Assembly: GCA_018819285.1 (NCBI GenBank)
Contig: JAHJQM010000042.1
Span: forward strand, 45,778 to 109,777
Length of the DNA stretch: 64,000 bases
Source: Candidatus Omnitrophota bacterium
Lineage (GTDB): Bacteria > Omnitrophota > Gorgyraeia > Gorgyraeales > Gorgyraeaceae
Direction of reading: 5' to 3'
Of this stretch, positions 1-64,000 are shown piece after piece. Both the position numbers and the translations under genes were made by a program. The stretch's first letter is position 1. Every line of letters begins with the position of its first letter. The notes beneath the pieces were generated by a model. That model had not been told where the DNA came from and ran no database searches. It was given only the letters and a program-made list of their open reading frames with translations.

Positions 1-1064
1 TGTTTAATGCGAACTTTATTTTGATCGTCAACCACAGATACGGTGTACCCTTCGTCTTTTTTGTTAAGGCTGAGGCTGGGAATAACTATCGCATTGTTAA
101 ATTCAGCGACTGTTATCATAGCCCTTGCAAACATCCCAGGTAAAAGCTGAACATCAGGATTAGGAAGCTTTATCTTGGCAGTCAGCGTCCTGGATTTTCC
201 TTCTATAACAGGATATATATAATCTATCCTGCCATTAAATACAACTCCGGAATGAGCGTCTAGTGTCACTGCAACATTTTGCCCGAGCGCAATCTTGTCT
301 ATATCTTTTTCCACTATGCCAAGTTCCACAAATACCTCTTTTACATCATAAAGAGTAGAGATTTTATTGTTAGGCGTCACAAACTCTCCAACCTCTGCCT
401 CTCTGGTCCCCAGAACGCCTTCGCAAGAAGCAACCATATCTGTCTTTTTAAGTTCTGACTCTGCAGATCTTACTTCCACTTCTGCCGATTTAGCCTGCTC
501 GCCAGCGCTTTTTGCTTCCAGTTCCACTTCTTCTAATTTTGCTTTTATAATGCCTCCTATATCGTAAAGATTTTTATATGTCTCATATTTCTTTTTTGCA
601 GCAAGGGCTTGCGTTTTTGCGGATTCCAGCTTGCTTTTTGCATAGTCTATCTTTAATTGCGCGTCTTTCTTGTTAAGAGACGCTATTATCTCGCCTTCAT
701 TTATTACATCGCCTTCCCTGAAATTTATAGAATCTATTGTGCCATTAATCTCAAATCTAAGAGGTATTTCTAATACGCCCTTTACAGTGCCCATAGCGGG
801 TAGATCGTCTTTGAAATCCATAGGCGCAACCTTATAACATCTCACAGGAATTGCTTCTTGCTCTTTCTGTTCCTGAGCCGCACCTTCAGGCCCTGGTTTT
901 TTAGCCCCCTGCTTCTTTCCTATATCTTCAGCCATCTGTTTTATCGAATCAAGGCCTTTTCCTGGCTGGCCCTTCTTCCCGATACTTTTTATCCACATGA
1001 CTCCAAAAACCAGAACCCATAAAGCTATAAAACCTATTATTAATACTTTTAATCTCTTTTTCAT
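1..1064 (-). CDS. Efflux transporter periplasmic adaptor subunit (HlyD/membrane-fusion protein family). Partial: the C-terminus lies beyond the window start.
   Basis: Manual minus-strand translation from the ATG at 1064 gives MKKRLKVLIIGFIALWVLVF (N-terminal TM anchor). A long coiled-coil follows (KLESAKTQALAAKKKYETYKNLYD...EVELEAKSAGEQAKSAEVEVRSAESELKK), then beta-barrel/lipoyl-like segments. The reading frame stays open to position 1, so this ORF is absent from the supplied ORF track. It lies immediately downstream of the TolC-like gene, 12 bp apart. Confidence 0.7.
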   Translation of the reverse strand, partial: MKKRLKVLIIGFIALWVLVFGVMWIKSIGKKGQPGKGLDSIKQMAEDIGKKQGAKKPGPEGAAQEQKEQEAIPVRCYKVAPMDFKDDLPAMGTVKGVLEIPLRFEINGTIDSINFREGDVINEGEIIASLNKKDAQLKIDYAKSKLESAKTQALAAKKKYETYKNLYDIGGIIKAKLEEVELEAKSAGEQAKSAEVEVRSAESELKKTDMVASCEGVLGTREAEVGEFVTPNNKISTLYDVKEVFVELGIVEKDIDKIALGQNVAVTLDAHSGVVFNGRIDYIYPVIEGKSRTLTAKIKLPNPDVQLLPGMFARAMITVAEFNNAIVIPSLSLNKKDEGYTVSVVDDQNKVRIK

Positions 1065-1076
1065 AATCTCCTCTTT

Positions 1077-2885
1077 TTATTTTGTATTAGCCAATTTAAA
1101 ATTTTCATCATCCAGAAATAGCGAGTATCCTGTGGCTTTATTCAGTTTTGCCAGAGACTGATACAAGCTTCCAAGCGCTTCTACGTAATAAGCCTTTTCA
1201 TCTGTAAGGCTCATATAGGACTGGATTAATTCCGAAAGCGATACCTCATTTAATTCTGCGCGGGCTTTGGTAACCTTGAATTCCTCTTCTCTATATTTAA
1301 TCTTATTAAGATTTGTCATTATCTGGATTAAACCTTTTTTATAATTTAAATATGACTCCTTGACTTCTCTAATAATACTGTCTTTTACCTGCTCCAGCTC
1401 ATCCTTTGCTTTTTTATACCCTATCTCCGCAGATTTCTCTTCAGAGAAATGCTGAAGCCCGTCCAATAGCCCGTATTCTACAGATTTACTGATAGATTCT
1501 GTCCTTGTTGTTTGGCCATGTTTCTGGCTTGTCTTATCCTTTGTAAAGGTACTAGAAAGAGTATTCCCGCCTAAAGGTTTTGTTACCTTAAACCCCAAAT
1601 ACCAATCATTATCCATATTTAAAGTTTCTGTTTGATATGCGCCTCCGGACTTGCCGTATGTGCCGGTCAGGTCCACCCTAAGTTGATTCTTGCTTTCTGT
1701 AATCTTGCGCTCATAATCATTAAATTCCAGCATATATCCTTTTGCCTTAAGGTCTGGCCTGGATCTAAAGGCTAAACCCGTACATTCCTCCAGAGTCACA
1801 TCTACCACAATTGGCTCCAGGTCTTTTCCCGGCTCTTTATCTATTATCTCTATTGTCTTTTGTTCTCCCTTGGCATTAACTGCCTGCGCCAAAGTAAGTT
1901 TTGCCATAGCCAGTGTGTTCTCGCTTGATATAATCTGGTAATTTATCTGCTGCATTTGAGATTCTAACTGTAAAAATTCTGTCCTGGTAATTAAGCCAAG
2001 CTCAAGCCTTTTCTTAGCTCCAGTGAATATATCGCTTGTCTCTTCTAAAAGTGCTTTATGTAATTTTACATCCATTTTGCTGACCATATATGCATAAAAT
2101 GCTGATTCTACTTCAGCTCTTAAATCCTGCAATATCTTGTCATAATTTGACGTAGACGCTTTAAGATTGCTCATCGCCTGTTCAACTGCATATTTAAGCC
2201 TCCACCCATAATACAATGGGTACTCAAACTTAAGCTTGTATTCCTTATCTGTAAAATCCTGAGTTGTTCCAGCAGTCTTTCCCGTAGTCTCTAAATAATT
2301 CAAGGTTGCTGCTGGATAAAGGCCGCGCCTGGCTTCCCGTATCTTGAGTTTAGCTAATTCTATTTCTTCCTGGGCTATTTTTGCAGCCATATGATTTTCT
2401 AATGCTATATCCACTGCGTCATTGATGCCTAAATTGGCTGCTTCTCGATTTGCGGTCTCGCCGCTCGCTCGAAGAATATTGTTAGAGCGAGGTTGAGAAC
2501 TATCAATATCAAATATGATAGGCACATCTATCCACAAATCTTTACTCCCTAAAACCTCTGGAAATGGCTGGTATCTTTTATACATCCAAACTGTATTCAA
2601 ACATAAATTATCCAATTCCCTATTGTCAGAAGACTCGGAAATATACACATCCTTAAGTTCTCCCCAAGGCGAAAGAAAAAGCTTTAGTCTTACCTCGCCT
2701 TTTGAGCTATATAAAATAGATGGATCTGGTTTTGGAATAGACCTATAAATATCTTTAGATATATCTATTATATATTGTGTTATCTCTTCTTGTGATTGGC
2801 TATATACAGATGATACGGTAGGATTTATTGCTGTAACTACAATGAATACAAAGAAATATAATAATATGATACGCTTTATACGCAT
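1077..2885 (-). CDS. TolC-family outer membrane efflux protein (OEP)
   Basis: The 612-aa ORF is 1077..2915. It has paired OEP repeats with coiled coils (e.g. TLEECTGLAFRSRPDLKAKGYMLEFNDYERKITES) and a signal-peptide-like N-terminus. The likely true start is the Met of MRIKRIILLYFFVFIVV at 2885, which is preceded by an AGGAGA RBS. This gene pairs with the adaptor gene downstream. Confidence 0.75.
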   Translation of the reverse strand: MRIKRIILLYFFVFIVVTAINPTVSSVYSQSQEEITQYIIDISKDIYRSIPKPDPSILYSSKGEVRLKLFLSPWGELKDVYISESSDNRELDNLCLNTVWMYKRYQPFPEVLGSKDLWIDVPIIFDIDSSQPRSNNILRASGETANREAANLGINDAVDIALENHMAAKIAQEEIELAKLKIREARRGLYPAATLNYLETTGKTAGTTQDFTDKEYKLKFEYPLYYGWRLKYAVEQAMSNLKASTSNYDKILQDLRAEVESAFYAYMVSKMDVKLHKALLEETSDIFTGAKKRLELGLITRTEFLQLESQMQQINYQIISSENTLAMAKLTLAQAVNAKGEQKTIEIIDKEPGKDLEPIVVDVTLEECTGLAFRSRPDLKAKGYMLEFNDYERKITESKNQLRVDLTGTYGKSGGAYQTETLNMDNDWYLGFKVTKPLGGNTLSSTFTKDKTSQKHGQTTRTESISKSVEYGLLDGLQHFSEEKSAEIGYKKAKDELEQVKDSIIREVKESYLNYKKGLIQIMTNLNKIKYREEEFKVTKARAELNEVSLSELIQSYMSLTDEKAYYVEALGSLYQSLAKLNKATGYSLFLDDENFKLANTK

Positions 2886-3048
2886 CTCTTCTCCTATTTT
2901 TGAGAAGTATATCATATTATTATTATTTTGTCAAATGATACAGTTATGATATGGTTATTATTTGCTAGACCTGCACAAAAATATCTCTTATCACCCTGCT
3001 TCGTTCCTAGGATATATCTTCAAGAATGCGGTGATGAACTTCGCAGGA

Positions 3049-4290
3049 TTACGCTTGCACGAATATATCTCGTATCACAACACTTGCTGCACCTAATGCT
3101 ACAGAATCTTCTCCAAGCTTTGCGGGTATTATTTTAACAACATTTGCAGGCTCTTCAAATGCCCATTTTCTAACAGTCCTTCTTAATGGCTCTAAAAGTA
3201 AGCTGCCAGCCTTTTCGATTCCTCCTCCAATAACCACTATTTCAGGGTTAAATAAATTTACAAGATACGCAATCCTTATTCCAAGATTCACAGCTCCGTC
3301 TTCCAGGAGTTCTATTGCAAGAGCATCTCCTGCCTTTGCAGCTTCTATGATATGATCTATTGTAATATTATCCAGTTTATTATCGCAGAATTCAAGTATC
3401 TTTGTCTTAACATCGTCTTCTTTTATAAGTTTTTTGACCTGACTTACTAAACCTAGATCAAGTCCTGCAGGAAGGAGCAAAGAAACATTCTTTGAAACCT
3501 GCAAATATTCTTCGTTGCGTGGACAATTGATCCTTACCTCTCCTGCGCTGCCTGATGCCCCACAATACATAGCACCTTTTATAATAATGCCGCTCCCTAC
3601 ATCGGAATACATGTAAATCACATCCTGTATATCCATAGGAAGAGCGTGCATCTTTTCTCCGAACGCAGCAAAAGTTGCGTCGTTACCTATAAAAGAAGGA
3701 AGCCCAAATCTTTGCTCAATCATCCCTTTTATGGATACATAACTAGCCCTTATCCCATTCTTTGCAGAGTCCCTCACTGTACCGAGATGTTCGTCTATAA
3801 CTCCGCTTACCCCTATACCAACACCTCGTATTTTATTTTTGTCCACGCCTTTTTTCTTTAACAACTCATCTATTAGTTCAAGCGAGGCTTCTATAATCTT
3901 ATCCATACTATCTTTTATTCTGGCCTTTTTCACCTTGGTTATAACCCTTCCTGCAAGATCAGTCACAAGGCCTATCATAGTTGTGCCAAAAACGTCCAAG
4001 TGGCCTAAATCAATCCCTATTGCATACATGCTATCATCATTTAATTTAACAACCGTTGGTTTTCTGCCTCCCGTAGAAACCTCCATGCCCCCTTCTGAAA
4101 CCAGTCCCTTATCAATATAACTATTTATATAGTTAGAAACAGTCACTATGTTCAGGTCTGTAACTTTTGAGATATCAGCTCTTGTAATAGGGCCATTTCT
4201 GCGTATGAGTTCAAGTATTGCAAAATTCTTTCTCTCGTGGTCTGAGAACGTATAATTATCGTACATCCTGCCTTTCCTGATAGCCATCAT
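3049..4290 (-). CDS. ROK-family transcriptional regulator / sugar kinase (NagC/XylR-like)
   Basis: The N-terminus carries an HTH (ILELIRRNGPITRADISKVTDLNIVTVSNYINSYIDKGLV). A ROK sugar-kinase fold follows (GIDLGHLDVFGTT...; GVGIGVSGVID; cysteine/histidine-containing ROK segment YCGASGSAGEV). Confidence 0.75.
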   Translation of the reverse strand: MMAIRKGRMYDNYTFSDHERKNFAILELIRRNGPITRADISKVTDLNIVTVSNYINSYIDKGLVSEGGMEVSTGGRKPTVVKLNDDSMYAIGIDLGHLDVFGTTMIGLVTDLAGRVITKVKKARIKDSMDKIIEASLELIDELLKKKGVDKNKIRGVGIGVSGVIDEHLGTVRDSAKNGIRASYVSIKGMIEQRFGLPSFIGNDATFAAFGEKMHALPMDIQDVIYMYSDVGSGIIIKGAMYCGASGSAGEVRINCPRNEEYLQVSKNVSLLLPAGLDLGLVSQVKKLIKEDDVKTKILEFCDNKLDNITIDHIIEAAKAGDALAIELLEDGAVNLGIRIAYLVNLFNPEIVVIGGGIEKAGSLLLEPLRRTVRKWAFEEPANVVKIIPAKLGEDSVALGAASVVIRDIFVQA

Positions 4291-4504
4291 ATATACCCCC
4301 TTGTCCAGATTACTATTTTTAGTTAATACTATTATTTTATATTATACTTCTTTTTATCTTTAAACGTCAATACTTTATTTTCTGCTTACAGAATACTTCT
4401 TAAATTTAATTTATTAACTCTTTTGCAAATTTTTAAATTATAAGAAAAGCTGAATTGTATCTAATCTTGCCCTAAATTGATTAATTTTTATAGCGGCCTG
4501 GTTC

Positions 4505-4550
4505 CACAAAAAAACTTCCGAAGTCGCTGTTCTGCAACTTCGGAAGTCGG
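4505..4550 (-). terminator. Rho-independent terminator for the small membrane-protein gene
   Basis: A perfect 10-11 bp inverted repeat, acttccgaagt...acttcggaagt (4514-4548), is followed on the minus strand by a run of 7-8 T (plus-strand aaaaaaa at 4507-4514). It lies just downstream of the stop of the 4573..4821 minus-strand ORF. Confidence 0.55.
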
Positions 4551-4572
4551 TTAAATCCAGATATATGAAAAA

Positions 4573-4821
4573 CTATACGCCTTTTTCAACTTTTGAACGT
4601 ATTTCTAAAAGTAGCGTTATTATTTCTGCTGTAACGAGAAATATGAAGAAATACACTATTCCTAATAAAAGTCCTATAAAACCTGTTGCTTTAGGAGCCT
4701 CTGGTGTACCGCCTCCTATGAATATGACAATAGCAGCTACTATCCCTATGGCCAGAGAAGCCCATGATAAAACTTTAAATATTACAGAACCGATTTCCAG
4801 AACTTTGTATTTTTTATCCAT
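4573..4821 (-). CDS. Small hypothetical membrane protein (2 TM)
   Basis: The 82-aa ORF has two hydrophobic helices (LSWASLAIGIVAAIVIFIGGG; FIGLLLGIVYFFIFLVTAEIITLLL). A strong terminator lies downstream. Confidence 0.4.
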   Translation of the reverse strand: MDKKYKVLEIGSVIFKVLSWASLAIGIVAAIVIFIGGGTPEAPKATGFIGLLLGIVYFFIFLVTAEIITLLLEIRSKVEKGV

Positions 4822-4963
4822 TACATCCTCCTTTCTTTAGCTTGTTTATTTTTAAATAATTATACTATATACAATACAATTATTTGCCTTATCCTACCCC
4901 TACCCCTAGCAGCATATAAATGAGTTTATTGGCTGTTCGGGACAGTTTTTGCTTTGCAAAAAC

Positions 4964-5041
4964 TGGTAGCCCTAAGGGGATTTGAACCCCTGTCTTCAGA
5001 TCGAGAATCTGACGTCCTGGACCAGGCTAGACGATAAGGCC
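4964..5041 (-). tRNA. tRNA-Glu (anticodon CUC)
   Basis: Minus-strand sequence: GGCCTTATCGTCTAGCCTGGTCCAGGACGTCAGATTCTCGATCTGAAGACAGGGGTTCAAATCCCCTTAGGGCTACCA. The cloverleaf has an acceptor stem GGCCTTA/TAGGGCT (two G-U pairs) and a D-arm GTCT/GGAC with an 11-nt loop containing GG. The anticodon stem TCAGA/TCTGA encloses loop TTCTCGA (U33, CUC, G37). The T-arm is AGGGG-TTCAAAT-CCCCT, and CCA is encoded. The D-arm resembles bacterial tRNA-Glu. Confidence 0.65.
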
Positions 5042-5331
5042 TCCAACCTTTTAATCCAACCCATGATTTTAGTAAAAAGCTTCTTGTCTGCTACTTTAAC
5101 CTAAAGAGTGCCACGAAGTATTTTTAACTTGCTGCTTTTACTAAACAAAGTACTCTTATTATATAAAACTTGTTTCTTAAGTTTTATCCTATTGCTTTTA
5201 ATTCTAACTATAACCTTCTTTTATATTATAATGAAAGAAATCCAAAAGTCAAATAATTTCAAAGGTTGCGCTATGACGGATTTTTAACATTGACACATAT
5301 ATTATTATTGTGTATTATCTGAAATAGCTAT

Positions 5332-6519
5332 ATGGCTACTATTATCGGGACCGGTATAAGCACTAAATTAGATTCCTTTTCTGCAGGCAAAGAAGCTGCC
5401 TTAAGCGCCTATTATCAAATCGAAAAAAAAGACCCCAATATAATAATTACATTTATATCTACAATATTCGATCAAGAGACCGTAATAAAAGGTATACGTT
5501 CTATAATAAGAGACACTCCATTAATAGGATGCTCCAGCATGGGGTCTATTTCTACCTATGGTTCTCATAGAGACTCTGTAGCTGTATTTATAATCAGCTC
5601 TAATTCTATTGAATTTTCTTACGGGATAGGCCGCGAGATTAATAAGTCTTCGCGTTTAGCAGGGCACAAAGCTAGTAAACAGGCTTCTGACTCAACGCAC
5701 AGCCCAAAACAACTTTATATGATGTTTTCTGACAGTCTGTCAGGAAACAGCGCTGATATCCTAAGAGGCACGCAGGAAGTGCTGGGAACAAGTTTTCCTA
5801 TAATAGGCGGCGGCGCATGCAATAAATCATGCATTGAAAAAACATATCAATATATAAATGGCGAGATACATACAGATTCTGTAGTGGGAATTCTATTATC
5901 AGGATACATAAAATTAGGCATGGGGCAATCCAGTGGATGGCAGCCTATAGGAAAACCGCATAAAGTCACAAAAGCAAAATCTAATACCATAAAAGAGATA
6001 GATAAAAAAATCGCTGCTGAAATATATGAGGATTATTTTGAGAGATCTTTTGAGAAACTTAGAAATGAAGATATTTGTAAACTAGGCATTAATTATCCTA
6101 TTGGAATACGTTGGATCAATAAAAATAAAGAGTATCTTACGAGAGTACCTTTAACAATAGAGGAGAACGGAAGCCTTATTTTAAACGGCGATATACAAGA
6201 AAATGAGGATATAAGCTTGATGATAGGCGATAAAGATATTGTCCTGGAATCTGCAAAAAAGGCTGCGTTAATGGCTATGAGTAATAGCAAAAATGCAAAA
6301 ATAGAATTCGCTATTATGTTCAGCGACATAAGCAGGCTATTATTATTAAGAAAAGATGCCTATAAAGAAATAGACGTTGTGAAAAAAATTATAGATAAAA
6401 ATATACCTATCTTGGGATGCTACACGCTAGGAGAATACGCCCCTTTTAACGCAGAAGAATCTAAAGGCCAGTGTCATTTTAATAACCAGAGTATCTCTAT
6501 AGCATTATTTTCAGAATAA
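5332..6519 (+). CDS. FIST-domain sensory protein (FIST_N + FIST_C)
   Basis: The 395-aa ORF has FIST-like N-terminal (IIITFIST...PLIGCSSMGSIST) and C-terminal (ILGCYTLGEYAPF) segments. Its stop is 2 bp from the start of the downstream histidine kinase. Confidence 0.65.
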   Translation: MATIIGTGISTKLDSFSAGKEAALSAYYQIEKKDPNIIITFISTIFDQETVIKGIRSIIRDTPLIGCSSMGSISTYGSHRDSVAVFIISSNSIEFSYGIGREINKSSRLAGHKASKQASDSTHSPKQLYMMFSDSLSGNSADILRGTQEVLGTSFPIIGGGACNKSCIEKTYQYINGEIHTDSVVGILLSGYIKLGMGQSSGWQPIGKPHKVTKAKSNTIKEIDKKIAAEIYEDYFERSFEKLRNEDICKLGINYPIGIRWINKNKEYLTRVPLTIEENGSLILNGDIQENEDISLMIGDKDIVLESAKKAALMAMSNSKNAKIEFAIMFSDISRLLLLRKDAYKEIDVVKKIIDKNIPILGCYTLGEYAPFNAEESKGQCHFNNQSISIALFSE

Positions 6520-6521
6520 AT

Positions 6522-7991
6522 ATGGACCTATATATAATAATCTCTGTTTTAATTATTGGCGTTCTTTTTATATTATATTATTTTGAAATAAATAGGCGCA
6601 GAGGGTCTGAAAAACTAAATAAAAGACTACAGGATATAATAGATCAGCTGGATAGCCAGGCAAGAATAATCATAAAAACTGACTTGGCGCTTAACAAGGC
6701 GCAAGAAGACCTGGACAGGAAAATAACAGGCCTATACACGCTTCACGAACTTGGCAAAGAGATAAGTTCCACTTTTAATATAGAAAATATTTTTAGCCTG
6801 ATAAACCAGCCTTTTGTGCTTAAATTAGGTTTTTCAAAATTATTGATTATGTTAAAAGATGATCTCTCAGGAATGCTCGTGACAAAAAATTCCATAGGTT
6901 ATTCTGATGCTGAAATAAAAACAATAGAACTGGATCTCAATAAAAGAAGGTTTGCTAATTTGCTATTTAAAAAAGAAAAACCCCTGCTAATCAATAGAGA
7001 CACTGAAAGCACGAGCCAGGAATACGCTCTTCTGGATATCTTAAACACAGAATCTTTTATAACAGCTCCTATTGCAGTAAAAGACGAATCTGTTGGTTTT
7101 ATACTTATGGGAAACACTTCTCTGCATGGCAAAGTCGCTGAAGGCGATTCTGAACTTTTGTCCATATTCGCCAACCAGATAGGGACAGCTATTGAAAGTA
7201 CAAAACTCTACACAGAACTTTTCGGTTCGCATAAGGAATTAGAAAGAAGAGTTACGGAACGCACCCATGAACTCGAAAAATTGAATGAAGAACTTAAAAA
7301 GCTCAATAAAATGAAATCTGATTTCATATCTAGCGTATCTCATGAACTGCGTACGCCTCTGACATCCATAAAAGGCTATGCTTCTATCCTGATGACAGGT
7401 AAATTGGGAGATGTTTTGCCGGCTCAGAAAGAACGGCTGGAAAAAATAGATAAACACTCCAATAGCCTGGTCCATTTGATAAATAATCTCCTGGATATAG
7501 CCAGGATAGAATCCGGAAAGGTCCAGATGGAGATGAAAGATATCTCTATAAAAGAAATGCTGGATTCAATTGTAGATATAATCACCCCCCAGGTTAAAGA
7601 AAAAAATATCTCCTTAAAAATAAATTCTAAAATAAAATTCGACAGGATAAAAGTTGACCCGAGCCAGATGGAAAGGGTGTTTTTGAATCTTTTGAGTAAC
7701 GCTGTAAAATTCACCCCTGAGAAAGGTATGGTAATCATTGAAATAGAAGAAAAAAATGATGCTATCCAATTCAGCATAGAGGACACAGGCATAGGTATTC
7801 CTTCTCAGGATATACCAAAAGTATTTCAGGAATTTTTCAGGGCAGACAATGCCCTGGACCAGAAGATAAAAGGATCCGGGCTTGGTCTATCTCTTATTAA
7901 AAAAATAATAGAGGCTCATAAGGGCAAAATCTGGTTTGATAGCGAATTAGGCAAAGGTTCCAAATTCACGTTCACGCTGCCAAAATATTAA
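6522..7991 (+). CDS. Sensor histidine kinase (TM anchor, GAF-like domain, HisKA, HATPase_c)
   Basis: The H-box is SHELRTPLTSIKGYASIL. N/G boxes are present (LLSNAVKFTPEKG; DTGIGIP; GSGLGLSLIKKIIEAHKGKIWFDSELGKGSKFTFTLP). The N-terminus has a TM helix, a coiled coil and a GAF-like region. Confidence 0.85.
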   Translation: MDLYIIISVLIIGVLFILYYFEINRRRGSEKLNKRLQDIIDQLDSQARIIIKTDLALNKAQEDLDRKITGLYTLHELGKEISSTFNIENIFSLINQPFVLKLGFSKLLIMLKDDLSGMLVTKNSIGYSDAEIKTIELDLNKRRFANLLFKKEKPLLINRDTESTSQEYALLDILNTESFITAPIAVKDESVGFILMGNTSLHGKVAEGDSELLSIFANQIGTAIESTKLYTELFGSHKELERRVTERTHELEKLNEELKKLNKMKSDFISSVSHELRTPLTSIKGYASILMTGKLGDVLPAQKERLEKIDKHSNSLVHLINNLLDIARIESGKVQMEMKDISIKEMLDSIVDIITPQVKEKNISLKINSKIKFDRIKVDPSQMERVFLNLLSNAVKFTPEKGMVIIEIEEKNDAIQFSIEDTGIGIPSQDIPKVFQEFFRADNALDQKIKGSGLGLSLIKKIIEAHKGKIWFDSELGKGSKFTFTLPKY

Positions 7992-8010
7992 TCAAAGGAG
8001 CTAATGTAAT

Positions 8011-8949
8011 ATGCTAAAAGAAAAAATACTTATAGTTGACGACGACTCTGATATATTGGATGTCATAAGAATAACCCTTGAAGCAGAAGGCTACGAAATA
8101 ACAGAAGCGCATGACGGCAAAGAAGCTATTGAGATAATAAAAAAATCCACCCCTGACCTTCTTATAACAGACTTTAAAATGCCTAAGATGTGCGGAGATG
8201 AGGTATGCAAAATATTAAAACAGGACATACTGATACAGCACATGCCCATTATAATGCTTACAGGTAAAGGCGAGGTAACTGATAAGATACATGGCATCAA
8301 CGCAGGCGCTGACGATTATATGGTGAAGCCTTTTGAGCCCCAGGAATTGGTAGCCAGGGTAAAAATGGTGCTTCGCAGAACAGCTAGAGATTTAGATGCG
8401 AACCCGCTTACAAGGCTTCCTGGCAATGTTTCTATAATAAATGAGCTGCACATCCGAATAAATAAAAACGAACTTTTTGCAGTGTGCTATGTTGACCTTG
8501 ATAAATTTAAGGCATTTAATGATAAATACGGATTTGAAAAAGGCGATGAGGTAATAAAAAATACCGCCAGGATACTAATAGACTCTGTGCAGAAAAAAGG
8601 CACGCCTCAGGATTTCATAGGCCATATAGGAGGCGATGATTTTGTAGTAGTAACAGCTCCTGATAAAGTAGATGATTTGTGCAAAAAAATCATAGCTGAC
8701 TTCAGCTCAATAGTTCCTGGGCTATACAATAAAGAAGACCTGGAAAAAGGCTATATAATGGGGAAAGATCGGAAGAAAAAAATCAGAAAGATCCCTCTTC
8801 TTTCAATATCAATAGGGGTCGTAACTAACGAGAATAATAAAATCAATCATGTGGGAGAAATTGGTGAATTAGGCGCTGAACTAAAAGAATACGCCAAAAG
8901 CCTTCCTGGAAGTAACTACGTAAAAGAACGCAGGGAAATAACTAAGTAA
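8011..8949 (+). CDS. Response regulator with receiver domain and GGDEF-type domain (motif reads GGDDF)
   Basis: The REC domain is ILIVDDDSDILDVI...DLLITDFKMPKMCGDEV...DDYMVKPF. The GGDEF-like domain shows LTRLPGN, VDLDKFKAFNDKYGFEKGDEV and IGHIGGDDFVVV. Confidence 0.8.
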   Translation: MLKEKILIVDDDSDILDVIRITLEAEGYEITEAHDGKEAIEIIKKSTPDLLITDFKMPKMCGDEVCKILKQDILIQHMPIIMLTGKGEVTDKIHGINAGADDYMVKPFEPQELVARVKMVLRRTARDLDANPLTRLPGNVSIINELHIRINKNELFAVCYVDLDKFKAFNDKYGFEKGDEVIKNTARILIDSVQKKGTPQDFIGHIGGDDFVVVTAPDKVDDLCKKIIADFSSIVPGLYNKEDLEKGYIMGKDRKKKIRKIPLLSISIGVVTNENNKINHVGEIGELGAELKEYAKSLPGSNYVKERREITK

Positions 8950-8976
8950 CCATTATCCTGAACAAGCGTCGAAGGA

Positions 8977-9064
8977 TGGTGCGCGGGACAGGATTTGAAC
9001 CTGCAAAGGATTGCTCCCAACAGCCCCTCAAACTGTCGTGTCTGCCAATTTCACCACCCGCGCG
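8977..9064 (-). tRNA. tRNA-Leu (anticodon GAG), class II with long variable arm
   Basis: Minus-strand sequence: GCGCGGGTGGTGAAATTGGCAGACACGACAGTTTGAGGGGCTGTTGGGAGCAATCCTTTGCAGGTTCAAATCCTGTCCCGCGCACCA. The acceptor stem GCGCGGG/CCCGCGC is perfect. The anticodon stem ACAGT/GCTGT encloses loop TTGAGGG (U33, GAG, G37). There is a 15-nt variable arm and a T-arm GCAGG-TTCAAAT-CCTGT. CCA is encoded. Confidence 0.75.
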
Positions 9065-9129
9065 CTAAAATCTAGAGCTATTATATAAAACATACCATTA
9101 AATATCAAGCATAATTGCCCTATTTATTT

Positions 9130-10665
9130 CTACTTTAACTGTCTTTTGAGTATTTTCCCTGTAGCTGTCCTAGGAAAAGTCTGCTTAAATTCTACAAATT
9201 TAGGAATTTTGAATAAAGCCAGATTTTTTCTTAGATATTTAATAACTTCTGATCCGCTGAGTATTTCATTTTCTTTTAAAACAATAAATGCCTTTGGCAC
9301 CTCTCCTTTAAACTTATCAGCTATGCCCACAACTGCCGCTTCTTTAATCTTAGGGTGCTTTAGCAAAACCTTTTCTATTTCTACTGGATAAACATTAAAG
9401 CCCCGCACATTGATCATGTCCTTTTTTCTATCTACAATATAAATATATCCATCTTCATCGAGCTTGGCTATATCGCCTGTATAAAGCCAATTATCTTTTA
9501 TGACTTCCTTTGTTTCGGCGTCGTTATTAAAATACCCTTTCATTATATTATCTCCCTTAACCAGAAGCTCGCCTATCTCATTACAAGTTAACTGGTTATT
9601 CTTATCATCAATTATTTTTACTTCTACGCCCTCAATAGGCAAGCCCACTGAACCAGGTTTTTTTATTCCACGCACTGGATTTAATGATACCACAGGCGAA
9701 GCTTCTGTTAATCCATACCCTTCCACAAGAGGAACTCTGAATTTATTTTCAAAAGCCTTTAAAACCTCTGTTGGTAATGCCGCTGCGCCTGAAATGCAGA
9801 GTTTAATAGGGTCTATAAGCTTAAGCACTCTGGAAGTAAACATATGAGGTATCTCCATATGAGCTAAGACATTAAATATGGCCGGTATGCCTATAAATAC
9901 AGTGATTTTCTTTTTTATTATATTTCTAATAACTCTACGAAAAGGCCTTATGTGTTCGATTATAGTAATGCTAGCTCCCACTGCAAGCGGCAGAAGAATA
10001 CAGACAGTGAAAGCAAAAGAGTGAAACATAGGTAAGACGCAAATAAAATTATCTTTTTCAGACACATCTATGCTGGATATACAACTCTTAACATTGGAGA
10101 GAAAATTTTTATGAGTGAGCATTGCGCCTTTAGGGTTGCCGGTTGTGCCAGAGGTATAAAGTATGGAGGCAATTTCATCTGGTTTTATCAAAACATCTTC
10201 TTTTTTTATAATACTCCTCTCTATCATTTCATAAAAATTAAAAGTATTGGGGGCTAAACCATCTATAATAACAGTATATTTCAAATCGGAAGACTTCATC
10301 TTCGCTGAATTTATAATATCTAAATTTGTAACTGAGCCTATAATAAGCTTTGCGCCGGAATCCTTTAAAATAAATCCAAGCTCCTCCTCCTTTAGCATAT
10401 TATTTATAGGCACGCAGATTGCCTCTATGTTAATAATGGCAAAATAACTGACTATAAATTCCGGGGTATTATGTAAAAATAATGCTACCCTATCTTTCTT
10501 TTTAATACCTAGATTTTTCAGGCCTTGTCCCAACCTGCTGGCTGTATGGTATAATTCCTTATAACTAATCTTTTTATCTAAAAAAAATAAAGCGGTTTTA
10601 TCTGAAAATCTCTCTGCGCTTTTTTCGAACATCATTGTCAAATTTTCAGTTAATCTATCTCTCAT
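9130..10665 (-). CDS. AMP-dependent synthetase/ligase (long-chain fatty-acid--CoA ligase-like)
   Basis: The 511-aa ORF has the AMP-binding signature YTSGTTGNPKGAMLTHKN, the motif GYGLTE and the C-terminal lysine motif PRTATGKILKRQLK. Confidence 0.8.
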   Translation of the reverse strand: MRDRLTENLTMMFEKSAERFSDKTALFFLDKKISYKELYHTASRLGQGLKNLGIKKKDRVALFLHNTPEFIVSYFAIINIEAICVPINNMLKEEELGFILKDSGAKLIIGSVTNLDIINSAKMKSSDLKYTVIIDGLAPNTFNFYEMIERSIIKKEDVLIKPDEIASILYTSGTTGNPKGAMLTHKNFLSNVKSCISSIDVSEKDNFICVLPMFHSFAFTVCILLPLAVGASITIIEHIRPFRRVIRNIIKKKITVFIGIPAIFNVLAHMEIPHMFTSRVLKLIDPIKLCISGAAALPTEVLKAFENKFRVPLVEGYGLTEASPVVSLNPVRGIKKPGSVGLPIEGVEVKIIDDKNNQLTCNEIGELLVKGDNIMKGYFNNDAETKEVIKDNWLYTGDIAKLDEDGYIYIVDRKKDMINVRGFNVYPVEIEKVLLKHPKIKEAAVVGIADKFKGEVPKAFIVLKENEILSGSEVIKYLRKNLALFKIPKFVEFKQTFPRTATGKILKRQLK

Positions 10666-12424
10666 GTTTTTTATACTGCAGTTTACGCTTGGGAAAGATA
10701 TGGCTGCTTAACTTATTTATGGCCAAAAAGATTACGCCAATTGATAATAGAATAAGTAGAATTGCAGTGATGGTCAGCGGATAATTATGTTCTGGCATGT
10801 ACTGTTTGGTCAACATCTCCCAAAGCGAATAAAGGGTAGTTATCATCATGAATATAGCCGGTAAAATAGTAAAAGAGCTGGCCTTTTTGCGCTTGGCCAG
10901 CCATACAGAGACTACAATTAAGCTCAATACTGCCAGAAGCTGGTTTGCCGAACCGAAAATCGGCCAGATTTGCTTGAAGGTGTTAGAATAGCATAAAAGC
11001 AGCATAAGCCCGGCAGATAGAGAAGCATTAAATATATACGACTTAAATATCTTAGGTGGTTTTATCATTATAATCGCCCAGAGTTCTTCGAATAAATAAC
11101 GATTAAGCCTTATTGCTGTATCCAGCGTAGTGATTATAAACCCTTCTATCATTAAAATCCCAAAAACCGTTCCTCCGGCTACTGGAAAGCCTAGAGATTT
11201 ATTCAGCAATGTGCCCATTGCTAATGAAAATGCCAGGACAGGATTGCCTGTTGCGCCTTTCGCTATAGGATTGACAATGCTATTGTAAGTGGCGAAATCC
11301 AATCCGCCTGCCACTGTCAATATTACCAACACAGCCAGAATTGATTCCAGCACCATCCCGCCGTAACCCACTCTTTTGGCGTCAGATTCTCTGGATATCT
11401 GCTTGGAAATAGTCCCTCCTACAACCAGAGTATGAAATCCTGATATCGCGCCGCAGGCAACAGTAATGAAAAGAAACGGCCATATTGGCCCTAGAATATT
11501 CACGCCATTAGCAATATTAAAAGCCGGCGCCTGAAGCTTCACTCCAAGTATGCCCCCGGCGATTATTCCTACAAACAAAAAACAAATCCCAAAATAAAGC
11601 AGGAAGGAATTAATGAAATCCCGCGGCTGTAAAAGTATCCATACCGGAACACCGGCTGTTATAATCACGTAAAAGGTAAGTAATATCATCCATACCTGAG
11701 GGTTAAGCGTCACTGGAAAAACCACTCCCATGATTATGGAAAGTATGCCAATGATTAAAGCAAAAAGCCCTATCAATGCGACATTGCGCTGTTTTTTATA
11801 AAGAAAGAATCCTATCAATGGGGCGCATAAGGTCATTATAATTACTGAGGTGGAAGCAATGCCGCCGATACGAGCTTTGAGTATACCGTCGGAATCAATT
11901 ATTGTTTTTAGTATAGTTTCTCCAGGCGCGACTTTCATTGATTCCAAAGGCACTAGCGATGTCAGGGATATGACAGTCAGGCGCAAGAAAGCAGAGGTGA
12001 CATAAATAAGCATTATAATGGTAAATGAAATAAGCAGAAAAAAACCGAATCTACCTAAGGTGCGGTCAGCTACCTCTGCAATGGAATGGCCTTTTTCCCG
12101 GATGCTTACGAAAAGAGCGGTATAATCCTGGACCGCTCCGATAAATACAGTTCCTAAAACAACCCATAACCATATTGGCGCATAACCAAATATAAGGGCA
12201 ACTGTCGGTCCAATAATCGGGCCTGCTCCTGCTATTGAGGCAAAATGATGAGAAAAAACCACTCCTAGTTTAGTGGGGACGTAGTCCACGCCGTCTTTCA
12301 TGGTAATAGCCGGGGTATGGGTCAAATCATTTTCCTCAAATACCCGAGAGATGAATCCGCCGTAAAATCGGTATGCCAGGAAATAGATAGGTAGGGAAAA
12401 TATAAGTAATAACCCTATATTCAT
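10655..12424 (-). CDS. cstA: Carbon starvation protein CstA (peptide/pyruvate transporter family)
   Basis: The 589-aa polytopic membrane protein has a CstA-type N-terminus (MNIGLLLIFSLPIYFLAYRFYGGFISRVF) and conserved internal segments (GAGPIIGP...; FHTLVVGGTISKQ). An AGGAG RBS precedes the ATG. Confidence 0.85.
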   Translation of the reverse strand: MNIGLLLIFSLPIYFLAYRFYGGFISRVFEENDLTHTPAITMKDGVDYVPTKLGVVFSHHFASIAGAGPIIGPTVALIFGYAPIWLWVVLGTVFIGAVQDYTALFVSIREKGHSIAEVADRTLGRFGFFLLISFTIIMLIYVTSAFLRLTVISLTSLVPLESMKVAPGETILKTIIDSDGILKARIGGIASTSVIIMTLCAPLIGFFLYKKQRNVALIGLFALIIGILSIIMGVVFPVTLNPQVWMILLTFYVIITAGVPVWILLQPRDFINSFLLYFGICFLFVGIIAGGILGVKLQAPAFNIANGVNILGPIWPFLFITVACGAISGFHTLVVGGTISKQISRESDAKRVGYGGMVLESILAVLVILTVAGGLDFATYNSIVNPIAKGATGNPVLAFSLAMGTLLNKSLGFPVAGGTVFGILMIEGFIITTLDTAIRLNRYLFEELWAIIMIKPPKIFKSYIFNASLSAGLMLLLCYSNTFKQIWPIFGSANQLLAVLSLIVVSVWLAKRKKASSFTILPAIFMMITTLYSLWEMLTKQYMPEHNYPLTITAILLILLSIGVIFLAINKLSSHIFPKRKLQYKKHER

Positions 12425-12546
12425 AACGTATCGTCAACTCCTAATATCCTTCAATTAAATAAATTTTACTTTAGGGCTAATCAAGAGTCAAGGATATTTA
12501 TCCAAACTGGTGTATTATTTGAATAATTGGGTAACACATGTTTCAA

Positions 12547-12867
12547 TTGCCAGTCCTGGCAGGCCTTCGAAAAGACGCCCGTCCGCCTCAGCGTGGCGGA
12601 CTTTGCTCCGCGCCGATTCTCGCTCGTCCTGTCCAGGCAGGTCTGAGGCACATTAGAAACGTTTCGGCATCTACGGTAGCTTGCGTATAGGTGCGCAAGG
12701 ATTTACAGCGAGTTTCGGTCGATTGACAATACGATAGTCGGCAGAGAAACGAGCTGTAAACCGTAGCGCACGGCGAAACCAGTTTCAGTGCCGAACAGCC
12801 TACCTGGACAGGACACCCTGCCCGCTCTAATCGGCGAGGCTTTTCTCAGACCTGCCAGGACTGGCAA
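12547..12867. other. A GC-rich, highly self-complementary element of about 320 bp bounded by perfect 17-bp inverted repeats. It is a candidate structured ncRNA, structured leader, or MITE-like element.
   Basis: The terminal repeats are ttgccagtcctggcagg (12547-12563) and cctgccaggactggcaa (12851-12867). Properly nested internal complementarities include 12611-18/12829-36 (cgccgatt/aatcggcg), 12628-37/12804-13 (cctgtccagg/cctggacagg), 12671-76/12761-66 (ctacgg/ccgtag) and 12702-09/12753-60 (tttacagc/gctgtaaa). Local hairpins lie at 12581-12601 (gtccgcc-tcagcgt-ggcggac) and 12680-12699 (cttgcg...cgcaag). The base composition is visibly much richer in G+C than the flanking AT-rich DNA. Confidence 0.5.
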
Positions 12868-12950
12868 AAACCTATAAGTATTACCTGACATTGAAAGTAT
12901 TACAATTTATCCAAACCGGTAGGCACAGTATTATTTACATATTCTTGCTC

Positions 12951-12992
12951 TTAAAAAAAATAAGGCCCGACGTTGTGCTATAGCCGGGCCTT
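12951..12992 (-). terminator. Rho-independent terminator downstream of the cold-shock gene
   Basis: The GC stem aaggcccg...cgggcctt (12962-12992) is followed on the minus strand by a T-run (plus-strand aaaaaaaa at 12953-12960). It lies 14 bp after the csp stop. Confidence 0.55.
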
Positions 12993-13005
12993 ATTTGCAT
13001 CTAAG

Positions 13006-13209
13006 TTATATCTTTACTACGTTTGTTGCTTGAGGTCCCTTGGGTCCCTCTCCGATTTCAAATTCAACTGCCTGTCCTTCGCTCAAAGATTTAAAACCTT
13101 CGCCTTGAATCGCATTATGGTGAACAAAACAATCTTTGCTTCCATCATCAGGTGTAATAAACCCATAACCTTTTTGGTCGTTGAACCACTTAACTTTTCC
13201 TTTTGCCAT
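13006..13209 (-). CDS. cspA: Cold-shock protein, CspA family
   Basis: The 67-aa sequence [35 protein letters not shown]... carries the canonical RNP1/RNP2 motifs (KGYGFI, CFVHH). About 165 nt of untranslated leader lie upstream, as is typical of csp genes. Confidence 0.9.
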
Positions 13210-13424
13210 TGTCCGCTACCTCCTTCCAATAAAATTTTAGCAAATAATGGCAGAAAGAAAAATCGCAAGGCGAATTCTATTTTACCTTGCGGCTATAAAC
13301 TTCTACTCACCTATTTACTATTGGGTTTAGTATACCTTAATTCTCTCCTGTTGTCAATAAAAATATATTAAAATCGAGAGGCTTGTTCAGAAAAGGCTTC
13401 TAATATCTGAACGGATTCTCTTTT

Positions 13425-16400
13425 CTAGATATCATCCCTATAATCTCTTTTGATGTCTTGTATTGTCGCTGGACTAAGGTCGTATTCTATGAGGTCCTTA
13501 CTTTTAGCTATCTCCGCAGCTTCAAGGTGCATTTTGAGATCCAGGCTGGCATTGCGATAGTTAATTAAAGATGCCGGCATACGATCCAGACCCATGAGTT
13601 TTCTGAATTTATTATAAGTTTTGCCGACTACGGAGCGATCCATAGAAAGCTTACGTCCGATTTCTCTATTTGATAATCCTTGGATCTTATAGCTAAGAAT
13701 CCTGCTTCCATTTACAATAGTTTTCAGCAACCTGACATCAGCTTTTTCGACAAGACCCATTTCATCAGCTATCCCAACAACATAAAGACATTGCTCGAGT
13801 CTAGCAGCGTAACCCTCATCTTTCACAGGATACAACCCCAGCTTTCTTATAGCGCTAATGTAAAATTTCGCATTAAGAGCCTCAGTCACGCCTTTCTCTA
13901 ATAACAGTTTAGGCACACTAGCCAGTGTTTTTTTTTCTCTCGGATTGAGTTGAGGCAAGCCTAGAAATCGCCTTAACAGAGCAAAATCAACATTGACCAC
14001 TCCGTTTTCTCTAGCCTGATTTAATTCATCCGAGCTAGTATAAGTATAGATCAAAGCCCTTTTAAATGTTCTGTGAATATCTTCTTGCCTGTATTTAAAA
14101 TCTGTCTGTTCGCGTAGAGCCCTTGCCCATATGACAAAAAAGTACAGGAATTCACTGCCTTTTGTTTTCCTGATTTTTCCATGTTCTGATTTATAAATAA
14201 GGGCTCTACCCACGACATCTTCATAGCTGTGGCCTATTCTGTTATTTCTCCACGCTTCAATTAATCTATCCGCTTCCATCTCTACATCAACACTCTTTGC
14301 TCCAAATTTAACCGCTTCTGTCAATATCTCTGCTAATATTGAATTTTCATCCGGGATCTTTCTTTGCCAGAACGTATCCAATTTTTCGAGCGCAATTAAC
14401 ATATCAAGGTCTAACATTGCCTCGCAAGCGCTAATAAGTAATCTCTGTTCCCTGGCATCGGCCGGATAGTAGGATTCATGACTTTCGCTTAATTTACCAA
14501 ATTCTATTTTCTCTGACCATGGCTTGCCGTTCTGGTTAACAACCCTGTCTTTTTCATCTATAATTGTGGCACTGACAGGCTCTCTGTATAGAAAACGGAC
14601 CTTAACAAGCAGGCCTGCGGCTTTATTACGTGGCTCAAAGTATGCTAGATACTTGCCAAGTATAAACAGATTTGCTTGCTGACTAAGCCTTAGCCAGAAA
14701 AGATAACTATCCGCAGACCCATCCAATACATCAAGATTGACTTCAGACCATAGGTAACGGGCATCCTCTTTATCGCCTTCGGCCTGACCTATCCACCTGC
14801 CTGTAATATTATCGAAAACAGCATATCTAAATCCTCTTTCTCTTGTCTTTTCATCCAAATCCCTTTCTCGTATAGGATACAATCTAGCCACCTGCCTTCT
14901 TACATACCACTGATGCCTCTCTGAAGCAGGCCTTATATCAAGCGTAAGGGGATTACCCAGATAGTTCACAATAGGATTGCCTCTATAATCCAGGGTAGGC
15001 TTTCCGTCTTCATCCACAAATCGCATCCTCGACATATAATAGTCTGCGTGCGTATTTTTCCGTGCAGTTGTCCAATCAAATTCTGCTTCAAACCTTGCTC
15101 CTTGCAGCCTTTTATCTTCAAGCGTAACCCACTTCTTGGGCATTTTTTGCTTGGAGCTAGGTGTTGTATTTAGCCCTAAGGACACAGTTCCGTCTTTCTT
15201 GCTTACATAGACCTTCTCTCCACTTACTAAAATCCTGCGCCCCTCGAATATCATCATCCTGCTCCAGCTTAACCTATTGCAAGAACCTGCAAGTTTCAAT
15301 TCGCCATTGTCTTCGATAATATATATAAGAAGCGGTTTTATTACCTTAATTATTCTCCCGTCTTTTACAATCCTGACCTGCGTTACCTGCCCCTGGACAA
15401 CATCAAACTCTATTTCCGAGCCTTTGTGCTCTCCTAAATTTAATCTGTGCTTTCCGCCTATATGAAGTTTACTCGACGCTGGGAAATGACCTATGGTAAC
15501 CCTGTCTAACTTTGAAAAATCCTCTCCGGATATTCCCTTCGCCTGGTCAAAATAAGTAACATCCCCTGTATCCCAGTGATAAATAAAAGCCTTGTTATCC
15601 TTCCGTTTGTCAGATGTGGTGTATTCAATCAATTTTTCGGAACGGATAAGTAGTTGTAAATACCCAAGATACCCGGCCTTCTCATCCATCTCTCTTCCGT
15701 ATTTTTTAATAAAACCAATGTATTGTTCAGTATGGCTGGCATCAAGGGAAGTTATTGTATTTTTAACACAGTCTTCAGCAAGGGCCTGTTCTGTGGCCTC
15801 ATCTCCCTTAACCCCTCTTTCATGGGCAAGTTCCTCTGAGAGAATAGAGGTTATAAGCTCGGTTATGAAGCCTAAGTCTTCGTTATTTTGTATCATGGCC
15901 TCGATATCAGAAGCATTGAGTATGATAAGGTTATTCTTACGGTGGTCTCCTGCTATATAGTCATATTTATCAGCAAGGACTATTGTTATGTTTTTGGCTA
16001 AGTTTCCTTCATAAAGAGATTTGGAACGGGAAATGGCATTTACAAGGTTGTCTTTTATATATTGGATTAATCTTGTTCTTTCTTTTCCTCTTGTAGGTCC
16101 TCTTATGGTAAAGGTTATATTGGCGTCTCTACCTGCAGGAGATATTGCTGCCAGTAAAGGCAGGGCGTTGAGCCTATTGTCTATACCAGTGATGTTATAT
16201 TCTTCGTTATCCATTGCAAATACATCTGTCCTTCCTTCTTTTGTATGGCTGTTGAGCTTGGAGAAAAGGGAGAAGTGGGTTGAAATCGGTTTCGAGTTAG
16301 GTTTGTTATATTGTCTTAGATAGTAAGTTCCTTTAAAAATACTAAAATGCAGTATCCTGTTGATAATACTGCCGAAGATAAGATAGGTTTCTATCAAGCG

Positions 16401-17303
16401 CCTGCCTATTTTGTTAGAATTTTTTTTCAAGCGGACCACTAGCATTTCAGGCATATTAAAAAACTGTAATATCTTATATAGCAGGAGTGCTGTAATTTTA
16501 ATAAAGAATTGACCTGAGATGAGGACTCCGAAATATAAAGCGGCAGGAACTGAAATAAAACTGGATACTGGTTTTCCATAAACAATAACTCCATTCCCTC
16601 TCGCGCCTATATCAATATTCAATTTACCTATAAGATAAATAACAATAGACTTGAGAGAATTTAATAGAGGGCGCGTACCTAATATCACAGTTTCTACAGG
16701 GACATCTAGGCCTTCAACATGCAGAGCTTCAAACGTAGCTCCAGGGCCAGATAAATGCACAACAACATCCACATCTAAAGCTTCTGTTTTATTTCTATGC
16801 CATAGATACGATCCATGAATAATTATAGATTCAACGATGCTCCTCTCGGGGAGATTTCCTGATTGCCTCAATTCCTCCATTCTCAAAAGTATCCTCTGAA
16901 CTACAGGTTTCAGGTAATTTAGCCTATTGGATATTTCGGCCCTGCTGATATCATCATTACGAATAATATTCCAATACCAGTTGGAATTAGGTACTGCCTG
17001 CAAAATAGTATCGATATTTTGATATCTAATATCAACGATTTCTTTATCTGACAGATTTAGCGCTAGAGGCAAGGATTCGTTCATGCCCCTGCTTTCCTTA
17101 TCTTCTTTTAAGCCGCTGGATTGCGCTGCGCTTAAACTTTCCGATAATCTCTCCCGTCCATCTTTACTGTTAGAAATAAGTTGAGGCCTCAGATTGGTTT
17201 TTTTGGGTAGTTCTATGCCATAGCATGTACTTGTAACAGTAAAAGTTATAAGTACAATTGTTGCTATTATCCTTATGATAAAAAGTTTTTTAAAGTTTAA
17301 CAT
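13425..17303 (-). CDS. Giant 1292-aa hypothetical protein. Architecture: N-terminal signal/anchor, minimal nucleotidyltransferase (pol-beta superfamily) motif, TM helices, about 800 aa of unknown function, and a C-terminal LuxR/GerE-type HTH.
   Basis: The signal-like N-terminus is MLNFKKLFIIRIIATIVLITFTVTSTCYG. The nucleotidyltransferase signature is IIIHGSYLWHRNKTEALDVDVVVH (hG[GS]...DhDhhh). A hydrophobic stretch follows (FISVPAALYFGVLISGQFFIKITALLLYKIL). The C-terminal HTH reads LSNREIGRKLSMDRSVVGKTYNKFRKLMG, which matches the LuxR/FixJ consensus. I recognise no other family signatures. Confidence 0.5.
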   Translation of the reverse strand: MLNFKKLFIIRIIATIVLITFTVTSTCYGIELPKKTNLRPQLISNSKDGRERLSESLSAAQSSGLKEDKESRGMNESLPLALNLSDKEIVDIRYQNIDTILQAVPNSNWYWNIIRNDDISRAEISNRLNYLKPVVQRILLRMEELRQSGNLPERSIVESIIIHGSYLWHRNKTEALDVDVVVHLSGPGATFEALHVEGLDVPVETVILGTRPLLNSLKSIVIYLIGKLNIDIGARGNGVIVYGKPVSSFISVPAALYFGVLISGQFFIKITALLLYKILQFFNMPEMLVVRLKKNSNKIGRRLIETYLIFGSIINRILHFSIFKGTYYLRQYNKPNSKPISTHFSLFSKLNSHTKEGRTDVFAMDNEEYNITGIDNRLNALPLLAAISPAGRDANITFTIRGPTRGKERTRLIQYIKDNLVNAISRSKSLYEGNLAKNITIVLADKYDYIAGDHRKNNLIILNASDIEAMIQNNEDLGFITELITSILSEELAHERGVKGDEATEQALAEDCVKNTITSLDASHTEQYIGFIKKYGREMDEKAGYLGYLQLLIRSEKLIEYTTSDKRKDNKAFIYHWDTGDVTYFDQAKGISGEDFSKLDRVTIGHFPASSKLHIGGKHRLNLGEHKGSEIEFDVVQGQVTQVRIVKDGRIIKVIKPLLIYIIEDNGELKLAGSCNRLSWSRMMIFEGRRILVSGEKVYVSKKDGTVSLGLNTTPSSKQKMPKKWVTLEDKRLQGARFEAEFDWTTARKNTHADYYMSRMRFVDEDGKPTLDYRGNPIVNYLGNPLTLDIRPASERHQWYVRRQVARLYPIRERDLDEKTRERGFRYAVFDNITGRWIGQAEGDKEDARYLWSEVNLDVLDGSADSYLFWLRLSQQANLFILGKYLAYFEPRNKAAGLLVKVRFLYREPVSATIIDEKDRVVNQNGKPWSEKIEFGKLSESHESYYPADAREQRLLISACEAMLDLDMLIALEKLDTFWQRKIPDENSILAEILTEAVKFGAKSVDVEMEADRLIEAWRNNRIGHSYEDVVGRALIYKSEHGKIRKTKGSEFLYFFVIWARALREQTDFKYRQEDIHRTFKRALIYTYTSSDELNQARENGVVNVDFALLRRFLGLPQLNPREKKTLASVPKLLLEKGVTEALNAKFYISAIRKLGLYPVKDEGYAARLEQCLYVVGIADEMGLVEKADVRLLKTIVNGSRILSYKIQGLSNREIGRKLSMDRSVVGKTYNKFRKLMGLDRMPASLINYRNASLDLKMHLEAAEIAKSKDLIEYDLSPATIQDIKRDYRDDI

Positions 17304-17482
17304 AATGCAGATAAAAAAATAGCCTTCCCTCTGGCTCTACTTAACCTATCTTAATATAAAATAAGATAAATACACTGACTATATCACATATATAGTTCTT
17401 ATATATTATACCCTATAAGGTTAGGCTTTTCAAATAAATTCTCAGTTTGGCGCAGTTTCAGTGTATTTAAATTTTGGTAAGC

Positions 17483-18361
17483 CTAGCTTGCTTTATTTTT
17501 ATGTTCTTCTTTCTTCAGTGGCAATATTCCCGCCATTTCGCCGATCACGTTCACTAATTCCGTATTCGCCGGAATCACAATCTTCGCGTTATTGGCTAAA
17601 GATTTCTCCACTGCCTCGAGTTTACGCAATACCTGGGCATTGCCTATAAAATATTTTTCCGCTGCTTCATTTAACAGGCGAATCGCCTCTGCTTCGCCTT
17701 CTGCTTCCAGAATTCTAGCCTGCCTGAAACCTTCCGCTTTTTTAATCTCCGCTCTTTTCTGGCCGTCAGCTGCTGTTTCCGTGGCAGTAGCAAAATCCAC
17801 TGCCGCGATCTTTTCATTTTCAGCCTTAACCACCTTGTTCATTGTTTCCTGCACATCTTTCGGCGGATCAATCTCTTTTAATTCTGTGCGCACAATTTCA
17901 ATGCCCCAGCTCGAAGTCTCCTCCATTAAAGTTTTATGCAGCTCCGCATTAATTTTCCCACGCTCGCTATTTGCGGATTTTAAAGTCATGGTGCCTATAA
18001 TATTCCTCAGGGTAGTCCTGGCCAGGTTCACAATCTGATATTGGTAATTAAAAACATTATACTGGCAGCTTTTTACGCTTTCCTGATCTGCCTTCACTTT
18101 AAAATAAACCTGGGCGTCCACCTTGGCGTTAAGATTATCATTAGTGATAATCTCCTGAGGCTCGGCATCCACCATTTTTTCGGTGATATTTATCTGGTAC
18201 ATCTTATCTATGCCTGGGATAATCCAGTTAAAACCGGCGTTAGCAAAAGTGCGATATTTTCCTAATCTCTCAATTAAACCGCGATGAGTAGGCCTGACAA
18301 TCCTTATCCCTGTAAAAAATATCATAATTACAGCCATCCCAAGTAAATAAAGAATATTCAT
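17483..18361 (-). CDS. SPFH/band-7 family protein (stomatin/prohibitin/HflK-C-like)
   Basis: The 292-aa ORF has an N-terminal TM and a band-7 core ([16 protein letters not shown]...). A C-terminal coiled coil is rich in A/E/K. It overlaps the upstream YHS gene by 4 bp (ATGA), which suggests translational coupling. Confidence 0.8.
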
Positions 18362-18720
18362 TTTGCTCCTCCTTCTACTTCATTATTCTCTTGTGATTCC
18401 TCTGTCTCTTTTTCTTCCTGTGATTTCTTTATTTTCTCTATATATTTCTCCGGATATTTTTTAAATTCATCTATGCACATCGGACAGCAGAAATTATAGA
18501 TCTTGCCTTCATACTCGTAAGTCGCCTTCGCCTCTTCCTTGATCTCCTCTCCTGAAACAGGGCAAATATTATTGTCTACGTCTACCAGGTTTTTCTGCTC
18601 ATTCTGCATATCGCCTTTTTGCATCATTCCGTGGTCATATCCTGCATGCTCAGATTCTGCAAATACGAACGGAGACATGAAAAATATCGCTGCCGCTAAA
18701 GCCATAACTATTCTTTTCAT
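18358..18720 (-). CDS. Secreted YHS-domain metal-binding protein with a His/Met-rich segment
   Basis: The ORF has a signal peptide and a His/Met stretch ([15 protein letters not shown]). The YHS motif reads ICPVSGEEI...[28 protein letters not shown]. It overlaps the cusA stop by 4 bp. Confidence 0.65.
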
Positions 18721-21700
18721 TTTCCTTTCCTCCCCTTTTTTCTGTTAAATTCTTTTTCCTTTATCCAACAATATAAAACAGGAACAAATATCATGTTGGA
18801 CAAGGTAGCTGTAATAAGCCCGCCAACTGTGGGCGAGGCCATTGGTTTCATGATCTCAGAGCCAGCCCCTGTAGAAAACATAACAGGAACAAGCGCTATA
18901 ATCGTAGTCATGGTTGTCATCATGGCAGGCCGTATCCTTAAAAATCCGCCTTCTACTACGGTTTTTCTTATATCTTCCACTGATTCCGGTATCTTTTTCC
19001 TGAATAGATCATCAAGGCACGATAGAAGCACCACTGCGTTGTCAGTAGCCACCCCGAAAAGCGCGATAAATCCTACCCAAACTGCGGTAGAAAATTTAAA
19101 TCCCATAAAATACAAAAGTATTATCCCTCCCATCAAAGACACTGGTATGCCGCTTGAAATGATGAGAAGCGTACCAAAAGATTTGAATGCCACATACAAC
19201 AGTAAAAGGATCACGATAATGCATATAATTAAAGAAGGTACAAGCTTCTTGCGCGATTCCATCTCTGACTCGAACTGGCCCGACCAGGATATGAAATATC
19301 CCGGGGGGAGATTAATCCTTCCGCTTTTTATTTCATCATCCACTGCCTTCTTTGCCAGATTCACAAAATCAATCAACCCTATCTTGTCCTGATTTACATT
19401 TATAAATATCCTCGCGTAGGGCAGGGTATTTTCTGAAGATATCATAGCAGGGCCTGGCGTCCTTTTTAACTTCGCTACCTGGGTGAGGGGGATATGCTCT
19501 CCTGAGGGAGATGGCACAAATATTCGCTCAAGCGCTTCCGGGCTATCGCGCAGTTCCCTCATATAGCGCACTCTCACAGGATAACGCTCTCTTCCCTCCA
19601 CCGTCTCCGTAAGATTCATGCCTCCTATAGCTGTCATAACAATATCCTGTATAGTGCCTATCTCAATCCCATAACGGGCTGCTGCCTCTCTATCTATCTC
19701 TATTTCAAAATATGGTCTGCCGCCAAATCTCTCTGCGTAAGGAGACACAGCGCCTTTTACATTGCTAATCACCCCTTCCAGTTGAATGGCAATCTCTTCT
19801 ATTTTTTTAAGATCCTTACCAAATACTTTTACTCCTACCGGCGTCTGTATGCCTGTAGCAAGCATATCAATCCTGTTTCTTATGGGCTGTGTCATTATAG
19901 GGCTCACTCCGGGCATACGGGTTAATTCCTGTATATTAGCTATAATCCCCTGCCTGTCAGAATATGCCCAGTCTTTTAAAGGGCTGATTTTCTTAACTAC
20001 CGCAAAAATAGCCTTGCCGGCGAGAGGTATCCTATATATAAAAGAATCAGCTTTGCTCCTGGGAATCTTATCCTTAAGATGTATAATGGTCTCGAGCATG
20101 ATTATAGGGGCAGGATCAGTAGCTGTCTCTGCCCTGCCAAGCTTACCTACGACCCACTCTACCTTATCAGAAAATTCATTCTTTATGATAATATCCTGCT
20201 TCTGCATTACCTCCATAACCTGTGTCAATGAAGCGCCCGGAAAAAGTACAGGCATAAATAAAAGGTCGCCTTCATTTATTGGTGGCATAAATTCCTGCTT
20301 CATCAAAAACGCGAAAATCCCACCCACCAGTAAAACACCTATGGCTATTCCTACAACAATCTTTTTTCTGACAAGGGCCCATTTTATAGCCGGGCCGTAA
20401 ATCTTGCGTAAAAATTTGGATGTAGCATTATCTTCCGGCAGGCGCAACTTACCTCTTAATAAAATATAACAAAGCGTGGGAAGGAGCGTAAGGGCGATCA
20501 CAGCTGCTCCTATCATCGCAAATGTCTTGGTAAAGGCAAGCGGTCTGAAGAGCTTACCTGCCTGGCCTGTTAAGACAAAAACAGGTATAAAACCGATAAT
20601 GGTGGTAAGAAGCGCGAAGAGAACGGGCTTACCCACTTCCTGCGCGGCATCAATGCATACGCTCAGGCGTTCTTCAGGAGGCAGCTTAGGAAGATTTCTC
20701 TCGTTCCTGCGCTCTGCTAGGCGACGATAAATATTTTCCACAAGAACACACCCGGAATCCACCATCACTCCTATTGCTATTGCAATACCCCCCAGGGACA
20801 TTATATTGGCATCTACATTGAATTGCCGCATCAGTATAAACGCTATCAGTACGCCAATCGGAAGCACCATTGATATAACGATACTGCCCCAGAAATGAAG
20901 CAGAAATAACACAATTACAAATACAGTTATCAGGATCTCCTGCGTCAATGCATCCTTCAGCGTATTTATAGAACGCATTATAAGGCCTGTTCTGTCATAA
21001 AAAGGCACGATCCTAACCCCTGGCGGAAGCCCTACTGATAATTCTTTTATCTTTTTCTTTATACCTTCTGTTACCTTGAGAGGATTTTCTCCGTACCTCA
21101 TCACGACCACGCCGCCCGTTACTTCCTTGCCTGCGCGGTCTAACGCGCCTCTTCTGAAGTCCGGGCCCAGGCTGACCGTGCCTATACTTTTTATATACAC
21201 GGGTGTACCCTGATGCTCGCCTATCACTATATTCTCTATATCCTCTACCTTCTTTATAAAACCAAGGCCGCGGATTATAAACTCGACTCCTCCTTCTTCA
21301 AAGACTTTTGCGCCCACATCTACATTTGAGCGTTTGACAGCTGAGAGGACATTAGTAATCTTAATGTCATAGGAGAGCAGTTTATTCGGATCCAGGTCTA
21401 TCTGATATTGTTTAACATATCCGCCTACTGAGCCTACTTCAGAAACACCGTATACAGCATTAAGCTGGTACCTTACATACCAGTCCTGAATAGTGCGAAG
21501 TTCAGAGAGGTCATATCTGGATGCTATTAACGATTTTCCATCAACAGGGCATTTACCGGGTTTTTCATAAGCGAGCTGCGGATGGTCAGGACAATAAAAT
21601 CCATTCTCCACTGTATACCAGAATATCTGGCCTATAGCCGTAGCGTCAGGCCCTAAAGTTACCTCTGCTCCTTCAGGCATACCTGATATAGCAAAGTTGA

Positions 21701-22040
21701 GCCTTTCAAGAACGCGTGTCCTCGCCCAATAGTAATCAACTCCTTCCTTAAAAATAAGGTTTACCATGCCAAAACCAAAGGCAGAACTCGAACGCAATAC
21801 CTTTACTTCTGGCGTACCCATGAGCCGAGTGGTCAATGGATATATCACCTGATCTTCAACATCCTTAGGGCTTCTTCCCGGCCAGTCAGCGTACACAATT
21901 ACCTGGAGTTCTCCTATATCAGGGATGGCGTCTATGGGCGTTTGTTTCATAGAAGAAAAACCCCAGAAAATGATAAGCGCAAATGTCGATAAGACCAGGA
22001 ATCGATTCTTAAGACAACCTTCGATAATCTTGTCTATCAT
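18717..22040 (-). CDS. cusA: CusA/CzcA-family heavy-metal efflux RND pump (HME-RND)
   Basis: The 1107-aa ORF has 12-TM RND topology and conserved HME-RND segments. It carries an extra Cys-pair insertion in the periplasmic domain ([24 protein letters not shown], about 21515-21600). Confidence 0.9.
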
Positions 22041-23515
22041 TTCTTTTCCTCCGCTTCCAGCGACCCGCCGTATGCCGAAGACATGACACCTGATATCTGG
22101 CTCTGTGAATCTATGAGAAAATTCGCCTTTGTCACAATCTCTTCGCCCTCAGCCAGCCCTTTAAGGACAGGATAGAACCTGATTTTTTTACCATCTATCG
22201 TGGCTACTGCTTCAGGCCCTGTCTCAACGAGCCTGGCCTGATATTCTTCGTCACCCTTGTCCACCCACACAATCTTTCTCAAGCCTGTATCCAAAACAGC
22301 CTCTTTTGGAACAGCCAGGACAGAATCTTTGCCGTCTTTTGTTTTATACATACTTATAATAATAATCTCCACGTACATCTCCGGCTTTAATTCCAGGCCC
22401 GGGTTATCAACGCTTGCCCTGAATCTTAAAGAGCGTGTCTTTGGGTCAAGCACGGGATTCACCGAAGATATGACACCGTCAAATTCTTCACCTGGCAGGC
22501 TCTGGGCCATGACCTTTACTTTGGCTCCTGGTTTCACCCAGCCGAGTTCATATTCATACACATCCCCGTAAATCCACATCTTATCCTCCGGAAGGATAAG
22601 ATTTGTCTGGACCTCTTTTTTCTCTTCCAGCGCTATTATCTGCTCTTCGCCAAGCCCCAACAATCGTAATTTCCTCTTTGAAGAATTTACAAGGTTAAGC
22701 GCCCGTTCATTTATCTCCTCAATATTTCCTTCATGAATCTTATCATACGCCTTGACAGCGGATATGAATTCGTCCTGGGCTATCGCCATGTCAGGATCAT
22801 ATGCCACCTTGCCGACTGTCCGTATCTCTTTACTGAGAGAGAGTTTTCTTACAGTCTCCGTAGCGACACCAGCCAGCTGGGCCTGGGTTTTATTTATCTT
22901 GACTCTGCCCACAACGCCTTCTTCTCTCCCGGCAGAAACTTCATCTTCTTCGTAGACAGGGATATAATCCATACCCATCGGATCCTTCGCAGGCACCTTA
23001 GAGGTGATGCTTGGATTCATTGGATTTCTGTAAAGAAGGATTTTTTTTTCTTTTTTTTCTGAAATCTTAACGTCTTCTTTTTTAATTTTTTGTAAAGGTT
23101 TTCCGCATATCGGGCAATTAATCTTTTGCCCTTTAATCATAAAAGAATGTCCGCCGCAAATACAATCTTTATCAGACTTGCCTAAATCGCAATGTGGGCA
23201 TTTGCCTTCGGTGTATACGCCGCAGCCGTAATATTCGTCGCTCGCGGCGATTGATACTTGTGACTGGCTTTCTTCTTTGTATACAGGCGTAAGATTCATG
23301 CTACAGATAGGACAGTTTTTATTGCCTTTATTATATTCTTTGGGAGAAACCTTTACGCTTGGGTGCATGCCACAGGTGTAGTATTGGATTTGCCGCTCTC
23401 CGCCCGCCGCCCCTTGTTCGTCTTTCTTTGTTGCCGTACAACTTGTAAGCGCAAAAGCAGCGCCAAAAATAATCATAATAAACAATATTACAAAAATATA
23501 TCTGCCTTTTATCAT
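22037..23515 (-). CDS. cusB: CusB-like RND efflux periplasmic adaptor with an N-terminal Cys-rich heavy-metal-binding extension. It is probably a lipoprotein.
   Basis: A lipobox-like LTSC is present. The N-terminal motifs are YYTCGMHPSVKV...CPICSMNLTPV and CPHCDL...CICGGH...CPICGKPL. The C-terminal membrane-fusion-protein beta-barrel and lipoyl domains are present. Confidence 0.8.
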   Translation of the reverse strand: MIKGRYIFVILFIMIIFGAAFALTSCTATKKDEQGAAGGERQIQYYTCGMHPSVKVSPKEYNKGNKNCPICSMNLTPVYKEESQSQVSIAASDEYYGCGVYTEGKCPHCDLGKSDKDCICGGHSFMIKGQKINCPICGKPLQKIKKEDVKISEKKEKKILLYRNPMNPSITSKVPAKDPMGMDYIPVYEEDEVSAGREEGVVGRVKINKTQAQLAGVATETVRKLSLSKEIRTVGKVAYDPDMAIAQDEFISAVKAYDKIHEGNIEEINERALNLVNSSKRKLRLLGLGEEQIIALEEKKEVQTNLILPEDKMWIYGDVYEYELGWVKPGAKVKVMAQSLPGEEFDGVISSVNPVLDPKTRSLRFRASVDNPGLELKPEMYVEIIIISMYKTKDGKDSVLAVPKEAVLDTGLRKIVWVDKGDEEYQARLVETGPEAVATIDGKKIRFYPVLKGLAEGEEIVTKANFLIDSQSQISGVMSSAYGGSLEAEEKK

Positions 23516-24774
23516 AAATCCCTCCCTATAACTCTTTCTAAATACGCGATTGATTTTTCATAATCCACTATCGCTTTATAATAGGCAAGCCTGGTCTGTA
23601 AAAGCATCCTCTCGGAGTCAAGCCAGTTTAAAAAATCCACTTTACCGGTTTCATATCCTGTACGGGCAGCCTCGAACGCCTGCTCTGTCTGCGGAACCAG
23701 CGCTGTTTTATAAAGAGAGACTATTTCCTTATAGGTATTTATTTTAAAATACAGGTCATTAACTTCATATCCCACTGAGTTTTTTTCGCCTTCGTAATCC
23801 TTTTTCGCGGCCTCGAGCATAGCTTTTTTTTCCTTAAGCTGGGCGTTTAATTTATTGAACCATATGGGAAGATTTATGCTTACCATTGCCATCCACGCGT
23901 CCTTACCGTCGTCTATTTGCGTGGTTGATCCGCTGCCTATTTTGGTGTAGTCTACCCCTAAAGTAAAATCAGGAAAATAATTCAATCTTGCCAGAGACTT
24001 TTCATACTCAGCTCTTTTTATTTCCAGGCCGGCTGCCAATAGTTCTTGTCTGGACTCTTTGGCCATTGCCCTAAGCTGAGATAATTCGTATTTAAAATCC
24101 ACAGGTTCAACTGATACTGTCCGGCCAAGCAAGGTGCCCTGCGGCCTGTTGAGAACTGAGTTCATCATTGCCTCAATGCTATTTCTATTCTGTTTTAATT
24201 GAAATAGCCGTTCTATTAATTTGGAAAGTTCCACTTGAGCCTTGATTACATCCTGCTGCGACGCCATATTAGATTCGTATTTTCTCTGCGCGACCTTTTC
24301 CAGATTTTCCAGAATGAGCTTTTCTTCCTCTGTTACCTGGATTGCCCTGTCCACCCAGAAAACATCATAATACAAAAATTTAACATTTTTAATAACTTCC
24401 CGTTTCACTGCTTCGTATTTTTCTTTAAGCATACCGGCGACTTTGCCTTGAGACCTTGCCTTTAGGCCCAACTTGCCTGGAAAAGGAAACATCTGGGAGA
24501 TACTGTATTTATTGTCTATGGGGCCAAGTTTTGTTTCAACAGGATCGCCCAGTCCGGAAAAACTTGCCATTGGATCAGGAAGAGATGAGGCCTCTTTTAT
24601 ATTGAATCCCGCAGCCTTCCAGTTATTATGAGCCGCCTGTATCTCAGGGTTTTGTTCCAGCGCCTCGTTTATCAAAGACTCGAGGGCAGTCGGCTTATTT
24701 TCATCGCCGTAGGCATAGAAAACGCTTGTTAAAATAAAAAATATCCCTATTGAAATAGCCGAAATGTTTTTCAT
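23512..24774 (-). CDS. cusC: CusC/TolC-family outer membrane efflux protein
   Basis: The 420-aa ORF has a signal peptide, OEP repeats and coiled coils. It overlaps the cusB start by 4 bp. Confidence 0.8.
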   Translation of the reverse strand: MKNISAISIGIFFILTSVFYAYGDENKPTALESLINEALEQNPEIQAAHNNWKAAGFNIKEASSLPDPMASFSGLGDPVETKLGPIDNKYSISQMFPFPGKLGLKARSQGKVAGMLKEKYEAVKREVIKNVKFLYYDVFWVDRAIQVTEEEKLILENLEKVAQRKYESNMASQQDVIKAQVELSKLIERLFQLKQNRNSIEAMMNSVLNRPQGTLLGRTVSVEPVDFKYELSQLRAMAKESRQELLAAGLEIKRAEYEKSLARLNYFPDFTLGVDYTKIGSGSTTQIDDGKDAWMAMVSINLPIWFNKLNAQLKEKKAMLEAAKKDYEGEKNSVGYEVNDLYFKINTYKEIVSLYKTALVPQTEQAFEAARTGYETGKVDFLNWLDSERMLLQTRLAYYKAIVDYEKSIAYLERVIGRDL

Positions 24775-24789
24775 ATTAATAGCCCTTTC

Positions 24790-24945
24790 CGAATCCTTGT
24801 ACTAGTTTCATAATTTCTTCTATTTTTTTATCTTTCTCTATTTTTGATTTTTCCTTCAGGGCATTAACCACACAGCTCTGGTTATGTTTTCTGAAAATCT
24901 CTTATCCTACCCTGTAGATAGCGTTAACAATAAAACGAATCTGAG
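24790..24945 (-). pseudogene. Degenerate partial duplicate of csoR (3' part, frameshifted)
   Basis: The DNA at 24860-24930 (cttcagggcattaaccacacagctctggttatgttttctgaaaatctc...tcctaccctgtagatagcg) aligns with csoR coding DNA at 25416-25490 (ttcagcgcatttaccacgcaaccttccatatgttttctgaatatctc...tctccactctgtaaagcgcg). The minus-strand translation gives CsoR-like fragments (ENITRAVWLMP resembles HMEGCVVNALKG; the end reads ...RKGLL) interrupted by stops and frameshifts. Confidence 0.45.
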
Positions 24946-24959
24946 TGATGATGGCTGCT

Positions 24960-25343
24960 TTATTTATCGCCTGACATATTAGATTCTACTTTAAGTTCTT
25001 CATCGACCTTCTTAATATATTTTTCAGAGTCTTTTTTGAATTCATCAATGCAACCAGCACAACAGAAATTATAAACCTTGCCCTCATATTCATAGGTTGC
25101 CTTTGTAGCATCATCAATAGGATTGCCTAAAACAGGGCAAATCTTATTGCCTGTGTCAATAGCAGTACTCGTAGTAGCTGTTGCCTGCTGGTTACATTCT
25201 GTCATCTGACTACCCGCAGCATGATCACATGTAGACTGGCCATCATCCTTATCAGAACCGCATGACATAGCAAAAACTGTTCCATAATTAGCCAGGGTAG
25301 CTATAAATAAAACTGCTATTGCTAAACATATGATTTTTGTCAT
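24960..25343 (-). CDS. Secreted YHS-domain protein with a Cys-rich N-terminal region. It is a paralog of the ORF at 18358..18720.
   Basis: The ORF has a signal peptide and a Cys-rich stretch (SCGSDKDDGQSTCDHAAGSQMTECNQQ). The YHS motif is [42 protein letters not shown]. It overlaps the csoR stop by 4 bp. Confidence 0.65.
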   Translation of the reverse strand: MTKIICLAIAVLFIATLANYGTVFAMSCGSDKDDGQSTCDHAAGSQMTECNQQATATTSTAIDTGNKICPVLGNPIDDATKATYEYEGKVYNFCCAGCIDEFKKDSEKYIKKVDEELKVESNMSGDK

Positions 25344-25624
25344 AACCCCTTCCTGAATTTTGAAATTAAACCAATAATCTCGTCTATTTTTTCCTGTTTT
25401 TCTTTTTCAGATCTTCCTTTCAGCGCATTTACCACGCAACCTTCCATATGTTTTCTGAATATCTCGTTCTCCACTCTGTAAAGCGCGCCTATAATAGATT
25501 GTATCTGAGTCAGTACATCCACACAATATCTCTTTTCCTTAATCATCCTCTGGATGCCGCGCACCTGACCTTCTATCTTTTTCAGATACTCAAGCTGGCC
25601 TTCGTGAATAGCTATCTGCTTCAT
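25340..25624 (-). CDS. csoR: CsoR/RcnR-family metal-sensing transcriptional repressor
   Basis: The 94-aa all-helical protein has conserved ligand residues in context (RYCVDVLTQ ... H ... EGCV), i.e. the C-H-C pattern of Cu(I)-sensing CsoR. Confidence 0.8.
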   Translation of the reverse strand: MKQIAIHEGQLEYLKKIEGQVRGIQRMIKEKRYCVDVLTQIQSIIGALYRVENEIFRKHMEGCVVNALKGRSEKEKQEKIDEIIGLISKFRKGL

Positions 25625-25647
25625 ATTTTATCTCCTTACAGAATAAG

Positions 25648-25670
25648 TATACCATACCCCCCTACCCTAT
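25648..25670. promoter_or_regulatory. Candidate CsoR operator (C-tract pseudo-repeat) immediately upstream of csoR
   Basis: The sequence gtataccatacccccctaccctat lies 24-46 bp upstream of the csoR start codon. It resembles the GC/C-tract-centred operators of CsoR regulators (TACC-C(n)-TACC core). Confidence 0.3.
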
Positions 25671-25801
25671 GTCAAGTTATTTAAAAAAATTTTCCTTCTA
25701 GAATACCGGCGCAAATAATGATTAAGGCTATGTTATCTGATAAAAATCCTTATCTTCTTTTTTTCCTAGCCATTTTCATCAACAACCAGCATTCTGCGCA
25801 T

Positions 25802-27121
25802 TTAAAACTGGGTTGTCAGGATAGCTGTTAACTGGTCGTTACTGGCCTCTTGCGTAGAAGGGCCTGTTTCCCTATTCCAATCGTAACCAAGTTTCAGAAG
25901 CGTGTTATCGCTCCATCTATATCCCATACCAAGCGAATAACGGTCATACTTATTCGCGGTAACGCTGTTCAAGTTTACCGTTATTTCATCTTTCAGATTC
26001 ACATAGCTATATCTCTCGGCGATATAAACCTTCTTGGTTAAATTATATATACCCTCAATAAAAGCAAAATCCCCAGCTCTTTCAGCAGACCCTGCAGTGC
26101 TCGTAATATCATGAAATCCTCCGTACGAAAGCCTTACGATAGCCCTACTGTCAGAATAAACAAGCGGATATAATAATTTCTTGCCCTTTTTAAAATCATA
26201 TCTTGCGTCTACTTCCCATACATTTCTCTGCCAGTCAGTTGCGCCAGTAGGCCTGGCCTTTAACCCTGCTATGGATAACTCTGAGTCAGAAGATTTTAAC
26301 CTGCCTGAATCATAATAGCTGGCAGATAAATACAACGGGTCAATCAGAGTATAATACAATTTCCCCATAAATGCCTTTCCTCCTCCTGAATCAGAACCTG
26401 TAGTACTGTTGCCATCGCTTATAGAAGTAACCCAGCCTAAAGGCCTTAATCCTATTTTGTCTAATTTTATTTTACCCGCTAATTCTAATCCTTCGTCAGT
26501 GACTCCTGCATTGGCTGCAGAATTAGACGGTAAAACGCTTTCTACGGGATTATTAGACCAATTCTCTTCTCCAAAACCTAATTTAAATCTGCCAAGCCTG
26601 CTCGAAAGACTAAAAGGCGTATCTTTCAAAGGCGGTATGAAATCCTTAGACGAGAGATAAAAATAATCTAACAATGGACTTGTTGTGGATATACCTGTTA
26701 CGCCATTATCTAATTTAAATCTCAAGACAACTGTATTTATTTCATCCGGCTGATAACTAAATTGAATTTTTGCGTCAGGCATCTCAAAAGACCCTGAAGA
26801 AAACGAGCCCGCACTTCCTGATTTATAATACCCTGTTGCGAATCTGCCTTTCATTTTAAGCTTTGACAGTGAATTTGAAAGATCTACTTTCGAAGCCGCG
26901 CCTACTGGACCAGATTCTTTTATCTTCGCGAGCTCTTCCTTTGCCTTGGCTGATTCGTCTTTTGTCTTAACCTGCTCAGATTCCAGTTTTTCAATACGCT
27001 GCATAAGCTGCTGAACCTGCTGTTTCAATACCTGGATTTCTTCATCTGTCCCTGCAAAACTGCAAGGGATAAACAGAGCTAGTAACGCTAACGCCAGTAT
27101 AGATATCAATATGCTTTTCAT
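25802..27121 (-). CDS. Putative outer-membrane beta-barrel porin with an N-terminal periplasmic coiled coil
   Basis: The ORF is 25802..27148. The likely start is MKSILISILALALLALFIPCSFA (a signal peptide) at 27121, with an AGGAGA RBS upstream. A heptad coiled coil follows (EEIQVLKQQVQQLMQRIEKLESEQ...). The rest shows alternating amphipathic beta-strand character and a C-terminal aromatic residue (…ILTTQF). It is a paralog of the ORF at 58188..59474. Confidence 0.55.
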   Translation of the reverse strand: MKSILISILALALLALFIPCSFAGTDEEIQVLKQQVQQLMQRIEKLESEQVKTKDESAKAKEELAKIKESGPVGAASKVDLSNSLSKLKMKGRFATGYYKSGSAGSFSSGSFEMPDAKIQFSYQPDEINTVVLRFKLDNGVTGISTTSPLLDYFYLSSKDFIPPLKDTPFSLSSRLGRFKLGFGEENWSNNPVESVLPSNSAANAGVTDEGLELAGKIKLDKIGLRPLGWVTSISDGNSTTGSDSGGGKAFMGKLYYTLIDPLYLSASYYDSGRLKSSDSELSIAGLKARPTGATDWQRNVWEVDARYDFKKGKKLLYPLVYSDSRAIVRLSYGGFHDITSTAGSAERAGDFAFIEGIYNLTKKVYIAERYSYVNLKDEITVNLNSVTANKYDRYSLGMGYRWSDNTLLKLGYDWNRETGPSTQEASNDQLTAILTTQF

Positions 27122-27220
27122 ATTCGTCTCACTTCTCCTTTTATGCATTTTCTCTTGTTTTTAAAAATGGAAGTACATCTATAAACCTGCGCCCTATTTC
27201 CTTAAGCGCTCCTGCGCTAA

Positions 27221-27315
27221 GCTGTGTATATTACAATTCTATCCCTTGGTGCAAGTAAGCTTATTATATAAAACATAACGCCGAATATCAAACAAAAAAT
27301 ACCGACTGGCGGTTA
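27221..27315. repeat. Copy 1 of a ~100-bp intergenic module that recurs at 46981..47080. It contains a bidirectional terminator-like hairpin flanked by A- and T-runs.
   Basis: The sequence 27258-27315 (ataaaacataacgccgaatatcaaacaaaaaataccgactggcggttattttttg) matches 47026-47080 (atagaacataacgccaaatatcaaacaaaaaatgccgactggcggttattttttg) with 3 mismatches. The upstream ~50 bp in each copy are also related (tgtgtatattacaattctatccc... versus ttgtgtaagttataactctatctc...). Confidence 0.5.
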
Positions 27316-27362
27316 TTTTTTGCCCGGTTCAGAGAGATGGACATCTCTAAAAACAGCTTTAA

Positions 27363-29666
27363 TCAAAGTTTCAACTTACGCAACCTTAATGAGTTTCCGA
27401 TAACAGAAACTGAACTAAAACTCATTGCAGCGCCGGCAATCATAGGATTCAAAAGCAACCCCAAGAATGGATAAAGTATGCCAGCAGCAATAGGAATGCC
27501 CAAAGCGTTGTAAATAAAAGCGAAAAATAGGTTTTGACGAATGTTTCTCATGACTCCCCTACTGAGCCGCAGCGCCTTAACAATTCCATTAAGATCACCC
27601 TTAACTAAAGTAATCCCTGCGCTTTCAATCGCCACATCTGTTCCCGTGCCCATAGCAACACCGACTTCCGCTTCAGCCAATGCCGGAGCATCATTAATAC
27701 CATCTCCGGCCATCATCACTTTTGCGCCTTCGCTCCTTAACTTCTTTACGATCTCCTGCTTATCTTTTGGCTCGAGCCCGGCATATACATCAGTAATGCC
27801 CAATTCTTTTGCGATGGCCCTAGCAGTTTTTTCATTATCACCTGTCAACATAACAACTTTCAATCCCATTTTATGCAAAACGCGGATGGCCTCAGGCGTT
27901 GTTCTCTTTATAGGATCTGAAATTCCGAGAATCCCTACTATCTGTCCATCAACGGCTACCCAGACAATTGTCGCGGCTTTCCCTTGAAGCTCTTCGGATT
28001 TATTTTTTAACTCGTCGAGTAAACTTATTCCATTATCTTCAATAAATTTTTGTTTTCCGAGCAAAACTGCTTTGCCATTAACTTTACCTTTAACCCCTCC
28101 GCCTGTTATGGATTGAAAGTTATCGACTGACGCTAATTTATAGCCTCTCTCTTTTGCATAATCAACTACTGAACGAGCTAGCGGATGTTCACTGTTCTGT
28201 TCGATAGAAGCCGCTATGCTCAATAATGATTTTTCATCCCAGCCATTTGCTGTAATAATAGTGGTTACCTGTGGTCTGCCAGCTGTTAAAGTACCTGTTT
28301 TGTCTGTAAGGACATGAGTTACTCTCTCGCACTTTTCAATCGCCTCGGCGTTTTTAATTAATATGCCTGACTGCGCGCCTTTTCCCACGCCAACCATAAT
28401 TGACATTGGTGTTGCCAGGCCAAGGGCGCAAGGACACGCAATGATTAAAACCGAAATGGCGCTAATTAAGGCATACGCTAAAGCCGGAGCCGGCCCAATT
28501 ATGGACCAGATAATAAAAGCAGCGACCGCACACCCCAACACGATAGGAACAAAATACCCGGAAACTTGATCAGCAAGTTTCTGAATAGGGGCACGGCTGC
28601 GTTGCGCATCAGCTACCATCTTCACAATTTGAGAGAGTAAAGTTTCAGAGCCTATCTTTTCAGTTCTCATGACAAAAGCACCTGTCTGATTAACAGTCGC
28701 ACCGATAACCCTATCTCCTTCAATCTTCGTAACCGGGACAGGCTCACCTGAAATCATTGATTCATCGATTGTACTCTTGCCTTCAGTAATAATGCCATCG
28801 AGGGGTACTTTTTCTCCCGGACGAACCCGTAGCAAATCGCCTTTTTGAATTTGATCAATAGCTACATCTTCTTCTTTACCATCTCGAATACGGTGCGCGA
28901 CCTTTGCGGCTAGGCCAAGTAATGCCTTAATCGCCTGGCCTGTTCTATTGCGCGCCTTTGCTTCAAGAAGCTGTCCTATAAGCACTAGAACTGTAATAAC
29001 AGCGGCTGCTTCAAAATACAACCCGATCTCACCATGCTGTTTTAATGATTCTGGGAAAATATTCGGAAAAAGAATAGCTATCGCGCTAAAACCATAAGCC
29101 GCTCCCACTCCCATAGCAATCAAGGTGAACATATTGAGACTTTTATTCAAAACTGATTTCCATGTTTTTACAAAGAAAATATTTCCTGCCCACAGCACAA
29201 CTGGTGTCGCTAAAATAAACTGCAGCCAGCGCGAAAGATCGGAAGACACAAATGCTTTTAGGCTGAGCGCCTGTATCATTTCACCAAGGGCCAGCAAAAA
29301 AATAGGAACTGTTAAAATTAATCCAATCCAGAATTTACGCGTTATCATACGCGTTTCTTTATTGTCTTCTTCTCCGGCAGGAGCAGCCTTTTGTTCAAGG
29401 CGCATGCCGCATTTTGGACAATCTCCGGGTTTATCTTGCTTAATTTCAGGATGCATCGGACAAGTATACATAGTTTTACTTTCAAATATTGCGAATTTTT
29501 CTGTAGAAGATTGCTTTAAAAATTTCTGCCTGCAACTTTCGTTACAGAAATAATAAATAAGGCCATCTTGTGTAAGCTTGATGGCCTTAGTTGTATCAAT
29601 TTCCATTCCACAAATTGGATCTTTTATTTTCTCTATCATAACAACTCTCGATAACTTATTCCACAA
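27363..29666 (-). CDS. copA: Copper-translocating P1B-type ATPase (CopA-like) with N-terminal TRASH/YHS-like and CPxHP...CPxCG metal-binding motifs in place of a classical HMA domain
   Basis: Conserved P-type ATPase motifs are present: the TM6 motif [24 protein letters not shown] and [10 protein letters not shown]. The N-terminus reads [12 protein letters not shown]...[12 protein letters not shown], then [24 protein letters not shown]. No GMxCxxC motif is seen. Confidence 0.9.
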
Positions 29667-29733
29667 ATATACTATACGACCGCAATTATCAAAAATGCGC
29701 TTATTATTATACGGCTAAATGAAAATTTCATAA

Positions 29734-31029
29734 TTAAAACGGTTTTTTGTATTTCAATAGAACCTTGTTATTTGTCTCTGGCTTATTTTCCTCTGCTACG
29801 TTTTTGCTATTATATTTTAATTCGCGCTCTGCTTCTACAGAAATGCCATTTGTAATTTTATATTCACTGCCTACTTTTTGAGTAGTCGTTGGCAGCTCAT
29901 CTTTCTTCTGGGACTGCTCAATAGAATAGCTAACTTCTGCCTTATCAAATACTGCTTTCTTAACCCCGCCCCCTTTTGTCTTTTGGTCATATTTTATAAA
30001 AAAGTCTCTGATGCCAAACTGATCTGCTGTCTTTGATCCTAAACCTCCAAAGAGAAAATAATCTATAAAATCCGCTATCATGCCGGGTGTTATATTATCC
30101 TTATTGCTAGTCAAAGAATCTACGCTCTTCCAGCTCTTATTAGTCGCTAGCATCATAAGCAACTGATCTTTCGAAACCGGGCGGTCTGAAGAAAGCCTCA
30201 GGTCAGGAACGCCTATAGTACCTTTCAATCCTGCCCTGATTTTTGTACCTTCAATAAGTGATTCACCTTGTATGTCAAAATAAGGTTCTTTGGGCGACCC
30301 GTTAAAACTTATACGGCTCTCGCCCAGAATAATATGCGCTGTCTTTACCCCGGATATTGATCCTCCTAGGATACTCACTGTGCCATAAAGCTTCAAATCC
30401 CCCCTAATGTCTTTTAGTTTCAGGTCAAGCTTTAAGGGACAATCATTCAGATTGAACCCCCAGCGAGATAAGGTCTTAGCCATGCAAAAGCCTTTTATCT
30501 CAGGTTCTAACAGCCCTCCTGTCACAAAAATATCAATATCCTCAAAGACTCCTGATAAGTTACCTGCAGCATCTCTATACTGTAATAATTCCATAATATC
30601 TTTTACATCAACTGCATGAGAATAAATATTAAAATCCAACAAGCCGTTTTCGTGGGTTCCAGAGAAAAATATTTTGTCAGAAGATGGTAATTTCAAACTA
30701 CCATTTTTAACCATAATCCTGAGCCGGCTAATATCAAGAGGATTGGCGTAAATCTCCAATCGTTCAATATCTAAGCTGCTGCCATTAGGTAACCACTCGA
30801 CATTGTTAAGCGATATATTTTCAAATGTGATTGTACGCGCTATGGTGCCGTCAATTTCCCCTATGGTTATATCTTTAGAAGGTATATACCGTGAAATAGC
30901 TACTTTAGAAATAAGTCTGGCCCCTAGGTTAGTGCTAATAAGCGCGTACAATATTGCAATATTTAGAATAATAGCTGCTACAATAATAATTAGGATTAAA
31001 TTTAAAGAGTTTTTGAATCTTTTCATCAT
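29734..31029 (-). CDS. Membrane-anchored TamB/AsmA-like protein (short; DUF490-like C-terminus)
   Basis: The 431-aa ORF has an N-terminal TM (LILIIIVAAIILNIAILYALI) and a beta-rich repetitive middle region. The C-terminal segment KGTIGVPDLRLSSDRPVSKDQLLMMLATNKSW resembles the conserved TamB C-terminal motif. Confidence 0.45.
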   Translation of the reverse strand: MMKRFKNSLNLILIIIVAAIILNIAILYALISTNLGARLISKVAISRYIPSKDITIGEIDGTIARTITFENISLNNVEWLPNGSSLDIERLEIYANPLDISRLRIMVKNGSLKLPSSDKIFFSGTHENGLLDFNIYSHAVDVKDIMELLQYRDAAGNLSGVFEDIDIFVTGGLLEPEIKGFCMAKTLSRWGFNLNDCPLKLDLKLKDIRGDLKLYGTVSILGGSISGVKTAHIILGESRISFNGSPKEPYFDIQGESLIEGTKIRAGLKGTIGVPDLRLSSDRPVSKDQLLMMLATNKSWKSVDSLTSNKDNITPGMIADFIDYFLFGGLGSKTADQFGIRDFFIKYDQKTKGGGVKKAVFDKAEVSYSIEQSQKKDELPTTTQKVGSEYKITNGISVEAERELKYNSKNVAEENKPETNNKVLLKYKKPF

Positions 31030-31274
31030 TTCAATCTTATCGCTAAATCTAATATAGTATTGATAAGGAAAGACCTTAAGAACATAATTGCCAAAAAGGC
31101 AATTATCAGAGATATATCAATTTCAAATCCTAGAGCAAGTGGCAAGATATTTTTTATAGGATATAATATGTGCAACCTATCGCTAAGCAAGCCTATCATA
31201 TAGAACATAATACTAAATATCAAGTATAATTGGCTAATAAGAGATAAACAATGTTTTATATAAAACTTGGGCAT
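31026..31274 (-). CDS. Small hypothetical membrane protein
   Basis: The 82-aa ORF is hydrophobic. It overlaps the start of the TamB-like gene by 4 bp. Confidence 0.3.
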   Translation of the reverse strand: MPKFYIKHCLSLISQLYLIFSIMFYMIGLLSDRLHILYPIKNILPLALGFEIDISLIIAFLAIMFLRSFLINTILDLAIRLK

Positions 31275-31368
31275 TGATTAATTAAAGATTATTTAGAATT
31301 ACTTCGTGAAGGTCTTTTCTCTTCTTGCCTCTTAAAAAATCTAAAGTCAGTTAATGATCGGTTTTATG

Positions 31369-32067
31369 TCATCCCACCCCAGATGACTGCATAGAAAAAA
31401 CCTTGCTGATAATATCTTCTTTAGCATAACATATTAATTCATCGCCTGTTTTAATAACAACGTCGCCGTGCGGAGCTCCGATAAACTGCATCCTTTTTCC
31501 GATTTTTCTAGAAACAGCTAGGATAAGAATCCCTTTTAGATGCAGCTTCAGGTCACTTATCGGCTTATCGCTCATAGGATTGTCTTTTTTTATGGTAATC
31601 TTCGCTATAGCATAGCCCTCTCCAAGTCCAAATAGCTGTTCATAATCATAAATACGCAGAGTAGTCCATTTTTCAAGAGCCCTGGTTATAATAATTCTCA
31701 TAATATCATAGATATGCCTTGAACGAGCAAAAAGTATGATGCCCAAAAGACCTAATAATAATATCTCTACCCTCATAAGAACATTATTGCCTGTCTGGCC
31801 CACAAATGCTAAAACTAAAGTGGCCATAGAAGTAGTAACTCCTGCGCCTCCCAGAAGAATAAGAATTCTGATGATGCGCCTGCGCACAGGATGCGTAACC
31901 ATAGCTTCGGATTCAGTGGTGGTAAAACCTGCTCCTGAGAATGCTGACTGGGCTTGAAAAGAAGCTATCTCAGAAGATAATCCAGTAAGCTCTAGGGCAA
32001 TAGCGCCTATCCTTACTACAATAATCGAGAGCGCGATAATTATTAATAAACTGACTAAGGCTACCAT
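31369..32067 (-). CDS. Membrane protein with C-terminal TrkA-C (RCK_C) regulatory domain
   Basis: The N-terminal half is hydrophobic with 2-3 TM helices. The C-terminal ~80 aa (GEGYAIAKITIKKDNPMSDKPISDLKL...GILILAVSRKIGKRMQFIGAPHGDVVIKTGDELICYAKEDII) have a TrkA-C-like pattern. Confidence 0.5.
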   Translation of the reverse strand: MVALVSLLIIIALSIIVVRIGAIALELTGLSSEIASFQAQSAFSGAGFTTTESEAMVTHPVRRRIIRILILLGGAGVTTSMATLVLAFVGQTGNNVLMRVEILLLGLLGIILFARSRHIYDIMRIIITRALEKWTTLRIYDYEQLFGLGEGYAIAKITIKKDNPMSDKPISDLKLHLKGILILAVSRKIGKRMQFIGAPHGDVVIKTGDELICYAKEDIISKVFSMQSSGVG

Positions 32068-32224
32068 TCTTATTCATCCTTTCTTCCAGGCTATTCTCTA
32101 TACAACAGCATTTTCCTGGTTAGAATCTTTCAAGAATAGCGCAGAGGTATTAATCTTACGGAAATCTTTCTCATCCATTGACCTGCCCCTATAACCCATT
32201 CTATAATTTTATTTATTATGCCCG

Positions 32225-34066
32225 CTACGAATACCTTTTGATTTCCCCTGCCACGGCGCCATAAGCTGGGATCCAAATCTTATTACTATCATTCTTCGCT
32301 TTTCTTTTGGACTTTCCTCCGTAACGCATAGAAGCCGTATTAAATATTTCACAAAACCTCTTTCTGCCGAAAGGAGAAAGGATATGTTGCTCTTTTTCAA
32401 GAAAGGAGACAATAACACCTAAGCGGGATGATTTTCTACCATTATATTCAAACGCAAGCCATTGATCTTGCGAGTTACAGCAGACATTCTGAAACCGCCT
32501 ATCCATAATCTTTGCCTTGCGTAAATTGATCAAATCCTTATAAAGGCGCCAGAGCTGACGTTGATAATTTACCATCTTCGGATTCCAGGTAAGCTTGGAA
32601 TCAAAAAAAGTTTTTTCGGCTTTTGGATCAGGGATATCTTTCCAACCAAAAGCCGCAAACTCTCTTTTGCGCCCTTCCTGTACCGCATGGATAAGGTCAG
32701 CGTCCCCGTGGTCAATAAAATATTGAAAAGGCGCGCGTTCCGCGTATTCCTGCCCCATAAAAAGAAGCGGGGTATAAGGAGAGAGCATCAAAAGTACAGC
32801 TGCTAATTTCTCCTTGTCAAAACTGACAATCGTTGAAAGCCGATCCCCGAATGCACGGTTTCCGACCTGATCATGATTTTGGGTGCATACAACCAGTTTT
32901 TCCGCAGGCAAGTCCTTTACAGAATTTCCGTGGCGTCTTTTGCGATGAAGCGAATATTTACCATCATAAACAAAACCATCGCAAATGACCTTAACAATAT
33001 CCTTCACGCTGCCAAAATCTTCATAATAGCCATTCCGCTCTCCGGTAAGGCAGGCATGTACCGCATGATGAAAATCATCGCTCCATTGCCCGGATAAACC
33101 GTATCCCCCCTGTGACAGCGATCGGATAATCCGCGAATCATTCAAATCGCTTTCCGCGATTACCTGAACCTGCCGGTTCTGCTTTTGCGCCAAATCCTGG
33201 ACAGATTCATTTAACTCTTGCAAAATATGCTTGGCGCTGAAATCAAAAATACCGTGAATCGCATCCAAGCGTAAAGCGTCTACATGATATTCGTCTATCC
33301 AATAAAGCGCGTTATTTATCAAGAAGCGCCTGACATGATCGCTATACTGATCGTCAAAATTAATAGCAGAGCCCCATGGCGTACAATATTTTTTCGTGAA
33401 ATACGGCCCATAGTCATGAAGGTAATTTCCCTCGGGTCCAAAATGGTTATAGATTACATCTAGACAAACCGCCAAATCATGGCTATGGCATGCATCAATA
33501 AGCTTCTTAAGGCCAGTGGGCCCGCCATAACTGTTCTGCACCGCATAAAGTCCAGCCCCGTCATAACCCCAATTCCGCGTGCCAGGAAACTGCGCCACCG
33601 GCATGATTTCAAGACAGTTGATCCCTAAACGTTTAAGATAAGGGATTTTTTTTATAGCTGATTCAAAGGTTCCTTCTGGGGTAAACGTTCCGATATGCGT
33701 TTCATAAAAAATCATTTCTCGTAAGGCCATGCCTTTCCAGTGGCAATCCTTCCATTTGTACTCCTCTGGATCAACCACACACGAAGGCCCATGAACACCC
33801 TCTGGTTGAAAGCGAGAAACTGGATCGGGACGTTCTTTTTGCCCATCTAAAACATACCTATATCGTGTTCCTGGAAAAACCTTTGAAACCTTGGCGCTAA
33901 AATATCCCTCCGCGTCTTTCTCCATCGGTTTCAATACCGCTTCACCAGAGACAAACAGCTTAAGCTCAACCTTGGAACAAAATGGGGCCCATACCTGAAA
34001 AAAATAACCATCCTGCCCTTGTTTGGTAGCACCCAAAGAAATATTAGAGCACAAAGAATTATTCAC
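32225..34066 (-). CDS. treZ: Malto-oligosyltrehalose trehalohydrolase (TreZ, GH13)
   Basis: The 613-aa ORF has an N-terminal E-set/CBM48-like segment (YFFQVWAPFCSKVELKLF) and GH13 catalytic regions (GYDGAGLYAVQNSYGGP; VCLDVIYNHFGPEGNY; LRLDAIHGI). Confidence 0.85.
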   Translation of the reverse strand: MNNSLCSNISLGATKQGQDGYFFQVWAPFCSKVELKLFVSGEAVLKPMEKDAEGYFSAKVSKVFPGTRYRYVLDGQKERPDPVSRFQPEGVHGPSCVVDPEEYKWKDCHWKGMALREMIFYETHIGTFTPEGTFESAIKKIPYLKRLGINCLEIMPVAQFPGTRNWGYDGAGLYAVQNSYGGPTGLKKLIDACHSHDLAVCLDVIYNHFGPEGNYLHDYGPYFTKKYCTPWGSAINFDDQYSDHVRRFLINNALYWIDEYHVDALRLDAIHGIFDFSAKHILQELNESVQDLAQKQNRQVQVIAESDLNDSRIIRSLSQGGYGLSGQWSDDFHHAVHACLTGERNGYYEDFGSVKDIVKVICDGFVYDGKYSLHRKRRHGNSVKDLPAEKLVVCTQNHDQVGNRAFGDRLSTIVSFDKEKLAAVLLMLSPYTPLLFMGQEYAERAPFQYFIDHGDADLIHAVQEGRKREFAAFGWKDIPDPKAEKTFFDSKLTWNPKMVNYQRQLWRLYKDLINLRKAKIMDRRFQNVCCNSQDQWLAFEYNGRKSSRLGVIVSFLEKEQHILSPFGRKRFCEIFNTASMRYGGKSKRKAKNDSNKIWIPAYGAVAGEIKRYS

Positions 34067-34068
34067 GC

Positions 34069-37000
34069 TTATTCCTCTATATTTGTTAAAATAGCGGCGC
34101 AGCTCTTTTGGAACAAATCAGAAACCTTAATTACCGCAGTCTGTTTACTAGATACAACATCAACCATTTGCGAGATAATTACATCCCGAAGCCTTTTCGG
34201 AACTTCCAAACCTTCCGGCCAAATAAGTTCCGTATTATTCCAAAAATAAGAATCTTCGTTTGCAGATTTATCCATAGGCCATCCAGTAAAAAATCTCCCG
34301 GCAACGACAAGCGCCAACTGCTTTCCCCGTTTTCGGATAAACGCCACAACGTTATTCTCTCTTGGCCCAACTATTTCTACTGGGATATATTCGCCGTCAA
34401 CAAATAAATCTTTGTGTTGGCGTCGAAAACAAAGTCCTTTCCACGTATAAAAAAGCTTAAGCTCTTCCAAATCTTCTTCGCCAGAACTTCGGACCATGAA
34501 TTTGCCAAATCCTTTACTGCCTGTTTTCTTTTTTATCGAATTTAAAATACGCTTCCTTGTCTCAAAATTTACACACTGACGATTATCCGGGTCCACAAGA
34601 GCATAATTCCATGTTTCATTTCCCTGATAAATATCAACAACCCCTGAGGAAGATATCTTAAGCAAAGTTGCCGAAAGACTATTGAACTTTCCAAAAAAAG
34701 CTATCCTTTTCTGAAAGGGCACAAAATTTTTCCAAAAATCACTAGATGTTCCTTGTGCAAAAATAGCATGGATAAAGCGATTAACCGCCTCTTCATATTC
34801 CGTGTTCGGTTGAGTCCAATTTGTATAGATCTTCGCTTCCCTAATCGATTTGAGCACATACTGCCAAATCCGCTCAATAAAAAGTCCTTGATTTTCCGCT
34901 GTCAATGGCTCATCCGGCCAAACTCCAATCAATGTCTGATAAATAAAATACTCTGTATTTTTCCGGGGTTCAGAAACCCCTTCAATTGTAGTTTTAAATC
35001 CCTGATTAAATTTGGACCATTCGCTAATTTTCGATTTCCATTCGTCAGGAATCTCACTAAGAACGTTAATCCGCATCCGCGCATCTTCGCTACGTTTTGT
35101 ATCATGAGTCGAAGTGGTTATCATGCTGTATGGCCAACGCTTGCTGCACACAAGATTATGCTCATGAAAATCTTTCTTCGTGTAACCAAAATAAAAAGGA
35201 TCGCCTCCGACTTCATTGAGCGAAATCAGGCGGTTGTATATATAGAAAGACGTGTCTTCGACCCCTTTGGCCATGATAGGGCTGGTTTGCTGCTGAAAAC
35301 GAAGAAGAAAATCTTGATAAAGCTCCTCTTCTTCGCTCCCAGGCTCAACATTCAAACGCAGAAGAAGAACATCTCGTAAAAAATCATAAACAGCAGGATT
35401 AAGCGCTGGGGTTTTCTTTCTCGCCTTGGCAACAGCAATACGGATATACTTCTCATCCTTTTCCGAAACGCTTGTACTCCCTGGAGATATATAAGTTCGA
35501 TAAACCGGAAAACCAGCGATCACTTCCCTTATAGCAACAGTGAGATCATTTCTGGTAAAATCCCTATATTTCCTATTGGTTTCAGAAATTCGATCGAGCC
35601 TATGACCCAACGCGTTAATTTCGCTGGCCATTGGGACTAAGCCTATAAATTTTTTCTTATTATAAACCAACTCATCAAAGTCAATCCCGTGTCCAATATA
35701 ATCTTCATACAGTTTTGCAAAGGCCTTCTCGTTCTCTGCGTTAACAAAAAGGCCGTTCGCTGCATTTAAATAATCATAACCAACCGTCCCGTGAATATTC
35801 CAATTTTCTGGTAAAGATTCCCTGCGATCTAGGATCTTTTCTGCCACCACATAAAATGCTGGTAAGGAAAAAAACTCGTTAGCAAGTAACCTTTCCAGCG
35901 CTTCACGAAGGATGTCGACATCAACCTGCTCTGCGTTTTGAATTTCTGCTCGAGAAATTTCTTCTTCCTTTAATACCATCTGTACAAGATACTCTCGCTG
36001 AAGCCTCCTAAAATAAACCGGCGGATCATAGAGACCATCAGGATGATCGATCCGAAGGCCATGGATTTTTCCTTCTTTGATCAAATTAAAAAGCAGTTCG
36101 TGATAATGCTTAAAAACTTTTTCATCTTCAATCCGTATCGCCGCAAGCTCGTTGATATCAAAAAAACGGCGATAATTAATCTCCTGCGAAGCTACGGACC
36201 AGAAGGCCAACCGATACGGCTGTAAATTTAAAAACTGGTCCATTGGGTCAAAACTTTTTGAGTCAGTTTTATTCCCATTAAAAATGAGGATACGACTTTC
36301 AATAAATCTTTTAATATCTTCACAGCGGTTAGCGAGTATTTCTAGCCGCTGTTTAGCAATTTCTTTTTCCCGGCTTCGCTCCACCATCTTTTCTGTAATA
36401 ATATCAGATGTAGGCGGTAGATTTTTAAATGCTGTAATAACGCTTAAATATTCGAGATAATCCTGATTCTCCTGACCCATCTTTTTCACAAGTTCCCCAG
36501 CTTCATCTTCCAAGATAACCGGATAAGTCTTGGGGTCAACGGGAAAACGATGGTCAAAATAAGCGAGAAAAAACTCGCCTTTTCGGTACATAAGCTGAAT
36601 ATCCTGATTTTCAAGTACGCGACCATAAAAATTCCCTAAAACCGGCAATAACACCTTTCCCCAGAGTTCCTGTTTGATTGGCCTCCAATCGATATCAAAA
36701 TATCTGGCGTACAGTGAACTGGGTCCATTCTCCAGAACATCGTTCCACCAGGGGTTATTGTTACCGGTAATCCCCATATGATTAGGAACAACATCAGCGA
36801 TTTGGCCCAAACCGTTATGCGCTAGGGTAGAACAAAACAACTCATAATCTTCCGTAGAGCCTATCTCAGGATTGATGCGGGTAGGATCAGTGACATTATA
36901 CCCATGCATACTTCCTGGCGAGGCCTGAAAATAAGGAGAGCAATAAACCGCTTCTATGCCTAGTTCATTTAAATACGGGACCATAGCAATAGCATGCCTA

Positions 37001-37164
37001 AACGTGAACTCACGGTTAAGCTGAATGCGATAAACAGATGAAGGGATAAAAACAGCTTTTATTTTCCTGCAGATTAACGTCCTCAATTTTTCTTCGCTAA
37101 AAATCTTCAGAGGAAGATTCGTTCCTTGGGGTTCATGCCCCGCGTTCAATCTTTGCTCGCTCAT
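34069..37164 (-). CDS. treY: Malto-oligosyltrehalose synthase (TreY, GH13)
   Basis: The 1031-aa ORF has the motifs AVYCSPYFQASPGSMHGYNVTDPTRINPEIG, ADVVPNHMGI and GLRIDHPDGL. It lies between treX and treZ, with 4-bp overlaps. Confidence 0.85.
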   Translation of the reverse strand: MSEQRLNAGHEPQGTNLPLKIFSEEKLRTLICRKIKAVFIPSSVYRIQLNREFTFRHAIAMVPYLNELGIEAVYCSPYFQASPGSMHGYNVTDPTRINPEIGSTEDYELFCSTLAHNGLGQIADVVPNHMGITGNNNPWWNDVLENGPSSLYARYFDIDWRPIKQELWGKVLLPVLGNFYGRVLENQDIQLMYRKGEFFLAYFDHRFPVDPKTYPVILEDEAGELVKKMGQENQDYLEYLSVITAFKNLPPTSDIITEKMVERSREKEIAKQRLEILANRCEDIKRFIESRILIFNGNKTDSKSFDPMDQFLNLQPYRLAFWSVASQEINYRRFFDINELAAIRIEDEKVFKHYHELLFNLIKEGKIHGLRIDHPDGLYDPPVYFRRLQREYLVQMVLKEEEISRAEIQNAEQVDVDILREALERLLANEFFSLPAFYVVAEKILDRRESLPENWNIHGTVGYDYLNAANGLFVNAENEKAFAKLYEDYIGHGIDFDELVYNKKKFIGLVPMASEINALGHRLDRISETNRKYRDFTRNDLTVAIREVIAGFPVYRTYISPGSTSVSEKDEKYIRIAVAKARKKTPALNPAVYDFLRDVLLLRLNVEPGSEEEELYQDFLLRFQQQTSPIMAKGVEDTSFYIYNRLISLNEVGGDPFYFGYTKKDFHEHNLVCSKRWPYSMITTSTHDTKRSEDARMRINVLSEIPDEWKSKISEWSKFNQGFKTTIEGVSEPRKNTEYFIYQTLIGVWPDEPLTAENQGLFIERIWQYVLKSIREAKIYTNWTQPNTEYEEAVNRFIHAIFAQGTSSDFWKNFVPFQKRIAFFGKFNSLSATLLKISSSGVVDIYQGNETWNYALVDPDNRQCVNFETRKRILNSIKKKTGSKGFGKFMVRSSGEEDLEELKLFYTWKGLCFRRQHKDLFVDGEYIPVEIVGPRENNVVAFIRKRGKQLALVVAGRFFTGWPMDKSANEDSYFWNNTELIWPEGLEVPKRLRDVIISQMVDVVSSKQTAVIKVSDLFQKSCAAILTNIEE

Positions 37165-39326
37165 TTCCTTCCTTTCTTAGCCAACGGTTCAATAAGAGCC
37201 CATAGAGCGAAAGAACGATTTCTTAATACATATTCCTGTTCACCCAACAATACCTGACTCTCTTGTTTATTATCATACGTATCAAATAAAAGTTCCCATT
37301 CCAATCCTGGCCTGTACGCTGGAAGGAGAAAAGAAACATCTTTGGCTGAAGCATTCATCATTAATAAGACTGTGTCTCCAATAATCCTCTCTCCTTGCTC
37401 ATCGACCTCCGGAATAGCATCTCCGGCCAAAAGTACCCCCAGGCATCGCACAGACGACGCGCTCCATGCTTCATCCGTCATTTCCTTCCCATCCATATCA
37501 AACCAGGTGATATCTTTGGCATCAGATCCGCGAATAAGCTGTCCCTGAAAAAATTTCCGTCTTCGAAAAACAGGTTGTTCTCTCCTCAAACGGATCAACT
37601 GGCGTGTAAAATAAAGCAGGCTTTCTTTTTCCGGAGTTAATTTCCAATCAACCCAGCTCAATTCATTATCCTGGCAGTATGTATTATTATTCCCTTTGTG
37701 AGTGCGTCCGATTTCATCGCCAGCAAGGATCATAGGAACCCCTTGCGATAGAAGAAGGGTTGCCAAAAAATTCCGTTTCTGGCGCTGACGTAACGCTAAA
37801 ATGACCTCGTCCTCCGCAGGCCCTTCTACGCCGCAATTCCAGCTGATATTATCATTCGACCCGTCAGCATTATCCTCGCCATTGACCTCATTATGTTTTT
37901 GGTCATAGCTGACCAAATCCTCTAAAGTAAATCCATCATGGCAGGTGATAAAATTAATACTCGCATAAGGATGCCGGCCGCCCTGCTCATAAAGATCGCT
38001 GCTGCCGCTTAAACGGGTAGCAAATTCACCTACCGTTCCTCCATCCCCCTTCCAAAACCGCCGCATGACATCACGATATTTCCCGTTCCATTCAGTCCAG
38101 CCTACGGGAAAATTTCCGACTTGGTAACCTCCTTGGCCCAAATCCCATGGTTCGGCAATCAATTTTACCTGAGAAATCACCGGATCCTGACAAATAACAT
38201 CGAAAAAAGCACCAAGTTTATCCACATTATACAACTCCCTGGCCAGCGCACTGGCTAAATCAAACCGGAATCCGTCAACATGCATCTCAAGCACCCAATA
38301 ACGCAAACTATCCATAATCATTTGAATGACACGCGGATGCTGCAGGTTAAGGGTATTGCCGCATCCCGTGAAATCCTGATAATAACGTGCATTCTCTTTC
38401 GAAATACGATAATAAGACGCATTATCAACGCCACGAAATGAAAGAGTAGGGCCCATATGGTTCCCCTCTCCAGTATGATTGTAGACGACATCCAAAATAA
38501 CCTCGATGCCTGCCTGATGAAGCATGGACACCATTTTTTTAAACTCATTAACGCCTTCTTGTGGAATAACTGAGGAAGAATACCGTACATCAGGCGCAAA
38601 AAATGATAACGTATTATAACCCCAATAATTGCTCAAGCCTTTAGTAACCAAATGCCGGTCATCAATGTGATGATGAACTGGCATAAGCTCGAGAGCGGTA
38701 ATTCCCAGCTCCTTTAAATATTTGATAACTGAATCAGTAACCAACCCAGCGTAAGTACCTCTCGTAAGCACAGGCACTTGAGGATGCTGTATAGTGAATC
38801 CTTTCATATGAAGCTCATATATAATCGTACGATTCCAGGGAATCTTTGGAGGGTTATCTCCCTTCCAATCAAAATCAGAATCAATCACAACCGCCAACGG
38901 AGCTAAGACTGAGTTGTCTCTCTCGTCAAAAGATAAATCTTCTTCCTTGTCCCCTATCCGATACCCAAACATTTCATCGCACCAGCTAACGCGTCTGCCG
39001 ATAGCCTTTGCGTAAGGGTCCAAAATAATTTTATTGTGATTAAACCTATGCCCTGATTCTGGCTCATACGGCCCATAAACGCGATATCCATAAAGCTGCC
39101 CGGGACGCGTATCAGGAAGATAACAATGCCAAATCTGGTCAGTATTTTCCGGCATCAAAATCCGGATAGTTTCTTTTTTACTTTCTATAGACTCAAAAAG
39201 ACATAGTTCAACTTTTGTCGCATTTTCCGAGAATATGGCAAAATTAACTCCTTGCCCGTCCCAAAAAGAACCTAAAGGACTTGGTCGTCCAGGCCAAACA
39301 CGCATTTTTATTGTAGAATTTCCCAC
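37161..39326 (-). CDS. glgX: Glycogen debranching enzyme GlgX/TreX (GH13, isoamylase-type)
   Basis: The 721-aa ORF has an N-terminal CBM48 region (MRVWPGRPSPLGSFWDGQGVNFAIFSENATKVELCLF) and catalytic motifs (ILDVVYNHTGEG; GFRFDLAS; AEPWD). Confidence 0.85.
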   Translation of the reverse strand: MGNSTIKMRVWPGRPSPLGSFWDGQGVNFAIFSENATKVELCLFESIESKKETIRILMPENTDQIWHCYLPDTRPGQLYGYRVYGPYEPESGHRFNHNKIILDPYAKAIGRRVSWCDEMFGYRIGDKEEDLSFDERDNSVLAPLAVVIDSDFDWKGDNPPKIPWNRTIIYELHMKGFTIQHPQVPVLTRGTYAGLVTDSVIKYLKELGITALELMPVHHHIDDRHLVTKGLSNYWGYNTLSFFAPDVRYSSSVIPQEGVNEFKKMVSMLHQAGIEVILDVVYNHTGEGNHMGPTLSFRGVDNASYYRISKENARYYQDFTGCGNTLNLQHPRVIQMIMDSLRYWVLEMHVDGFRFDLASALARELYNVDKLGAFFDVICQDPVISQVKLIAEPWDLGQGGYQVGNFPVGWTEWNGKYRDVMRRFWKGDGGTVGEFATRLSGSSDLYEQGGRHPYASINFITCHDGFTLEDLVSYDQKHNEVNGEDNADGSNDNISWNCGVEGPAEDEVILALRQRQKRNFLATLLLSQGVPMILAGDEIGRTHKGNNNTYCQDNELSWVDWKLTPEKESLLYFTRQLIRLRREQPVFRRRKFFQGQLIRGSDAKDITWFDMDGKEMTDEAWSASSVRCLGVLLAGDAIPEVDEQGERIIGDTVLLMMNASAKDVSFLLPAYRPGLEWELLFDTYDNKQESQVLLGEQEYVLRNRSFALWALIEPLAKKGRK

Positions 39327-39363
39327 ACTCTCTCCCTGAACATACCAGCTATATATATTTTAT

Positions 39364-41316
39364 TTAAAACGGTCCTTCTGGTTGAAATTTTTGTTGCTTG
39401 AAAAAAAGAATTGCCAACGGCGGTATAACAAGTGAAAGCGAATAAAATTTACCCTGTGAAGGCAGCGGGGCCGCCTCTGTTCCTCCCATATTACCGTATC
39501 CACTGCCGCCATATTCCTTGGCGTCACTGTTCAAGACTTCTTTCCAATATCCTCCCAAGGGAATGCCAATTTTATAATTTGTCCGCGGCACCGGGGTAAA
39601 ATTACAAACCACCAGAATCGGAGAAGCCGATGATTTGGCTCGGCGCATAAAGCTTAGGATCCCCCGTTCCCAATCCTGGCAATCCATCCATTCAAATCCT
39701 TGACCATCAAAATCATTTTCGTGCATCGCTAACTCCGTCTTGTACATATAGTTTAACTCCTTTAACCAACGCTGGAGTTGTTGATGCTTCGGATGTTCCA
39801 AAAGATACCAATCCAAACTGCGGTCATGATCCCATTCCGAACGCTGGCCAAATTCCTGACCCATAAAAAGAAGCTTCTTCCCAGGATGTCCATACATATA
39901 GCCATAAAGCAGCCGCAGATTGGCAAACTTCTGCCAATCATCCCCTGGCATTTTATTAATCAGCGAGCCCTTGCCATGAACAACCTCATCGTGCGAAAGC
40001 GAAAGTAAAAAGTTCTCAGTGAAAGCATACAATAAACTAAAAGTCAGCTGGTTATGATAGAATTTACGGTAAAGAGGGTCCTTGGAAAAATAATCCAATG
40101 TATCGTGCATCCAGCCCATGTTCCATTTCATGCCAAATCCTAATCCGCCCATAAAAGTAGGCCGCGATACCATCGGCCAGGCCGTAGATTCTTCGGCAAT
40201 CATCTGCGTATCTGGATAATTTTGATAAACCTGAAGATTAAGTCTCTTAATAAAATTAACCGCTTCAATATTCTCCCGGCCACCGAACTGGTTAGGAATC
40301 CATTCCCCTGGTTTGCGCGAATAATCCAAATAGAGCATAGATGCCACAGCATCTATGCGCAATCCGTCTATATGATACTTATCCAGCCAGAACAATGCGC
40401 TGCTGGTCAAGAAACTACAAACCTCATTGCGGCCGTAATTAAAGATAAAAGTCTTCCAATCCGGATGAAACCCTTTGCGCGGGTCTGCATGTTCAAATAA
40501 ACTTGTTCCGTCAAAAAACGCCAGCCCATTAGCATCGGAAGGAAAATGAGATGGGACCCAATCCAGGATAACGCCTATCCCGTTTTGATGCAGGTATTCC
40601 ACTAAATACATAAAGTCCTGTGGCAAACCGTAGCGGCTAGTCGGCGCAAAATATCCAAGAGTCTGATAACCCCATGAGCCATAAAAAGGATGTTCCGTAA
40701 GCGGAAGGAACTCTACATGAGTGAAATTCATGTCCCGTAAATATTGGGCTAGTTCCTTTGCGATTTCCCGGTAAGAATAAAACGCATGGCCTTCTTCTTT
40801 TCTCTTCCATGATCCCAGATGAACTTCATAAACCGAAAAAGGCGCTTGTAAGCTGTTTTTTATTTTGCGGTTCTGCATCCAATCTTCATCTTGCCACGAA
40901 AAATCCAGATCCCATATAATCGACGCTGTTTGAGAAGGTATTTCCGCATAGAAAGCAAATGGATCGCGTTTTTCAGAGCGATAATTCTTAAAATTTGAGA
41001 TAATAACATATTTATACAGATCCCCCTTGCGGACTCCTGGAATAAACCCTTCCCATATCCCAGAACCATCTTGTCGCGGAGCCAACTTATGAGCCTGATC
41101 ATTCCATCTATTAAAATCACCTATCACATTGACCGATTTAGCGTTAGGGGCCCAGACACCAAACGAGGCGCCTTCATCACCATTATGAACTCGTAAATGC
41201 GAGCCCAGCTTCTCATAAAGACGAACATGCGTGCCTTCCCGAAAAAGATAAACATCTTGTTCTGTCACCAAAGCCTGGTCGCATCTTATCGGTCCTATCA
41301 CGCGAGATTCGTTCAT
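39364..41316 (-). CDS. glgB: 1,4-alpha-glucan branching enzyme GlgB (short form)
   Basis: The 650-aa ORF has the motifs VYEVHLGSW; GVILDWVPSHF; GLRIDAVASMLY; and FMGQEFGQ. Confidence 0.85.
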   Translation of the reverse strand: MNESRVIGPIRCDQALVTEQDVYLFREGTHVRLYEKLGSHLRVHNGDEGASFGVWAPNAKSVNVIGDFNRWNDQAHKLAPRQDGSGIWEGFIPGVRKGDLYKYVIISNFKNYRSEKRDPFAFYAEIPSQTASIIWDLDFSWQDEDWMQNRKIKNSLQAPFSVYEVHLGSWKRKEEGHAFYSYREIAKELAQYLRDMNFTHVEFLPLTEHPFYGSWGYQTLGYFAPTSRYGLPQDFMYLVEYLHQNGIGVILDWVPSHFPSDANGLAFFDGTSLFEHADPRKGFHPDWKTFIFNYGRNEVCSFLTSSALFWLDKYHIDGLRIDAVASMLYLDYSRKPGEWIPNQFGGRENIEAVNFIKRLNLQVYQNYPDTQMIAEESTAWPMVSRPTFMGGLGFGMKWNMGWMHDTLDYFSKDPLYRKFYHNQLTFSLLYAFTENFLLSLSHDEVVHGKGSLINKMPGDDWQKFANLRLLYGYMYGHPGKKLLFMGQEFGQRSEWDHDRSLDWYLLEHPKHQQLQRWLKELNYMYKTELAMHENDFDGQGFEWMDCQDWERGILSFMRRAKSSASPILVVCNFTPVPRTNYKIGIPLGGYWKEVLNSDAKEYGGSGYGNMGGTEAAPLPSQGKFYSLSLVIPPLAILFFKQQKFQPEGPF

Positions 41317-41360
41317 CTGGATGCCTTCCCTTGTTCTTTAGATTTTGCAGCGCTACTTGC

Positions 41361-44300
41361 CTAAAAATGATTCAAGATATATCTAATCCCTCGAGCCGGA
41401 ATCATCATCCACTGCGGACGATTATTTAGCTCATATCCCAATTCGTAAACAGCCTTGTCCAACAAATATACTTGAAGCAGCATATTCAGTTCTTCCTGCT
41501 CCTTAGGCAAAAAATCTGCGCTGCCAATCGTTGCAAAATACGATTGTAAAAATATTTGGCTTATATGATCATACCAAAATTCCGAGGCAGCATCCAGGAA
41601 TACGACATCTACTTCCCGCACGGATTTATTAAGAAACAGCGTCGCATAGGCAGCATAGTGAAAAGACCTCAGCATCCCAGCAATGTCACGCAAGGCAGAA
41701 CGTTTAATCCGTCGTTCGCTTAAAGACCGTGCCGGCTCGCCTTCAAAATCAATAATCATAAAATCTTTCCCGGTAAAAAGAACCTGGCCCAAATGATAAT
41801 CCCCATGGACGCGAATCCTCTTGGCCTTGAATTTGGTTTGCAAAATAACTTTAAAACGATCGTAAATATCCCTTTCTGCTTCGAGAATAGGCGTAACCTC
41901 TCTTTGGATTTCATCTGGCAATTGATCTACTTTCTTACGTAACAGGCTTAACACTAACCTTGCTTGGCTTCCCATCGACTGATACACTGAGCGCTGATAA
42001 AGCGATGAAAAAGGTTCGGGTTCAAAATCCGGTTGATCTGCCTGAGCAGCCAATTGCTGATGCATCTCAGCAGTCCTCTGACCCAAAAGTTTTATCATCT
42101 CAATATAAAAAGGGTCTATAGCTAGTTTCAGGTCCATTGCCAACGCCGTGGGCAAAGACCCATCCGCAGCTACCGCTACGTTTGGAGCTTCTTTTTCTTT
42201 CGACTTCACTAACACGCGGTCAAAATAGACTCTAATCTGATCCGTAGTATAGCCCCATGCATCAGACTGAACCTGAACATATCCTTGCAGGACGCATAAG
42301 GCCATGGGTTCCGCCTTAGCCCGGCGGTATTCAATAGATCCGGCGAAAGGAGGCGTGTGGGTAAATTTTTTCTGCTCACTTAAGTAACGGGATATCTCAA
42401 TATCAGGATTAATTCCCTCTTCCAGCTTACGGAAACTTTTCATAAAAAACTTGTTATCAAAGACAATCGCAGTGTTGCTCTGCTCTGCCTTGAGAATTCG
42501 GGAAGAAAAACTTTGCTGGGAATCTCCTAGGAAAGATTTAAAATCCTTGCCTGGAAGCCCTAGAATCAAGGATCCGCCCTTTGTAATTTTTCGTTTTTGG
42601 GCAATGATACGAAAAAGCGACTGATGAAACGCCTGATCATAAATACCATCAAAAAGAAAGCCTTCGGTTCCATTAATAATTAATTTGCAAATAATACTCT
42701 GCGGGTAATCCCTAGCGATATACTTATCTTCCTTTGTGTAGACAAACGATATCGGCAATAAATAAGTCTCTGGAGCGCCAGTTACATATTGGACATTCAC
42801 AAAAGCGACTCTTGTGCCTCCGGGTTCCAGCGGAATGATTTCTGAAAAACGAGCCGTGCGGATTAATCTTGCTTTCCCCCCAAACCAGCGGCAACGGTTC
42901 AAATACTCCGGAAGGATTTCTGCCTCGATTTTATGAATAGCTTCTGGCAAAAAAACCTCCTCCCATGAATTTTCAACGCGAAAACCACTTTGCTCAATAT
43001 GCTGAAACGTCGCAGTCCCAGTTCTCTTTAATAAAAACCAGAAATGGCTATACGGTCCCAAAGTCATCATGTAAGGAATATCCTTAATCGTAGGAAAAGC
43101 ATTCTGGCTAAAAACTTCTTCCGGAACATAATCCCGGTATTCTTTCAAGTCCAATTCCACCGCTTGCGCAAACCTGGATAAATTAATCACGACTAACATA
43201 ATCTCATCCCCATAACAGCGGACAAAACTCAAAACTTTCGGATTATCAGGAAAAAGGAACTTAGTGGCTCCTTGGCTAAAAGCTCGGAATCTTTTACGCA
43301 TGGCAATAACTCGTCTCATCCACCACAGCGAAGAAGAAAGATTATTATCTTGCGTCTCGACATTGATAGTTTCATAGTGATATTCTGAATCAATAATGAC
43401 CGGAAGATAAAGCTCTTGTGGGTTCGCTCTTGAAAAACCGGCGTTGCGATCCGGACTCCATTGCATAGGAGTCCTCACGCCATCTCTGTCGCCTAAGAAA
43501 CGGTTATCTCCCATGCCAATCTCATCTCCATAATAAATGATAGGGGTTCCAGGAAGAGAAAAAAGCAGGATGTTGACTAAGTCTATCTTGCGCCTGTTAT
43601 TCCCCAAAAGCGGAACTAATCTACGACGAATACCCAGATTGATCTTTGACCGGGCATCTTTAGCATAAGACCGATACATATAATCTCTTTCCTCATCAGT
43701 AACCATTTCCAGAGTCAATTCATCATGATTCCGCAAAAAAATAGCCCATTGGCAGCTTTGCGGAATGTTGGGAGTTTGTTCTAAAATATCAACTAGCGGA
43801 AAACGATCCTCCATGTGCACGCTCATATAAATACGCGGCATGATTGGAAAATGAAAAGCCATATGACTCTCGTTTCCCTGCCCAAAATAAGCCGCAGCAT
43901 CTTCCGGCCACTGATTAGCCTCAGCTAATAACATCCGGTCTTTGAATTTAGCATCGATATGCTTTCGCAATTTTTGCAGAAATTGGTGCGTTTCCGGAAG
44001 ATTCTCGCAATTTGTCCCATCACGTTCAAATAGGTATGGTACTGCATCCAGGCGTAAGCCATCTACTCCTAAGCCAAACCAAAAATCTGCGATACGAAAG
44101 ATCTCCTTTTGGACATTAGGATTATCAAAATTCAAATCTGGCTGATGCGAGTAAAAACGATGCCAATAATATGCCTTGGTGTCTGCGTCCCAGGTCCAAT
44201 TAGACTGTTCAAAATCCTTAAAAATAATCCTGGCATCAGCATACCGGTCAGGTGTTTTGCTCCAAACATAATAATTGCGATAATTTGAATCCGGCTTCGC

Positions 44301-44681
44301 ATGCCTAGCTCGCTGAAACCATGGATGCTGATCGGATGTATGATTAATGACTAATTCTGTAATAACACGAAGCTTTCGTTGATGCGCTTCCCGTAAAAAT
44401 TCCTTAAAATCCCGCAATGTCCCATATGATGGATTAACATCGTAATAATCCGAGATATCATAACCGTCATCTTTTAAAGGGGAAGGATAAAACGGAAGCA
44501 ACCATATAGCCGATATACCAAGATTCTTTAAGTAATCCAGTTTTTGCGTCAACCCCTGAAAATCACCTACACCGTCTCCATCGCTATCATAGAAAGTTTT
44601 TATGTGCAGCTGGTAAATTATTGCATCTTTATACCAAAACGGATCGCTCTCAAGATAAGTGTTTTCTGTTGCCATTAGCAC
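41361..44681 (-). CDS. treS: Trehalose synthase / maltose alpha-D-glucosyltransferase fused to maltokinase (TreS-Pep2/Mak)
   Basis: The 1106-aa ORF has an N-terminal GH13 TreS region (LGISAIWLLPFYPSPLKDDGYDISDYYDVNPSYGTL; ELVINHTSDQHPWF; GLRLDAVPYL). The C-terminal ~450 aa are maltokinase-like (..VHGDYHLGQVLF..). Confidence 0.8.
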   Translation of the reverse strand: MLMATENTYLESDPFWYKDAIIYQLHIKTFYDSDGDGVGDFQGLTQKLDYLKNLGISAIWLLPFYPSPLKDDGYDISDYYDVNPSYGTLRDFKEFLREAHQRKLRVITELVINHTSDQHPWFQRARHAKPDSNYRNYYVWSKTPDRYADARIIFKDFEQSNWTWDADTKAYYWHRFYSHQPDLNFDNPNVQKEIFRIADFWFGLGVDGLRLDAVPYLFERDGTNCENLPETHQFLQKLRKHIDAKFKDRMLLAEANQWPEDAAAYFGQGNESHMAFHFPIMPRIYMSVHMEDRFPLVDILEQTPNIPQSCQWAIFLRNHDELTLEMVTDEERDYMYRSYAKDARSKINLGIRRRLVPLLGNNRRKIDLVNILLFSLPGTPIIYYGDEIGMGDNRFLGDRDGVRTPMQWSPDRNAGFSRANPQELYLPVIIDSEYHYETINVETQDNNLSSSLWWMRRVIAMRKRFRAFSQGATKFLFPDNPKVLSFVRCYGDEIMLVVINLSRFAQAVELDLKEYRDYVPEEVFSQNAFPTIKDIPYMMTLGPYSHFWFLLKRTGTATFQHIEQSGFRVENSWEEVFLPEAIHKIEAEILPEYLNRCRWFGGKARLIRTARFSEIIPLEPGGTRVAFVNVQYVTGAPETYLLPISFVYTKEDKYIARDYPQSIICKLIINGTEGFLFDGIYDQAFHQSLFRIIAQKRKITKGGSLILGLPGKDFKSFLGDSQQSFSSRILKAEQSNTAIVFDNKFFMKSFRKLEEGINPDIEISRYLSEQKKFTHTPPFAGSIEYRRAKAEPMALCVLQGYVQVQSDAWGYTTDQIRVYFDRVLVKSKEKEAPNVAVAADGSLPTALAMDLKLAIDPFYIEMIKLLGQRTAEMHQQLAAQADQPDFEPEPFSSLYQRSVYQSMGSQARLVLSLLRKKVDQLPDEIQREVTPILEAERDIYDRFKVILQTKFKAKRIRVHGDYHLGQVLFTGKDFMIIDFEGEPARSLSERRIKRSALRDIAGMLRSFHYAAYATLFLNKSVREVDVVFLDAASEFWYDHISQIFLQSYFATIGSADFLPKEQEELNMLLQVYLLDKAVYELGYELNNRPQWMMIPARGIRYILNHF

Positions 44682-44692
44682 ATCCTTTAATA

Positions 44693-46696
44693 TTACAAGA
44701 AATAATCAAAATCTTCTTCGCGTCGCAGATGCTTCTTGACCAAAATAATATGTGCAGGGCTACGCTGTGGATTTAACTCGATATAGCTTTTATCGCCCTG
44801 CCAGATATATTTATCATCACTCAACAAATCGTGCGCCAGATAAGGCCTATTTTTTTCCAAGCCCAGCTCATCCTTCGGGATCTGAAGCCACCCGACTTGA
44901 GTGTGATGAGGGTCAAGATTTACTACCACGATGATAATATTCGAATAATCCCCGGTTGCTTTATAAAAAGCTAGCAAGTTTTCGTTATCGACTGTGCAAA
45001 ATCGTATATTACGGGTCAATTGCAAACAAGGGTTTTCCTTACGAATTTTATTTAATCTAGCAAGGACATCTTTAAGATGTCCTTGCTTATTCCAATCCCA
45101 TGATTTTATTTCATATTTTTCCGAATCAAGATATTCTTCTTTCTCGGCAAGCGCATCCGAAACACATAACTCAAAAGCTGGTCCGTAAATGCCAAAGTTA
45201 GAAGATAGTGTTGCGGCCAAAACCGCACGCAGGATAAACGCAGGCCTCCCGCCATACTGCAAATGTTCAGGTAAGATATCAGGCGTGTTCGGCCAAAGAT
45301 TCGGTCGAAAATAGTCAGCGACTTCCGTGCTGGTTATTTCGGTCAGATAATCTTCAAATTCTTTTTTCGTATTCCGCCAAGTAAAGTATGTATACGATTG
45401 ACTAAAGCCTCCTTTGGCCAAGCGGAACATAACATTAGGCCGGGTAAACGCTTCGGCCAAAAAAATGACATCCGGACATGTTTTCTTTACTTCAGCGATA
45501 AGCCAATCCCAGAAATAGAATGGCTTAGTATGCGGATTGTCAACACGAAAAATCTTAACTCCCTGCTTAACCCAAAAAAGTACAATATTTTTTAATTCTT
45601 CATAAAGATTTTTTGAGTCCGCTGTTTCAAAATTTAATGGTAGAACATCCTGATATTTCTTTGGAGGATTTTCGGCATACTGTACGGTCCCATCCGGACG
45701 CCACTTGAACCAATCAGGATGCTCTTTTAAATACGGGTGGTCTGGTGAACATTGAAACGCGATATCTAACGCTACAGACAAGCCATGCCCATTGGCCTTT
45801 TTAACAAAACGCTGAAAATCTTCAAGCGAACCTAATTGCGGATGCACCGATTTGTGCCCGCCTTCCTTAGAACCAATGGCCCAAGGAGACCCAGGATCTT
45901 TCGGATTGTATTCCGAAGAATTATTTTTACCTTTGCGATAAGTTATCCCAATAGGATGGATAGGAGGTAAATAAACCACATTGAAACCCATGCGCGCAAT
46001 CTCAGGTAATATTCGTTCGCAATCTTTAAAAGTTCCATGCTTTCCTGGCTGAGAACCCCAAGACCTGGGAAAGAATTCATACCAGCTGCTAAACTGAGCT
46101 AATTTTGACTCTACAATAACCAACAATTCCTTGCCATATAGGGTTCTCTTATCTCTATTTAAATGAGCGTCGAGAATTTCCTGCAATTCTTGATTCATAA
46201 CAAGCGTCAAAGCCTCTTCGGTAGAAATTTGACCAACTAATTTTTTAGCCCATTTCCGTAATTTAACCTCTTCGGGTTTTGAACAACACTCAGCCCTCTC
46301 CTGGATCAACCGAGCCCCGATTTGCAGATCAATCGTTACATCCTGTTTCGCCTCGATTCTCTTCTTTAAATCATTACGCCACGAACTAAATTCCTGAATA
46401 TAGCCACAGATCGAATAAAGGTAGTTCTTTTCTTCTTCAATCGCAAAGGAACCGATCCACTGGTCATTACCCAGAGACTTCATGCGAACCTCTCGCCAAT
46501 CTGTTTCGTCCTGCCGGCGGAAAAGAAGCGTTGCGCATACCTCATCATGCCCATCGATAAAAACAGTAGCCCGCACAACAACTTTTTCGCTCACAATGCG
46601 CTTGATAGGGAATTTTCCTCCGTCAATTTCGGGAGAGACTTTTTCGATTACAATGCGCTGAAATTGTGGAGTATGCGTGTTTGGCATATTAGACAC
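44693..46696 (-). CDS. glgE: Alpha-1,4-glucan:maltose-1-phosphate maltosyltransferase GlgE
   Basis: The 667-aa ORF has a GlgE-type N-terminus (FQRIVIEKVSPEIDGGKFPIKRIVSEKVVVRATVFIDGHD) and a GH13_3 catalytic region (FRVDNPHTKPFYFWDW). It sits with treS-pep2 and glgB, i.e. the GlgE pathway. Confidence 0.8.
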   Translation of the reverse strand: MSNMPNTHTPQFQRIVIEKVSPEIDGGKFPIKRIVSEKVVVRATVFIDGHDEVCATLLFRRQDETDWREVRMKSLGNDQWIGSFAIEEEKNYLYSICGYIQEFSSWRNDLKKRIEAKQDVTIDLQIGARLIQERAECCSKPEEVKLRKWAKKLVGQISTEEALTLVMNQELQEILDAHLNRDKRTLYGKELLVIVESKLAQFSSWYEFFPRSWGSQPGKHGTFKDCERILPEIARMGFNVVYLPPIHPIGITYRKGKNNSSEYNPKDPGSPWAIGSKEGGHKSVHPQLGSLEDFQRFVKKANGHGLSVALDIAFQCSPDHPYLKEHPDWFKWRPDGTVQYAENPPKKYQDVLPLNFETADSKNLYEELKNIVLFWVKQGVKIFRVDNPHTKPFYFWDWLIAEVKKTCPDVIFLAEAFTRPNVMFRLAKGGFSQSYTYFTWRNTKKEFEDYLTEITSTEVADYFRPNLWPNTPDILPEHLQYGGRPAFILRAVLAATLSSNFGIYGPAFELCVSDALAEKEEYLDSEKYEIKSWDWNKQGHLKDVLARLNKIRKENPCLQLTRNIRFCTVDNENLLAFYKATGDYSNIIIVVVNLDPHHTQVGWLQIPKDELGLEKNRPYLAHDLLSDDKYIWQGDKSYIELNPQRSPAHIILVKKHLRREEDFDYFL

Positions 46697-46980
46697 CCTT
46701 TTTTTGAGTAAAATTTATTTTTAGCCCATATTAAATCTGAGAAAGCATCTAAATAATACAAAATGTACTAGAGTTGTTTATATTATACAGTTTTTAGGCT
46801 TACCAAACAACCGAAAAATTATTTATCTTTACAATAGAGATAAAGGGAGGTTATTTTTGAATTATTATTAGAAATTAAAGAGATTTTGGATTAGAGTTAT
46901 ATTAACTAACCCTTAATATTCTATGTTACGCCTTAACTCTTTTATTTACAATGACTTATGATAAGTATAGCTGCGCTAAG

Positions 46981-47080
46981 TTGTGTAAGTTATAACTCTA
47001 TCTCTTAACGCAAACAAGCCTATTACATAGAACATAACGCCAAATATCAAACAAAAAATGCCGACTGGCGGTTATTTTTT
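46981..47080. repeat. Copy 2 of the ~100-bp intergenic module (see 27221..27315)
   Basis: See copy 1. This copy lies in the 600-bp AT-rich gap upstream of glgE and downstream of the sulfite-reductase-like gene. Confidence 0.5.
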
Positions 47081-47304
47081 GTTTGATGCCGCAAAGACTT
47101 TTGCGGCGCAAGAAAATTGGCAAATCAGAGATGGAATTATTCAGGAAATTTGTCCAATATATCCGCTATTTTTTGGCCAGAATATCTCTACCTCTATTGC
47201 ATATAAAGAGATAAGCCATGTCCTATATAAAAACCTGAATAAAGGCTGATTAGACATTATTATTGCCCCTTTATTTTATGTCAAATGCAAATAAAATATA
47301 TATT

Positions 47305-48030
47305 TTACAGATTGCTGTCGTAACCCACCTCTTTAAAAAATTTATCCCTGCCGAATTCTTCAATCAATAATGCAAGCCTCTGCTTCGGCTTAGCGCGGGT
47401 TTTATAGAACCCTACAACTTTTTCTATTAAAGACAAAATCTCGCTTTCGGTAAAAATCTTATCCAGTTTAAAGCCTGTCCTGGGCGTCCTGCCACTACAC
47501 CCTCCCAGATAGATAGTAAAACCTATTCTTTTTTCAGACGAGGCCAAATCAACCTGGCCATGTATCCCTACCTCTGATACCTGAGGTCGCGTGCATCCGT
47601 TTGGGCATCCGGAAATAGCTATTTTGAATTTATGCGGCAGGTCCATGCCGCAGCGCAATCCCAGTTTATTCTCGATCTTATCGTAAATGGAAAATGTATC
47701 CACTAGGCCTGATTTGCACCAGTTGTTCCCAGGGCAACACGTAGTAGTCCTCATCCTGGGGCCTGATGTGCCTGGTTCAATGCCCAGCGATTTTACCCTC
47801 TTCCCTACTTCATCTATATCAGCAAATCTTATGAATGGGATCTCAATGCCCTGCCTAGTGGTCGTGTGCACAAAACCTTTTCCGTAATCGCCTGTTATCT
47901 TTACAATCCCATCAAGGTGCTCTTTTTTAAAAACAGCGTGCGGCATCTTCAATCTAAGAACAAAAAAACCATCCTGTTTCTGTCTCAAGAATCCTCTTTT
48001 TTTCAACGCGTCATAATCAATGGTTTCCAC
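47305..48030 (-). CDS. Small siroheme-[4Fe-4S]-type sulfite/nitrite reductase-like protein (low-molecular-weight assimilatory sulfite reductase type)
   Basis: The 241-aa ORF has the cluster/siroheme-binding Cys pattern CCPGNNWC (Cx5C) ... CPNGC (Cx3C). It sits next to siroheme-synthesis and APS-reductase genes. Confidence 0.65.
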   Translation of the reverse strand: METIDYDALKKRGFLRQKQDGFFVLRLKMPHAVFKKEHLDGIVKITGDYGKGFVHTTTRQGIEIPFIRFADIDEVGKRVKSLGIEPGTSGPRMRTTTCCPGNNWCKSGLVDTFSIYDKIENKLGLRCGMDLPHKFKIAISGCPNGCTRPQVSEVGIHGQVDLASSEKRIGFTIYLGGCSGRTPRTGFKLDKIFTESEILSLIEKVVGFYKTRAKPKQRLALLIEEFGRDKFFKEVGYDSNL

Positions 48031-48048
48031 AACTTTTCTCCTTTTTTA

Positions 48049-49299
48049 TTAAATCGCGTCCAAAGCTATTTTCGCAACGCAAATAGTTTTTTCAATATCA
48101 GCCCTGGTGTGACTAAAAGAGAGAAAATTCGCCTCGAATTCAGACTGCGCAAAATATACGCCGGATCCTAGGAGTTTCCTGTAAAACCTCTGGAATTGTC
48201 TTTTCTCTTTGAATTTCAGACTGAACATGGAACCAAAATTCTTCACAACCAGTTCAATATTACGCTCTTTTGCTGACTCCCTGATAGATTCGGCAAGATA
48301 TCCTGTTAGTTCGCTGAGGAAGCTGTATCTATTTTTTAATTTTCCCAATTCTCTTAGGGTTGACAGGCCTGATTGCATTACCACAGGATTCCCTGCAAAT
48401 GTAGATGCCTGGTAGACATCGCCCAGGGGCGCCAGATGATTCATTATCTCTTCTTTTGCCCCATACGCTCCTATGGGCAAACCCCCTCCGATAATCTTGC
48501 CAAGGCAGATAATGTCAGGGACAATGCCCAATTTCCAGCTTAGGGAGCCGAAATCAAAACGAAATCCTGTCATAACTTCATCTGCTATCAATAAAGCCCT
48601 ATTTTTCGCAATGATAGCCCTCAGATATTTTAAAAAATCAATATCCGGAGGCATTACCCCGTAATTCCCGCCGCACGGTTCAAATATCACCGCTGCTATT
48701 TTCTTTCCGTGTTTTTTAAAAATATTTCTTACAGCTTTTTTATCACCATATCCGGATATGAGTGTGTCCTTTATAAAATCATGTGGCACACCCGCGCTCG
48801 CAGGAAGCCCTAGCGTTGCAAGTCCGGAACCAGCTTTTACAAGCAGGTAATCTGCATGACCGTGATAAGAGCGCTCGAATTTAAGTATCTTATCCCTCTT
48901 TGTATATCCGCGCGCCAGTCTCACTGCGCCCATAACAGCCTCTGTCCCGGAACTCACAAACCTTATTTTTCCTATAAACGGGATCGCCTTCATGATTATT
49001 TCCGCCAGCCCTACCTCATACTCATTTGTAGTGCCGAAACCCAAGCCGTTTTCAATTACTTTTTTTATATCCTTTATAACGCCTGGATTCGCGTGGCCAA
49101 GGATAAGACTGCCCCACGAAAGCACATAATCTATATACTTATTACCGTCGTAGTCGTAGACTTTTGAATCACGGCCTTTCTTAATTATCAGCGGATCGCA
49201 CCCTGCATAATTAAAAGCGCGCACCGGGCTATTGACGCCACCCACAAGATATTCCCGCGCTTCAGCGAATAATTCAGAATCTATAGTTCTTTTAGCCAT
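48049..49299 (-). CDS. hemL: Glutamate-1-semialdehyde 2,1-aminomutase HemL
   Basis: The 416-aa class-III aminotransferase has the motifs YHGHADYLLVKAGSG and a PLP lysine region. Confidence 0.9.
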   Translation of the reverse strand: MAKRTIDSELFAEAREYLVGGVNSPVRAFNYAGCDPLIIKKGRDSKVYDYDGNKYIDYVLSWGSLILGHANPGVIKDIKKVIENGLGFGTTNEYEVGLAEIIMKAIPFIGKIRFVSSGTEAVMGAVRLARGYTKRDKILKFERSYHGHADYLLVKAGSGLATLGLPASAGVPHDFIKDTLISGYGDKKAVRNIFKKHGKKIAAVIFEPCGGNYGVMPPDIDFLKYLRAIIAKNRALLIADEVMTGFRFDFGSLSWKLGIVPDIICLGKIIGGGLPIGAYGAKEEIMNHLAPLGDVYQASTFAGNPVVMQSGLSTLRELGKLKNRYSFLSELTGYLAESIRESAKERNIELVVKNFGSMFSLKFKEKRQFQRFYRKLLGSGVYFAQSEFEANFLSFSHTRADIEKTICVAKIALDAI

Positions 49300-50201
49300 T
49301 TTGCGACATCCTTAGCGTGATATGTAATTATCAGGTCCGCACCCGCGCGCTTAATAGAAGCTAATATTTCAAAAACCATTTTTTTCTCATCCCACAGGCC
49401 TTGCCTTGCCCCGTATTTCACAAAGGCATATTCACCGCTTACGTTATAAGCGGCCAAAGAATGATTAAATTTCGATCTCGCCTCTTTAATCACATCTAGA
49501 TAACTGAGAGCAGGTTTTACCATCACAATATCCGCCCCTTCCTTTATATCATCCACTATCTTTTTGAGCGCCTGCTTTCCATCCCTAAAATCAAGCTGAT
49601 ACGGCCTTCTATCCCCGGACCGAGGAGCAGAAGAGGCGGCATTGCGGAAAGGCCCGTAGAAATTTGAAGCAAACTTTGCAGAGTACCCCATGATCTTTGT
49701 ATCTTTAAAGCCATTTTTATCTAAAGTTTTTCTTATGGCTGAAACCTGGTTTTTCGCCATAGCTGAAGGCGCCACCCAGTCTGCTCCTGAAGCAGCGTGC
49801 GACAGAGCTATTTTTGAAAGGGCCTCCAGCGTCTTTTTATTGTCAGGCCCTTTTGCGTCTTTTTTTAACACCCTGCAGTGGCCGTGCGTCGTGTAGGCGC
49901 ACAGGCAAACATCGGTCATTACAACAATATCCCTAAACTCCTGTTTAATTTTTTTTACTGCTCTAGCCACAATATTATCTAGTGCGTACGCGCTTCTCGC
50001 ATCAGGATATTTACTTAAAGGTATGCCGAAGAGTAAAATCTTTCTTACGCCAAGCTGCCTCGTCTCTTCAATATCTCCCAGGAGCCTGTCTATAGAAAAC
50101 CTGTAAACGCCCGGAAAAGATTTTATAGCACTTTTTTTATTTACGCCTTCCTGGATAAAATAAGGATAAATCAGGTCATCTTTTGTTATATTTATGCTCA
50201 T
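49281..50201 (-). CDS. hemB: Porphobilinogen synthase HemB (ALA dehydratase)
   Basis: The 306-aa ORF has the metal-binding motif DVCLCAYTTHGHCR and an active-site lysine region (VMVKPAL). Confidence 0.9.
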   Translation of the reverse strand: MSINITKDDLIYPYFIQEGVNKKSAIKSFPGVYRFSIDRLLGDIEETRQLGVRKILLFGIPLSKYPDARSAYALDNIVARAVKKIKQEFRDIVVMTDVCLCAYTTHGHCRVLKKDAKGPDNKKTLEALSKIALSHAASGADWVAPSAMAKNQVSAIRKTLDKNGFKDTKIMGYSAKFASNFYGPFRNAASSAPRSGDRRPYQLDFRDGKQALKKIVDDIKEGADIVMVKPALSYLDVIKEARSKFNHSLAAYNVSGEYAFVKYGARQGLWDEKKMVFEILASIKRAGADLIITYHAKDVAKWLKEL

Positions 50202-50919
50202 ATATCCTCTTTCCGTAATCTACTATCTTTCCCACGATAAATATCGCGGGCGACTGCACAGAAAATCTCTCTGCAAGTTCTACGATAGTATCAAGCCTTC
50301 CTGTAACAATCCTCTCCCCATTGGTGGTGCCGCGCTCAATAATGGCGCAAGACGAATTTTTATCCCTTTTTGAACGGATAATTGCATTCACAACTTTTTT
50401 AATGTTTCCTATTGCCATCAGATAGATCAGCGTATCGCATCTAGGCGCGTCTATCTTCCCGCCATTACTCTTCCTACCTGTCAGGATAGCTACAGAAGAA
50501 AATCTGCCTTTTCTTGTCAGAGGTATGCCGAAACTCGCAGGCGCGGCAAATGCCGAAGTGATCCCGGGGATGATTTCAAAATCAATGCCTTTATTTTTTA
50601 AATAAAGTGCCTCCTCAATACCCCTACTGAAAAGAAACGGGTCCCCTCCTTTAAGCCTCACTACGGATTCCCCACTTACCGCATATTTAAAGAGCAGTTT
50701 GTTTATCTCATGCTGCTCTTTAAGGTGCATGCCGTCCCGTTTGCCCACGCATATAACCCTGGCATTTTTTTTCGCAAAGCGTAAAAGCTCATCTGTCGCC
50801 AGGAAATCATACAGAATGACATTCGCCTTTTTTAATTTTTCAAGGCCTTTAACGCTTATAAGTTTCCAGTCCCCTGGCCCTGCGCCTATGATATATACTT
50901 TTCCTTTTTTATTTTTCAT
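50176..50919 (-). CDS. cobA: Uroporphyrinogen-III C-methyltransferase (CobA/SirA)
   Basis: The SAM-methyltransferase signatures VYIIGAGPGD and VVRLKGGDPF are present. The true start is probably MKNKKGK at 50919 with an AGGAGG RBS; the ORF-track start at 50949 lacks an RBS. Confidence 0.85.
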   Translation of the reverse strand: MKNKKGKVYIIGAGPGDWKLISVKGLEKLKKANVILYDFLATDELLRFAKKNARVICVGKRDGMHLKEQHEINKLLFKYAVSGESVVRLKGGDPFLFSRGIEEALYLKNKGIDFEIIPGITSAFAAPASFGIPLTRKGRFSSVAILTGRKSNGGKIDAPRCDTLIYLMAIGNIKKVVNAIIRSKRDKNSSCAIIERGTTNGERIVTGRLDTIVELAERFSVQSPAIFIVGKIVDYGKRIYEHKYNKR

Positions 50920-51562
50920 GGATCCTCCTGAATATCTCAAATAGATCAATTCTATCCTTACGGATCTGCACTGCCAGCCTGCCCTGCAAAGGATGCGGCG
51001 GCATAATATCTTCCGGTATTATCTGGCTAATTCTATATTCTAACCCCAGCCTTAATAACGCGGCATGCGCGATAATAACTGCGTCAAAATCTCCTTTATC
51101 CAGCTGCTCAAGCCGTTCCTCTATATTGCCGCGGATATCCTTTATTATCAGGTCAGGCCTGAACCTTACTACCGCTTCTTTTCTTTTACTGCTGGATGTC
51201 CCCACTATGGCGCTGCGCCATAAATTCCCCAATGCTAGATTGCCTTTTGAAACAAGGCTTTCTAGTTGACTGATAGAACGCGTTAAAGCGGCTATCGTTA
51301 GAGCCTCCGGCATATTTTTTTCTAGATCCTTTGCACTATGGACCGCAACATCTATTTTTCTATCAATAAGGGCCTGCTCTATCTCGCAGGTAAAAAAATC
51401 GCTTTCTTCATGGTCCAAAAGAGTGGCCTTTTTATCCTTATCGCCCGCTGTTTCAATAGAAATGACTTCCATTTGAAGCCATGGCAAAAGTTCCTGTACT
51501 TCTTCAGCCTGCTTGAGGGCAAGCTTTGAAGGACGCACGCCAACTCTAATCTTATCCGACAT
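50909..51562 (-). CDS. hemC: Porphobilinogen deaminase HemC, domains 1-2 only. Domain 3 with the cofactor cysteine is absent.
   Basis: The N-terminus IRVGVRPSKLALKQAEEV and conserved HSAKDL, RGNIEERL and LAVQIR segments align with HemC through about residue 215 of the E. coli enzyme. The ORF then stops, and its stop codon overlaps the cobA RBS/start. Confidence 0.75.
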   Translation of the reverse strand: MSDKIRVGVRPSKLALKQAEEVQELLPWLQMEVISIETAGDKDKKATLLDHEESDFFTCEIEQALIDRKIDVAVHSAKDLEKNMPEALTIAALTRSISQLESLVSKGNLALGNLWRSAIVGTSSSKRKEAVVRFRPDLIIKDIRGNIEERLEQLDKGDFDAVIIAHAALLRLGLEYRISQIIPEDIMPPHPLQGRLAVQIRKDRIDLFEIFRRIHEK

Positions 51563-52529
51563 ATACAGCCTCCGAACGTTCCCTGACTGCGTTTTCTATT
51601 AAATCCGAAGCAAAGCTGGTCCTATCTTTCTTCTCAATATTGCACCTCCGGAATAATCCATTCAGATCCTCCAAGTTATTCAATAAGATGCCTTTCATTC
51701 TTGCTGCATCAGGCTCTATATCCCGCGGCACAGCCAGATCATACACATAAAGCTCGCGAGCGCGCTTTGAAACCACATCTTTAAAATGGTTTTTTTCTAA
51801 AATATAATGCGGGCTGGAAGTGGCGCTTATAAATATATCTGCATCCAAGAGAAGCCCTGCCAGATATTTAAAGGTATATGCCTTTCCGCCTGAAGCCCTT
51901 GCGAGCGATTCAGCCTTTACGTAATTTTTATGCGCCACAAAACTCAGGCTCGCCTGAGGCATCCTGTATCGCGCAAAAAGCTCCGCAATCTTTCCTGTAC
52001 CTGCCACTATCACCTTAAACGGGCCTAATGACCCTCTCCGGTTTATAAAATCATAATAAATAAGAAGCGCGATATTATCATCATGCGTATTAAGGCTCGC
52101 CTCTATACGAATTTTCTTTGATAAAAAAATTATCTCTTGCCAGAAATTCTTAAGCGCAAGGTTAAAAGATTCTTTCCCTGACCATGCCTCTAGCTGGTTT
52201 AAGATCTGAAGCTCACCATGAAGCTGCGATTCCAGGCCACAGCTAAGCCTCAAGCCATGCCTAAAAACCTCATCCTTTCCGTATTTGAAATACGCTCTCC
52301 TGGAAAAATCCGGAAAAGCCCTGCTGAATTCAGATATGCAGCTAAAAGCCTCTTCAGGGCATTCCGCTAGCCCGTAAATCTCTATCCTGTTGCAGGTAAA
52401 AAGCGCCTCTATTCTGCCTGGATGAGCGGACACCCAAAAATCAGCAATATTTCCGCGCTTCCTATAAATATTTTCCCTGACACTAAGAGAAGCGCTTTTG
52501 TAATCTACGCCTGTAAGATAAAAATACAT
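51552..52529 (-). CDS. hemA: Glutamyl-tRNA reductase HemA (short, 325 aa)
   Basis: The active-site region is LFTCNRIEIYG. Also present are GELQILNQ and the NADPH-binding motif VIVAGTGKIAELFA. The C-terminal dimerisation domain appears shortened. The 5' end overlaps sirC by 47 bp. Confidence 0.8.
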   Translation of the reverse strand: MYFYLTGVDYKSASLSVRENIYRKRGNIADFWVSAHPGRIEALFTCNRIEIYGLAECPEEAFSCISEFSRAFPDFSRRAYFKYGKDEVFRHGLRLSCGLESQLHGELQILNQLEAWSGKESFNLALKNFWQEIIFLSKKIRIEASLNTHDDNIALLIYYDFINRRGSLGPFKVIVAGTGKIAELFARYRMPQASLSFVAHKNYVKAESLARASGGKAYTFKYLAGLLLDADIFISATSSPHYILEKNHFKDVVSKRARELYVYDLAVPRDIEPDAARMKGILLNNLEDLNGLFRRCNIEKKDRTSFASDLIENAVRERSEAVYVG

Positions 52530-52977
52530 CCCAGTTCTCCTTTAAAAAATTCTTCAGGTCCCGCGAAAACTTGGGATCCTTTCCATTAGTATATACAGTC
52601 ACTATAGTTTTCCCCGCGCGTAAAACAGCAGGTGAGATAAAATCGCTAAGACTGGCCTGGTCCACTACATTGATTAATATTTTACGTTTTTTCGCCCAGG
52701 CTCTGACCCTTTTATTTATTGCTGAATCAGAGGTAGAGGCAACAATAAGATCTGCTGAATCCAAGTCCCGGGAACTGAATCTTTTCCTAAGCCATTCTAT
52801 TCTGCCAGATTCAGACAGCTGATTCAGTCCAGGCGTTGCATCAGGAGATATTAAACGCACCTTGCTTCCAGCTTCAAGTAGAGAATCGACCTTGCGCTCA
52901 GCAACCTTGCCCCCACCTACCACAACAGTAATTTTATTTTTTAACTTAATTGCTATAGGATAATACTCTCTTGTCAT
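52483..52977 (-). CDS. Precorrin-2 dehydrogenase / sirohydrochlorin ferrochelatase (SirC, CysG N-terminal-domain type)
   Basis: The Rossmann motif is IAIKLKNKITVVVGGGKVAERKVDSLLEAGSKVRLISPD, followed by the SirC-like motif INVVDQ. Confidence 0.7.
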   Translation of the reverse strand: MTREYYPIAIKLKNKITVVVGGGKVAERKVDSLLEAGSKVRLISPDATPGLNQLSESGRIEWLRKRFSSRDLDSADLIVASTSDSAINKRVRAWAKKRKILINVVDQASLSDFISPAVLRAGKTIVTVYTNGKDPKFSRDLKNFLKENWDVFLSYRRRLQKRFS

Positions 52978-52978
52978 A

Positions 52979-53767
52979 TTATTTTGCCTTTAACGGCCTG
53001 GTATGGATGCCGCATTCACCGCCGCATTTACTTGTGCCTATCCAACGTCCTGCGCGCTCGTTATCGTCATTTGTTATCTTTGTACATGGTGCGCATCCAA
53101 GCGACCTGTAACCTTCTGCATAAAGAGGATTTACCGGGACTTCATATAAGGCAAGATACTGCCACACTTCGCGCTCTTTCCAGATAAGGATGGGATTAAG
53201 CTTGACTAGCCCTTTGTCTCTTTCTTCCACCTCCTGAAAATCTGTCCTGGTCCGGCCTTCTGTGCAACGCAGGCCTGTTACCCAGCACCCCACGCCCATT
53301 TCTTCAATGGCCCGCTTAACAGGCTCTACCTTTAATATATCACAGCATTTGTCAGGGCTTGTCTCGTAAAGCCTTTCCGATATTTTGGAATCATTTTTAT
53401 AAACCTTGAGCTCCGGATATTTCTTCACAGTCTCATTCATGAACTTGACAGTCTCTTTTGGTTTAAACCTCGTGGTAACAATAAATCCGCGAATTTTAGG
53501 GTTCACTCTTTTTGCAAGATCCCATACAGCCACTGAATCCTTGCCAAGGCTGTTTGCGACAACGAGCAAATCTCCGTATTTTTCATACATCTCCCTAATC
53601 AATTCCTTTGACCTTTCTACTTTCTCTTTAAAATTCAATGTTTCTACGAGCACCTTCAAATCTTCCTTTTCCGCCAATAAACCCATTTTACTCCCCCTTT
53701 CTTTTTTAAATCTGATAATCTGATCCTTTAATTCTCCCGAATTTGACCTTATTCCAGATTCGTTCAT
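52979..53767 (-). CDS. cysH: Adenylylsulfate (APS/PAPS) reductase, CysH family with Fe-S cysteine pairs
   Basis: The PP-loop is SLGKDS. The C-terminal CysH signature is ECGIH. Additional CC...CxxC cysteines (CCDILKVEP; GCAPCTK) are typical of Fe-S-containing APS reductases. Confidence 0.75.
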   Translation of the reverse strand: MNESGIRSNSGELKDQIIRFKKERGSKMGLLAEKEDLKVLVETLNFKEKVERSKELIREMYEKYGDLLVVANSLGKDSVAVWDLAKRVNPKIRGFIVTTRFKPKETVKFMNETVKKYPELKVYKNDSKISERLYETSPDKCCDILKVEPVKRAIEEMGVGCWVTGLRCTEGRTRTDFQEVEERDKGLVKLNPILIWKEREVWQYLALYEVPVNPLYAEGYRSLGCAPCTKITNDDNERAGRWIGTSKCGGECGIHTRPLKAK

Positions 53768-53927
53768 GTATATAATATAGGAACATCTTTACAATATCAA
53801 TGCCTGCGCCTACATAAAGAGCTTGTTTTATGTTTTTTGTGTAGGCAAAAATAATAGACATTGTTAAGATAAAACTGAATATGCGCCATGATAATGTTTT
53901 TAGTATTGACCTGTTTCTATGTTCCAC
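53706..53927 (-). CDS. Small membrane protein (DUF2061-like)
   Basis: The 73-aa sequence (TLSWRIFSFILT...DIVKMFLYYIHERIWNKV) resembles the DUF2061 family, which is commonly found beside sulfate-assimilation genes. Confidence 0.4.
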   Translation of the reverse strand: MEHRNRSILKTLSWRIFSFILTMSIIFAYTKNIKQALYVGAGIDIVKMFLYYIHERIWNKVKFGRIKGSDYQI

Positions 53928-54283
53928 TGTTAAACCTCTGCATTAATTTAATTCCTGATTATATAATCATAAAAAAACCGCTTATCGTTTTTCTTTTTTT
54001 CCAGTAGCGGCTTACCTCATCCTGCTGGTTATATCTTGATTATTTTTACATGGGCAGGCCTCTCTTTATTCTATTCTCTATAATCTCTATCATATTAATA
54101 GAGTTTAGCATATGAACTTTGTTTTGTCAAGTATTTTTTTAAAATTTTTTAGTAGGTAGAATTCCTTTTGACACCTGATGGCATAAAAAATACCTTGATT
54201 AACGATATTAACCAGGGTTATCTATCATGTTCATTTAGCGTCTCCATAATCTAAACTATCAGCCCTGCGATAGAATATCTCCT

Positions 54284-55612
54284 TTATAATAGCGATTGTT
54301 TTTTCGGTAACATAATACTAAAAATACTGCCTTTGCCTTCCTCGCTATCTACCCAGATCCTTCCATGATGCCTTTCAACAACCTGCTTGGCCATTGAGAG
54401 GCCCAGACCTGTGCCGTCTCTTTCCAGTTCCTTTGCATTAGTAGCGCGGTAGAATTCATTAAAAATATTCGGCAGTTCGTTCTTAGGTATCCCGATGCCG
54501 TTATCGCTGATTTGTATCAGCACTAAATTGTCTTTATCCTCTATGGTTATCTCAACCTTCCCGCCTCTCGGAGTATACTTCACCGAATTAGCCAGAAGAT
54601 TTGCTATGGTTTCCTCTACATAAACCTGCGCGCCTTTTATAAGCCCAATTCCGATATTAATATGGCGGCTTATGGATATGCCTTTAGCCTTTGCCTTTGG
54701 ATCCACTAGAATAATTGCACTTTCCGCAGTTTTAACAAGAGAAAACTCTTTCATTTCTATATCTTTACTCAATTTGATGCGCGTTATATCCAATAGCGCT
54801 TTTATAAAAAATATAAGCTTGCTTGTCCTTTCACCGGCTCTACGTATCAGATCTTTCTGTCCAGAGTTAAGCTCTCCAAGCATGCCTTCTGCCACAGGCT
54901 CAATACAGCTCTGTATTGCAGAGATGTGCTCTTTTATATCATGGGTTACGCGTAAAACATATTCGCTTTTTATCCTGTCTTTTTCTTCCAGAAGCAGATT
55001 TGCCTCTTTCAGGCTTTTTTCCCTATCTTTTAACCTTATTGAAATAGAGCTCGCCATATACGCGGCCAGATACAGAGTGGTGATAAACGCAAAAGATGTT
55101 CCGAATATATATACCTTATTCATATAAAGGTCATTTACCACAAATCCCTTCAGGCAATAATGGTCCAGGATATTAAAATATTCCAGGCCTACCATTAATA
55201 TAAAAAAACATGCTGCGAATGTGGCCTGCAGGAAGCTCGCCCTCCTGGAAAGCAGGATACTTGCAATAATCATATGGAAAATAAAATAGAATATGAACGG
55301 ATTTTCTATGCCACCTGAAAAATGTATAAGGGAGGTAAGTGCGAAGAGGTCCAGGGCAATCTGGAGATTGGCAATAACATTTGTCCTGGTTTCAATATCC
55401 GGAAGCTGTTTTTTTCTGATATGCCTTACATACAAAAAAAATAAAAGATTATACAGGCCTATCAGGATAGAAATTAAATATAGAGGGAAAAACGGGAGAG
55501 AAAGTCTTACTATTTTTTGTACAACGAAAACTGTGAGGATTACGCCTGTAACCGCAATCCATCGCAATCTGATAAGCCAATTGATTCTCTCTAAAAGGCC
55601 TTCATATTTCAT
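54284..55612 (-). CDS. Sensor histidine kinase with polytopic (about 6 TM) N-terminal sensor domain
   Basis: The H-box is VTHDIKEHISAIQS. N/G boxes are present (LLANSVKYTPRGG; DNGIGIP; GTGLGLSMAKQVVERHHGRIWVDSEEGKGSIFSIMLP). Confidence 0.85.
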   Translation of the reverse strand: MKYEGLLERINWLIRLRWIAVTGVILTVFVVQKIVRLSLPFFPLYLISILIGLYNLLFFLYVRHIRKKQLPDIETRTNVIANLQIALDLFALTSLIHFSGGIENPFIFYFIFHMIIASILLSRRASFLQATFAACFFILMVGLEYFNILDHYCLKGFVVNDLYMNKVYIFGTSFAFITTLYLAAYMASSISIRLKDREKSLKEANLLLEEKDRIKSEYVLRVTHDIKEHISAIQSCIEPVAEGMLGELNSGQKDLIRRAGERTSKLIFFIKALLDITRIKLSKDIEMKEFSLVKTAESAIILVDPKAKAKGISISRHINIGIGLIKGAQVYVEETIANLLANSVKYTPRGGKVEITIEDKDNLVLIQISDNGIGIPKNELPNIFNEFYRATNAKELERDGTGLGLSMAKQVVERHHGRIWVDSEEGKGSIFSIMLPKKQSLL

Positions 55613-55618
55613 GCAGGG

Positions 55619-56041
55619 TTATTTGGCTTTGAGCAATTTTTCAACCTTTTCCAGTAATTCCTGTGGCTTAAGAGGTTTCTCCACATAATCGTCAACCGGA
55701 AGCCATGTTTCATCGCCTGCTTCTTTTTTAAAATCCATACCTATCTTGTCCTTAATAGCCGTAAGCATAAGTATCGGTATGTGCTTATAATTTTTATCGT
55801 TTCTGATCTCCCTGGCTACCTCAAAACCTTTATCCATAGTCTCCATCATGACATCCAATATCACAAGGTCCGGTTTCTCAAGTTTTATCTTTTTCAAGCC
55901 CTCTGCCCCGCTCTTGGCGCTTACAACTTTATAGTCCTTGCTTTCCAGAACTACGCGCATTGCTTCAACTATATCAGGGTCGTCGTCAATAATCAAAATT
56001 CTGGCCATACCTAGCCTCCTTAATCTGCTTTCCTCAGCCAA
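55619..56041 (-). CDS. Single-domain response regulator (CheY-like receiver)
   Basis: The 140-aa ORF has the motifs ILIIDDDPDIVE..., DLVILDVMM and LTAIKDK, with Asp and Lys in canonical positions. Confidence 0.85.
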   Translation of the reverse strand: MAEESRLRRLGMARILIIDDDPDIVEAMRVVLESKDYKVVSAKSGAEGLKKIKLEKPDLVILDVMMETMDKGFEVAREIRNDKNYKHIPILMLTAIKDKIGMDFKKEAGDETWLPVDDYVEKPLKPQELLEKVEKLLKAK

Positions 56042-56487
56042 ATATCATAAACATCCAGCAAAAAGAGAGAAAGAAAAATCATTGCTAAAAAAGTACCTGC
56101 GAATTCCAATACCCAGCTGAAAAAAACCTGATTTCCATAAGGGATAAGCCACATTGAGGCTATATCGATAATAATCACTAGAAACGGAAGAATGGCAAAA
56201 ATCCTTTTCATCTTTTCCGAATAGGAAGTAAACATAAATAGCGCTGCGGGCAAAGCAAGAAGATAAAGCGCATAATAAGGAAGATACTTATGCGTATGAT
56301 CTGCCAGTTCCATGGACTCCATTGAACCGTATGCCTTTGCAATCAATGCCGGTTTCATTTCCGTATCCTGCCATATATGAAGAAGCAGGGAAAGATAAAC
56401 TAGCCCCACCATACATAATAAAGTCGTCATCAATAATTTTGCGCTTATCGGCGCTTTTGAAAGCCTTATTTTTTCCATCTTAGCCAT
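56020..56487 (-). CDS. Hypothetical 4-TM membrane protein (possible partner of the FMN-binding protein)
   Basis: The 155-aa ORF has four hydrophobic helices. It lies immediately downstream of the FMN-binding protein gene. Confidence 0.4.
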   Translation of the reverse strand: MAKMEKIRLSKAPISAKLLMTTLLCMVGLVYLSLLLHIWQDTEMKPALIAKAYGSMESMELADHTHKYLPYYALYLLALPAALFMFTSYSEKMKRIFAILPFLVIIIDIASMWLIPYGNQVFFSWVLEFAGTFLAMIFLSLFLLDVYDIWLRKAD

Positions 56488-56499
56488 ACCTCCTTCCTT

Positions 56500-57090
56500 T
56501 TACTTGTTAAGATAAAGTTCCTCATATAGAACAATAGCCTTTTTTACGGCAAACGTGGCGCAACGCGAAGAAATCGTAGCCCCGCTCACGCCTGTAATAT
56601 CCTTTCCCACAGTAAGTTTGGACTTGCTGGTTTTGCCATCATACTGACTAAGATAGCTTCGGCGCGCAATAGGCTTGCCCCTCTTTTCTTCATAACTTAA
56701 TACCTCTACCCTGATTACAGCACCATCAAGGTCTAAAGCTATGATAAAATCCACTGGCCCCCATTTCCCAGGCTCCTCATCAAAAATAACCACACCAGTC
56801 TTTGTGCCATTTTTTGAAGCAAAATGAAACTCAATGCTGGTATCGGCCTCAACCTCTTTTGACTTCGATCCTTTCTGAAAATAAACAAGGCTTCCGTCCA
56901 GCCTCTCCCTGATTTTGGATAACTCCGGATCAGCGAGCTCCTTTGTTTCAATGGTGATATCTACGCCTTCTCCGAAAACTTTTTTCAAGGCGTCTTCTCT
57001 TGTCATAAGACGAACCGCATAAGTAACTCCTGAAAAACTAAACCAGATGCATAGCGCTACGGTTAAAAATAAAATACACTTTCTAAACAT
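56500..57090 (-). CDS. Secreted FMN-binding domain protein (FMN_bind; substrate of ApbE flavinylation)
   Basis: The ORF has a signal peptide and the flavinylation motif DITGVSGATISS ([S/T]GAT[I/S]S, with Thr the covalent-FMN acceptor). Its start codon abuts the apbE stop. Confidence 0.7.
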   Translation of the reverse strand: MFRKCILFLTVALCIWFSFSGVTYAVRLMTREDALKKVFGEGVDITIETKELADPELSKIRERLDGSLVYFQKGSKSKEVEADTSIEFHFASKNGTKTGVVIFDEEPGKWGPVDFIIALDLDGAVIRVEVLSYEEKRGKPIARRSYLSQYDGKTSKSKLTVGKDITGVSGATISSRCATFAVKKAIVLYEELYLNK

Positions 57091-57091
57091 G

Positions 57092-58129
57092 CTACTGCCT
57101 CCCTGTATTTTCCGCCTCTTTAATAAAATTAAGGCTATGTTTTAATCCGGAAGAATATAATATTTTCCCGGATTCGGTTATAATAATCGCCTCCATATCT
57201 GGGATTTCTTCTAATCTTCTCAACCCTTTTTCTGGGCCCATGATAAAAGGAATCTTTGTCCAAGCCTGCGCGAGAACAGGATCAGGATAAATAAGTATAA
57301 CGCTTTGAACCCCCTGGGTAGGATACCCTGTCTTTGGATTAAATATATGATGATACCTTTTGCCGTCTTTAATAAAAAATCTTTCATAATCCCCTGAGCC
57401 CATCACTGCCAGGTCTTCCACCTCTACATATCCCAGAGTTCCTTCGCCGCGCGGATCTTTAATGCCTACCTTCCATAACTTTGAGCCTTTTTTTCCAAGC
57501 GCGTATATGTCTCCTCCTGCGTCTATTAAGGCTGACGCTACTCCATTGGATTTTAGAACCCTTATTGCTTCGCTGATTGCATAGCCTTTCGCAACCCCTC
57601 CCAGATCAATCTTCACGCCTTCCCGAGTCCCGGTCAATCTGCCTGCATCAAGAGAAAGATATTTATACCCGACGCTGACCAGACAATCTTTTATCTCCTG
57701 CGACGCAGGAAGATAGTATTCCTTACTATAAAATCCCCACAGTTCAGCCAGCGGCGCTATGGTAATATCAAATGCGCCATGAGATTCTTCGCTTATCTTC
57801 AGCGCTTTCCGGATAAGGTTAATTATCTCCTTATCGGAAACAGACTCAAGCGTATGATTAAACGCATAAACAGGGCTTTTTGGATTAAGCGAGTTAAACT
57901 TTATGTCTATTTCCTGCATCCTGTTTAAAGCCAGCTCTATTGCTTTTAAAATAACTGCCTTTGGCCCAACCGCGTAAATAGTCACGTAAGTGTCCATCAT
58001 AAAACGGGTCTCTTTTTCTACATGAAATCTGCTGGCATTGTACGATCTTATTGCCCAGAGCCCTGCGAATATCGCTATTATTACAATAAATATTGGTTTT
58101 AATTTTTTCACTTTAAACTTTATCTCCAC
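57092..58129 (-). CDS. apbE: FAD:protein FMN transferase ApbE/Ftp
   Basis: The 345-aa ORF has a signal/anchor sequence and ApbE motifs (DLGGVAKGYA; DAGGDIYALG; MGSGDYERFF). Confidence 0.85.
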   Translation of the reverse strand: MEIKFKVKKLKPIFIVIIAIFAGLWAIRSYNASRFHVEKETRFMMDTYVTIYAVGPKAVILKAIELALNRMQEIDIKFNSLNPKSPVYAFNHTLESVSDKEIINLIRKALKISEESHGAFDITIAPLAELWGFYSKEYYLPASQEIKDCLVSVGYKYLSLDAGRLTGTREGVKIDLGGVAKGYAISEAIRVLKSNGVASALIDAGGDIYALGKKGSKLWKVGIKDPRGEGTLGYVEVEDLAVMGSGDYERFFIKDGKRYHHIFNPKTGYPTQGVQSVILIYPDPVLAQAWTKIPFIMGPEKGLRRLEEIPDMEAIIITESGKILYSSGLKHSLNFIKEAENTGRQ

Positions 58130-58187
58130 TAATTCCTAAGATCGCAATAGGGCAGGCTTAATCCTGCCCTATTGCTAACACAAACCT

Positions 58188-59474
58188 TTAGAACGTCGTT
58201 CTCCAGCCTATTGTATACCTGTTAGCTCTTATACTAGCTGAACTATTTGACCTTTCGCCGTTAATCAAGGAATAATCTCCTATGATTGTAGAGCTCGGAG
58301 TTATATTGTAATTTATGCCCACTGTTGTGGTATCATAGTTGTCGCTTAACATGGTGCTTGATCCTGTTTTGTAATTCTCCGCGTGGCTGTATTTAACCAA
58401 ACCAACCCATTCAGGAGTAAAATTATACAGGGCTCTGGCATAATACCCTTCTTTTTTTCCATCAGCTTTTGTAGAACCTGTAACAACCAGGTCATCCCAT
58501 TTCCTGTAGATGTATTCGCTGGTTATATTGAGTTTTTCATGCTTCCAGTCAAATCCAACAACAGACTGAAAACTGCTGTCAGGATTACCCCAGTTTCCAA
58601 ACGCAACAGATCCCAGAAGCCTTAACTGCGTATGGAACAATTCAGGTGCTATGTGCAATAGTAGCGTTTTAGAACTATCGTTATCTGCATATTTACTTGA
58701 AGCGTTACCATTCAATAAGCTGACATATACAGGCAGCGATACCTTTTCAAAATCAAAGTTTTTGTAGAGCTCTATTCCTGAGTCATGCCAGGACTCTAAA
58801 TAAGCGAGCCCCTGATTCTGGTGGTATTGCTCATGCCACCATGTTTCCTTAGAATATTCCTCAGAAAACATTGGATTAAATACACCCGTCTTTAGTTCTA
58901 CGCCTTTGGGTAGAAGCGCTGTTATGGTCGCAGTATGGATTGAAGTACTGCTCGTAGCGCTGCTGTTCCTCGCAATATCAGACCCTATAGACGGGGTTGC
59001 GCTAGCAGACACTGAGTTATCTATCGCCACGTCAAGCTTCAAGATATCAGATAACTCCTTATTTAAATAGAGATACAGATGATGAATGCCCGCTGAAATA
59101 TTATTATGCTGCGCATCTTTACCTTCACCATTAGCGCCTCTGACTACTCCCTCTGAGGCATCAAACATGTATAACTTCAGGTGTCCGCCTACGCTCGCTC
59201 CTTCCATTAATCCGGCAGGGCCTTCTTTTATCGCATCTACTGCCCTTGCGAGCTCCGGAACTTTCTTAATCTCAGCAGCCTGAGCCTGCTGCTTTGTTTC
59301 AACAGCCTGAACCTTAGAATTCAACTGCTCTATGGTTTTCTGTTGATTGTTTATTGTTTCCTGTAAAGCCCTTACCTGCTCCTTTAGGTCTGAGAGATCA
59401 TCTGCCCAAACCGCTCCTGTGCTAAAAACTAAAAACCCGCACAAGACTAACAACAAAATACTGAATTTCAACAT
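58188..59474 (-). CDS. Putative outer-membrane beta-barrel porin with an N-terminal coiled coil. It is a paralog of the ORF at 25802..27121.
   Basis: The ORF track gives 58188..59636. The likely start is MLKFSILLLVLCGFLVFSTGAVWA at 59474, preceded by an AAGGAGGTG RBS. A heptad coiled coil follows (LSDLKEQVRALQETINNQQKTIEQLNSKVQAVE...). The barrel is beta-rich and ends ...GWRTTF. Confidence 0.55.
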   Translation of the reverse strand: MLKFSILLLVLCGFLVFSTGAVWADDLSDLKEQVRALQETINNQQKTIEQLNSKVQAVETKQQAQAAEIKKVPELARAVDAIKEGPAGLMEGASVGGHLKLYMFDASEGVVRGANGEGKDAQHNNISAGIHHLYLYLNKELSDILKLDVAIDNSVSASATPSIGSDIARNSSATSSTSIHTATITALLPKGVELKTGVFNPMFSEEYSKETWWHEQYHQNQGLAYLESWHDSGIELYKNFDFEKVSLPVYVSLLNGNASSKYADNDSSKTLLLHIAPELFHTQLRLLGSVAFGNWGNPDSSFQSVVGFDWKHEKLNITSEYIYRKWDDLVVTGSTKADGKKEGYYARALYNFTPEWVGLVKYSHAENYKTGSSTMLSDNYDTTTVGINYNITPSSTIIGDYSLINGERSNSSASIRANRYTIGWRTTF

Positions 59475-59491
59475 CACCACCTCCTTTGTTT

Positions 59492-60682
59492 TTACTGATA
59501 CTCTGTTTCTAAATAAAGATTTACTATTATATCGCTCATAAACGTAATCAGATTGCGCGGATCTTTTGCTTTTTTGAAATCCAACTTCCGGATGCCGGCC
59601 CTGGCTATTTCCCAGAACATGGGTATGGCTGTCCAAGATAAAGAAAGTATAGCCGCTACCCTTTTTCCTGAAATCCCTAAAGGCTTTAAAGGTGCCAGTA
59701 TCCTGGATAATCCCTTACCAAGATCTTCTGGAGAAGTGGTCCTGGCGAGCAGAGAACTGGCCCATATGAGGCAAATTAATCGCAACGCAAAGATAATTCC
59801 TGCATTCAGCCCCTCGCTTGTAATATTGAAATATGCGAAGTGAGATATAACATGTTTCCCGGAATTAAAAAATACCGGGAAGAGAAACGATACAAATATC
59901 AAAGTAGAGCACTTTCTTGTGCTTGAAAAAAGATACCGGAATGATGTCGTTGACATAGCAGCTACTGCTGTAAAAAATACAAAAAGCCCTGCATAAAACC
60001 ATAGGCTGCTGAAAAATAGCACTGCGAGCGAAAGTATAACGACGCCTGCTATCTTAATCTCAGGCAATATCCGATGTACAATAGAATCCCCTGCCAGATA
60101 ATGACTAAGTTTTAATCCCTGATATTCCTTTTTAGCCTTCGACACCGATTTGCAACCTTCTGCCTCTTTCAGTTTCAGGCAAATCTTACTGGAGACTGCG
60201 CCTGTAAACCAGCCTATAAAAACCGCTCCTATGGATAGCCATGGTAAAAATATAAATATCCCTGCGTGCTTTACCATTATCAGATATGCAAGGCCCAGCT
60301 GGGTAATATTATGCACAAGCGCGCCTGCAACGCTAATTCCCACTATGCTGAATAAACGCTGTTTTGTGGTATGCGCTAGCCAGTATAAAAATCCCATGGT
60401 AAGCGTGCTCATAACGCCTGCTGCGAAGCTAAGTATAAATCCAGGCGACATAAAAGTGCCCATTATAAAAGAGCTCAACACAGTACGAAGTACTGTTATT
60501 TCAAGGCTATAGCCAAAGCCTAGATTCATCAGCGCCACCAGCGTGATTATATTTGCCAGGCCAAGCCTTAATCCTGGAATAGGGTGAGGTATAAGGGATT
60601 CAGCGATCTGCAGGACGCAGGCAAGAGATACTAAAAGCGCTACTTTATACATATTATTGTCTGTTATTTGATTTTCTTTCAT
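59492..60682 (-). CDS. Fusion membrane protein: N-terminal Gx-transporter / 'heptaprenyl diphosphate synthase component I'-like (PF07456) domain plus C-terminal ECF-transporter T-component (EcfT/CbiQ)-like domain
   Basis: The N-terminal half reads IPHPIPGLRLGLANIITLVALMNLGF (a PF07456-like signature). The C-terminal half has EcfT-like coupling-helix motifs (ARTTSPEDLGKGLSRILAPL...; EIARAGIRKLDF). Confidence 0.55.
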   Translation of the reverse strand: MKENQITDNNMYKVALLVSLACVLQIAESLIPHPIPGLRLGLANIITLVALMNLGFGYSLEITVLRTVLSSFIMGTFMSPGFILSFAAGVMSTLTMGFLYWLAHTTKQRLFSIVGISVAGALVHNITQLGLAYLIMVKHAGIFIFLPWLSIGAVFIGWFTGAVSSKICLKLKEAEGCKSVSKAKKEYQGLKLSHYLAGDSIVHRILPEIKIAGVVILSLAVLFFSSLWFYAGLFVFFTAVAAMSTTSFRYLFSSTRKCSTLIFVSFLFPVFFNSGKHVISHFAYFNITSEGLNAGIIFALRLICLIWASSLLARTTSPEDLGKGLSRILAPLKPLGISGKRVAAILSLSWTAIPMFWEIARAGIRKLDFKKAKDPRNLITFMSDIIVNLYLETEYQ

Positions 60683-60683
60683 A

Positions 60684-61097
60684 TTAGTAAGCTACTGCGT
60701 CTATAATCGCTGGGCCTTTTGATTTGATCTCAACCAATACCTGGTTAGGCACGCATACTATAGTTTCGTCGTTATACTTTATCCATCCCATATTTTTACA
60801 TATATGATGGGGACAATCAGTATTTAGAACTCTGATCTTCCCGTCTTTAACCTCAAGCTGCATCTTTCCGTCAAGAATAGCGATTATTTTATCCTTGCCC
60901 AACCCACTCTCTTCCAGAAGTTTATCTTTCTGATATATACAAACCGCGCTCGGCCCGGAAGAAGGCTGAAAACGTTTATGAATAACCCAGAAAGAAACTA
61001 TGGAAACAAGTAAAGTCAATCCTATAAAAACCAAGTCAAACCGCGTTGTCTGATAAAAATCCCTGCCTGTTTCTTTCCTTTGAAAATTTTTCATCAA
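60684..61097 (-). CDS. NusG domain II-containing membrane-anchored protein (PF07009-like)
   Basis: The 137-aa ORF has an N-terminal TM and the characteristic Cys pattern KIRVLNTDCPHHICKNMGWIKYNDETIVCVPNQVLVEI. Confidence 0.6.
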   Translation of the reverse strand: MMKNFQRKETGRDFYQTTRFDLVFIGLTLLVSIVSFWVIHKRFQPSSGPSAVCIYQKDKLLEESGLGKDKIIAILDGKMQLEVKDGKIRVLNTDCPHHICKNMGWIKYNDETIVCVPNQVLVEIKSKGPAIIDAVAY

Positions 61098-61099
61098 AA

Positions 61100-62092
61100 T
61101 CAGGAATAAAAACTTTTTTTCAAAACAAAATCCGCAAGATCAAAAAGGCTGTCTCTATAATCAGAATTAGGAAGAGTGCTTAATCCTTCTTTTCCTGAAT
61201 CAAGATAGAACGAGGCCATTCTCTTTGTCTCGGCTATCGCATCTGAATTAAGAAGCCTTGCTTTTATATTCTTTAAACAATCTTTATCTCTGACCTTAAG
61301 CAGCCTCTTCAAATTCCCTCTTTCATCCTCATTTACAGATTCAAGTAAATTTAATAATGGCAGTGTTATCTCTCCGACGCTTATGTCCTGTCCGGGGGTC
61401 TTACCTAGATCCTGCCTCTCTCCTATAAGATCCATATAATCATCCGCTATCTGGAACGCTATGCCGAAGTTTAAGCCATATTTTTTTAACGAGAGTTGTA
61501 TAGGTCTCCTGCAGTTTGACAGCATTGCGCCTGCCTGGCATGACGCTGCAAATAAACTGGCTGTCTTTTTTTTCAATATCAGGAAATACCTTTTCTTTAA
61601 AAGCGAAATATTATCCCTTTCGCACACCTGCATAAGCTCCCCCTTACACATCTCTTTGGCGGCTGTACTTATGCAATCCAGGACATCAATATTGCCACAC
61701 GTAGCTATCAGGTTGAAGGCTATGGAATACAGATAATCGCCTAAAGCAATGGAAACATCCTGGCCAAATCTGGAATTAACTGTAGGTTTATCATGCCGGA
61801 AACACGCATGATCAATAACATCATCATGAATCAGGGAGGCTGTATGTATCAACTCTATGCTGGAAGCGACTTTAATCAATCTGTCGCCTGCAAGAGGAAA
61901 TTCTCCTCCTGCGCCTGCCTTTGCTGATAGGATAACCAGCGCAGGCCTCAGTCTTTTACCAGGGGTTTCTAGCAATAGTCTGCTTATCCTAGACATTGGC
62001 CTCGTGTTAACCCTGCCCAAAGACTCCCTATAAAGGTCTTCGACCCTGCCAAGCTCTTTTTTTATAGGTTTATATATATCTTTCAGGTCCAT
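61100..62092 (-). CDS. Polyprenyl diphosphate synthase (IspB / heptaprenyl-octaprenyl synthase-like; DmkB-like)
   Basis: Two Asp-rich motifs are present: LIHDDVIDHACFRHDK (DDxxD) and FQIADDYMDL. Confidence 0.85.
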   Translation of the reverse strand: MDLKDIYKPIKKELGRVEDLYRESLGRVNTRPMSRISRLLLETPGKRLRPALVILSAKAGAGGEFPLAGDRLIKVASSIELIHTASLIHDDVIDHACFRHDKPTVNSRFGQDVSIALGDYLYSIAFNLIATCGNIDVLDCISTAAKEMCKGELMQVCERDNISLLKKRYFLILKKKTASLFAASCQAGAMLSNCRRPIQLSLKKYGLNFGIAFQIADDYMDLIGERQDLGKTPGQDISVGEITLPLLNLLESVNEDERGNLKRLLKVRDKDCLKNIKARLLNSDAIAETKRMASFYLDSGKEGLSTLPNSDYRDSLFDLADFVLKKSFYS

Positions 62093-62093
62093 C

Positions 62094-63020
62094 TTATCTC
62101 CAAATCCTATTCAGCAGAAAACCTCCGCTTAATAATATCCCTGTAAGCATATGCAAAGCAATGGTCAAAGAATTTGCCGGAAGCAATTCGCGGACGCCGC
62201 CATAATTCCTGCCGGATACATTGATTATTTTAAAAGCCATGGGAAGCGTCAATAACACAGCCAATGTATATAAAGGTATAATTCTGAATACCGCAAATAT
62301 CAAGATAGACGCATATGTCAGGCCTATTAGAAGATGATACAGCCTGACTGCTTTTTCCTTGCCCAGCAAGACTACCAATGTCCTCTTGCCTGTTTTCTCG
62401 TCAGCCTCATAATCAGGAAATTCATTTATATAAAGGATTAGCCCTACCAGGATACCGACGGGTATAGAAGCGCAAAACGCCGGCCAGGAAAACCTCATCG
62501 CCTGAACATAATACGCGCCAAGCACCACGAGAGGCCCAAAACAAAATCCCACAATAAGTTCCCCTGACCCGAGATAACCTATCTTCAAAGGTTCAGCTGT
62601 ATAAAAAATTCCTAAAAATACGCCTATAATCCCCATGAAAAGCACAATATTTGTCTTGAGGGCGTAATTTATCCATAGCCCTATAATAGAGCCTATAATA
62701 AAACACGCCAGGCTAAACAAAAATATTCCTTTAGGCTTCACTAACCTGTCCTGGATAACTCGGCTTCCGCCGTTAAAAGGCGTATGGTTTTTATTCAACG
62801 GGTCGTTTCCTGTCCTGTGGTCAAAATAATCATTCATCAGATTGGTTCCGGTATGAAGAAAACTGATGCCTGTCACAACCAGAATAAAATTTACAATGTT
62901 GAATCTTCCTGTTTCCGACCACGCTATTATAGTACCGAGTATTACAGGTACGAGCGTGGCTGTTAAAAACGGCGCACGAGTTGCTTTTATCCAGATTGCA
63001 AGACGCTTAAAATTTATCAT
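62094..63020 (-). CDS. menA: 1,4-dihydroxy-2-naphthoate polyprenyltransferase (MenA/UbiA family; DmkA-like)
   Basis: The 308-aa polytopic ORF has the UbiA-family motifs NDYFDHRTGND and a second Asp-rich region (YINEFPDYEADEKTGK). Confidence 0.8.
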   Translation of the reverse strand: MINFKRLAIWIKATRAPFLTATLVPVILGTIIAWSETGRFNIVNFILVVTGISFLHTGTNLMNDYFDHRTGNDPLNKNHTPFNGGSRVIQDRLVKPKGIFLFSLACFIIGSIIGLWINYALKTNIVLFMGIIGVFLGIFYTAEPLKIGYLGSGELIVGFCFGPLVVLGAYYVQAMRFSWPAFCASIPVGILVGLILYINEFPDYEADEKTGKRTLVVLLGKEKAVRLYHLLIGLTYASILIFAVFRIIPLYTLAVLLTLPMAFKIINVSGRNYGGVRELLPANSLTIALHMLTGILLSGGFLLNRIWR

Positions 63021-64000
63021 AGTATATGTATATATCCTCTATGCCCTTCTTGGTAAGCACAGCTATGGAAGCGTCTATCATGGGCGGCGGGCCACAAAGA
63101 TACGCCTCTGTATGCCCGTTTCCAACCACTGTTCTTTCCACAACCTGGGTAATCAGGCCTGTCTCGCCTCTCCAGCTATCCTGAGGCTTTGGCTCTGAAA
63201 GCGCAGGGATATATTTAAAATTCGGGAATTCTTTTGAAAGTATAAAAAGCTCTTCTGTAAAGAAAAGGTCTTTTTTGCTGCGGGCGCCGAAGAAATACGT
63301 GACCTTTCTCGGCATATTTTTTTCTTTAAGATGAAGTAATATGGAGCGTATCGGAGCCATACCGCAGCCGCCGCCAATGCATACTATATCCCTGTCAGAA
63401 TCCTCCCTCAGGTAAAAATCCCCAAAAGGCCCTGTAAGCGTAATCTTGTCGTTTATATCAAGCGCTTCATGTATATACGAAGAGCACATGCCATTCGGCA
63501 CTAAACGCACAATCAGCTCCACTATATTATTCTGCGAAGGCCTGGATGCGATAGAATACGCCCGGAACTCATCTGTTTCAGGTATCTTAAACTGCACATA
63601 CTGGCCTGGTTTGAAGCTTATAGCGGAAGGTTCTTCTAATTTTAAAAAAATATGTTTTATATCCACGGTAAGGTCTAATATCTTGACCACTACCGCCTTA
63701 TACTCCTGAGCAGATAAAAGTTCCGAGGAAATTAAGACCTCGATATCATTCTTTACCTTAACCTGGCACGCAAGCCTGACTCCTCTGAGCCTATCCTTGC
63801 GGGAGATAAACACCTCTTCGGTCGGCAATATGCTGCCGCCTCCGCTCAAAATCTCTACTTTGCAATACCCGCAAGTTGCCTTGCCTCCGCAGGCTGAAGG
63901 CACAAATATCTTGTTCTGCGCAAAATAGCTCAGAAGATTATCGCCTCCGTTTACAGCCAGAATCTTTTCCTTGTTAATGGTAATCTTGCACTCCCCATAG
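63007..64000 (-). CDS. NqrF-like oxidoreductase (2Fe-2S ferredoxin domain, FAD-binding domain, NAD(P)H-binding domain). Partial: the N-terminus lies beyond the window end.
   Basis: The minus-strand frame stays open to position 64000 (...YGECKITINKEKILAVNGGDNLLSYFAQNKIFVPSACGGKATCGYCKVEILSGGG...). The 2Fe-2S Cys motif is CGGKATCGYC. The FAD-binding motif is RAYSIAS. The NAD-binding glycine-rich region is CIGGGCGMAPIRSIL. Confidence 0.7.
   Translation of the reverse strand, partial: YGECKITINKEKILAVNGGDNLLSYFAQNKIFVPSACGGKATCGYCKVEILSGGGSILPTEEVFISRKDRLRGVRLACQVKVKNDIEVLISSELLSAQEYKAVVVKILDLTVDIKHIFLKLEEPSAISFKPGQYVQFKIPETDEFRAYSIASRPSQNNIVELIVRLVPNGMCSSYIHEALDINDKITLTGPFGDFYLREDSDRDIVCIGGGCGMAPIRSILLHLKEKNMPRKVTYFFGARSKKDLFFTEELFILSKEFPNFKYIPALSEPKPQDSWRGETGLITQVVERTVVGNGHTEAYLCGPPPMIDASIAVLTKKGIEDIYIYYDKF

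Follow-up and report, generated by a model that had tools for sequence, protein, structure and literature searches.

The window, i.e. the whole 64,000-nucleotide stretch of DNA that was analysed, carries the genes csp and cstA on its minus strand, and between the csp terminator and cstA, as the initial annotation had it, lies a conspicuous GC-rich rod, the feature first reported. The genes, the cstA promoter and the rod have the following window coordinates.

10655-12424, minus strand: cstA, with its start codon at 12424
12463-12491, minus strand: host cstA promoter, with the -35 hexamer TTGACT at 12491-12486, a 17-nt spacer and the -10 hexamer TAAAAT at 12468-12463; not part of the element
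12547-12867, no strand assigned: GC-rich rod, 321 bp, with a 17-bp perfect / 28-nt imperfect terminal inverted repeat
13006-13209, minus strand: csp, with its terminator at 12958-12996

CstA shares 90% identity with a protein of Candidatus Omnitrophica CG1_02_40_15 and its closest 20 homologues are metagenomic, which places the window in an Omnitrophota genome and not in that of a Firmicute. Its promoter scored 10/12 in a promoter scan, and contigs L166-L168, which are without the element, keep a 70-nt block just upstream of cstA that includes TTGACT-17-TAAAAT. At the nine orthologous cstA loci compared (81-92% identity) the element is absent, the upstream spacers being 5-245 bp long and the upstream genes differing. 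A csp-cstA junction without the element was sought for comparison and none was found; cstA lacks a conserved neighbourhood, and the sole csp-cstA contig found (L182) has the same 582-bp spacer with an identically scoring copy of the element. The large ORFs scanned at 1-27 kb of the window encode no transposase, reverse transcriptase, TnpB or IscB domain, which, for that region, agrees with what had been noted from the sequence.

Other aspects of the window may also be recorded. The cstA and downstream AMP-binding enzyme ORFs overlap by 11 nt (10655-10665); the two genes are neighbours in L163, L164 and L182 as well, and their order is reversed in L171 and L172. A 1292-aa ORF with no Pfam domain lies just upstream of csp (13425-17303, minus strand) and is conserved at the corresponding place in L182. 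Two minus-strand ORFs are separated by a 58-nt spacer that contains abutting 16-nt arms, GCAATAGGGCAGGCTT / AATCCTGCCCTATTGC, which form a near-perfect 32-nt palindrome (58144-58175).

The rod has the composition and fold first ascribed to it. Its G+C content is 57.3%, compared with 40.8% across the window, and the window contains its terminal sequence TTGCCAGTCCTGGCAGG at just two places, 12547-12563 on the plus strand and 12851-12867 on the minus strand, where shuffles give an expectation of 0.07 matches; the 17-bp perfect repeat reaches 28 nt at 89% complementarity. Each rod terminus, GCCAGnnCTGGC, is a small palindrome by itself. The predicted fold comprises ~90 base pairs in nested helices together with two side hairpins, with an MFE of -168.5 kcal/mol (z = -9.2) for the minus strand and of -164.3 kcal/mol (z = -10.8) for the plus strand, values that no shuffle equalled in either case. 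All of the nested long-range helices described at the outset were recovered (12608-18/12829-39, 12626-41/12799-814 and 12691-716/12746-771). The mutually exclusive helix proposed along with them is present as a pairing of 20 nt at 90% in the window copy (12628-47/12845-64), but is missing from the other family copies examined. An Rfam search, which had been recommended as a check, matched no known family to the window element, either at the gathering threshold (whole window) or at E <= 10 (the region), the sole exception being a chance 17-bit CRISPR-repeat match. Nor did Rfam 15 give a match within the copies in L163, L173, L176 and L179 that are introduced below, the hits overall being tRNAs and chance matches only. 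A BLAST search of plasmid and phage collections with the element matched nothing.

Although the rod is real, the unit to which it belongs is larger than the 12547-12867 first delimited. The full unit is 394 bp long (12511-12904) and consists of AT-rich arms (~36 nt each) that enclose the rod and give the unit 5'-TGT...ACA-3' ends; it is bordered by direct repeats of 15 bp.

12496-12510, no strand assigned: promoter-proximal target-site duplication, ATTTATCCAAACTGG, 15 bp, direct repeat
12511-12546, plus strand: arm T1, TGTATTATTTGAATAATTGGGTAACACATGTTTCAA, AT-rich, beginning 5'-TGT
12868-12904, minus strand: arm T2, TGTAATACTTTCAATGTCAGGTAATACTTATAGGTTT as read inward on the minus strand, the plus strand ending ...ACA-3'
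12905-12919, no strand assigned: distal target-site duplication, ATTTATCCAAACCGG, 14/15 identical to 12496-12510
12920-12945, plus strand: T1-like relic, consisting of T, a 7-nt insert (AGGCACA) and then GTATTATTTACATATTC, which resembles the first 17 nt of T1

Read as an inverted repeat from the sequence, T1 and T2 match at 17 of 27 positions. The arms are conserved between the window, L176 and L163 (T1, TGTATTATTTGAATAaTTgGGTAAC...; T2, TGTAATACTTTCAATGTCAGGTAAT...) and are imperfect inverted repeats of each other, with GGTAAC at arm positions 20-25 conserved among copies. The window T1 arm is identical to the L176 arm (3781-3805) at 23 of 25 positions and is recognisable in L163 (7779-7803, minus strand), whereas T2 recurs in L163 (from 7322) and in L178 (1592-1616). 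Duplications are found at other loci as well: a perfect one, 15/15, around T1-rod-T2 in L176 (TTAGTTTACTATGGG), one matching at 12/15 around T2-rodA-rodB-T1 in L163 (ATAGGTAAGACGATT / ATAGGTAGGGCAATT), and one of ~13/15 at the L179 locus. Direct repeats of 15 bp placed just outside the arms are a signature of transposition with a 15-bp staggered cut. The unit is non-coding; overlapping ORFs are of 48-62 aa only, and the two that were scanned had no Pfam match. The T1-like relic past the distal duplication, which underlies a direct repeat between 12512-25 and 12928-41, is what repeated insertion into one target would leave, and may be left over from an older copy that had inserted there in tandem.

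A metagenome collection was scanned with a degenerate 29-nt arm pattern, GCCAGNNCTRGCAGGYCTNNNGAAAAGMC, that covers all four known arms, and this yielded 7 metagenome loci, against a chance expectation that is essentially zero as estimated from the degeneracy of the pattern. The copies can be aligned with the window element from end to end and not just at its termini, with ~80% column identity, and the family now extends to ~10 loci in differing contexts on related Omnitrophota contigs. The copies are as follows, with coordinates of the respective contigs.

L173, 3842-4147: copy of 306 bp
L175, 619-792: copy of 174 bp, sharing the L173 locus and lacking 132 nt internally
L176, 3817-4247: copy of 431 bp, with a nested ~85-nt hairpin
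L179, 1409-1749: copy of 341 bp
L179, from 4926: second copy, 3.2 kb away, start only
L177: copy cut by the contig end
L178: truncated copy
L174 and L163-B: copies of a degenerate subtype
L190, 7755-7993 and ~10068-10340: two copies, the first intergenic and the second inside a gene

Members of the family adjoin pilus, tRNA, ABC-transporter, PilZ and aroB genes, and the orientation of the rod relative to the arms or neighbouring genes flips between copies (window versus L176, L177 versus L179 at one locus, and L173 versus L190 at another). Two contigs (L179 and L190) have two copies each; the 64-kb window has a single one. Decay of the kind usual in selfish repeats, and nesting, are evident in the 132-nt deletion of L175, in the truncation of L178 and in insertions nested within the copies of L176 and L190. 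The nested hairpin of L176 (~85 nt, at ~4066-4157) is flanked by an imperfect ~20-nt duplication; a mini-hairpin, GTCCCGAC...GTCGGGAC, occurs at two places in L176, and a similar TCCCGAC...GTCGGGA is present in L178. In L173/L175, L179 and the second L179 copy the outer arms are very short or absent and the duplications only degenerate, so that the arms may perhaps be dispensable or the short-armed copies may be old. Other searches returned little: the exact 17-mer, which holds two copy-specific bases, gave 75 single matches in the genome collection, none of which extends, where ~69 are estimated by chance, and the scan of viral contigs with a 15-mer and the degenerate arm gave chance matches or none. 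The dozens of near-identical copies that had been put forward as the mark of a MITE were not seen, the family appearing instead to be low-copy and diverged (~80% identity).

Comparison of filled with empty sites is possible in three cases, i.e. at window positions 9113-9127 versus L163, in L191/L192 versus L190, and in the rod-less homologues of a PilX-like pilus protein. The closest named genome (L163, GCA_001871815.1) has no insert at cstA. On alignment, however, its AMP-binding gene is separated from a tRNA promoter by ~500 bp that the window, where the target is empty, does not have.

9113-9127, minus strand: empty target site, ATAAATAGGGCAATT (9127-9113), single copy in the window, occupied by a family member in L163

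The L163 insert consists of two adjacent GC-rich rods that fold with -207 kcal/mol (z = -11.9), the second with arms like those in the window. A GC-rich rod of ~244 bp at L163 7351-7594 is of unrelated sequence, with the terminal repeat ACGCAGTCCCTAGCCTTGCTCGC, and shares an outer arm pair with a family member; the presence of an unrelated rod inside the same arms implies that more than one rod family exists. The second comparison concerns the intergenic copy of L190, which is missing from L191 and L192.

The third comparison comes from the L173/L175 locus, where a PilX-like pilus gene contains the rod in its N-terminal region. PilX-like homologues without a rod start MxKMFIxNQMLRQRISNNKGLSLVAVV, and together with an empty site in L191 (10040-10075) they fix the point of insertion. 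In-frame inserts are found at this one point, of 102 codons in L173, 58 in L175/P0123 and ~100 in P0135 (L190), and no insert is present in the homologues P0122, P0126, P0127 and P0133. In L190 the inserted rod is oppositely oriented and has a further rod nested within it. Such in-frame copies point to selfish DNA that is tolerated by the host and indicate that palindromic repeats can be tolerable inside proteins outside Rickettsia.

The inverted-repeat ends, the 15-bp duplication, the occurrence at unrelated loci and the filled versus empty sites all support the MITE option among those raised at the outset, and we consider it likely that 12511-12904 is a MITE-like non-autonomous transposon. 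The feature is a member of a mobile palindromic family of the Omnitrophota that has no earlier description, although the MITE-like kind is itself already known; our literature searches found no described Omnitrophota RNA motif, MITE or mobile repeat, and no IS1202-derived MITE. The unit would have entered the csp-cstA spacer, duplicating 15 bp of its target, and its movement in trans would depend on an IS1202-family DDE transposase, probably of the long-duplication (ISTde1-type) branch. The rod would be selfish cargo that does not regulate cstA, the complementarity of its two arms being kept either since the hairpin matters, as single-stranded DNA or as RNA, or through arm-to-arm gene conversion.

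Mobilisation of the IS1202 type is proposed because the TGT/ACA ends, the ~25-bp imperfect repeats and the 15-bp duplications match a published combination, to whose conserved block near position 20 the GGTAAC of the arms may correspond. Members of the IS1202 family have TGT/ACA ends and imperfect inverted repeats of 24-26 bp (PMC10132070), and those of the ISTde1 subgroup generate 15-17-bp duplications and have inverted repeats that begin TGT and show a second conserved stretch around position 20 (bioRxiv 10.1101/2022.12.17.520857). Neither the window nor ~225 kb of related loci contain a transposase gene between the same arms, i.e. no autonomous partner was found there, and no TnsB-like DDE transposase (~400-500 aa) lies beside any copy. 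Two candidates were considered and rejected. A 404-aa ORF that resembles a transposase and lies next to the L178 copy is part of a different IS, with ends GGGGGTATGATGTC... and tandem copies, and an AAA_22/TniB-like ATPase beside the L179 copy has housekeeping genes (RNase III, aroB) around it and no transposase. The two tandem IS copies of L178 (1-1615; HTH and LZ_Tnp_IS481 domains) end 14 bp from the T2 arm of the truncated family member.

A striking feature of the intact copies is their position relative to promoters. In three of three (window, L163 and L176) the 15-bp duplication adjoins the T1 end and exactly 4 nt separate it from a -35 hexamer, in the same orientation; in the window these 4 nt are 12492-12495, and the T1 end is 19 bp upstream of the cstA -35. 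The promoters at that offset are sigma-70-like and score 10-11/12, being TTGACT-17-TAAAAT in the window (cstA), TTGATA-17-TATAAT in L163 (tRNA) and TTGACA-17-TACAAT in L176 (ABC transporter). The promoters are the host's; their sequences differ between loci and are present at empty sites. The tRNA promoter TTGATA-17-TATAAT is found at window 9108-9080 beside the intact, empty 15-bp target, and the corresponding insertion of L163 lies 15 + 4 nt upstream of it. Promoter-like sites of that quality occur in the window at ~3e-4 per position per strand, making two further insertions with the same offset and orientation very unlikely by chance. At a fourth, degenerate locus (L177/L179) the duplication is 7 nt from TTGAAA-17-TATAAT and the other arm type is proximal, which shows that the offset rule is not absolute. 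The fixed offset from -35 hexamers suggests targeted insertion, and the mobilisation envisaged for the unit may accordingly be aimed at a fixed distance from promoter -35 elements. Three copies have a promoter within T1 that is directed into the rod (TTGAAT-17-TTCAAT/TGTAAT); since the rod strand transcribed from it would not be the same one in every copy, it was not counted as evidence.

These observations can be combined into a more ambitious and rather doubtful proposal, namely that the element is a non-autonomous transposon that reads promoters, inserting in one orientation exactly 19 bp upstream of a sigma-70-type -35 hexamer, and that the rod is needed for its mobilisation. Recognition might be via the -35 sequence itself or via bound RNA polymerase, compare the ISAba32-type relatives at XerC-bound dif sites, and the conserved rod would then be a structured single-stranded RNA or DNA required for movement rather than inert filler. 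No specific target preference has been seen for the long-duplication members of the IS1202 family (PMC10132070). Should the 19-bp offset hold in more copies, it would represent a new target choice among bacterial transposons and the first known target for this branch.

Of the alternatives to a MITE-like element with selfish cargo, the one that survives best, while still unlikely, is that the rod is a structured ncRNA carried as cargo in a mobile unit, e.g. as an RNase III substrate, a regulatory RNA or an RNA with a role in transposition, and that its fold is under selection at the RNA level. Covariation was analysed on the four full-length copies (~80% identical), for which the consensus fold has 91 pairs. 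Across these copies, 96.1% of cells are paired, and 15 pairs are changed on both sides, compared with 4.7 +/- 1.8 in column shuffles (0 of 500 as high) and with 1-4 when the partners were slid. Most of the variation falls in helix P4, in the tip and in the stem of the 3' side hairpin, while the loop of that hairpin, YCGCUGR, is constant and several asymmetric internal loops are invariant. The conserved loops and the compensatory pairs exceed what is typical of a MITE interior, such that a function of the folded single strand has some probability, and the G+C content of the rods, ~57-64% as against ~41% for the window, likewise speaks for an RNA.

The evidence as to which strand might act is less favourable to such an RNA. 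G-U pairs exceed A-C mismatches by 10 to 2 in the window-minus orientation for the 80 pairs predicted on both strands, and that orientation gives a slightly better fold for six of seven copies, single-sequence energies differing by only a few kcal/mol. However, when pairs predicted on either strand are pooled the count is 18 to 14, which is not significant, and the consensus fold is more stable on the opposite strand (-136.5 versus -128.9 kcal/mol). An initial count of 16 to 3 was set aside, being biased by a structure predicted on one strand. No strand or adjacent gene is consistently preferred among copies, the rod occurring in both orientations relative to arms and genes, and no consistent promoter or terminator flanks it. 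Gene conversion can maintain the complementarity of inverted-repeat arms, and could also have preserved it here. Copies persist despite the 132-nt deletion, truncation and nested insertions, and none of those searched has an Rfam family. The novel structured ncRNA originally suggested as one option keeps a low probability for the rod itself, whose complementarity and several internal loops are conserved, but for which no strand preference could be shown; the existence of deleted, flipped, nested and in-frame copies argues against a single functional RNA gene, and the feature is probably not a free-standing ncRNA gene.

It is considerably less probable that the element is a hairpin repeat moved as single-stranded DNA by a Y1 HUH transposase, of the REPIN/RAYT or IS200/IS605-like kind. 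The entire element folds on itself and its GCCAGnnCTGGC termini are palindromic on their own, as would suit such a route, and a gene for a 197-aa Y1_Tnp protein (PF01797) lies close to cstA, two genes upstream, in L171 (1439-2032) and L172 (243-836). Neither a rod nor an arm is near these genes, however, and at 170-430 bp the elements are several times the length of REP-type repeats. HUH single-strand transposition leaves no target duplication, whereas 15-bp duplications flank three intact copies.

Hardly credible at all is a cis-regulatory leader, riboswitch or attenuator of cstA with mutually exclusive helices, as first envisaged: although the element lies upstream of cstA on the same strand and its window copy can form the 20-nt alternative pairing, that helix is missing in other copies, the family adjoins unrelated genes in both orientations, cstA orthologues in relatives do without the element, and the sole strong cstA promoter, conserved in such relatives, lies downstream of the element, between it and the gene, which places the element outside the cstA leader, so that on sequence grounds a riboswitch or cstA mRNA leader is contradicted.

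The assignment as a MITE-like transposon removes a false lead, in that the GC-rich fold upstream of cstA is no new riboswitch or leader, and documents a mobile repeat family in the Omnitrophota, an uncultured phylum. GC-rich rods of this type will be recurrent false positives for structure-based ncRNA screens in AT-rich uncultured genomes.

With respect to known systems, the family resembles the Rickettsia palindromic elements in that copies are found both in frame in genes and in intergenic regions, the PilX-like versions keeping the frame open. Ogata et al. reportedly described, in 2000, Rickettsia palindromic repeats of at least 100 bp that are intergenic and also in frame within protein-coding genes. 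The Rickettsia elements are, however, shorter and AT-rich, and we know of no comparable target duplications described for them; the window copy studied here lies between genes. Enterobacterial ERIC, Neisseria Correia and Pseudomonas REPIN sequences, which reach tens to hundreds of copies and can share a transcript with their neighbours, are likewise dispersed intergenic imperfect palindromes that form long hairpins, but at 70-160 bp, with no duplication or one of TA, they differ from the GC-rich, low-copy Omnitrophota elements of 170-430 bp with their 15-bp duplications. The ISAba32/ISAjo2 subgroup of IS1202 shares oriented insertion at a small fixed distance from a protein-binding site and the repeated or tandem use of one site, with which the T1-like relic at 12920-12945 may be compared, although its duplications are of 5-6 bp and its targets are XerC/D (dif-like) sites, whereas here the duplications are of 15 bp and the neighbouring site is a sigma-70-type -35. 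In the case of the ISTde1 subgroup, the GC-rich palindromic interior, which is unrelated to a transposase gene, and the fixed promoter offset set the Omnitrophota elements apart, whereas a non-coding unit of a few hundred bp is what a MITE derived from such insertion sequences would be, GGTAAC at positions 20-25 may correspond to the published block near position 20, and the TGT/ACA ends, the imperfect repeats of ~25-35 bp and the 15-bp duplication agree with the published description.

Follow-up and report, generated by a model that had tools for sequence, protein, structure and literature searches.

In a Candidatus Omnitrophota genome, we found an operon that, judging by the proteins it encodes, is most likely a new, diderm form of flavin-based extracytosolic electron transfer. 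Within it, genes for an outer-membrane porin, the flavin transferase ApbE and a secreted FMN-binding flavoprotein (FMN_bind2) form a fixed unit, and the core of the gene set recurs in more than 100 loci from several phyla. With moderate confidence we read the operon as a complete electron-transfer chain of this kind for a two-membrane cell, in which the porin would pass the substrate or shuttle. Beyond domain identity, the assignments go by guilt by association, from which we infer extracellular electron transfer.

Gene content and layout of the operon

The DNA analysed (the window) is a 64,000-nt stretch of assembly GCA_018819285.1, contig JAHJQM010000042.1, positions 45,778-109,777 of the forward strand. 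Its host, Candidatus Omnitrophota, is an uncultured bacterium with two membranes. The initial annotation of the window described nine adjacent, tightly spaced minus-strand genes followed directly by a two-component system. The open reading frames and Pfam matches bear this out (Table 1): the nine genes are separated by 1-76 nt or overlap, and a response regulator and then a histidine kinase lie immediately downstream. From nqrF to the kinase, the successive distances are -14 (the overlap between nqrF and the menA-type gene), 1, 5, 1, 17, 76, 1, 21, 11 (between the 4-TM gene and the response regulator) and 6 nt. A 356-nt gap follows the kinase, the final gene of the operon. Five more operon genes lie upstream of the window end on locus L010, which is the same contig (0 mismatches across 11,907 nt). 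The window holds the distal two-thirds of a ~16-gene operon, and the spacing suggests that its genes are co-transcribed. No multihaem cytochrome, terminal reductase of known type or ABC ATPase signature was found in the window, and no metal transporter is encoded within or beside the operon.

Table 1. Operon features in the 64,000-nt window
Feature	Position	Strand	Basis
Histidine kinase, membrane-embedded 6TM_PilS-type sensor	54284..55612	-	ORF; PF25323 + PF02518 in L010
Single-domain response regulator	55619..56008	-	ORF; PF00072 on identical L010 gene
4-TM inner-membrane protein, PF27139 (Aq_1264_TM)	56020..56487	-	Homologues, AF2 model
Secreted RnfG-like flavoprotein (FMN_bind2)	56500..57090	-	FMN_bind PF04205, 2.8e-11
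ApbE/FmnB FAD:protein FMN transferase	57092..58129	-	PF02424, 1.2e-76, whole model length
Dedicated outer-membrane porin	58188..59474	-	AF2 model, Foldseek, synteny
EetB-FmnA fusion: PF07456-family ECF S-component + ECF T-component	59492..60682	-	Pfam: PF07456, 3.1e-38 (residues 17-166); CbiQ/EcfT, 2.1e-17 (residues 200-360)
EetA homologue, N-terminal TM anchor + NusG_II domain	60684..61097	-	PF07009, 7.6e-23
Long-chain-type polyprenyl diphosphate synthase (DmkB analogue)	61100..62092	-	PF00348, 3.2e-65
MenA-type 1,4-dihydroxy-2-naphthoate prenyltransferase (DmkA analogue)	62094..63020	-	PF01040 (UbiA), 2.8e-35
nqrF, cut by window end	63007..64000	-	Pfam Fer2 + FAD_binding_6 + NAD_binding_1; full gene 357 aa

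The nqrF gene starts at ~64080, 80 nt past base 64000. Its product has an N-terminal TM helix followed by 2Fe-2S, FAD and NADH domains, and the full-length protein from L010 passes the NCBIfam nqrF model TIGR01941 (309.9 bits vs a cut-off of 295). The initial annotation had identified an NqrF-type reductase in place of Ndh2; the identity holds, but the protein is not a stand-alone enzyme. Since nqrF is the sixth and last gene of an rnfC-like/nqrB/nqrC/nqrD/nqrE/nqrF operon that runs past the window, a whole NQR-type complex replaces Ndh2. The A subunit of the complex still satisfies the RnfC model, with two 4Fe-4S cysteine motifs retained, and the operon encodes its own RnfG/NqrC. The MenA-type protein exceeds the cut-off of the NCBIfam menA model TIGR00751 (119 vs 102 bits), and its gene is syntenic in loci L001, L012, L014, L015, L107, L122 and L136. 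The polyprenyl synthase is closest to the HepT, solanesyl and octaprenyl synthase models of NCBIfam, scoring under the cut-off with all of them.

By analogy, the EetB-FmnA fusion is predicted to be an FAD exporter that supplies periplasmic ApbE. EetB corresponds to PF07456, and fusions of EetB with ECF-T were already known; PF07009 carries the label EetA in Data Set S1 of the same study, and the FAD-export role of EetA, EetB and FmnA was tested genetically in Listeria (Rivera-Lugo 2023, PMC9973259). ApbE, with its N-terminal membrane anchor, is predicted to face the periplasm. FMN_bind2 has a signal peptide of the cleavable type with an invariant Ala at position -1. The flavinylation motif reported earlier is intact: GVSGATISS is located at residue 169, with Thr172 as the predicted site, and SGATISS is invariant throughout the family alignments. 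The closest solved relatives are the RnfG chains 7zc6_G and 9eri_G. FMN_bind2 is an RnfG paralogue separate from the RnfG/NqrC of the upstream NQR operon.

The gene ahead of apbE, annotated as a coiled-coil outer-membrane β-barrel, encodes a signal peptide, a periplasmic coiled coil (~residues 24-83) and a C-terminal Phe, and its AF2 model (pLDDT 80.8) is a 16-strand barrel. Foldseek matches are classical porins (PorB, 2.7e-12, as well as DcaP, OprP/OprO and OmpM1). Conserved signatures are found in loops L2 (SATPSIGS) and L3 (FSEEYxxETWWHEQYH); L3 is aromatic and acidic, contains a helix and folds inward. The protein contains no [ST]GA[ST] motif and has no Pfam match to DUF3570. The family is small, with 75 representatives at E<=1e-30 among 1.84 billion, and its genes always directly precede those of ApbE and the flavoprotein; this is no stray nutrient porin, the outcome that the initial annotation had named as speaking against its reading. 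That annotation also suggested that the barrel carries flavins or electrons. The model shows a diffusion porin of 16 strands whose loop constricts the pore; it could let flavins, chelates and other small molecules through, but not conduct electrons along a protein wire in the manner of MtrB. Elsewhere the same position is taken by a non-orthologous SLH-type porin (L055) or by a subfamily lacking the coiled coil.

The 4-TM protein is confidently modelled by AF2 as a four-helix membrane bundle (pLDDT 87.9), for which fold comparison gave no informative relative. All 79 of its 79 homologues carry PF27139 (Aq_1264_TM). Residues D41, E60, E91, K94, D108 and M112 are invariant; conserved His pairs are absent from this protein, and no redox-cofactor ligands are recognisable in it. 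It may act as the partner of FMN_bind2 in the membrane. Regulation of the operon probably falls to the adjoining two-component system. Its kinase lacks a periplasmic domain, and the same kinase type is found beside the module in L001, L006, L012 and L136.

Conservation of the porin-ApbE-FMN_bind unit

The initial annotation proposed a neighbourhood comparison in related genomes, and the order porin-ApbE-FMN_bind does recur: in 33 of 34 genome loci with the porin as seed, and in 42 of 42 metagenome loci with the flavoprotein as seed. Altogether, the order was found in 42 species-representative genomes and 80 metagenome contigs, placing the linkage far beyond chance. Our literature search turned up no earlier account of the unit, in agreement with the earlier impression that the gene order was new.

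The unit exists in two mutually exclusive versions. In Omnitrophota, Elusimicrobia and others, it is accompanied by MenA, polyprenyl synthase, the 4-TM PF27139 protein, a two-component system and often NQR. Several lineages share the association of this cytochrome-free version with MenA, polyprenyl synthase and the two-component system. In Desulfobacterota, the neighbours are cytochrome b (CytB), 8-haem and 3-haem cytochromes and an OmcA/MtrC-like decahaem lipoprotein (PF22113, 3.7e-57), and no two-component system adjoins. The 4-TM protein occurs together with OmcA-like cytochromes in 0 of 81 loci. Minimal Omnitrophota versions consist of response regulator, porin, ApbE, FMN_bind and histidine kinase, and no electron-input module is encoded at these loci. 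Rnf genes adjoin the unit in L046, whereas no NQR or RNF is near it in L003-L009, L013, L016, L017 and every Desulfobacterota locus. A divergent locus, L054, has the order Fur-FTR1-porin-TM4-FMN_bind-ApbE-ExbB-ExbD-TonB; in one further variant ribBA follows, and copper-handling genes are found beside some Omnitrophota copies.

A proposed electron-transfer chain and its alternatives

In the proposed chain, the NQR-type complex (RnfC-like A, NqrB-E homologues and NqrF) would, by homology, oxidize NADH and reduce a menaquinone-type quinone. The final steps of quinone synthesis would be provided by MenA and the polyprenyl synthase, encoded right behind the complex. EetB-FmnA and EetA, together with ECF ATPases encoded elsewhere, would deliver FAD to the periplasm, as in the homologous Listeria system. 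Membrane-anchored ApbE would use the exported FAD to link FMN covalently to Thr172 of the flavoprotein, as homology and the invariant motif suggest, and probably flavinylates the NqrB/NqrC homologues too. The flavoprotein may be reduced at the inner membrane; speculatively, the donor is menaquinol via the 4-TM protein, or the periplasmic flavin of NQR. Strict synteny and fold suggest that the trimeric-type porin passes a small redox-active solute through the outer membrane; a free flavin acting as shuttle, a chelated metal and a quinone-like compound are candidates. The solute would connect the periplasmic flavoprotein to external acceptors or donors. In Desulfobacterota, the core appears to be coupled to a quinol module of cytochrome b/multihaem type and to the OmcA/MtrC-like lipoprotein, which would replace the 4-TM protein and NQR. 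The position of the Desulfobacterota copies among such genes ties the unit to extracytosolic or extracellular electron transfer.

The genes could instead serve nutrition rather than respiration, with a metal entering through the porin, being reduced by the flavoprotein as in an assimilatory periplasmic ferric or metal reductase, and then being imported. The Fur-FTR1 and ExbB-ExbD-TonB flanks of L054, the copper-handling neighbours and the invariant Asp, Glu and Met of the 4-TM protein, which could bind metal, would fit such a role, and flavinylation genes are often colocalized with iron transporters (Meheust 2021, PMC8238504). However, the iron-uptake context is just one among more than 120 loci, and the operon here has no metal transporter. 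Links to NADH:quinone oxidoreductase, quinone synthesis or OmcA-like decahaems with quinol-oxidising cytochromes suggest a respiratory-scale flow, leaving the assimilatory role a minor possibility. It is unlikely, too, that the genes are a cofactor-maturation appendix of NQR/RNF for quinone and flavinylation, in which porin, FMN_bind2 and 4-TM protein have no electron role beyond the inner membrane. The nine genes do come straight after rnfC-like/nqrBCDE/nqrF on the same contig, and ApbE and the FAD exporter are expected there because NqrB/NqrC maturation needs them anyway. In Vibrio nqr operons, apbE comes after nqrF at the operon end. Similarly, eetB is colocalized with Rnf in 572 Clostridia genomes (PMC9973259), and L046 also has adjoining Rnf genes. 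The initial annotation regarded an RNF/NQR operon context as evidence against its reading. Such a context is present in this genome, yet it loses force because the complex has its own RnfG/NqrC and the unit has no RNF/NQR neighbour in many genomes. FMN_bind2 is a distinct, highly conserved family with its own invariant flavinylation site, and a maturation role leaves the dedicated porin unexplained.

A two-component system beside nearly every cytochrome-free version, with response regulator and histidine kinase bracketing the three genes in L005, L016-L018, L046 and L053, raises the idea of a sensing accessory, whose flavoprotein tells the kinase the redox state of porin-borne solutes. We consider this quite improbable: the Desulfobacterota versions have no adjoining two-component system, the kinase in the window offers no periplasmic domain for the flavoprotein to contact, and regulators beside their target operon are the simpler reading. 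Least probable is a physical conduit through the outer membrane, with the flavoprotein inside the barrel like MtrA in MtrB. The Desulfobacterota order of porin, periplasmic redox protein and surface decahaem lipoprotein resembles mtrCAB/pcc, and the conserved coiled coil could serve as a docking stalk. However, 16 strands with an inward, helix-containing L3 describe a diffusion porin, and a folded 170-residue FMN_bind domain is too large for its pore.

Comparison with known systems

The porin shares a coiled-coil stalk followed by a 16-strand barrel with DcaP of Acinetobacter and OmpM of Negativicutes (Foldseek matches 6eus and 8byt), but no sequence relationship to DcaP is detectable, and gene context and conserved L2/L3 signatures differ. 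DUF3570, a predicted outer-membrane protein flavinylated by ApbE (Meheust 2021, PMC8238504), is likewise of outer-membrane type and genetically linked to ApbE; here, the porin itself has no flavinylation motif, and flavinylation is predicted for its partner, a soluble protein encoded separately. As in MtrCAB of Shewanella and Pcc/Ext/OetABI of Geobacter and syntrophic SRB, genes for a barrel and a periplasmic redox protein adjoin, and in the Desulfobacterota relatives so does a gene for an OmcA/MtrC-family surface lipoprotein. Those systems use a sheath of 20-26 strands around a multihaem cytochrome, whereas ours pairs a diffusion porin with a flavoprotein, in the window without any cytochrome.

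The core subunit order, the equivalog-level NqrF match and the downstream ApbE are shared with Vibrio nqrABCDEF-apbE, and the FAD exporter beside RNF with the Clostridia RNF operons with eetB/apbE known from the literature. The present operon departs from these by its inserted genes, which encode enzymes of quinone synthesis, a porin, a second secreted FMN_bind protein and a 4-TM protein, and the porin-ApbE-FMN_bind part also stands apart from NQR/RNF in other genomes. The RnfC-like A subunit with its 4Fe-4S motifs also differs from Vibrio-type NQR.

The flavin-based extracellular electron transfer locus of Listeria monocytogenes and other Firmicutes comprises Ndh2, DmkA, DmkB, EetA, EetB, FmnA, FmnB and PplA. 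The initial annotation likened the nine genes to it, and the parts are indeed true homologues: DmkA, DmkB, EetA, EetB, FmnA and FmnB counterparts share one operon with an extracytosolic FMN_bind protein bearing a flavinylation motif. The likeness in function, extracellular electron transfer, is suggested by these genes. The differences are a diderm host, a six-subunit NQR-type complex for Ndh2, fusion of EetB with FmnA, a single-domain, RnfG-like secreted flavoprotein for the two-domain lipoprotein of Listeria, and the addition of a dedicated porin, the PF27139 4-TM protein and an attached two-component system.

Gene content of the operon and of its NQR-type complex

The main finding of this analysis is a conserved unit of porin, ApbE and flavoprotein genes that occurs in two alternative wirings. 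All nine minus-strand open reading frames proposed in the initial annotation were found in the window, and Pfam and NCBIfam HMM searches assigned them to the proposed families (see table); the porin and the 4-TM protein matched no family in these searches. The two-component system expected just downstream is also in place. The window comes from a Candidatus Omnitrophota bacterium. The UbiA-family protein scores 119 bits against the NCBIfam menA model TIGR00751 (cut-off 102). The spacing between the operon genes is -14 to 76 nt. Scanning 53500-64000 for promoter and terminator consensus sequences yielded the same counts as in shuffled controls, a result with no bearing on co-transcription. No open reading frame in the window carries at least two CXXCH motifs.

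Features of the operon, its surroundings and the compared loci (L-numbers denote genomic or metagenomic loci fetched for comparison; L010 is the window's own contig, reaching past base 64000)
Feature	Location	Strand	Assignment
Alpha-amylase-family cluster	34069-46696	minus	five large genes
Tetrapyrrole and sulfur-assimilation block	47305-53767	minus	
PAPS reductase, longest open reading frame	52979-53767	minus	
DUF2061 membrane protein	53706-53927	minus	73 aa
Histidine kinase	54284-55612	minus	followed by a 356-nt gap
Response regulator	55619-56008	minus	single-domain
4-TM protein	56020-56487	minus	PF27139
FMN_bind flavoprotein	56500-57090	minus	PF04205, 2.8e-11
ApbE	57092-58129	minus	PF02424, 1.2e-76; FmnB/ApbE
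Porin	58188-59474	minus	
EetB-FmnA fusion	59492-60682	minus	PF07456, 3.1e-38, and CbiQ/ECF-T, 2.1e-17, in a single polypeptide
EetA	60684-61097	minus	NusG_II PF07009, 7.6e-23
Polyprenyl synthase (DmkB-type)	61100-62092	minus	polyprenyl_synt PF00348, 3.2e-65
MenA-type DHNA prenyltransferase (DmkA-type)	62094-63020	minus	UbiA; NCBIfam menA TIGR00751
nqrF, 3' part	63007-window end	minus	Pfam Fer2, FAD_binding_6 and NAD_binding_1
NQR-type genes	L010:4437-10014, just past window base 64000		last gene is window 63007-64000
Additional coiled-coil porin	L009:15288-16688		
Divergent unit copy	L054:1476-8060, JGI 3300076214 contig Ga0637471_0000027		
Locus with SLH-porin	L055:5629-11489, ENA ERZ24794656 NODE_150		FMN_bind, EetA, EetB-FmnA, TM4, SLH-porin, ApbE
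ribBA	L136:9902-11008, Logan SRR29054604_395		DHBP synthase and GTP cyclohydrolase II

The names of the flavin-handling genes follow work on Listeria, in which EetB (PF07456) is the ECF S-component of an FAD exporter, FmnA is its T-component, and the exporter supplies FAD to the extracytosolic ApbE homologue FmnB (Rivera-Lugo et al., 2023; PMC9973259). In that study's data set, PF07009 NusG_II proteins are labelled EetA. Mapping its family names onto the operon identifies EetA, an EetB-FmnA fusion and FmnB/ApbE. Fusions of EetB with an ECF T-component were already noted in the same study, which also counted 3,328 genomes where eetB colocalises with eetA, 2,169 where it does so with apbE and 572 Clostridia where it does so with Rnf. 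No ABC ATPase signature is found in the window, so the ECF ATPases must, as in Listeria, come from genes at another locus.

The first of the nine annotated genes is the 3' part of a 357-aa NqrF cut by the window end. An exact-protein look-up of MenA led to L010, which is identical to the window across 11,907 nt and carries the complete gene. The full-length protein scores 309.9 bits against the equivalog model TIGR01941 (cut-off 295) and has 2Fe-2S, FAD and NADH domains as well as an N-terminal hydrophobic segment, a transmembrane helix. It is preceded in order by an RnfC-like protein of 499 aa, NqrB/RnfD, a 194-aa FMN_bind protein (NqrC/RnfG) and two Rnf-Nqr proteins (NqrD/RnfE and NqrE/RnfA); the core subunits belong to PF03116, PF04205 and, for two genes, PF02508. 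Flavinylation sites are present in the G/C subunit (TGAT) and the D/B subunit (TTATPL-type). It had been proposed that Ndh2 is replaced here by an NqrF-type reductase. The homology to NqrF holds, and the replacement is a whole NQR-type complex instead of a lone reductase, since its operon lies upstream of the window end.

The A subunit scores above the cut-off of the rnfC model TIGR01945 (272 bits, cut-off 246) and below every NqrA cut-off in NCBIfam. The glycine-rich FMN/NADH motif of RnfC seems to be degenerate in it. With an RnfC-like A subunit, a bona fide NqrF and no RnfB, the complex looks, as judged from its sequences, like an RNF-to-NQR hybrid. It is reminiscent of the intermediate that the RNF-to-NQR evolutionary scenario postulates (Reyes-Prieto 2014; PMC4014512), and the operon flags an apparent intermediate between the two enzymes. 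The same RnfC-like/NqrF arrangement, also lacking RnfB, occurs in three other loci (L001, L012 and L015).

The operon is followed directly downstream by a sirohaem/tetrapyrrole and sulfur-assimilation block, which encodes PAPS reductase, precorrin-2 dehydrogenase (NAD_binding_7), HemA, HemC, uroporphyrinogen methylase, HemB, HemL and an unusually short NIR_SIR sulfite/nitrite reductase (241 aa). The small DUF2061 gene runs into the PAPS reductase open reading frame if this is given its longest possible start; on L010 the gene caller picks a shorter PAPS reductase of 235 aa. The cluster of alpha-amylase-family genes includes a GlgE-type maltosyltransferase of 667 aa and a TreS-Mak-like amylase/maltokinase-cap fusion of 1106 aa, which suggests a GlgE alpha-glucan pathway.

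Porin, flavoprotein and 4-TM protein

The proposed coiled-coil outer-membrane beta-barrel is predicted to be a 16-strand porin. An AF2 model built with 37 homologues as the alignment (pLDDT 80.8, barrel mostly above 85) has a signal peptide, a long N-terminal helix that forms a coiled coil (residues 24-83) and 16 antiparallel strands, of which the fifth and sixth are joined by a loop that contains a helix and takes the classical L3 position. The sequence ends in GWRTTF, with a final Phe. By its signal peptide, strand number, inward-folded L3 and C-terminal aromatic residue, the modelled barrel is of the classical trimeric-type 16-strand porin class (PorB/OmpF/OprP). Foldseek matched it to many diffusion porins with E-values of 1e-12 to 1e-8, among them PorB (2.7e-12), Omp38, OmpT/U, DcaP, chitoporin, OmpM1, and OprP and OprO (about 2e-9); MtrB-type sheaths are absent from these matches. 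The only match of the sequence profile to the PDB was a spurious coiled-coil one. An MtrB-like sheath is ruled out by the strand number, and a flavinylated DUF3570-like protein by the lack of a [S/T]GA[S/T] motif and of a Pfam match, which also excludes the locus as a DUF3570 system.

Two segments are near-invariant in the porin family, FSEEYxxETWWHEQYH in L3 and SATPSxGS in L2. Among 1.84 billion cluster representatives, the family profile found 75 at E<=1e-30 and 278 at E<=1e-3; so few relatives indicate a small specialised family and not a general porin. The window porin has no match to PF07396 (Porin_O_P) even at E<=10, and many homologues carry precomputed 'faint' or 'weak' PF07396 matches. 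Additional paralogous coiled-coil porins of 466-482 aa, Porin_O_P-like, are encoded a few genes from the unit in L060 and L061 (about 8 kb upstream) and in L009, adjoining two-component systems.

The flavoprotein carries the flavinylation motif intact, as annotated (GVSGATISS at residue 169). Its family has invariant EPGKWGP and ISGATISS segments. The signal peptide has an invariant Ala at -1 and a small residue at -3, and by the -3/-1 rule it is probably cleaved. The nearest solved relatives are RnfG subunits (7zc6_G, 2.8e-10), and the protein is clearly distinct from the RnfG/NqrC of the same operon.

The 4-TM protein, whose family was assigned to PF27139 from precomputed matches, is confidently modelled by AF2 as a four-helix membrane bundle. 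A structure search with the model gave no informative relative. Its alignment has invariant Asp, Glu, Lys and Met residues and no conserved His pairs, ruling out a dihaem cytochrome b.

Conserved synteny and the two versions of the unit

Gene-neighbourhood comparison linked the barrel firmly to its neighbours. Porin, ApbE and FMN_bind genes were present together in all six porin-homologue loci looked up. A scan with the porin alignment, one genome per GTDB species, returned 42 loci from Omnitrophota, many Desulfobacterota and one Elusimicrobia; in 33 of the 34 that contain the flavoprotein, phmmer-based synteny placed porin and ApbE directly upstream of it. In the sole exception, L026, the porin itself adjoins the flavoprotein on the upstream side. 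When metagenome contigs were scanned independently with the flavoprotein alignment, 80 loci were obtained, and the two upstream genes were porin and ApbE wherever both were recognisable (42/42). This synteny clearly rules out an ordinary porin that is unlinked to the cluster elsewhere.

The porin slot can hold divergent members. In L055, from another lineage, it is occupied by an OmpM-like porin with an SLH domain (476 aa), which is 26% identical to the barrel of the window porin over 399 residues and shares SATPSIGS, and in L136 by a subfamily of 370 aa that lacks the coiled coil. One Desulfobacterales MAG (JAUYIZ01) has the unit twice, on different contigs: L026 encodes an MHC, a 3-haem protein, CytB, porin, FMN_bind and an OmcA-like protein, with no ApbE, and L041 encodes EetB-FmnA, porin and ApbE. 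The divergent copy in L054 lies in an iron-uptake setting, in the order Fur, FTR1 permease, coiled-coil Porin_O_P, PF27139 4-TM, FMN_bind, ApbE, ExbB, ExbD and TonB.

The unit comes in two versions that exclude each other. Version A, to which the window belongs, is cytochrome-free and was seen in Omnitrophota, Elusimicrobia and metagenome contigs of unassigned origin; it comprises MenA, polyprenyl synthase, EetA, EetB-FmnA, porin, ApbE, FMN_bind, the PF27139 4-TM protein, a 6TM-sensor kinase and a response regulator, often with NQR-type genes. Minimal Omnitrophota versions retain only response regulator, porin, ApbE, FMN_bind and histidine kinase. One version A cluster, in L136, has the bifunctional riboflavin-synthesis gene ribBA directly after the flavoprotein gene. 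In version B, from Desulfobacterota, an 8-haem cytochrome, a 3-haem protein, a cytochrome b (Ni_hydr_CYTB), EetA and EetB-FmnA precede the unit, and the last gene encodes a protein of ~780 aa with 10-11 CXXCH motifs. This protein belongs to the OmcA/MtrC family (PF22113, 3.7e-57, and PF22112) and has a lipoprotein signal peptide in every case. The 4-TM protein alone is present in 35 loci, the OmcA-like protein alone in 46, and both in none. Its alternation with the version B cytochrome modules makes the 4-TM protein, with low confidence, a candidate membrane partner of the flavoprotein.

Proposed electron path and comparison with known systems

Every functional step given here is inferred from the genes present, their domains, the conserved motifs, the fold and the strict synteny. 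The most parsimonious reading of the locus is a chain for flavin-based electron transfer in the periplasm. Electrons would pass from NADH through the NQR-type complex to (demethyl)menaquinone, which may be made with the operon's own MenA and polyprenyl synthase, and then, perhaps by way of the 4-TM protein or of NQR's periplasmic flavin, to the secreted covalent flavoprotein. FAD would come from EetA/EetB-FmnA, and ApbE would attach the FMN. A protein wire cannot run through a 16-strand porin; the dedicated porin most likely lets a small redox-active solute move between periplasm and outside. Candidate solutes are a flavin acting as shuttle or cofactor (FMN has a mass of 456 Da), a metal chelate and a mediator resembling a quinone. 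It is a speculation that the conserved aromatic and acidic residues of L3 fit a specific aromatic solute. In Desulfobacterota, the OmcA/MtrC-like lipoprotein may be the extracellular partner; members of this family bind flavins. Electron flow could also be inward.

None of four alternatives fits the full pattern as well as the flavin chain. Assimilatory metal reduction, which overlaps with it mechanistically, is an unlikely role for the unit, and pure cofactor maturation for the NQR-type complex, whose own subunits carry flavinylation sites, somewhat more so. It is improbable that the unit, encoded beside a two-component system, is a sensing accessory of that system. A physical conduit formed by porin and flavoprotein, given the size of the barrel, is hardly credible.

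The flavin chain can be extended to a reading that, taken as a whole, we offer only tentatively and consider doubtful. The unit would add a class of electron gateway in the outer membrane, the third after MtrCAB and Pcc. Its 16-strand porin would be selective for flavins, with a coiled-coil stalk that serves as the docking site of the covalently flavinylated RnfG-like protein, and this protein would exchange electrons with the outside via flavins moving in the pore. The Desulfobacterota unit would feed surface cytochromes of OmcA/MtrC type. Omnitrophota and Elusimicrobia would carry out cytochrome-free extracellular respiration with an NQR-type pump and dedicated menaquinone, and the PF27139 4-TM protein of this version would be the long-sought link from quinol to flavoprotein.

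The gene order had been annotated as undescribed as a unit. The full texts within reach of our search contain no description of it, and an unremarked listing in a supplement is possible. In the accessible parts of the flavinylation-cluster catalogues (Meheust 2021; Huang 2024), neither a porin nor NusG/ECF parts appear in such a context, and papers on Desulfobacterota clusters for extracellular electron transfer (EET) mention neither flavin nor ApbE.

The operon is likened in its working to the Listeria flavin-EET locus, with which it shares seven homologous components. DmkA and DmkB have counterparts in MenA and the polyprenyl synthase; EetA, EetB and FmnA are present, the latter two in a single polypeptide; and an extracytosolic ApbE/FmnB is accompanied by an FMN_bind substrate with [S/T]GA[S/T]. 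The two differ in Ndh2 and in the architecture of PplA. There is no Ndh2 with a C-terminal membrane segment here, and the NqrF of the rnfC-like/nqrBCDE/nqrF operon would oxidise NADH; the flavoprotein, unlike PplA, is single-domain and has no lipobox. The porin, the 4-TM protein and the NQR-type complex are additional. The annotated interpretation is partly supported: it stands for the homologous components and for the linked porin, and is corrected for the exchange of Ndh2, whose place is taken by a whole NQR-type complex. With Na+-NQR (nqrABCDEF) the complex shares NqrF and an NqrB/C/D/E-type core with flavinylation sites, whereas the cofactor-less NqrA is absent and the A subunit retains two CxxCxxCxxxC motifs (4Fe-4S cysteines). 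In porin-cytochrome conduits (MtrCAB/Pcc), a barrel of 20-26 strands sheathes a periplasmic multihaem cytochrome. The barrel class here, with 16 strands, L3 and matches to diffusion porins, and the absence of haem proteins in the window rule out such a conduit.

To our knowledge, flavin-based EET is understood only in single-membrane Firmicutes, and crossing of the outer membrane in two-membrane bacteria is thought to require large barrel/multihaem conduits. The present unit, conserved and with sharp limits, joins FAD export, ApbE and a secreted flavoprotein to a small porin of its own, which suggests another solution that works with a shuttle. Omnitrophota, Elusimicrobia and many Desulfobacterales carry the unit, and in the Desulfobacterales it adjoins OmcA/MtrC-like cytochromes. 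It provides concrete candidates for the passage of flavins across the outer membrane and for the step that links the quinone pool to PplA-type flavoproteins, and would extend the potential for EET to cytochrome-poor, uncultured ultra-small bacteria. The unit and both of its wirings merit experimental follow-up.
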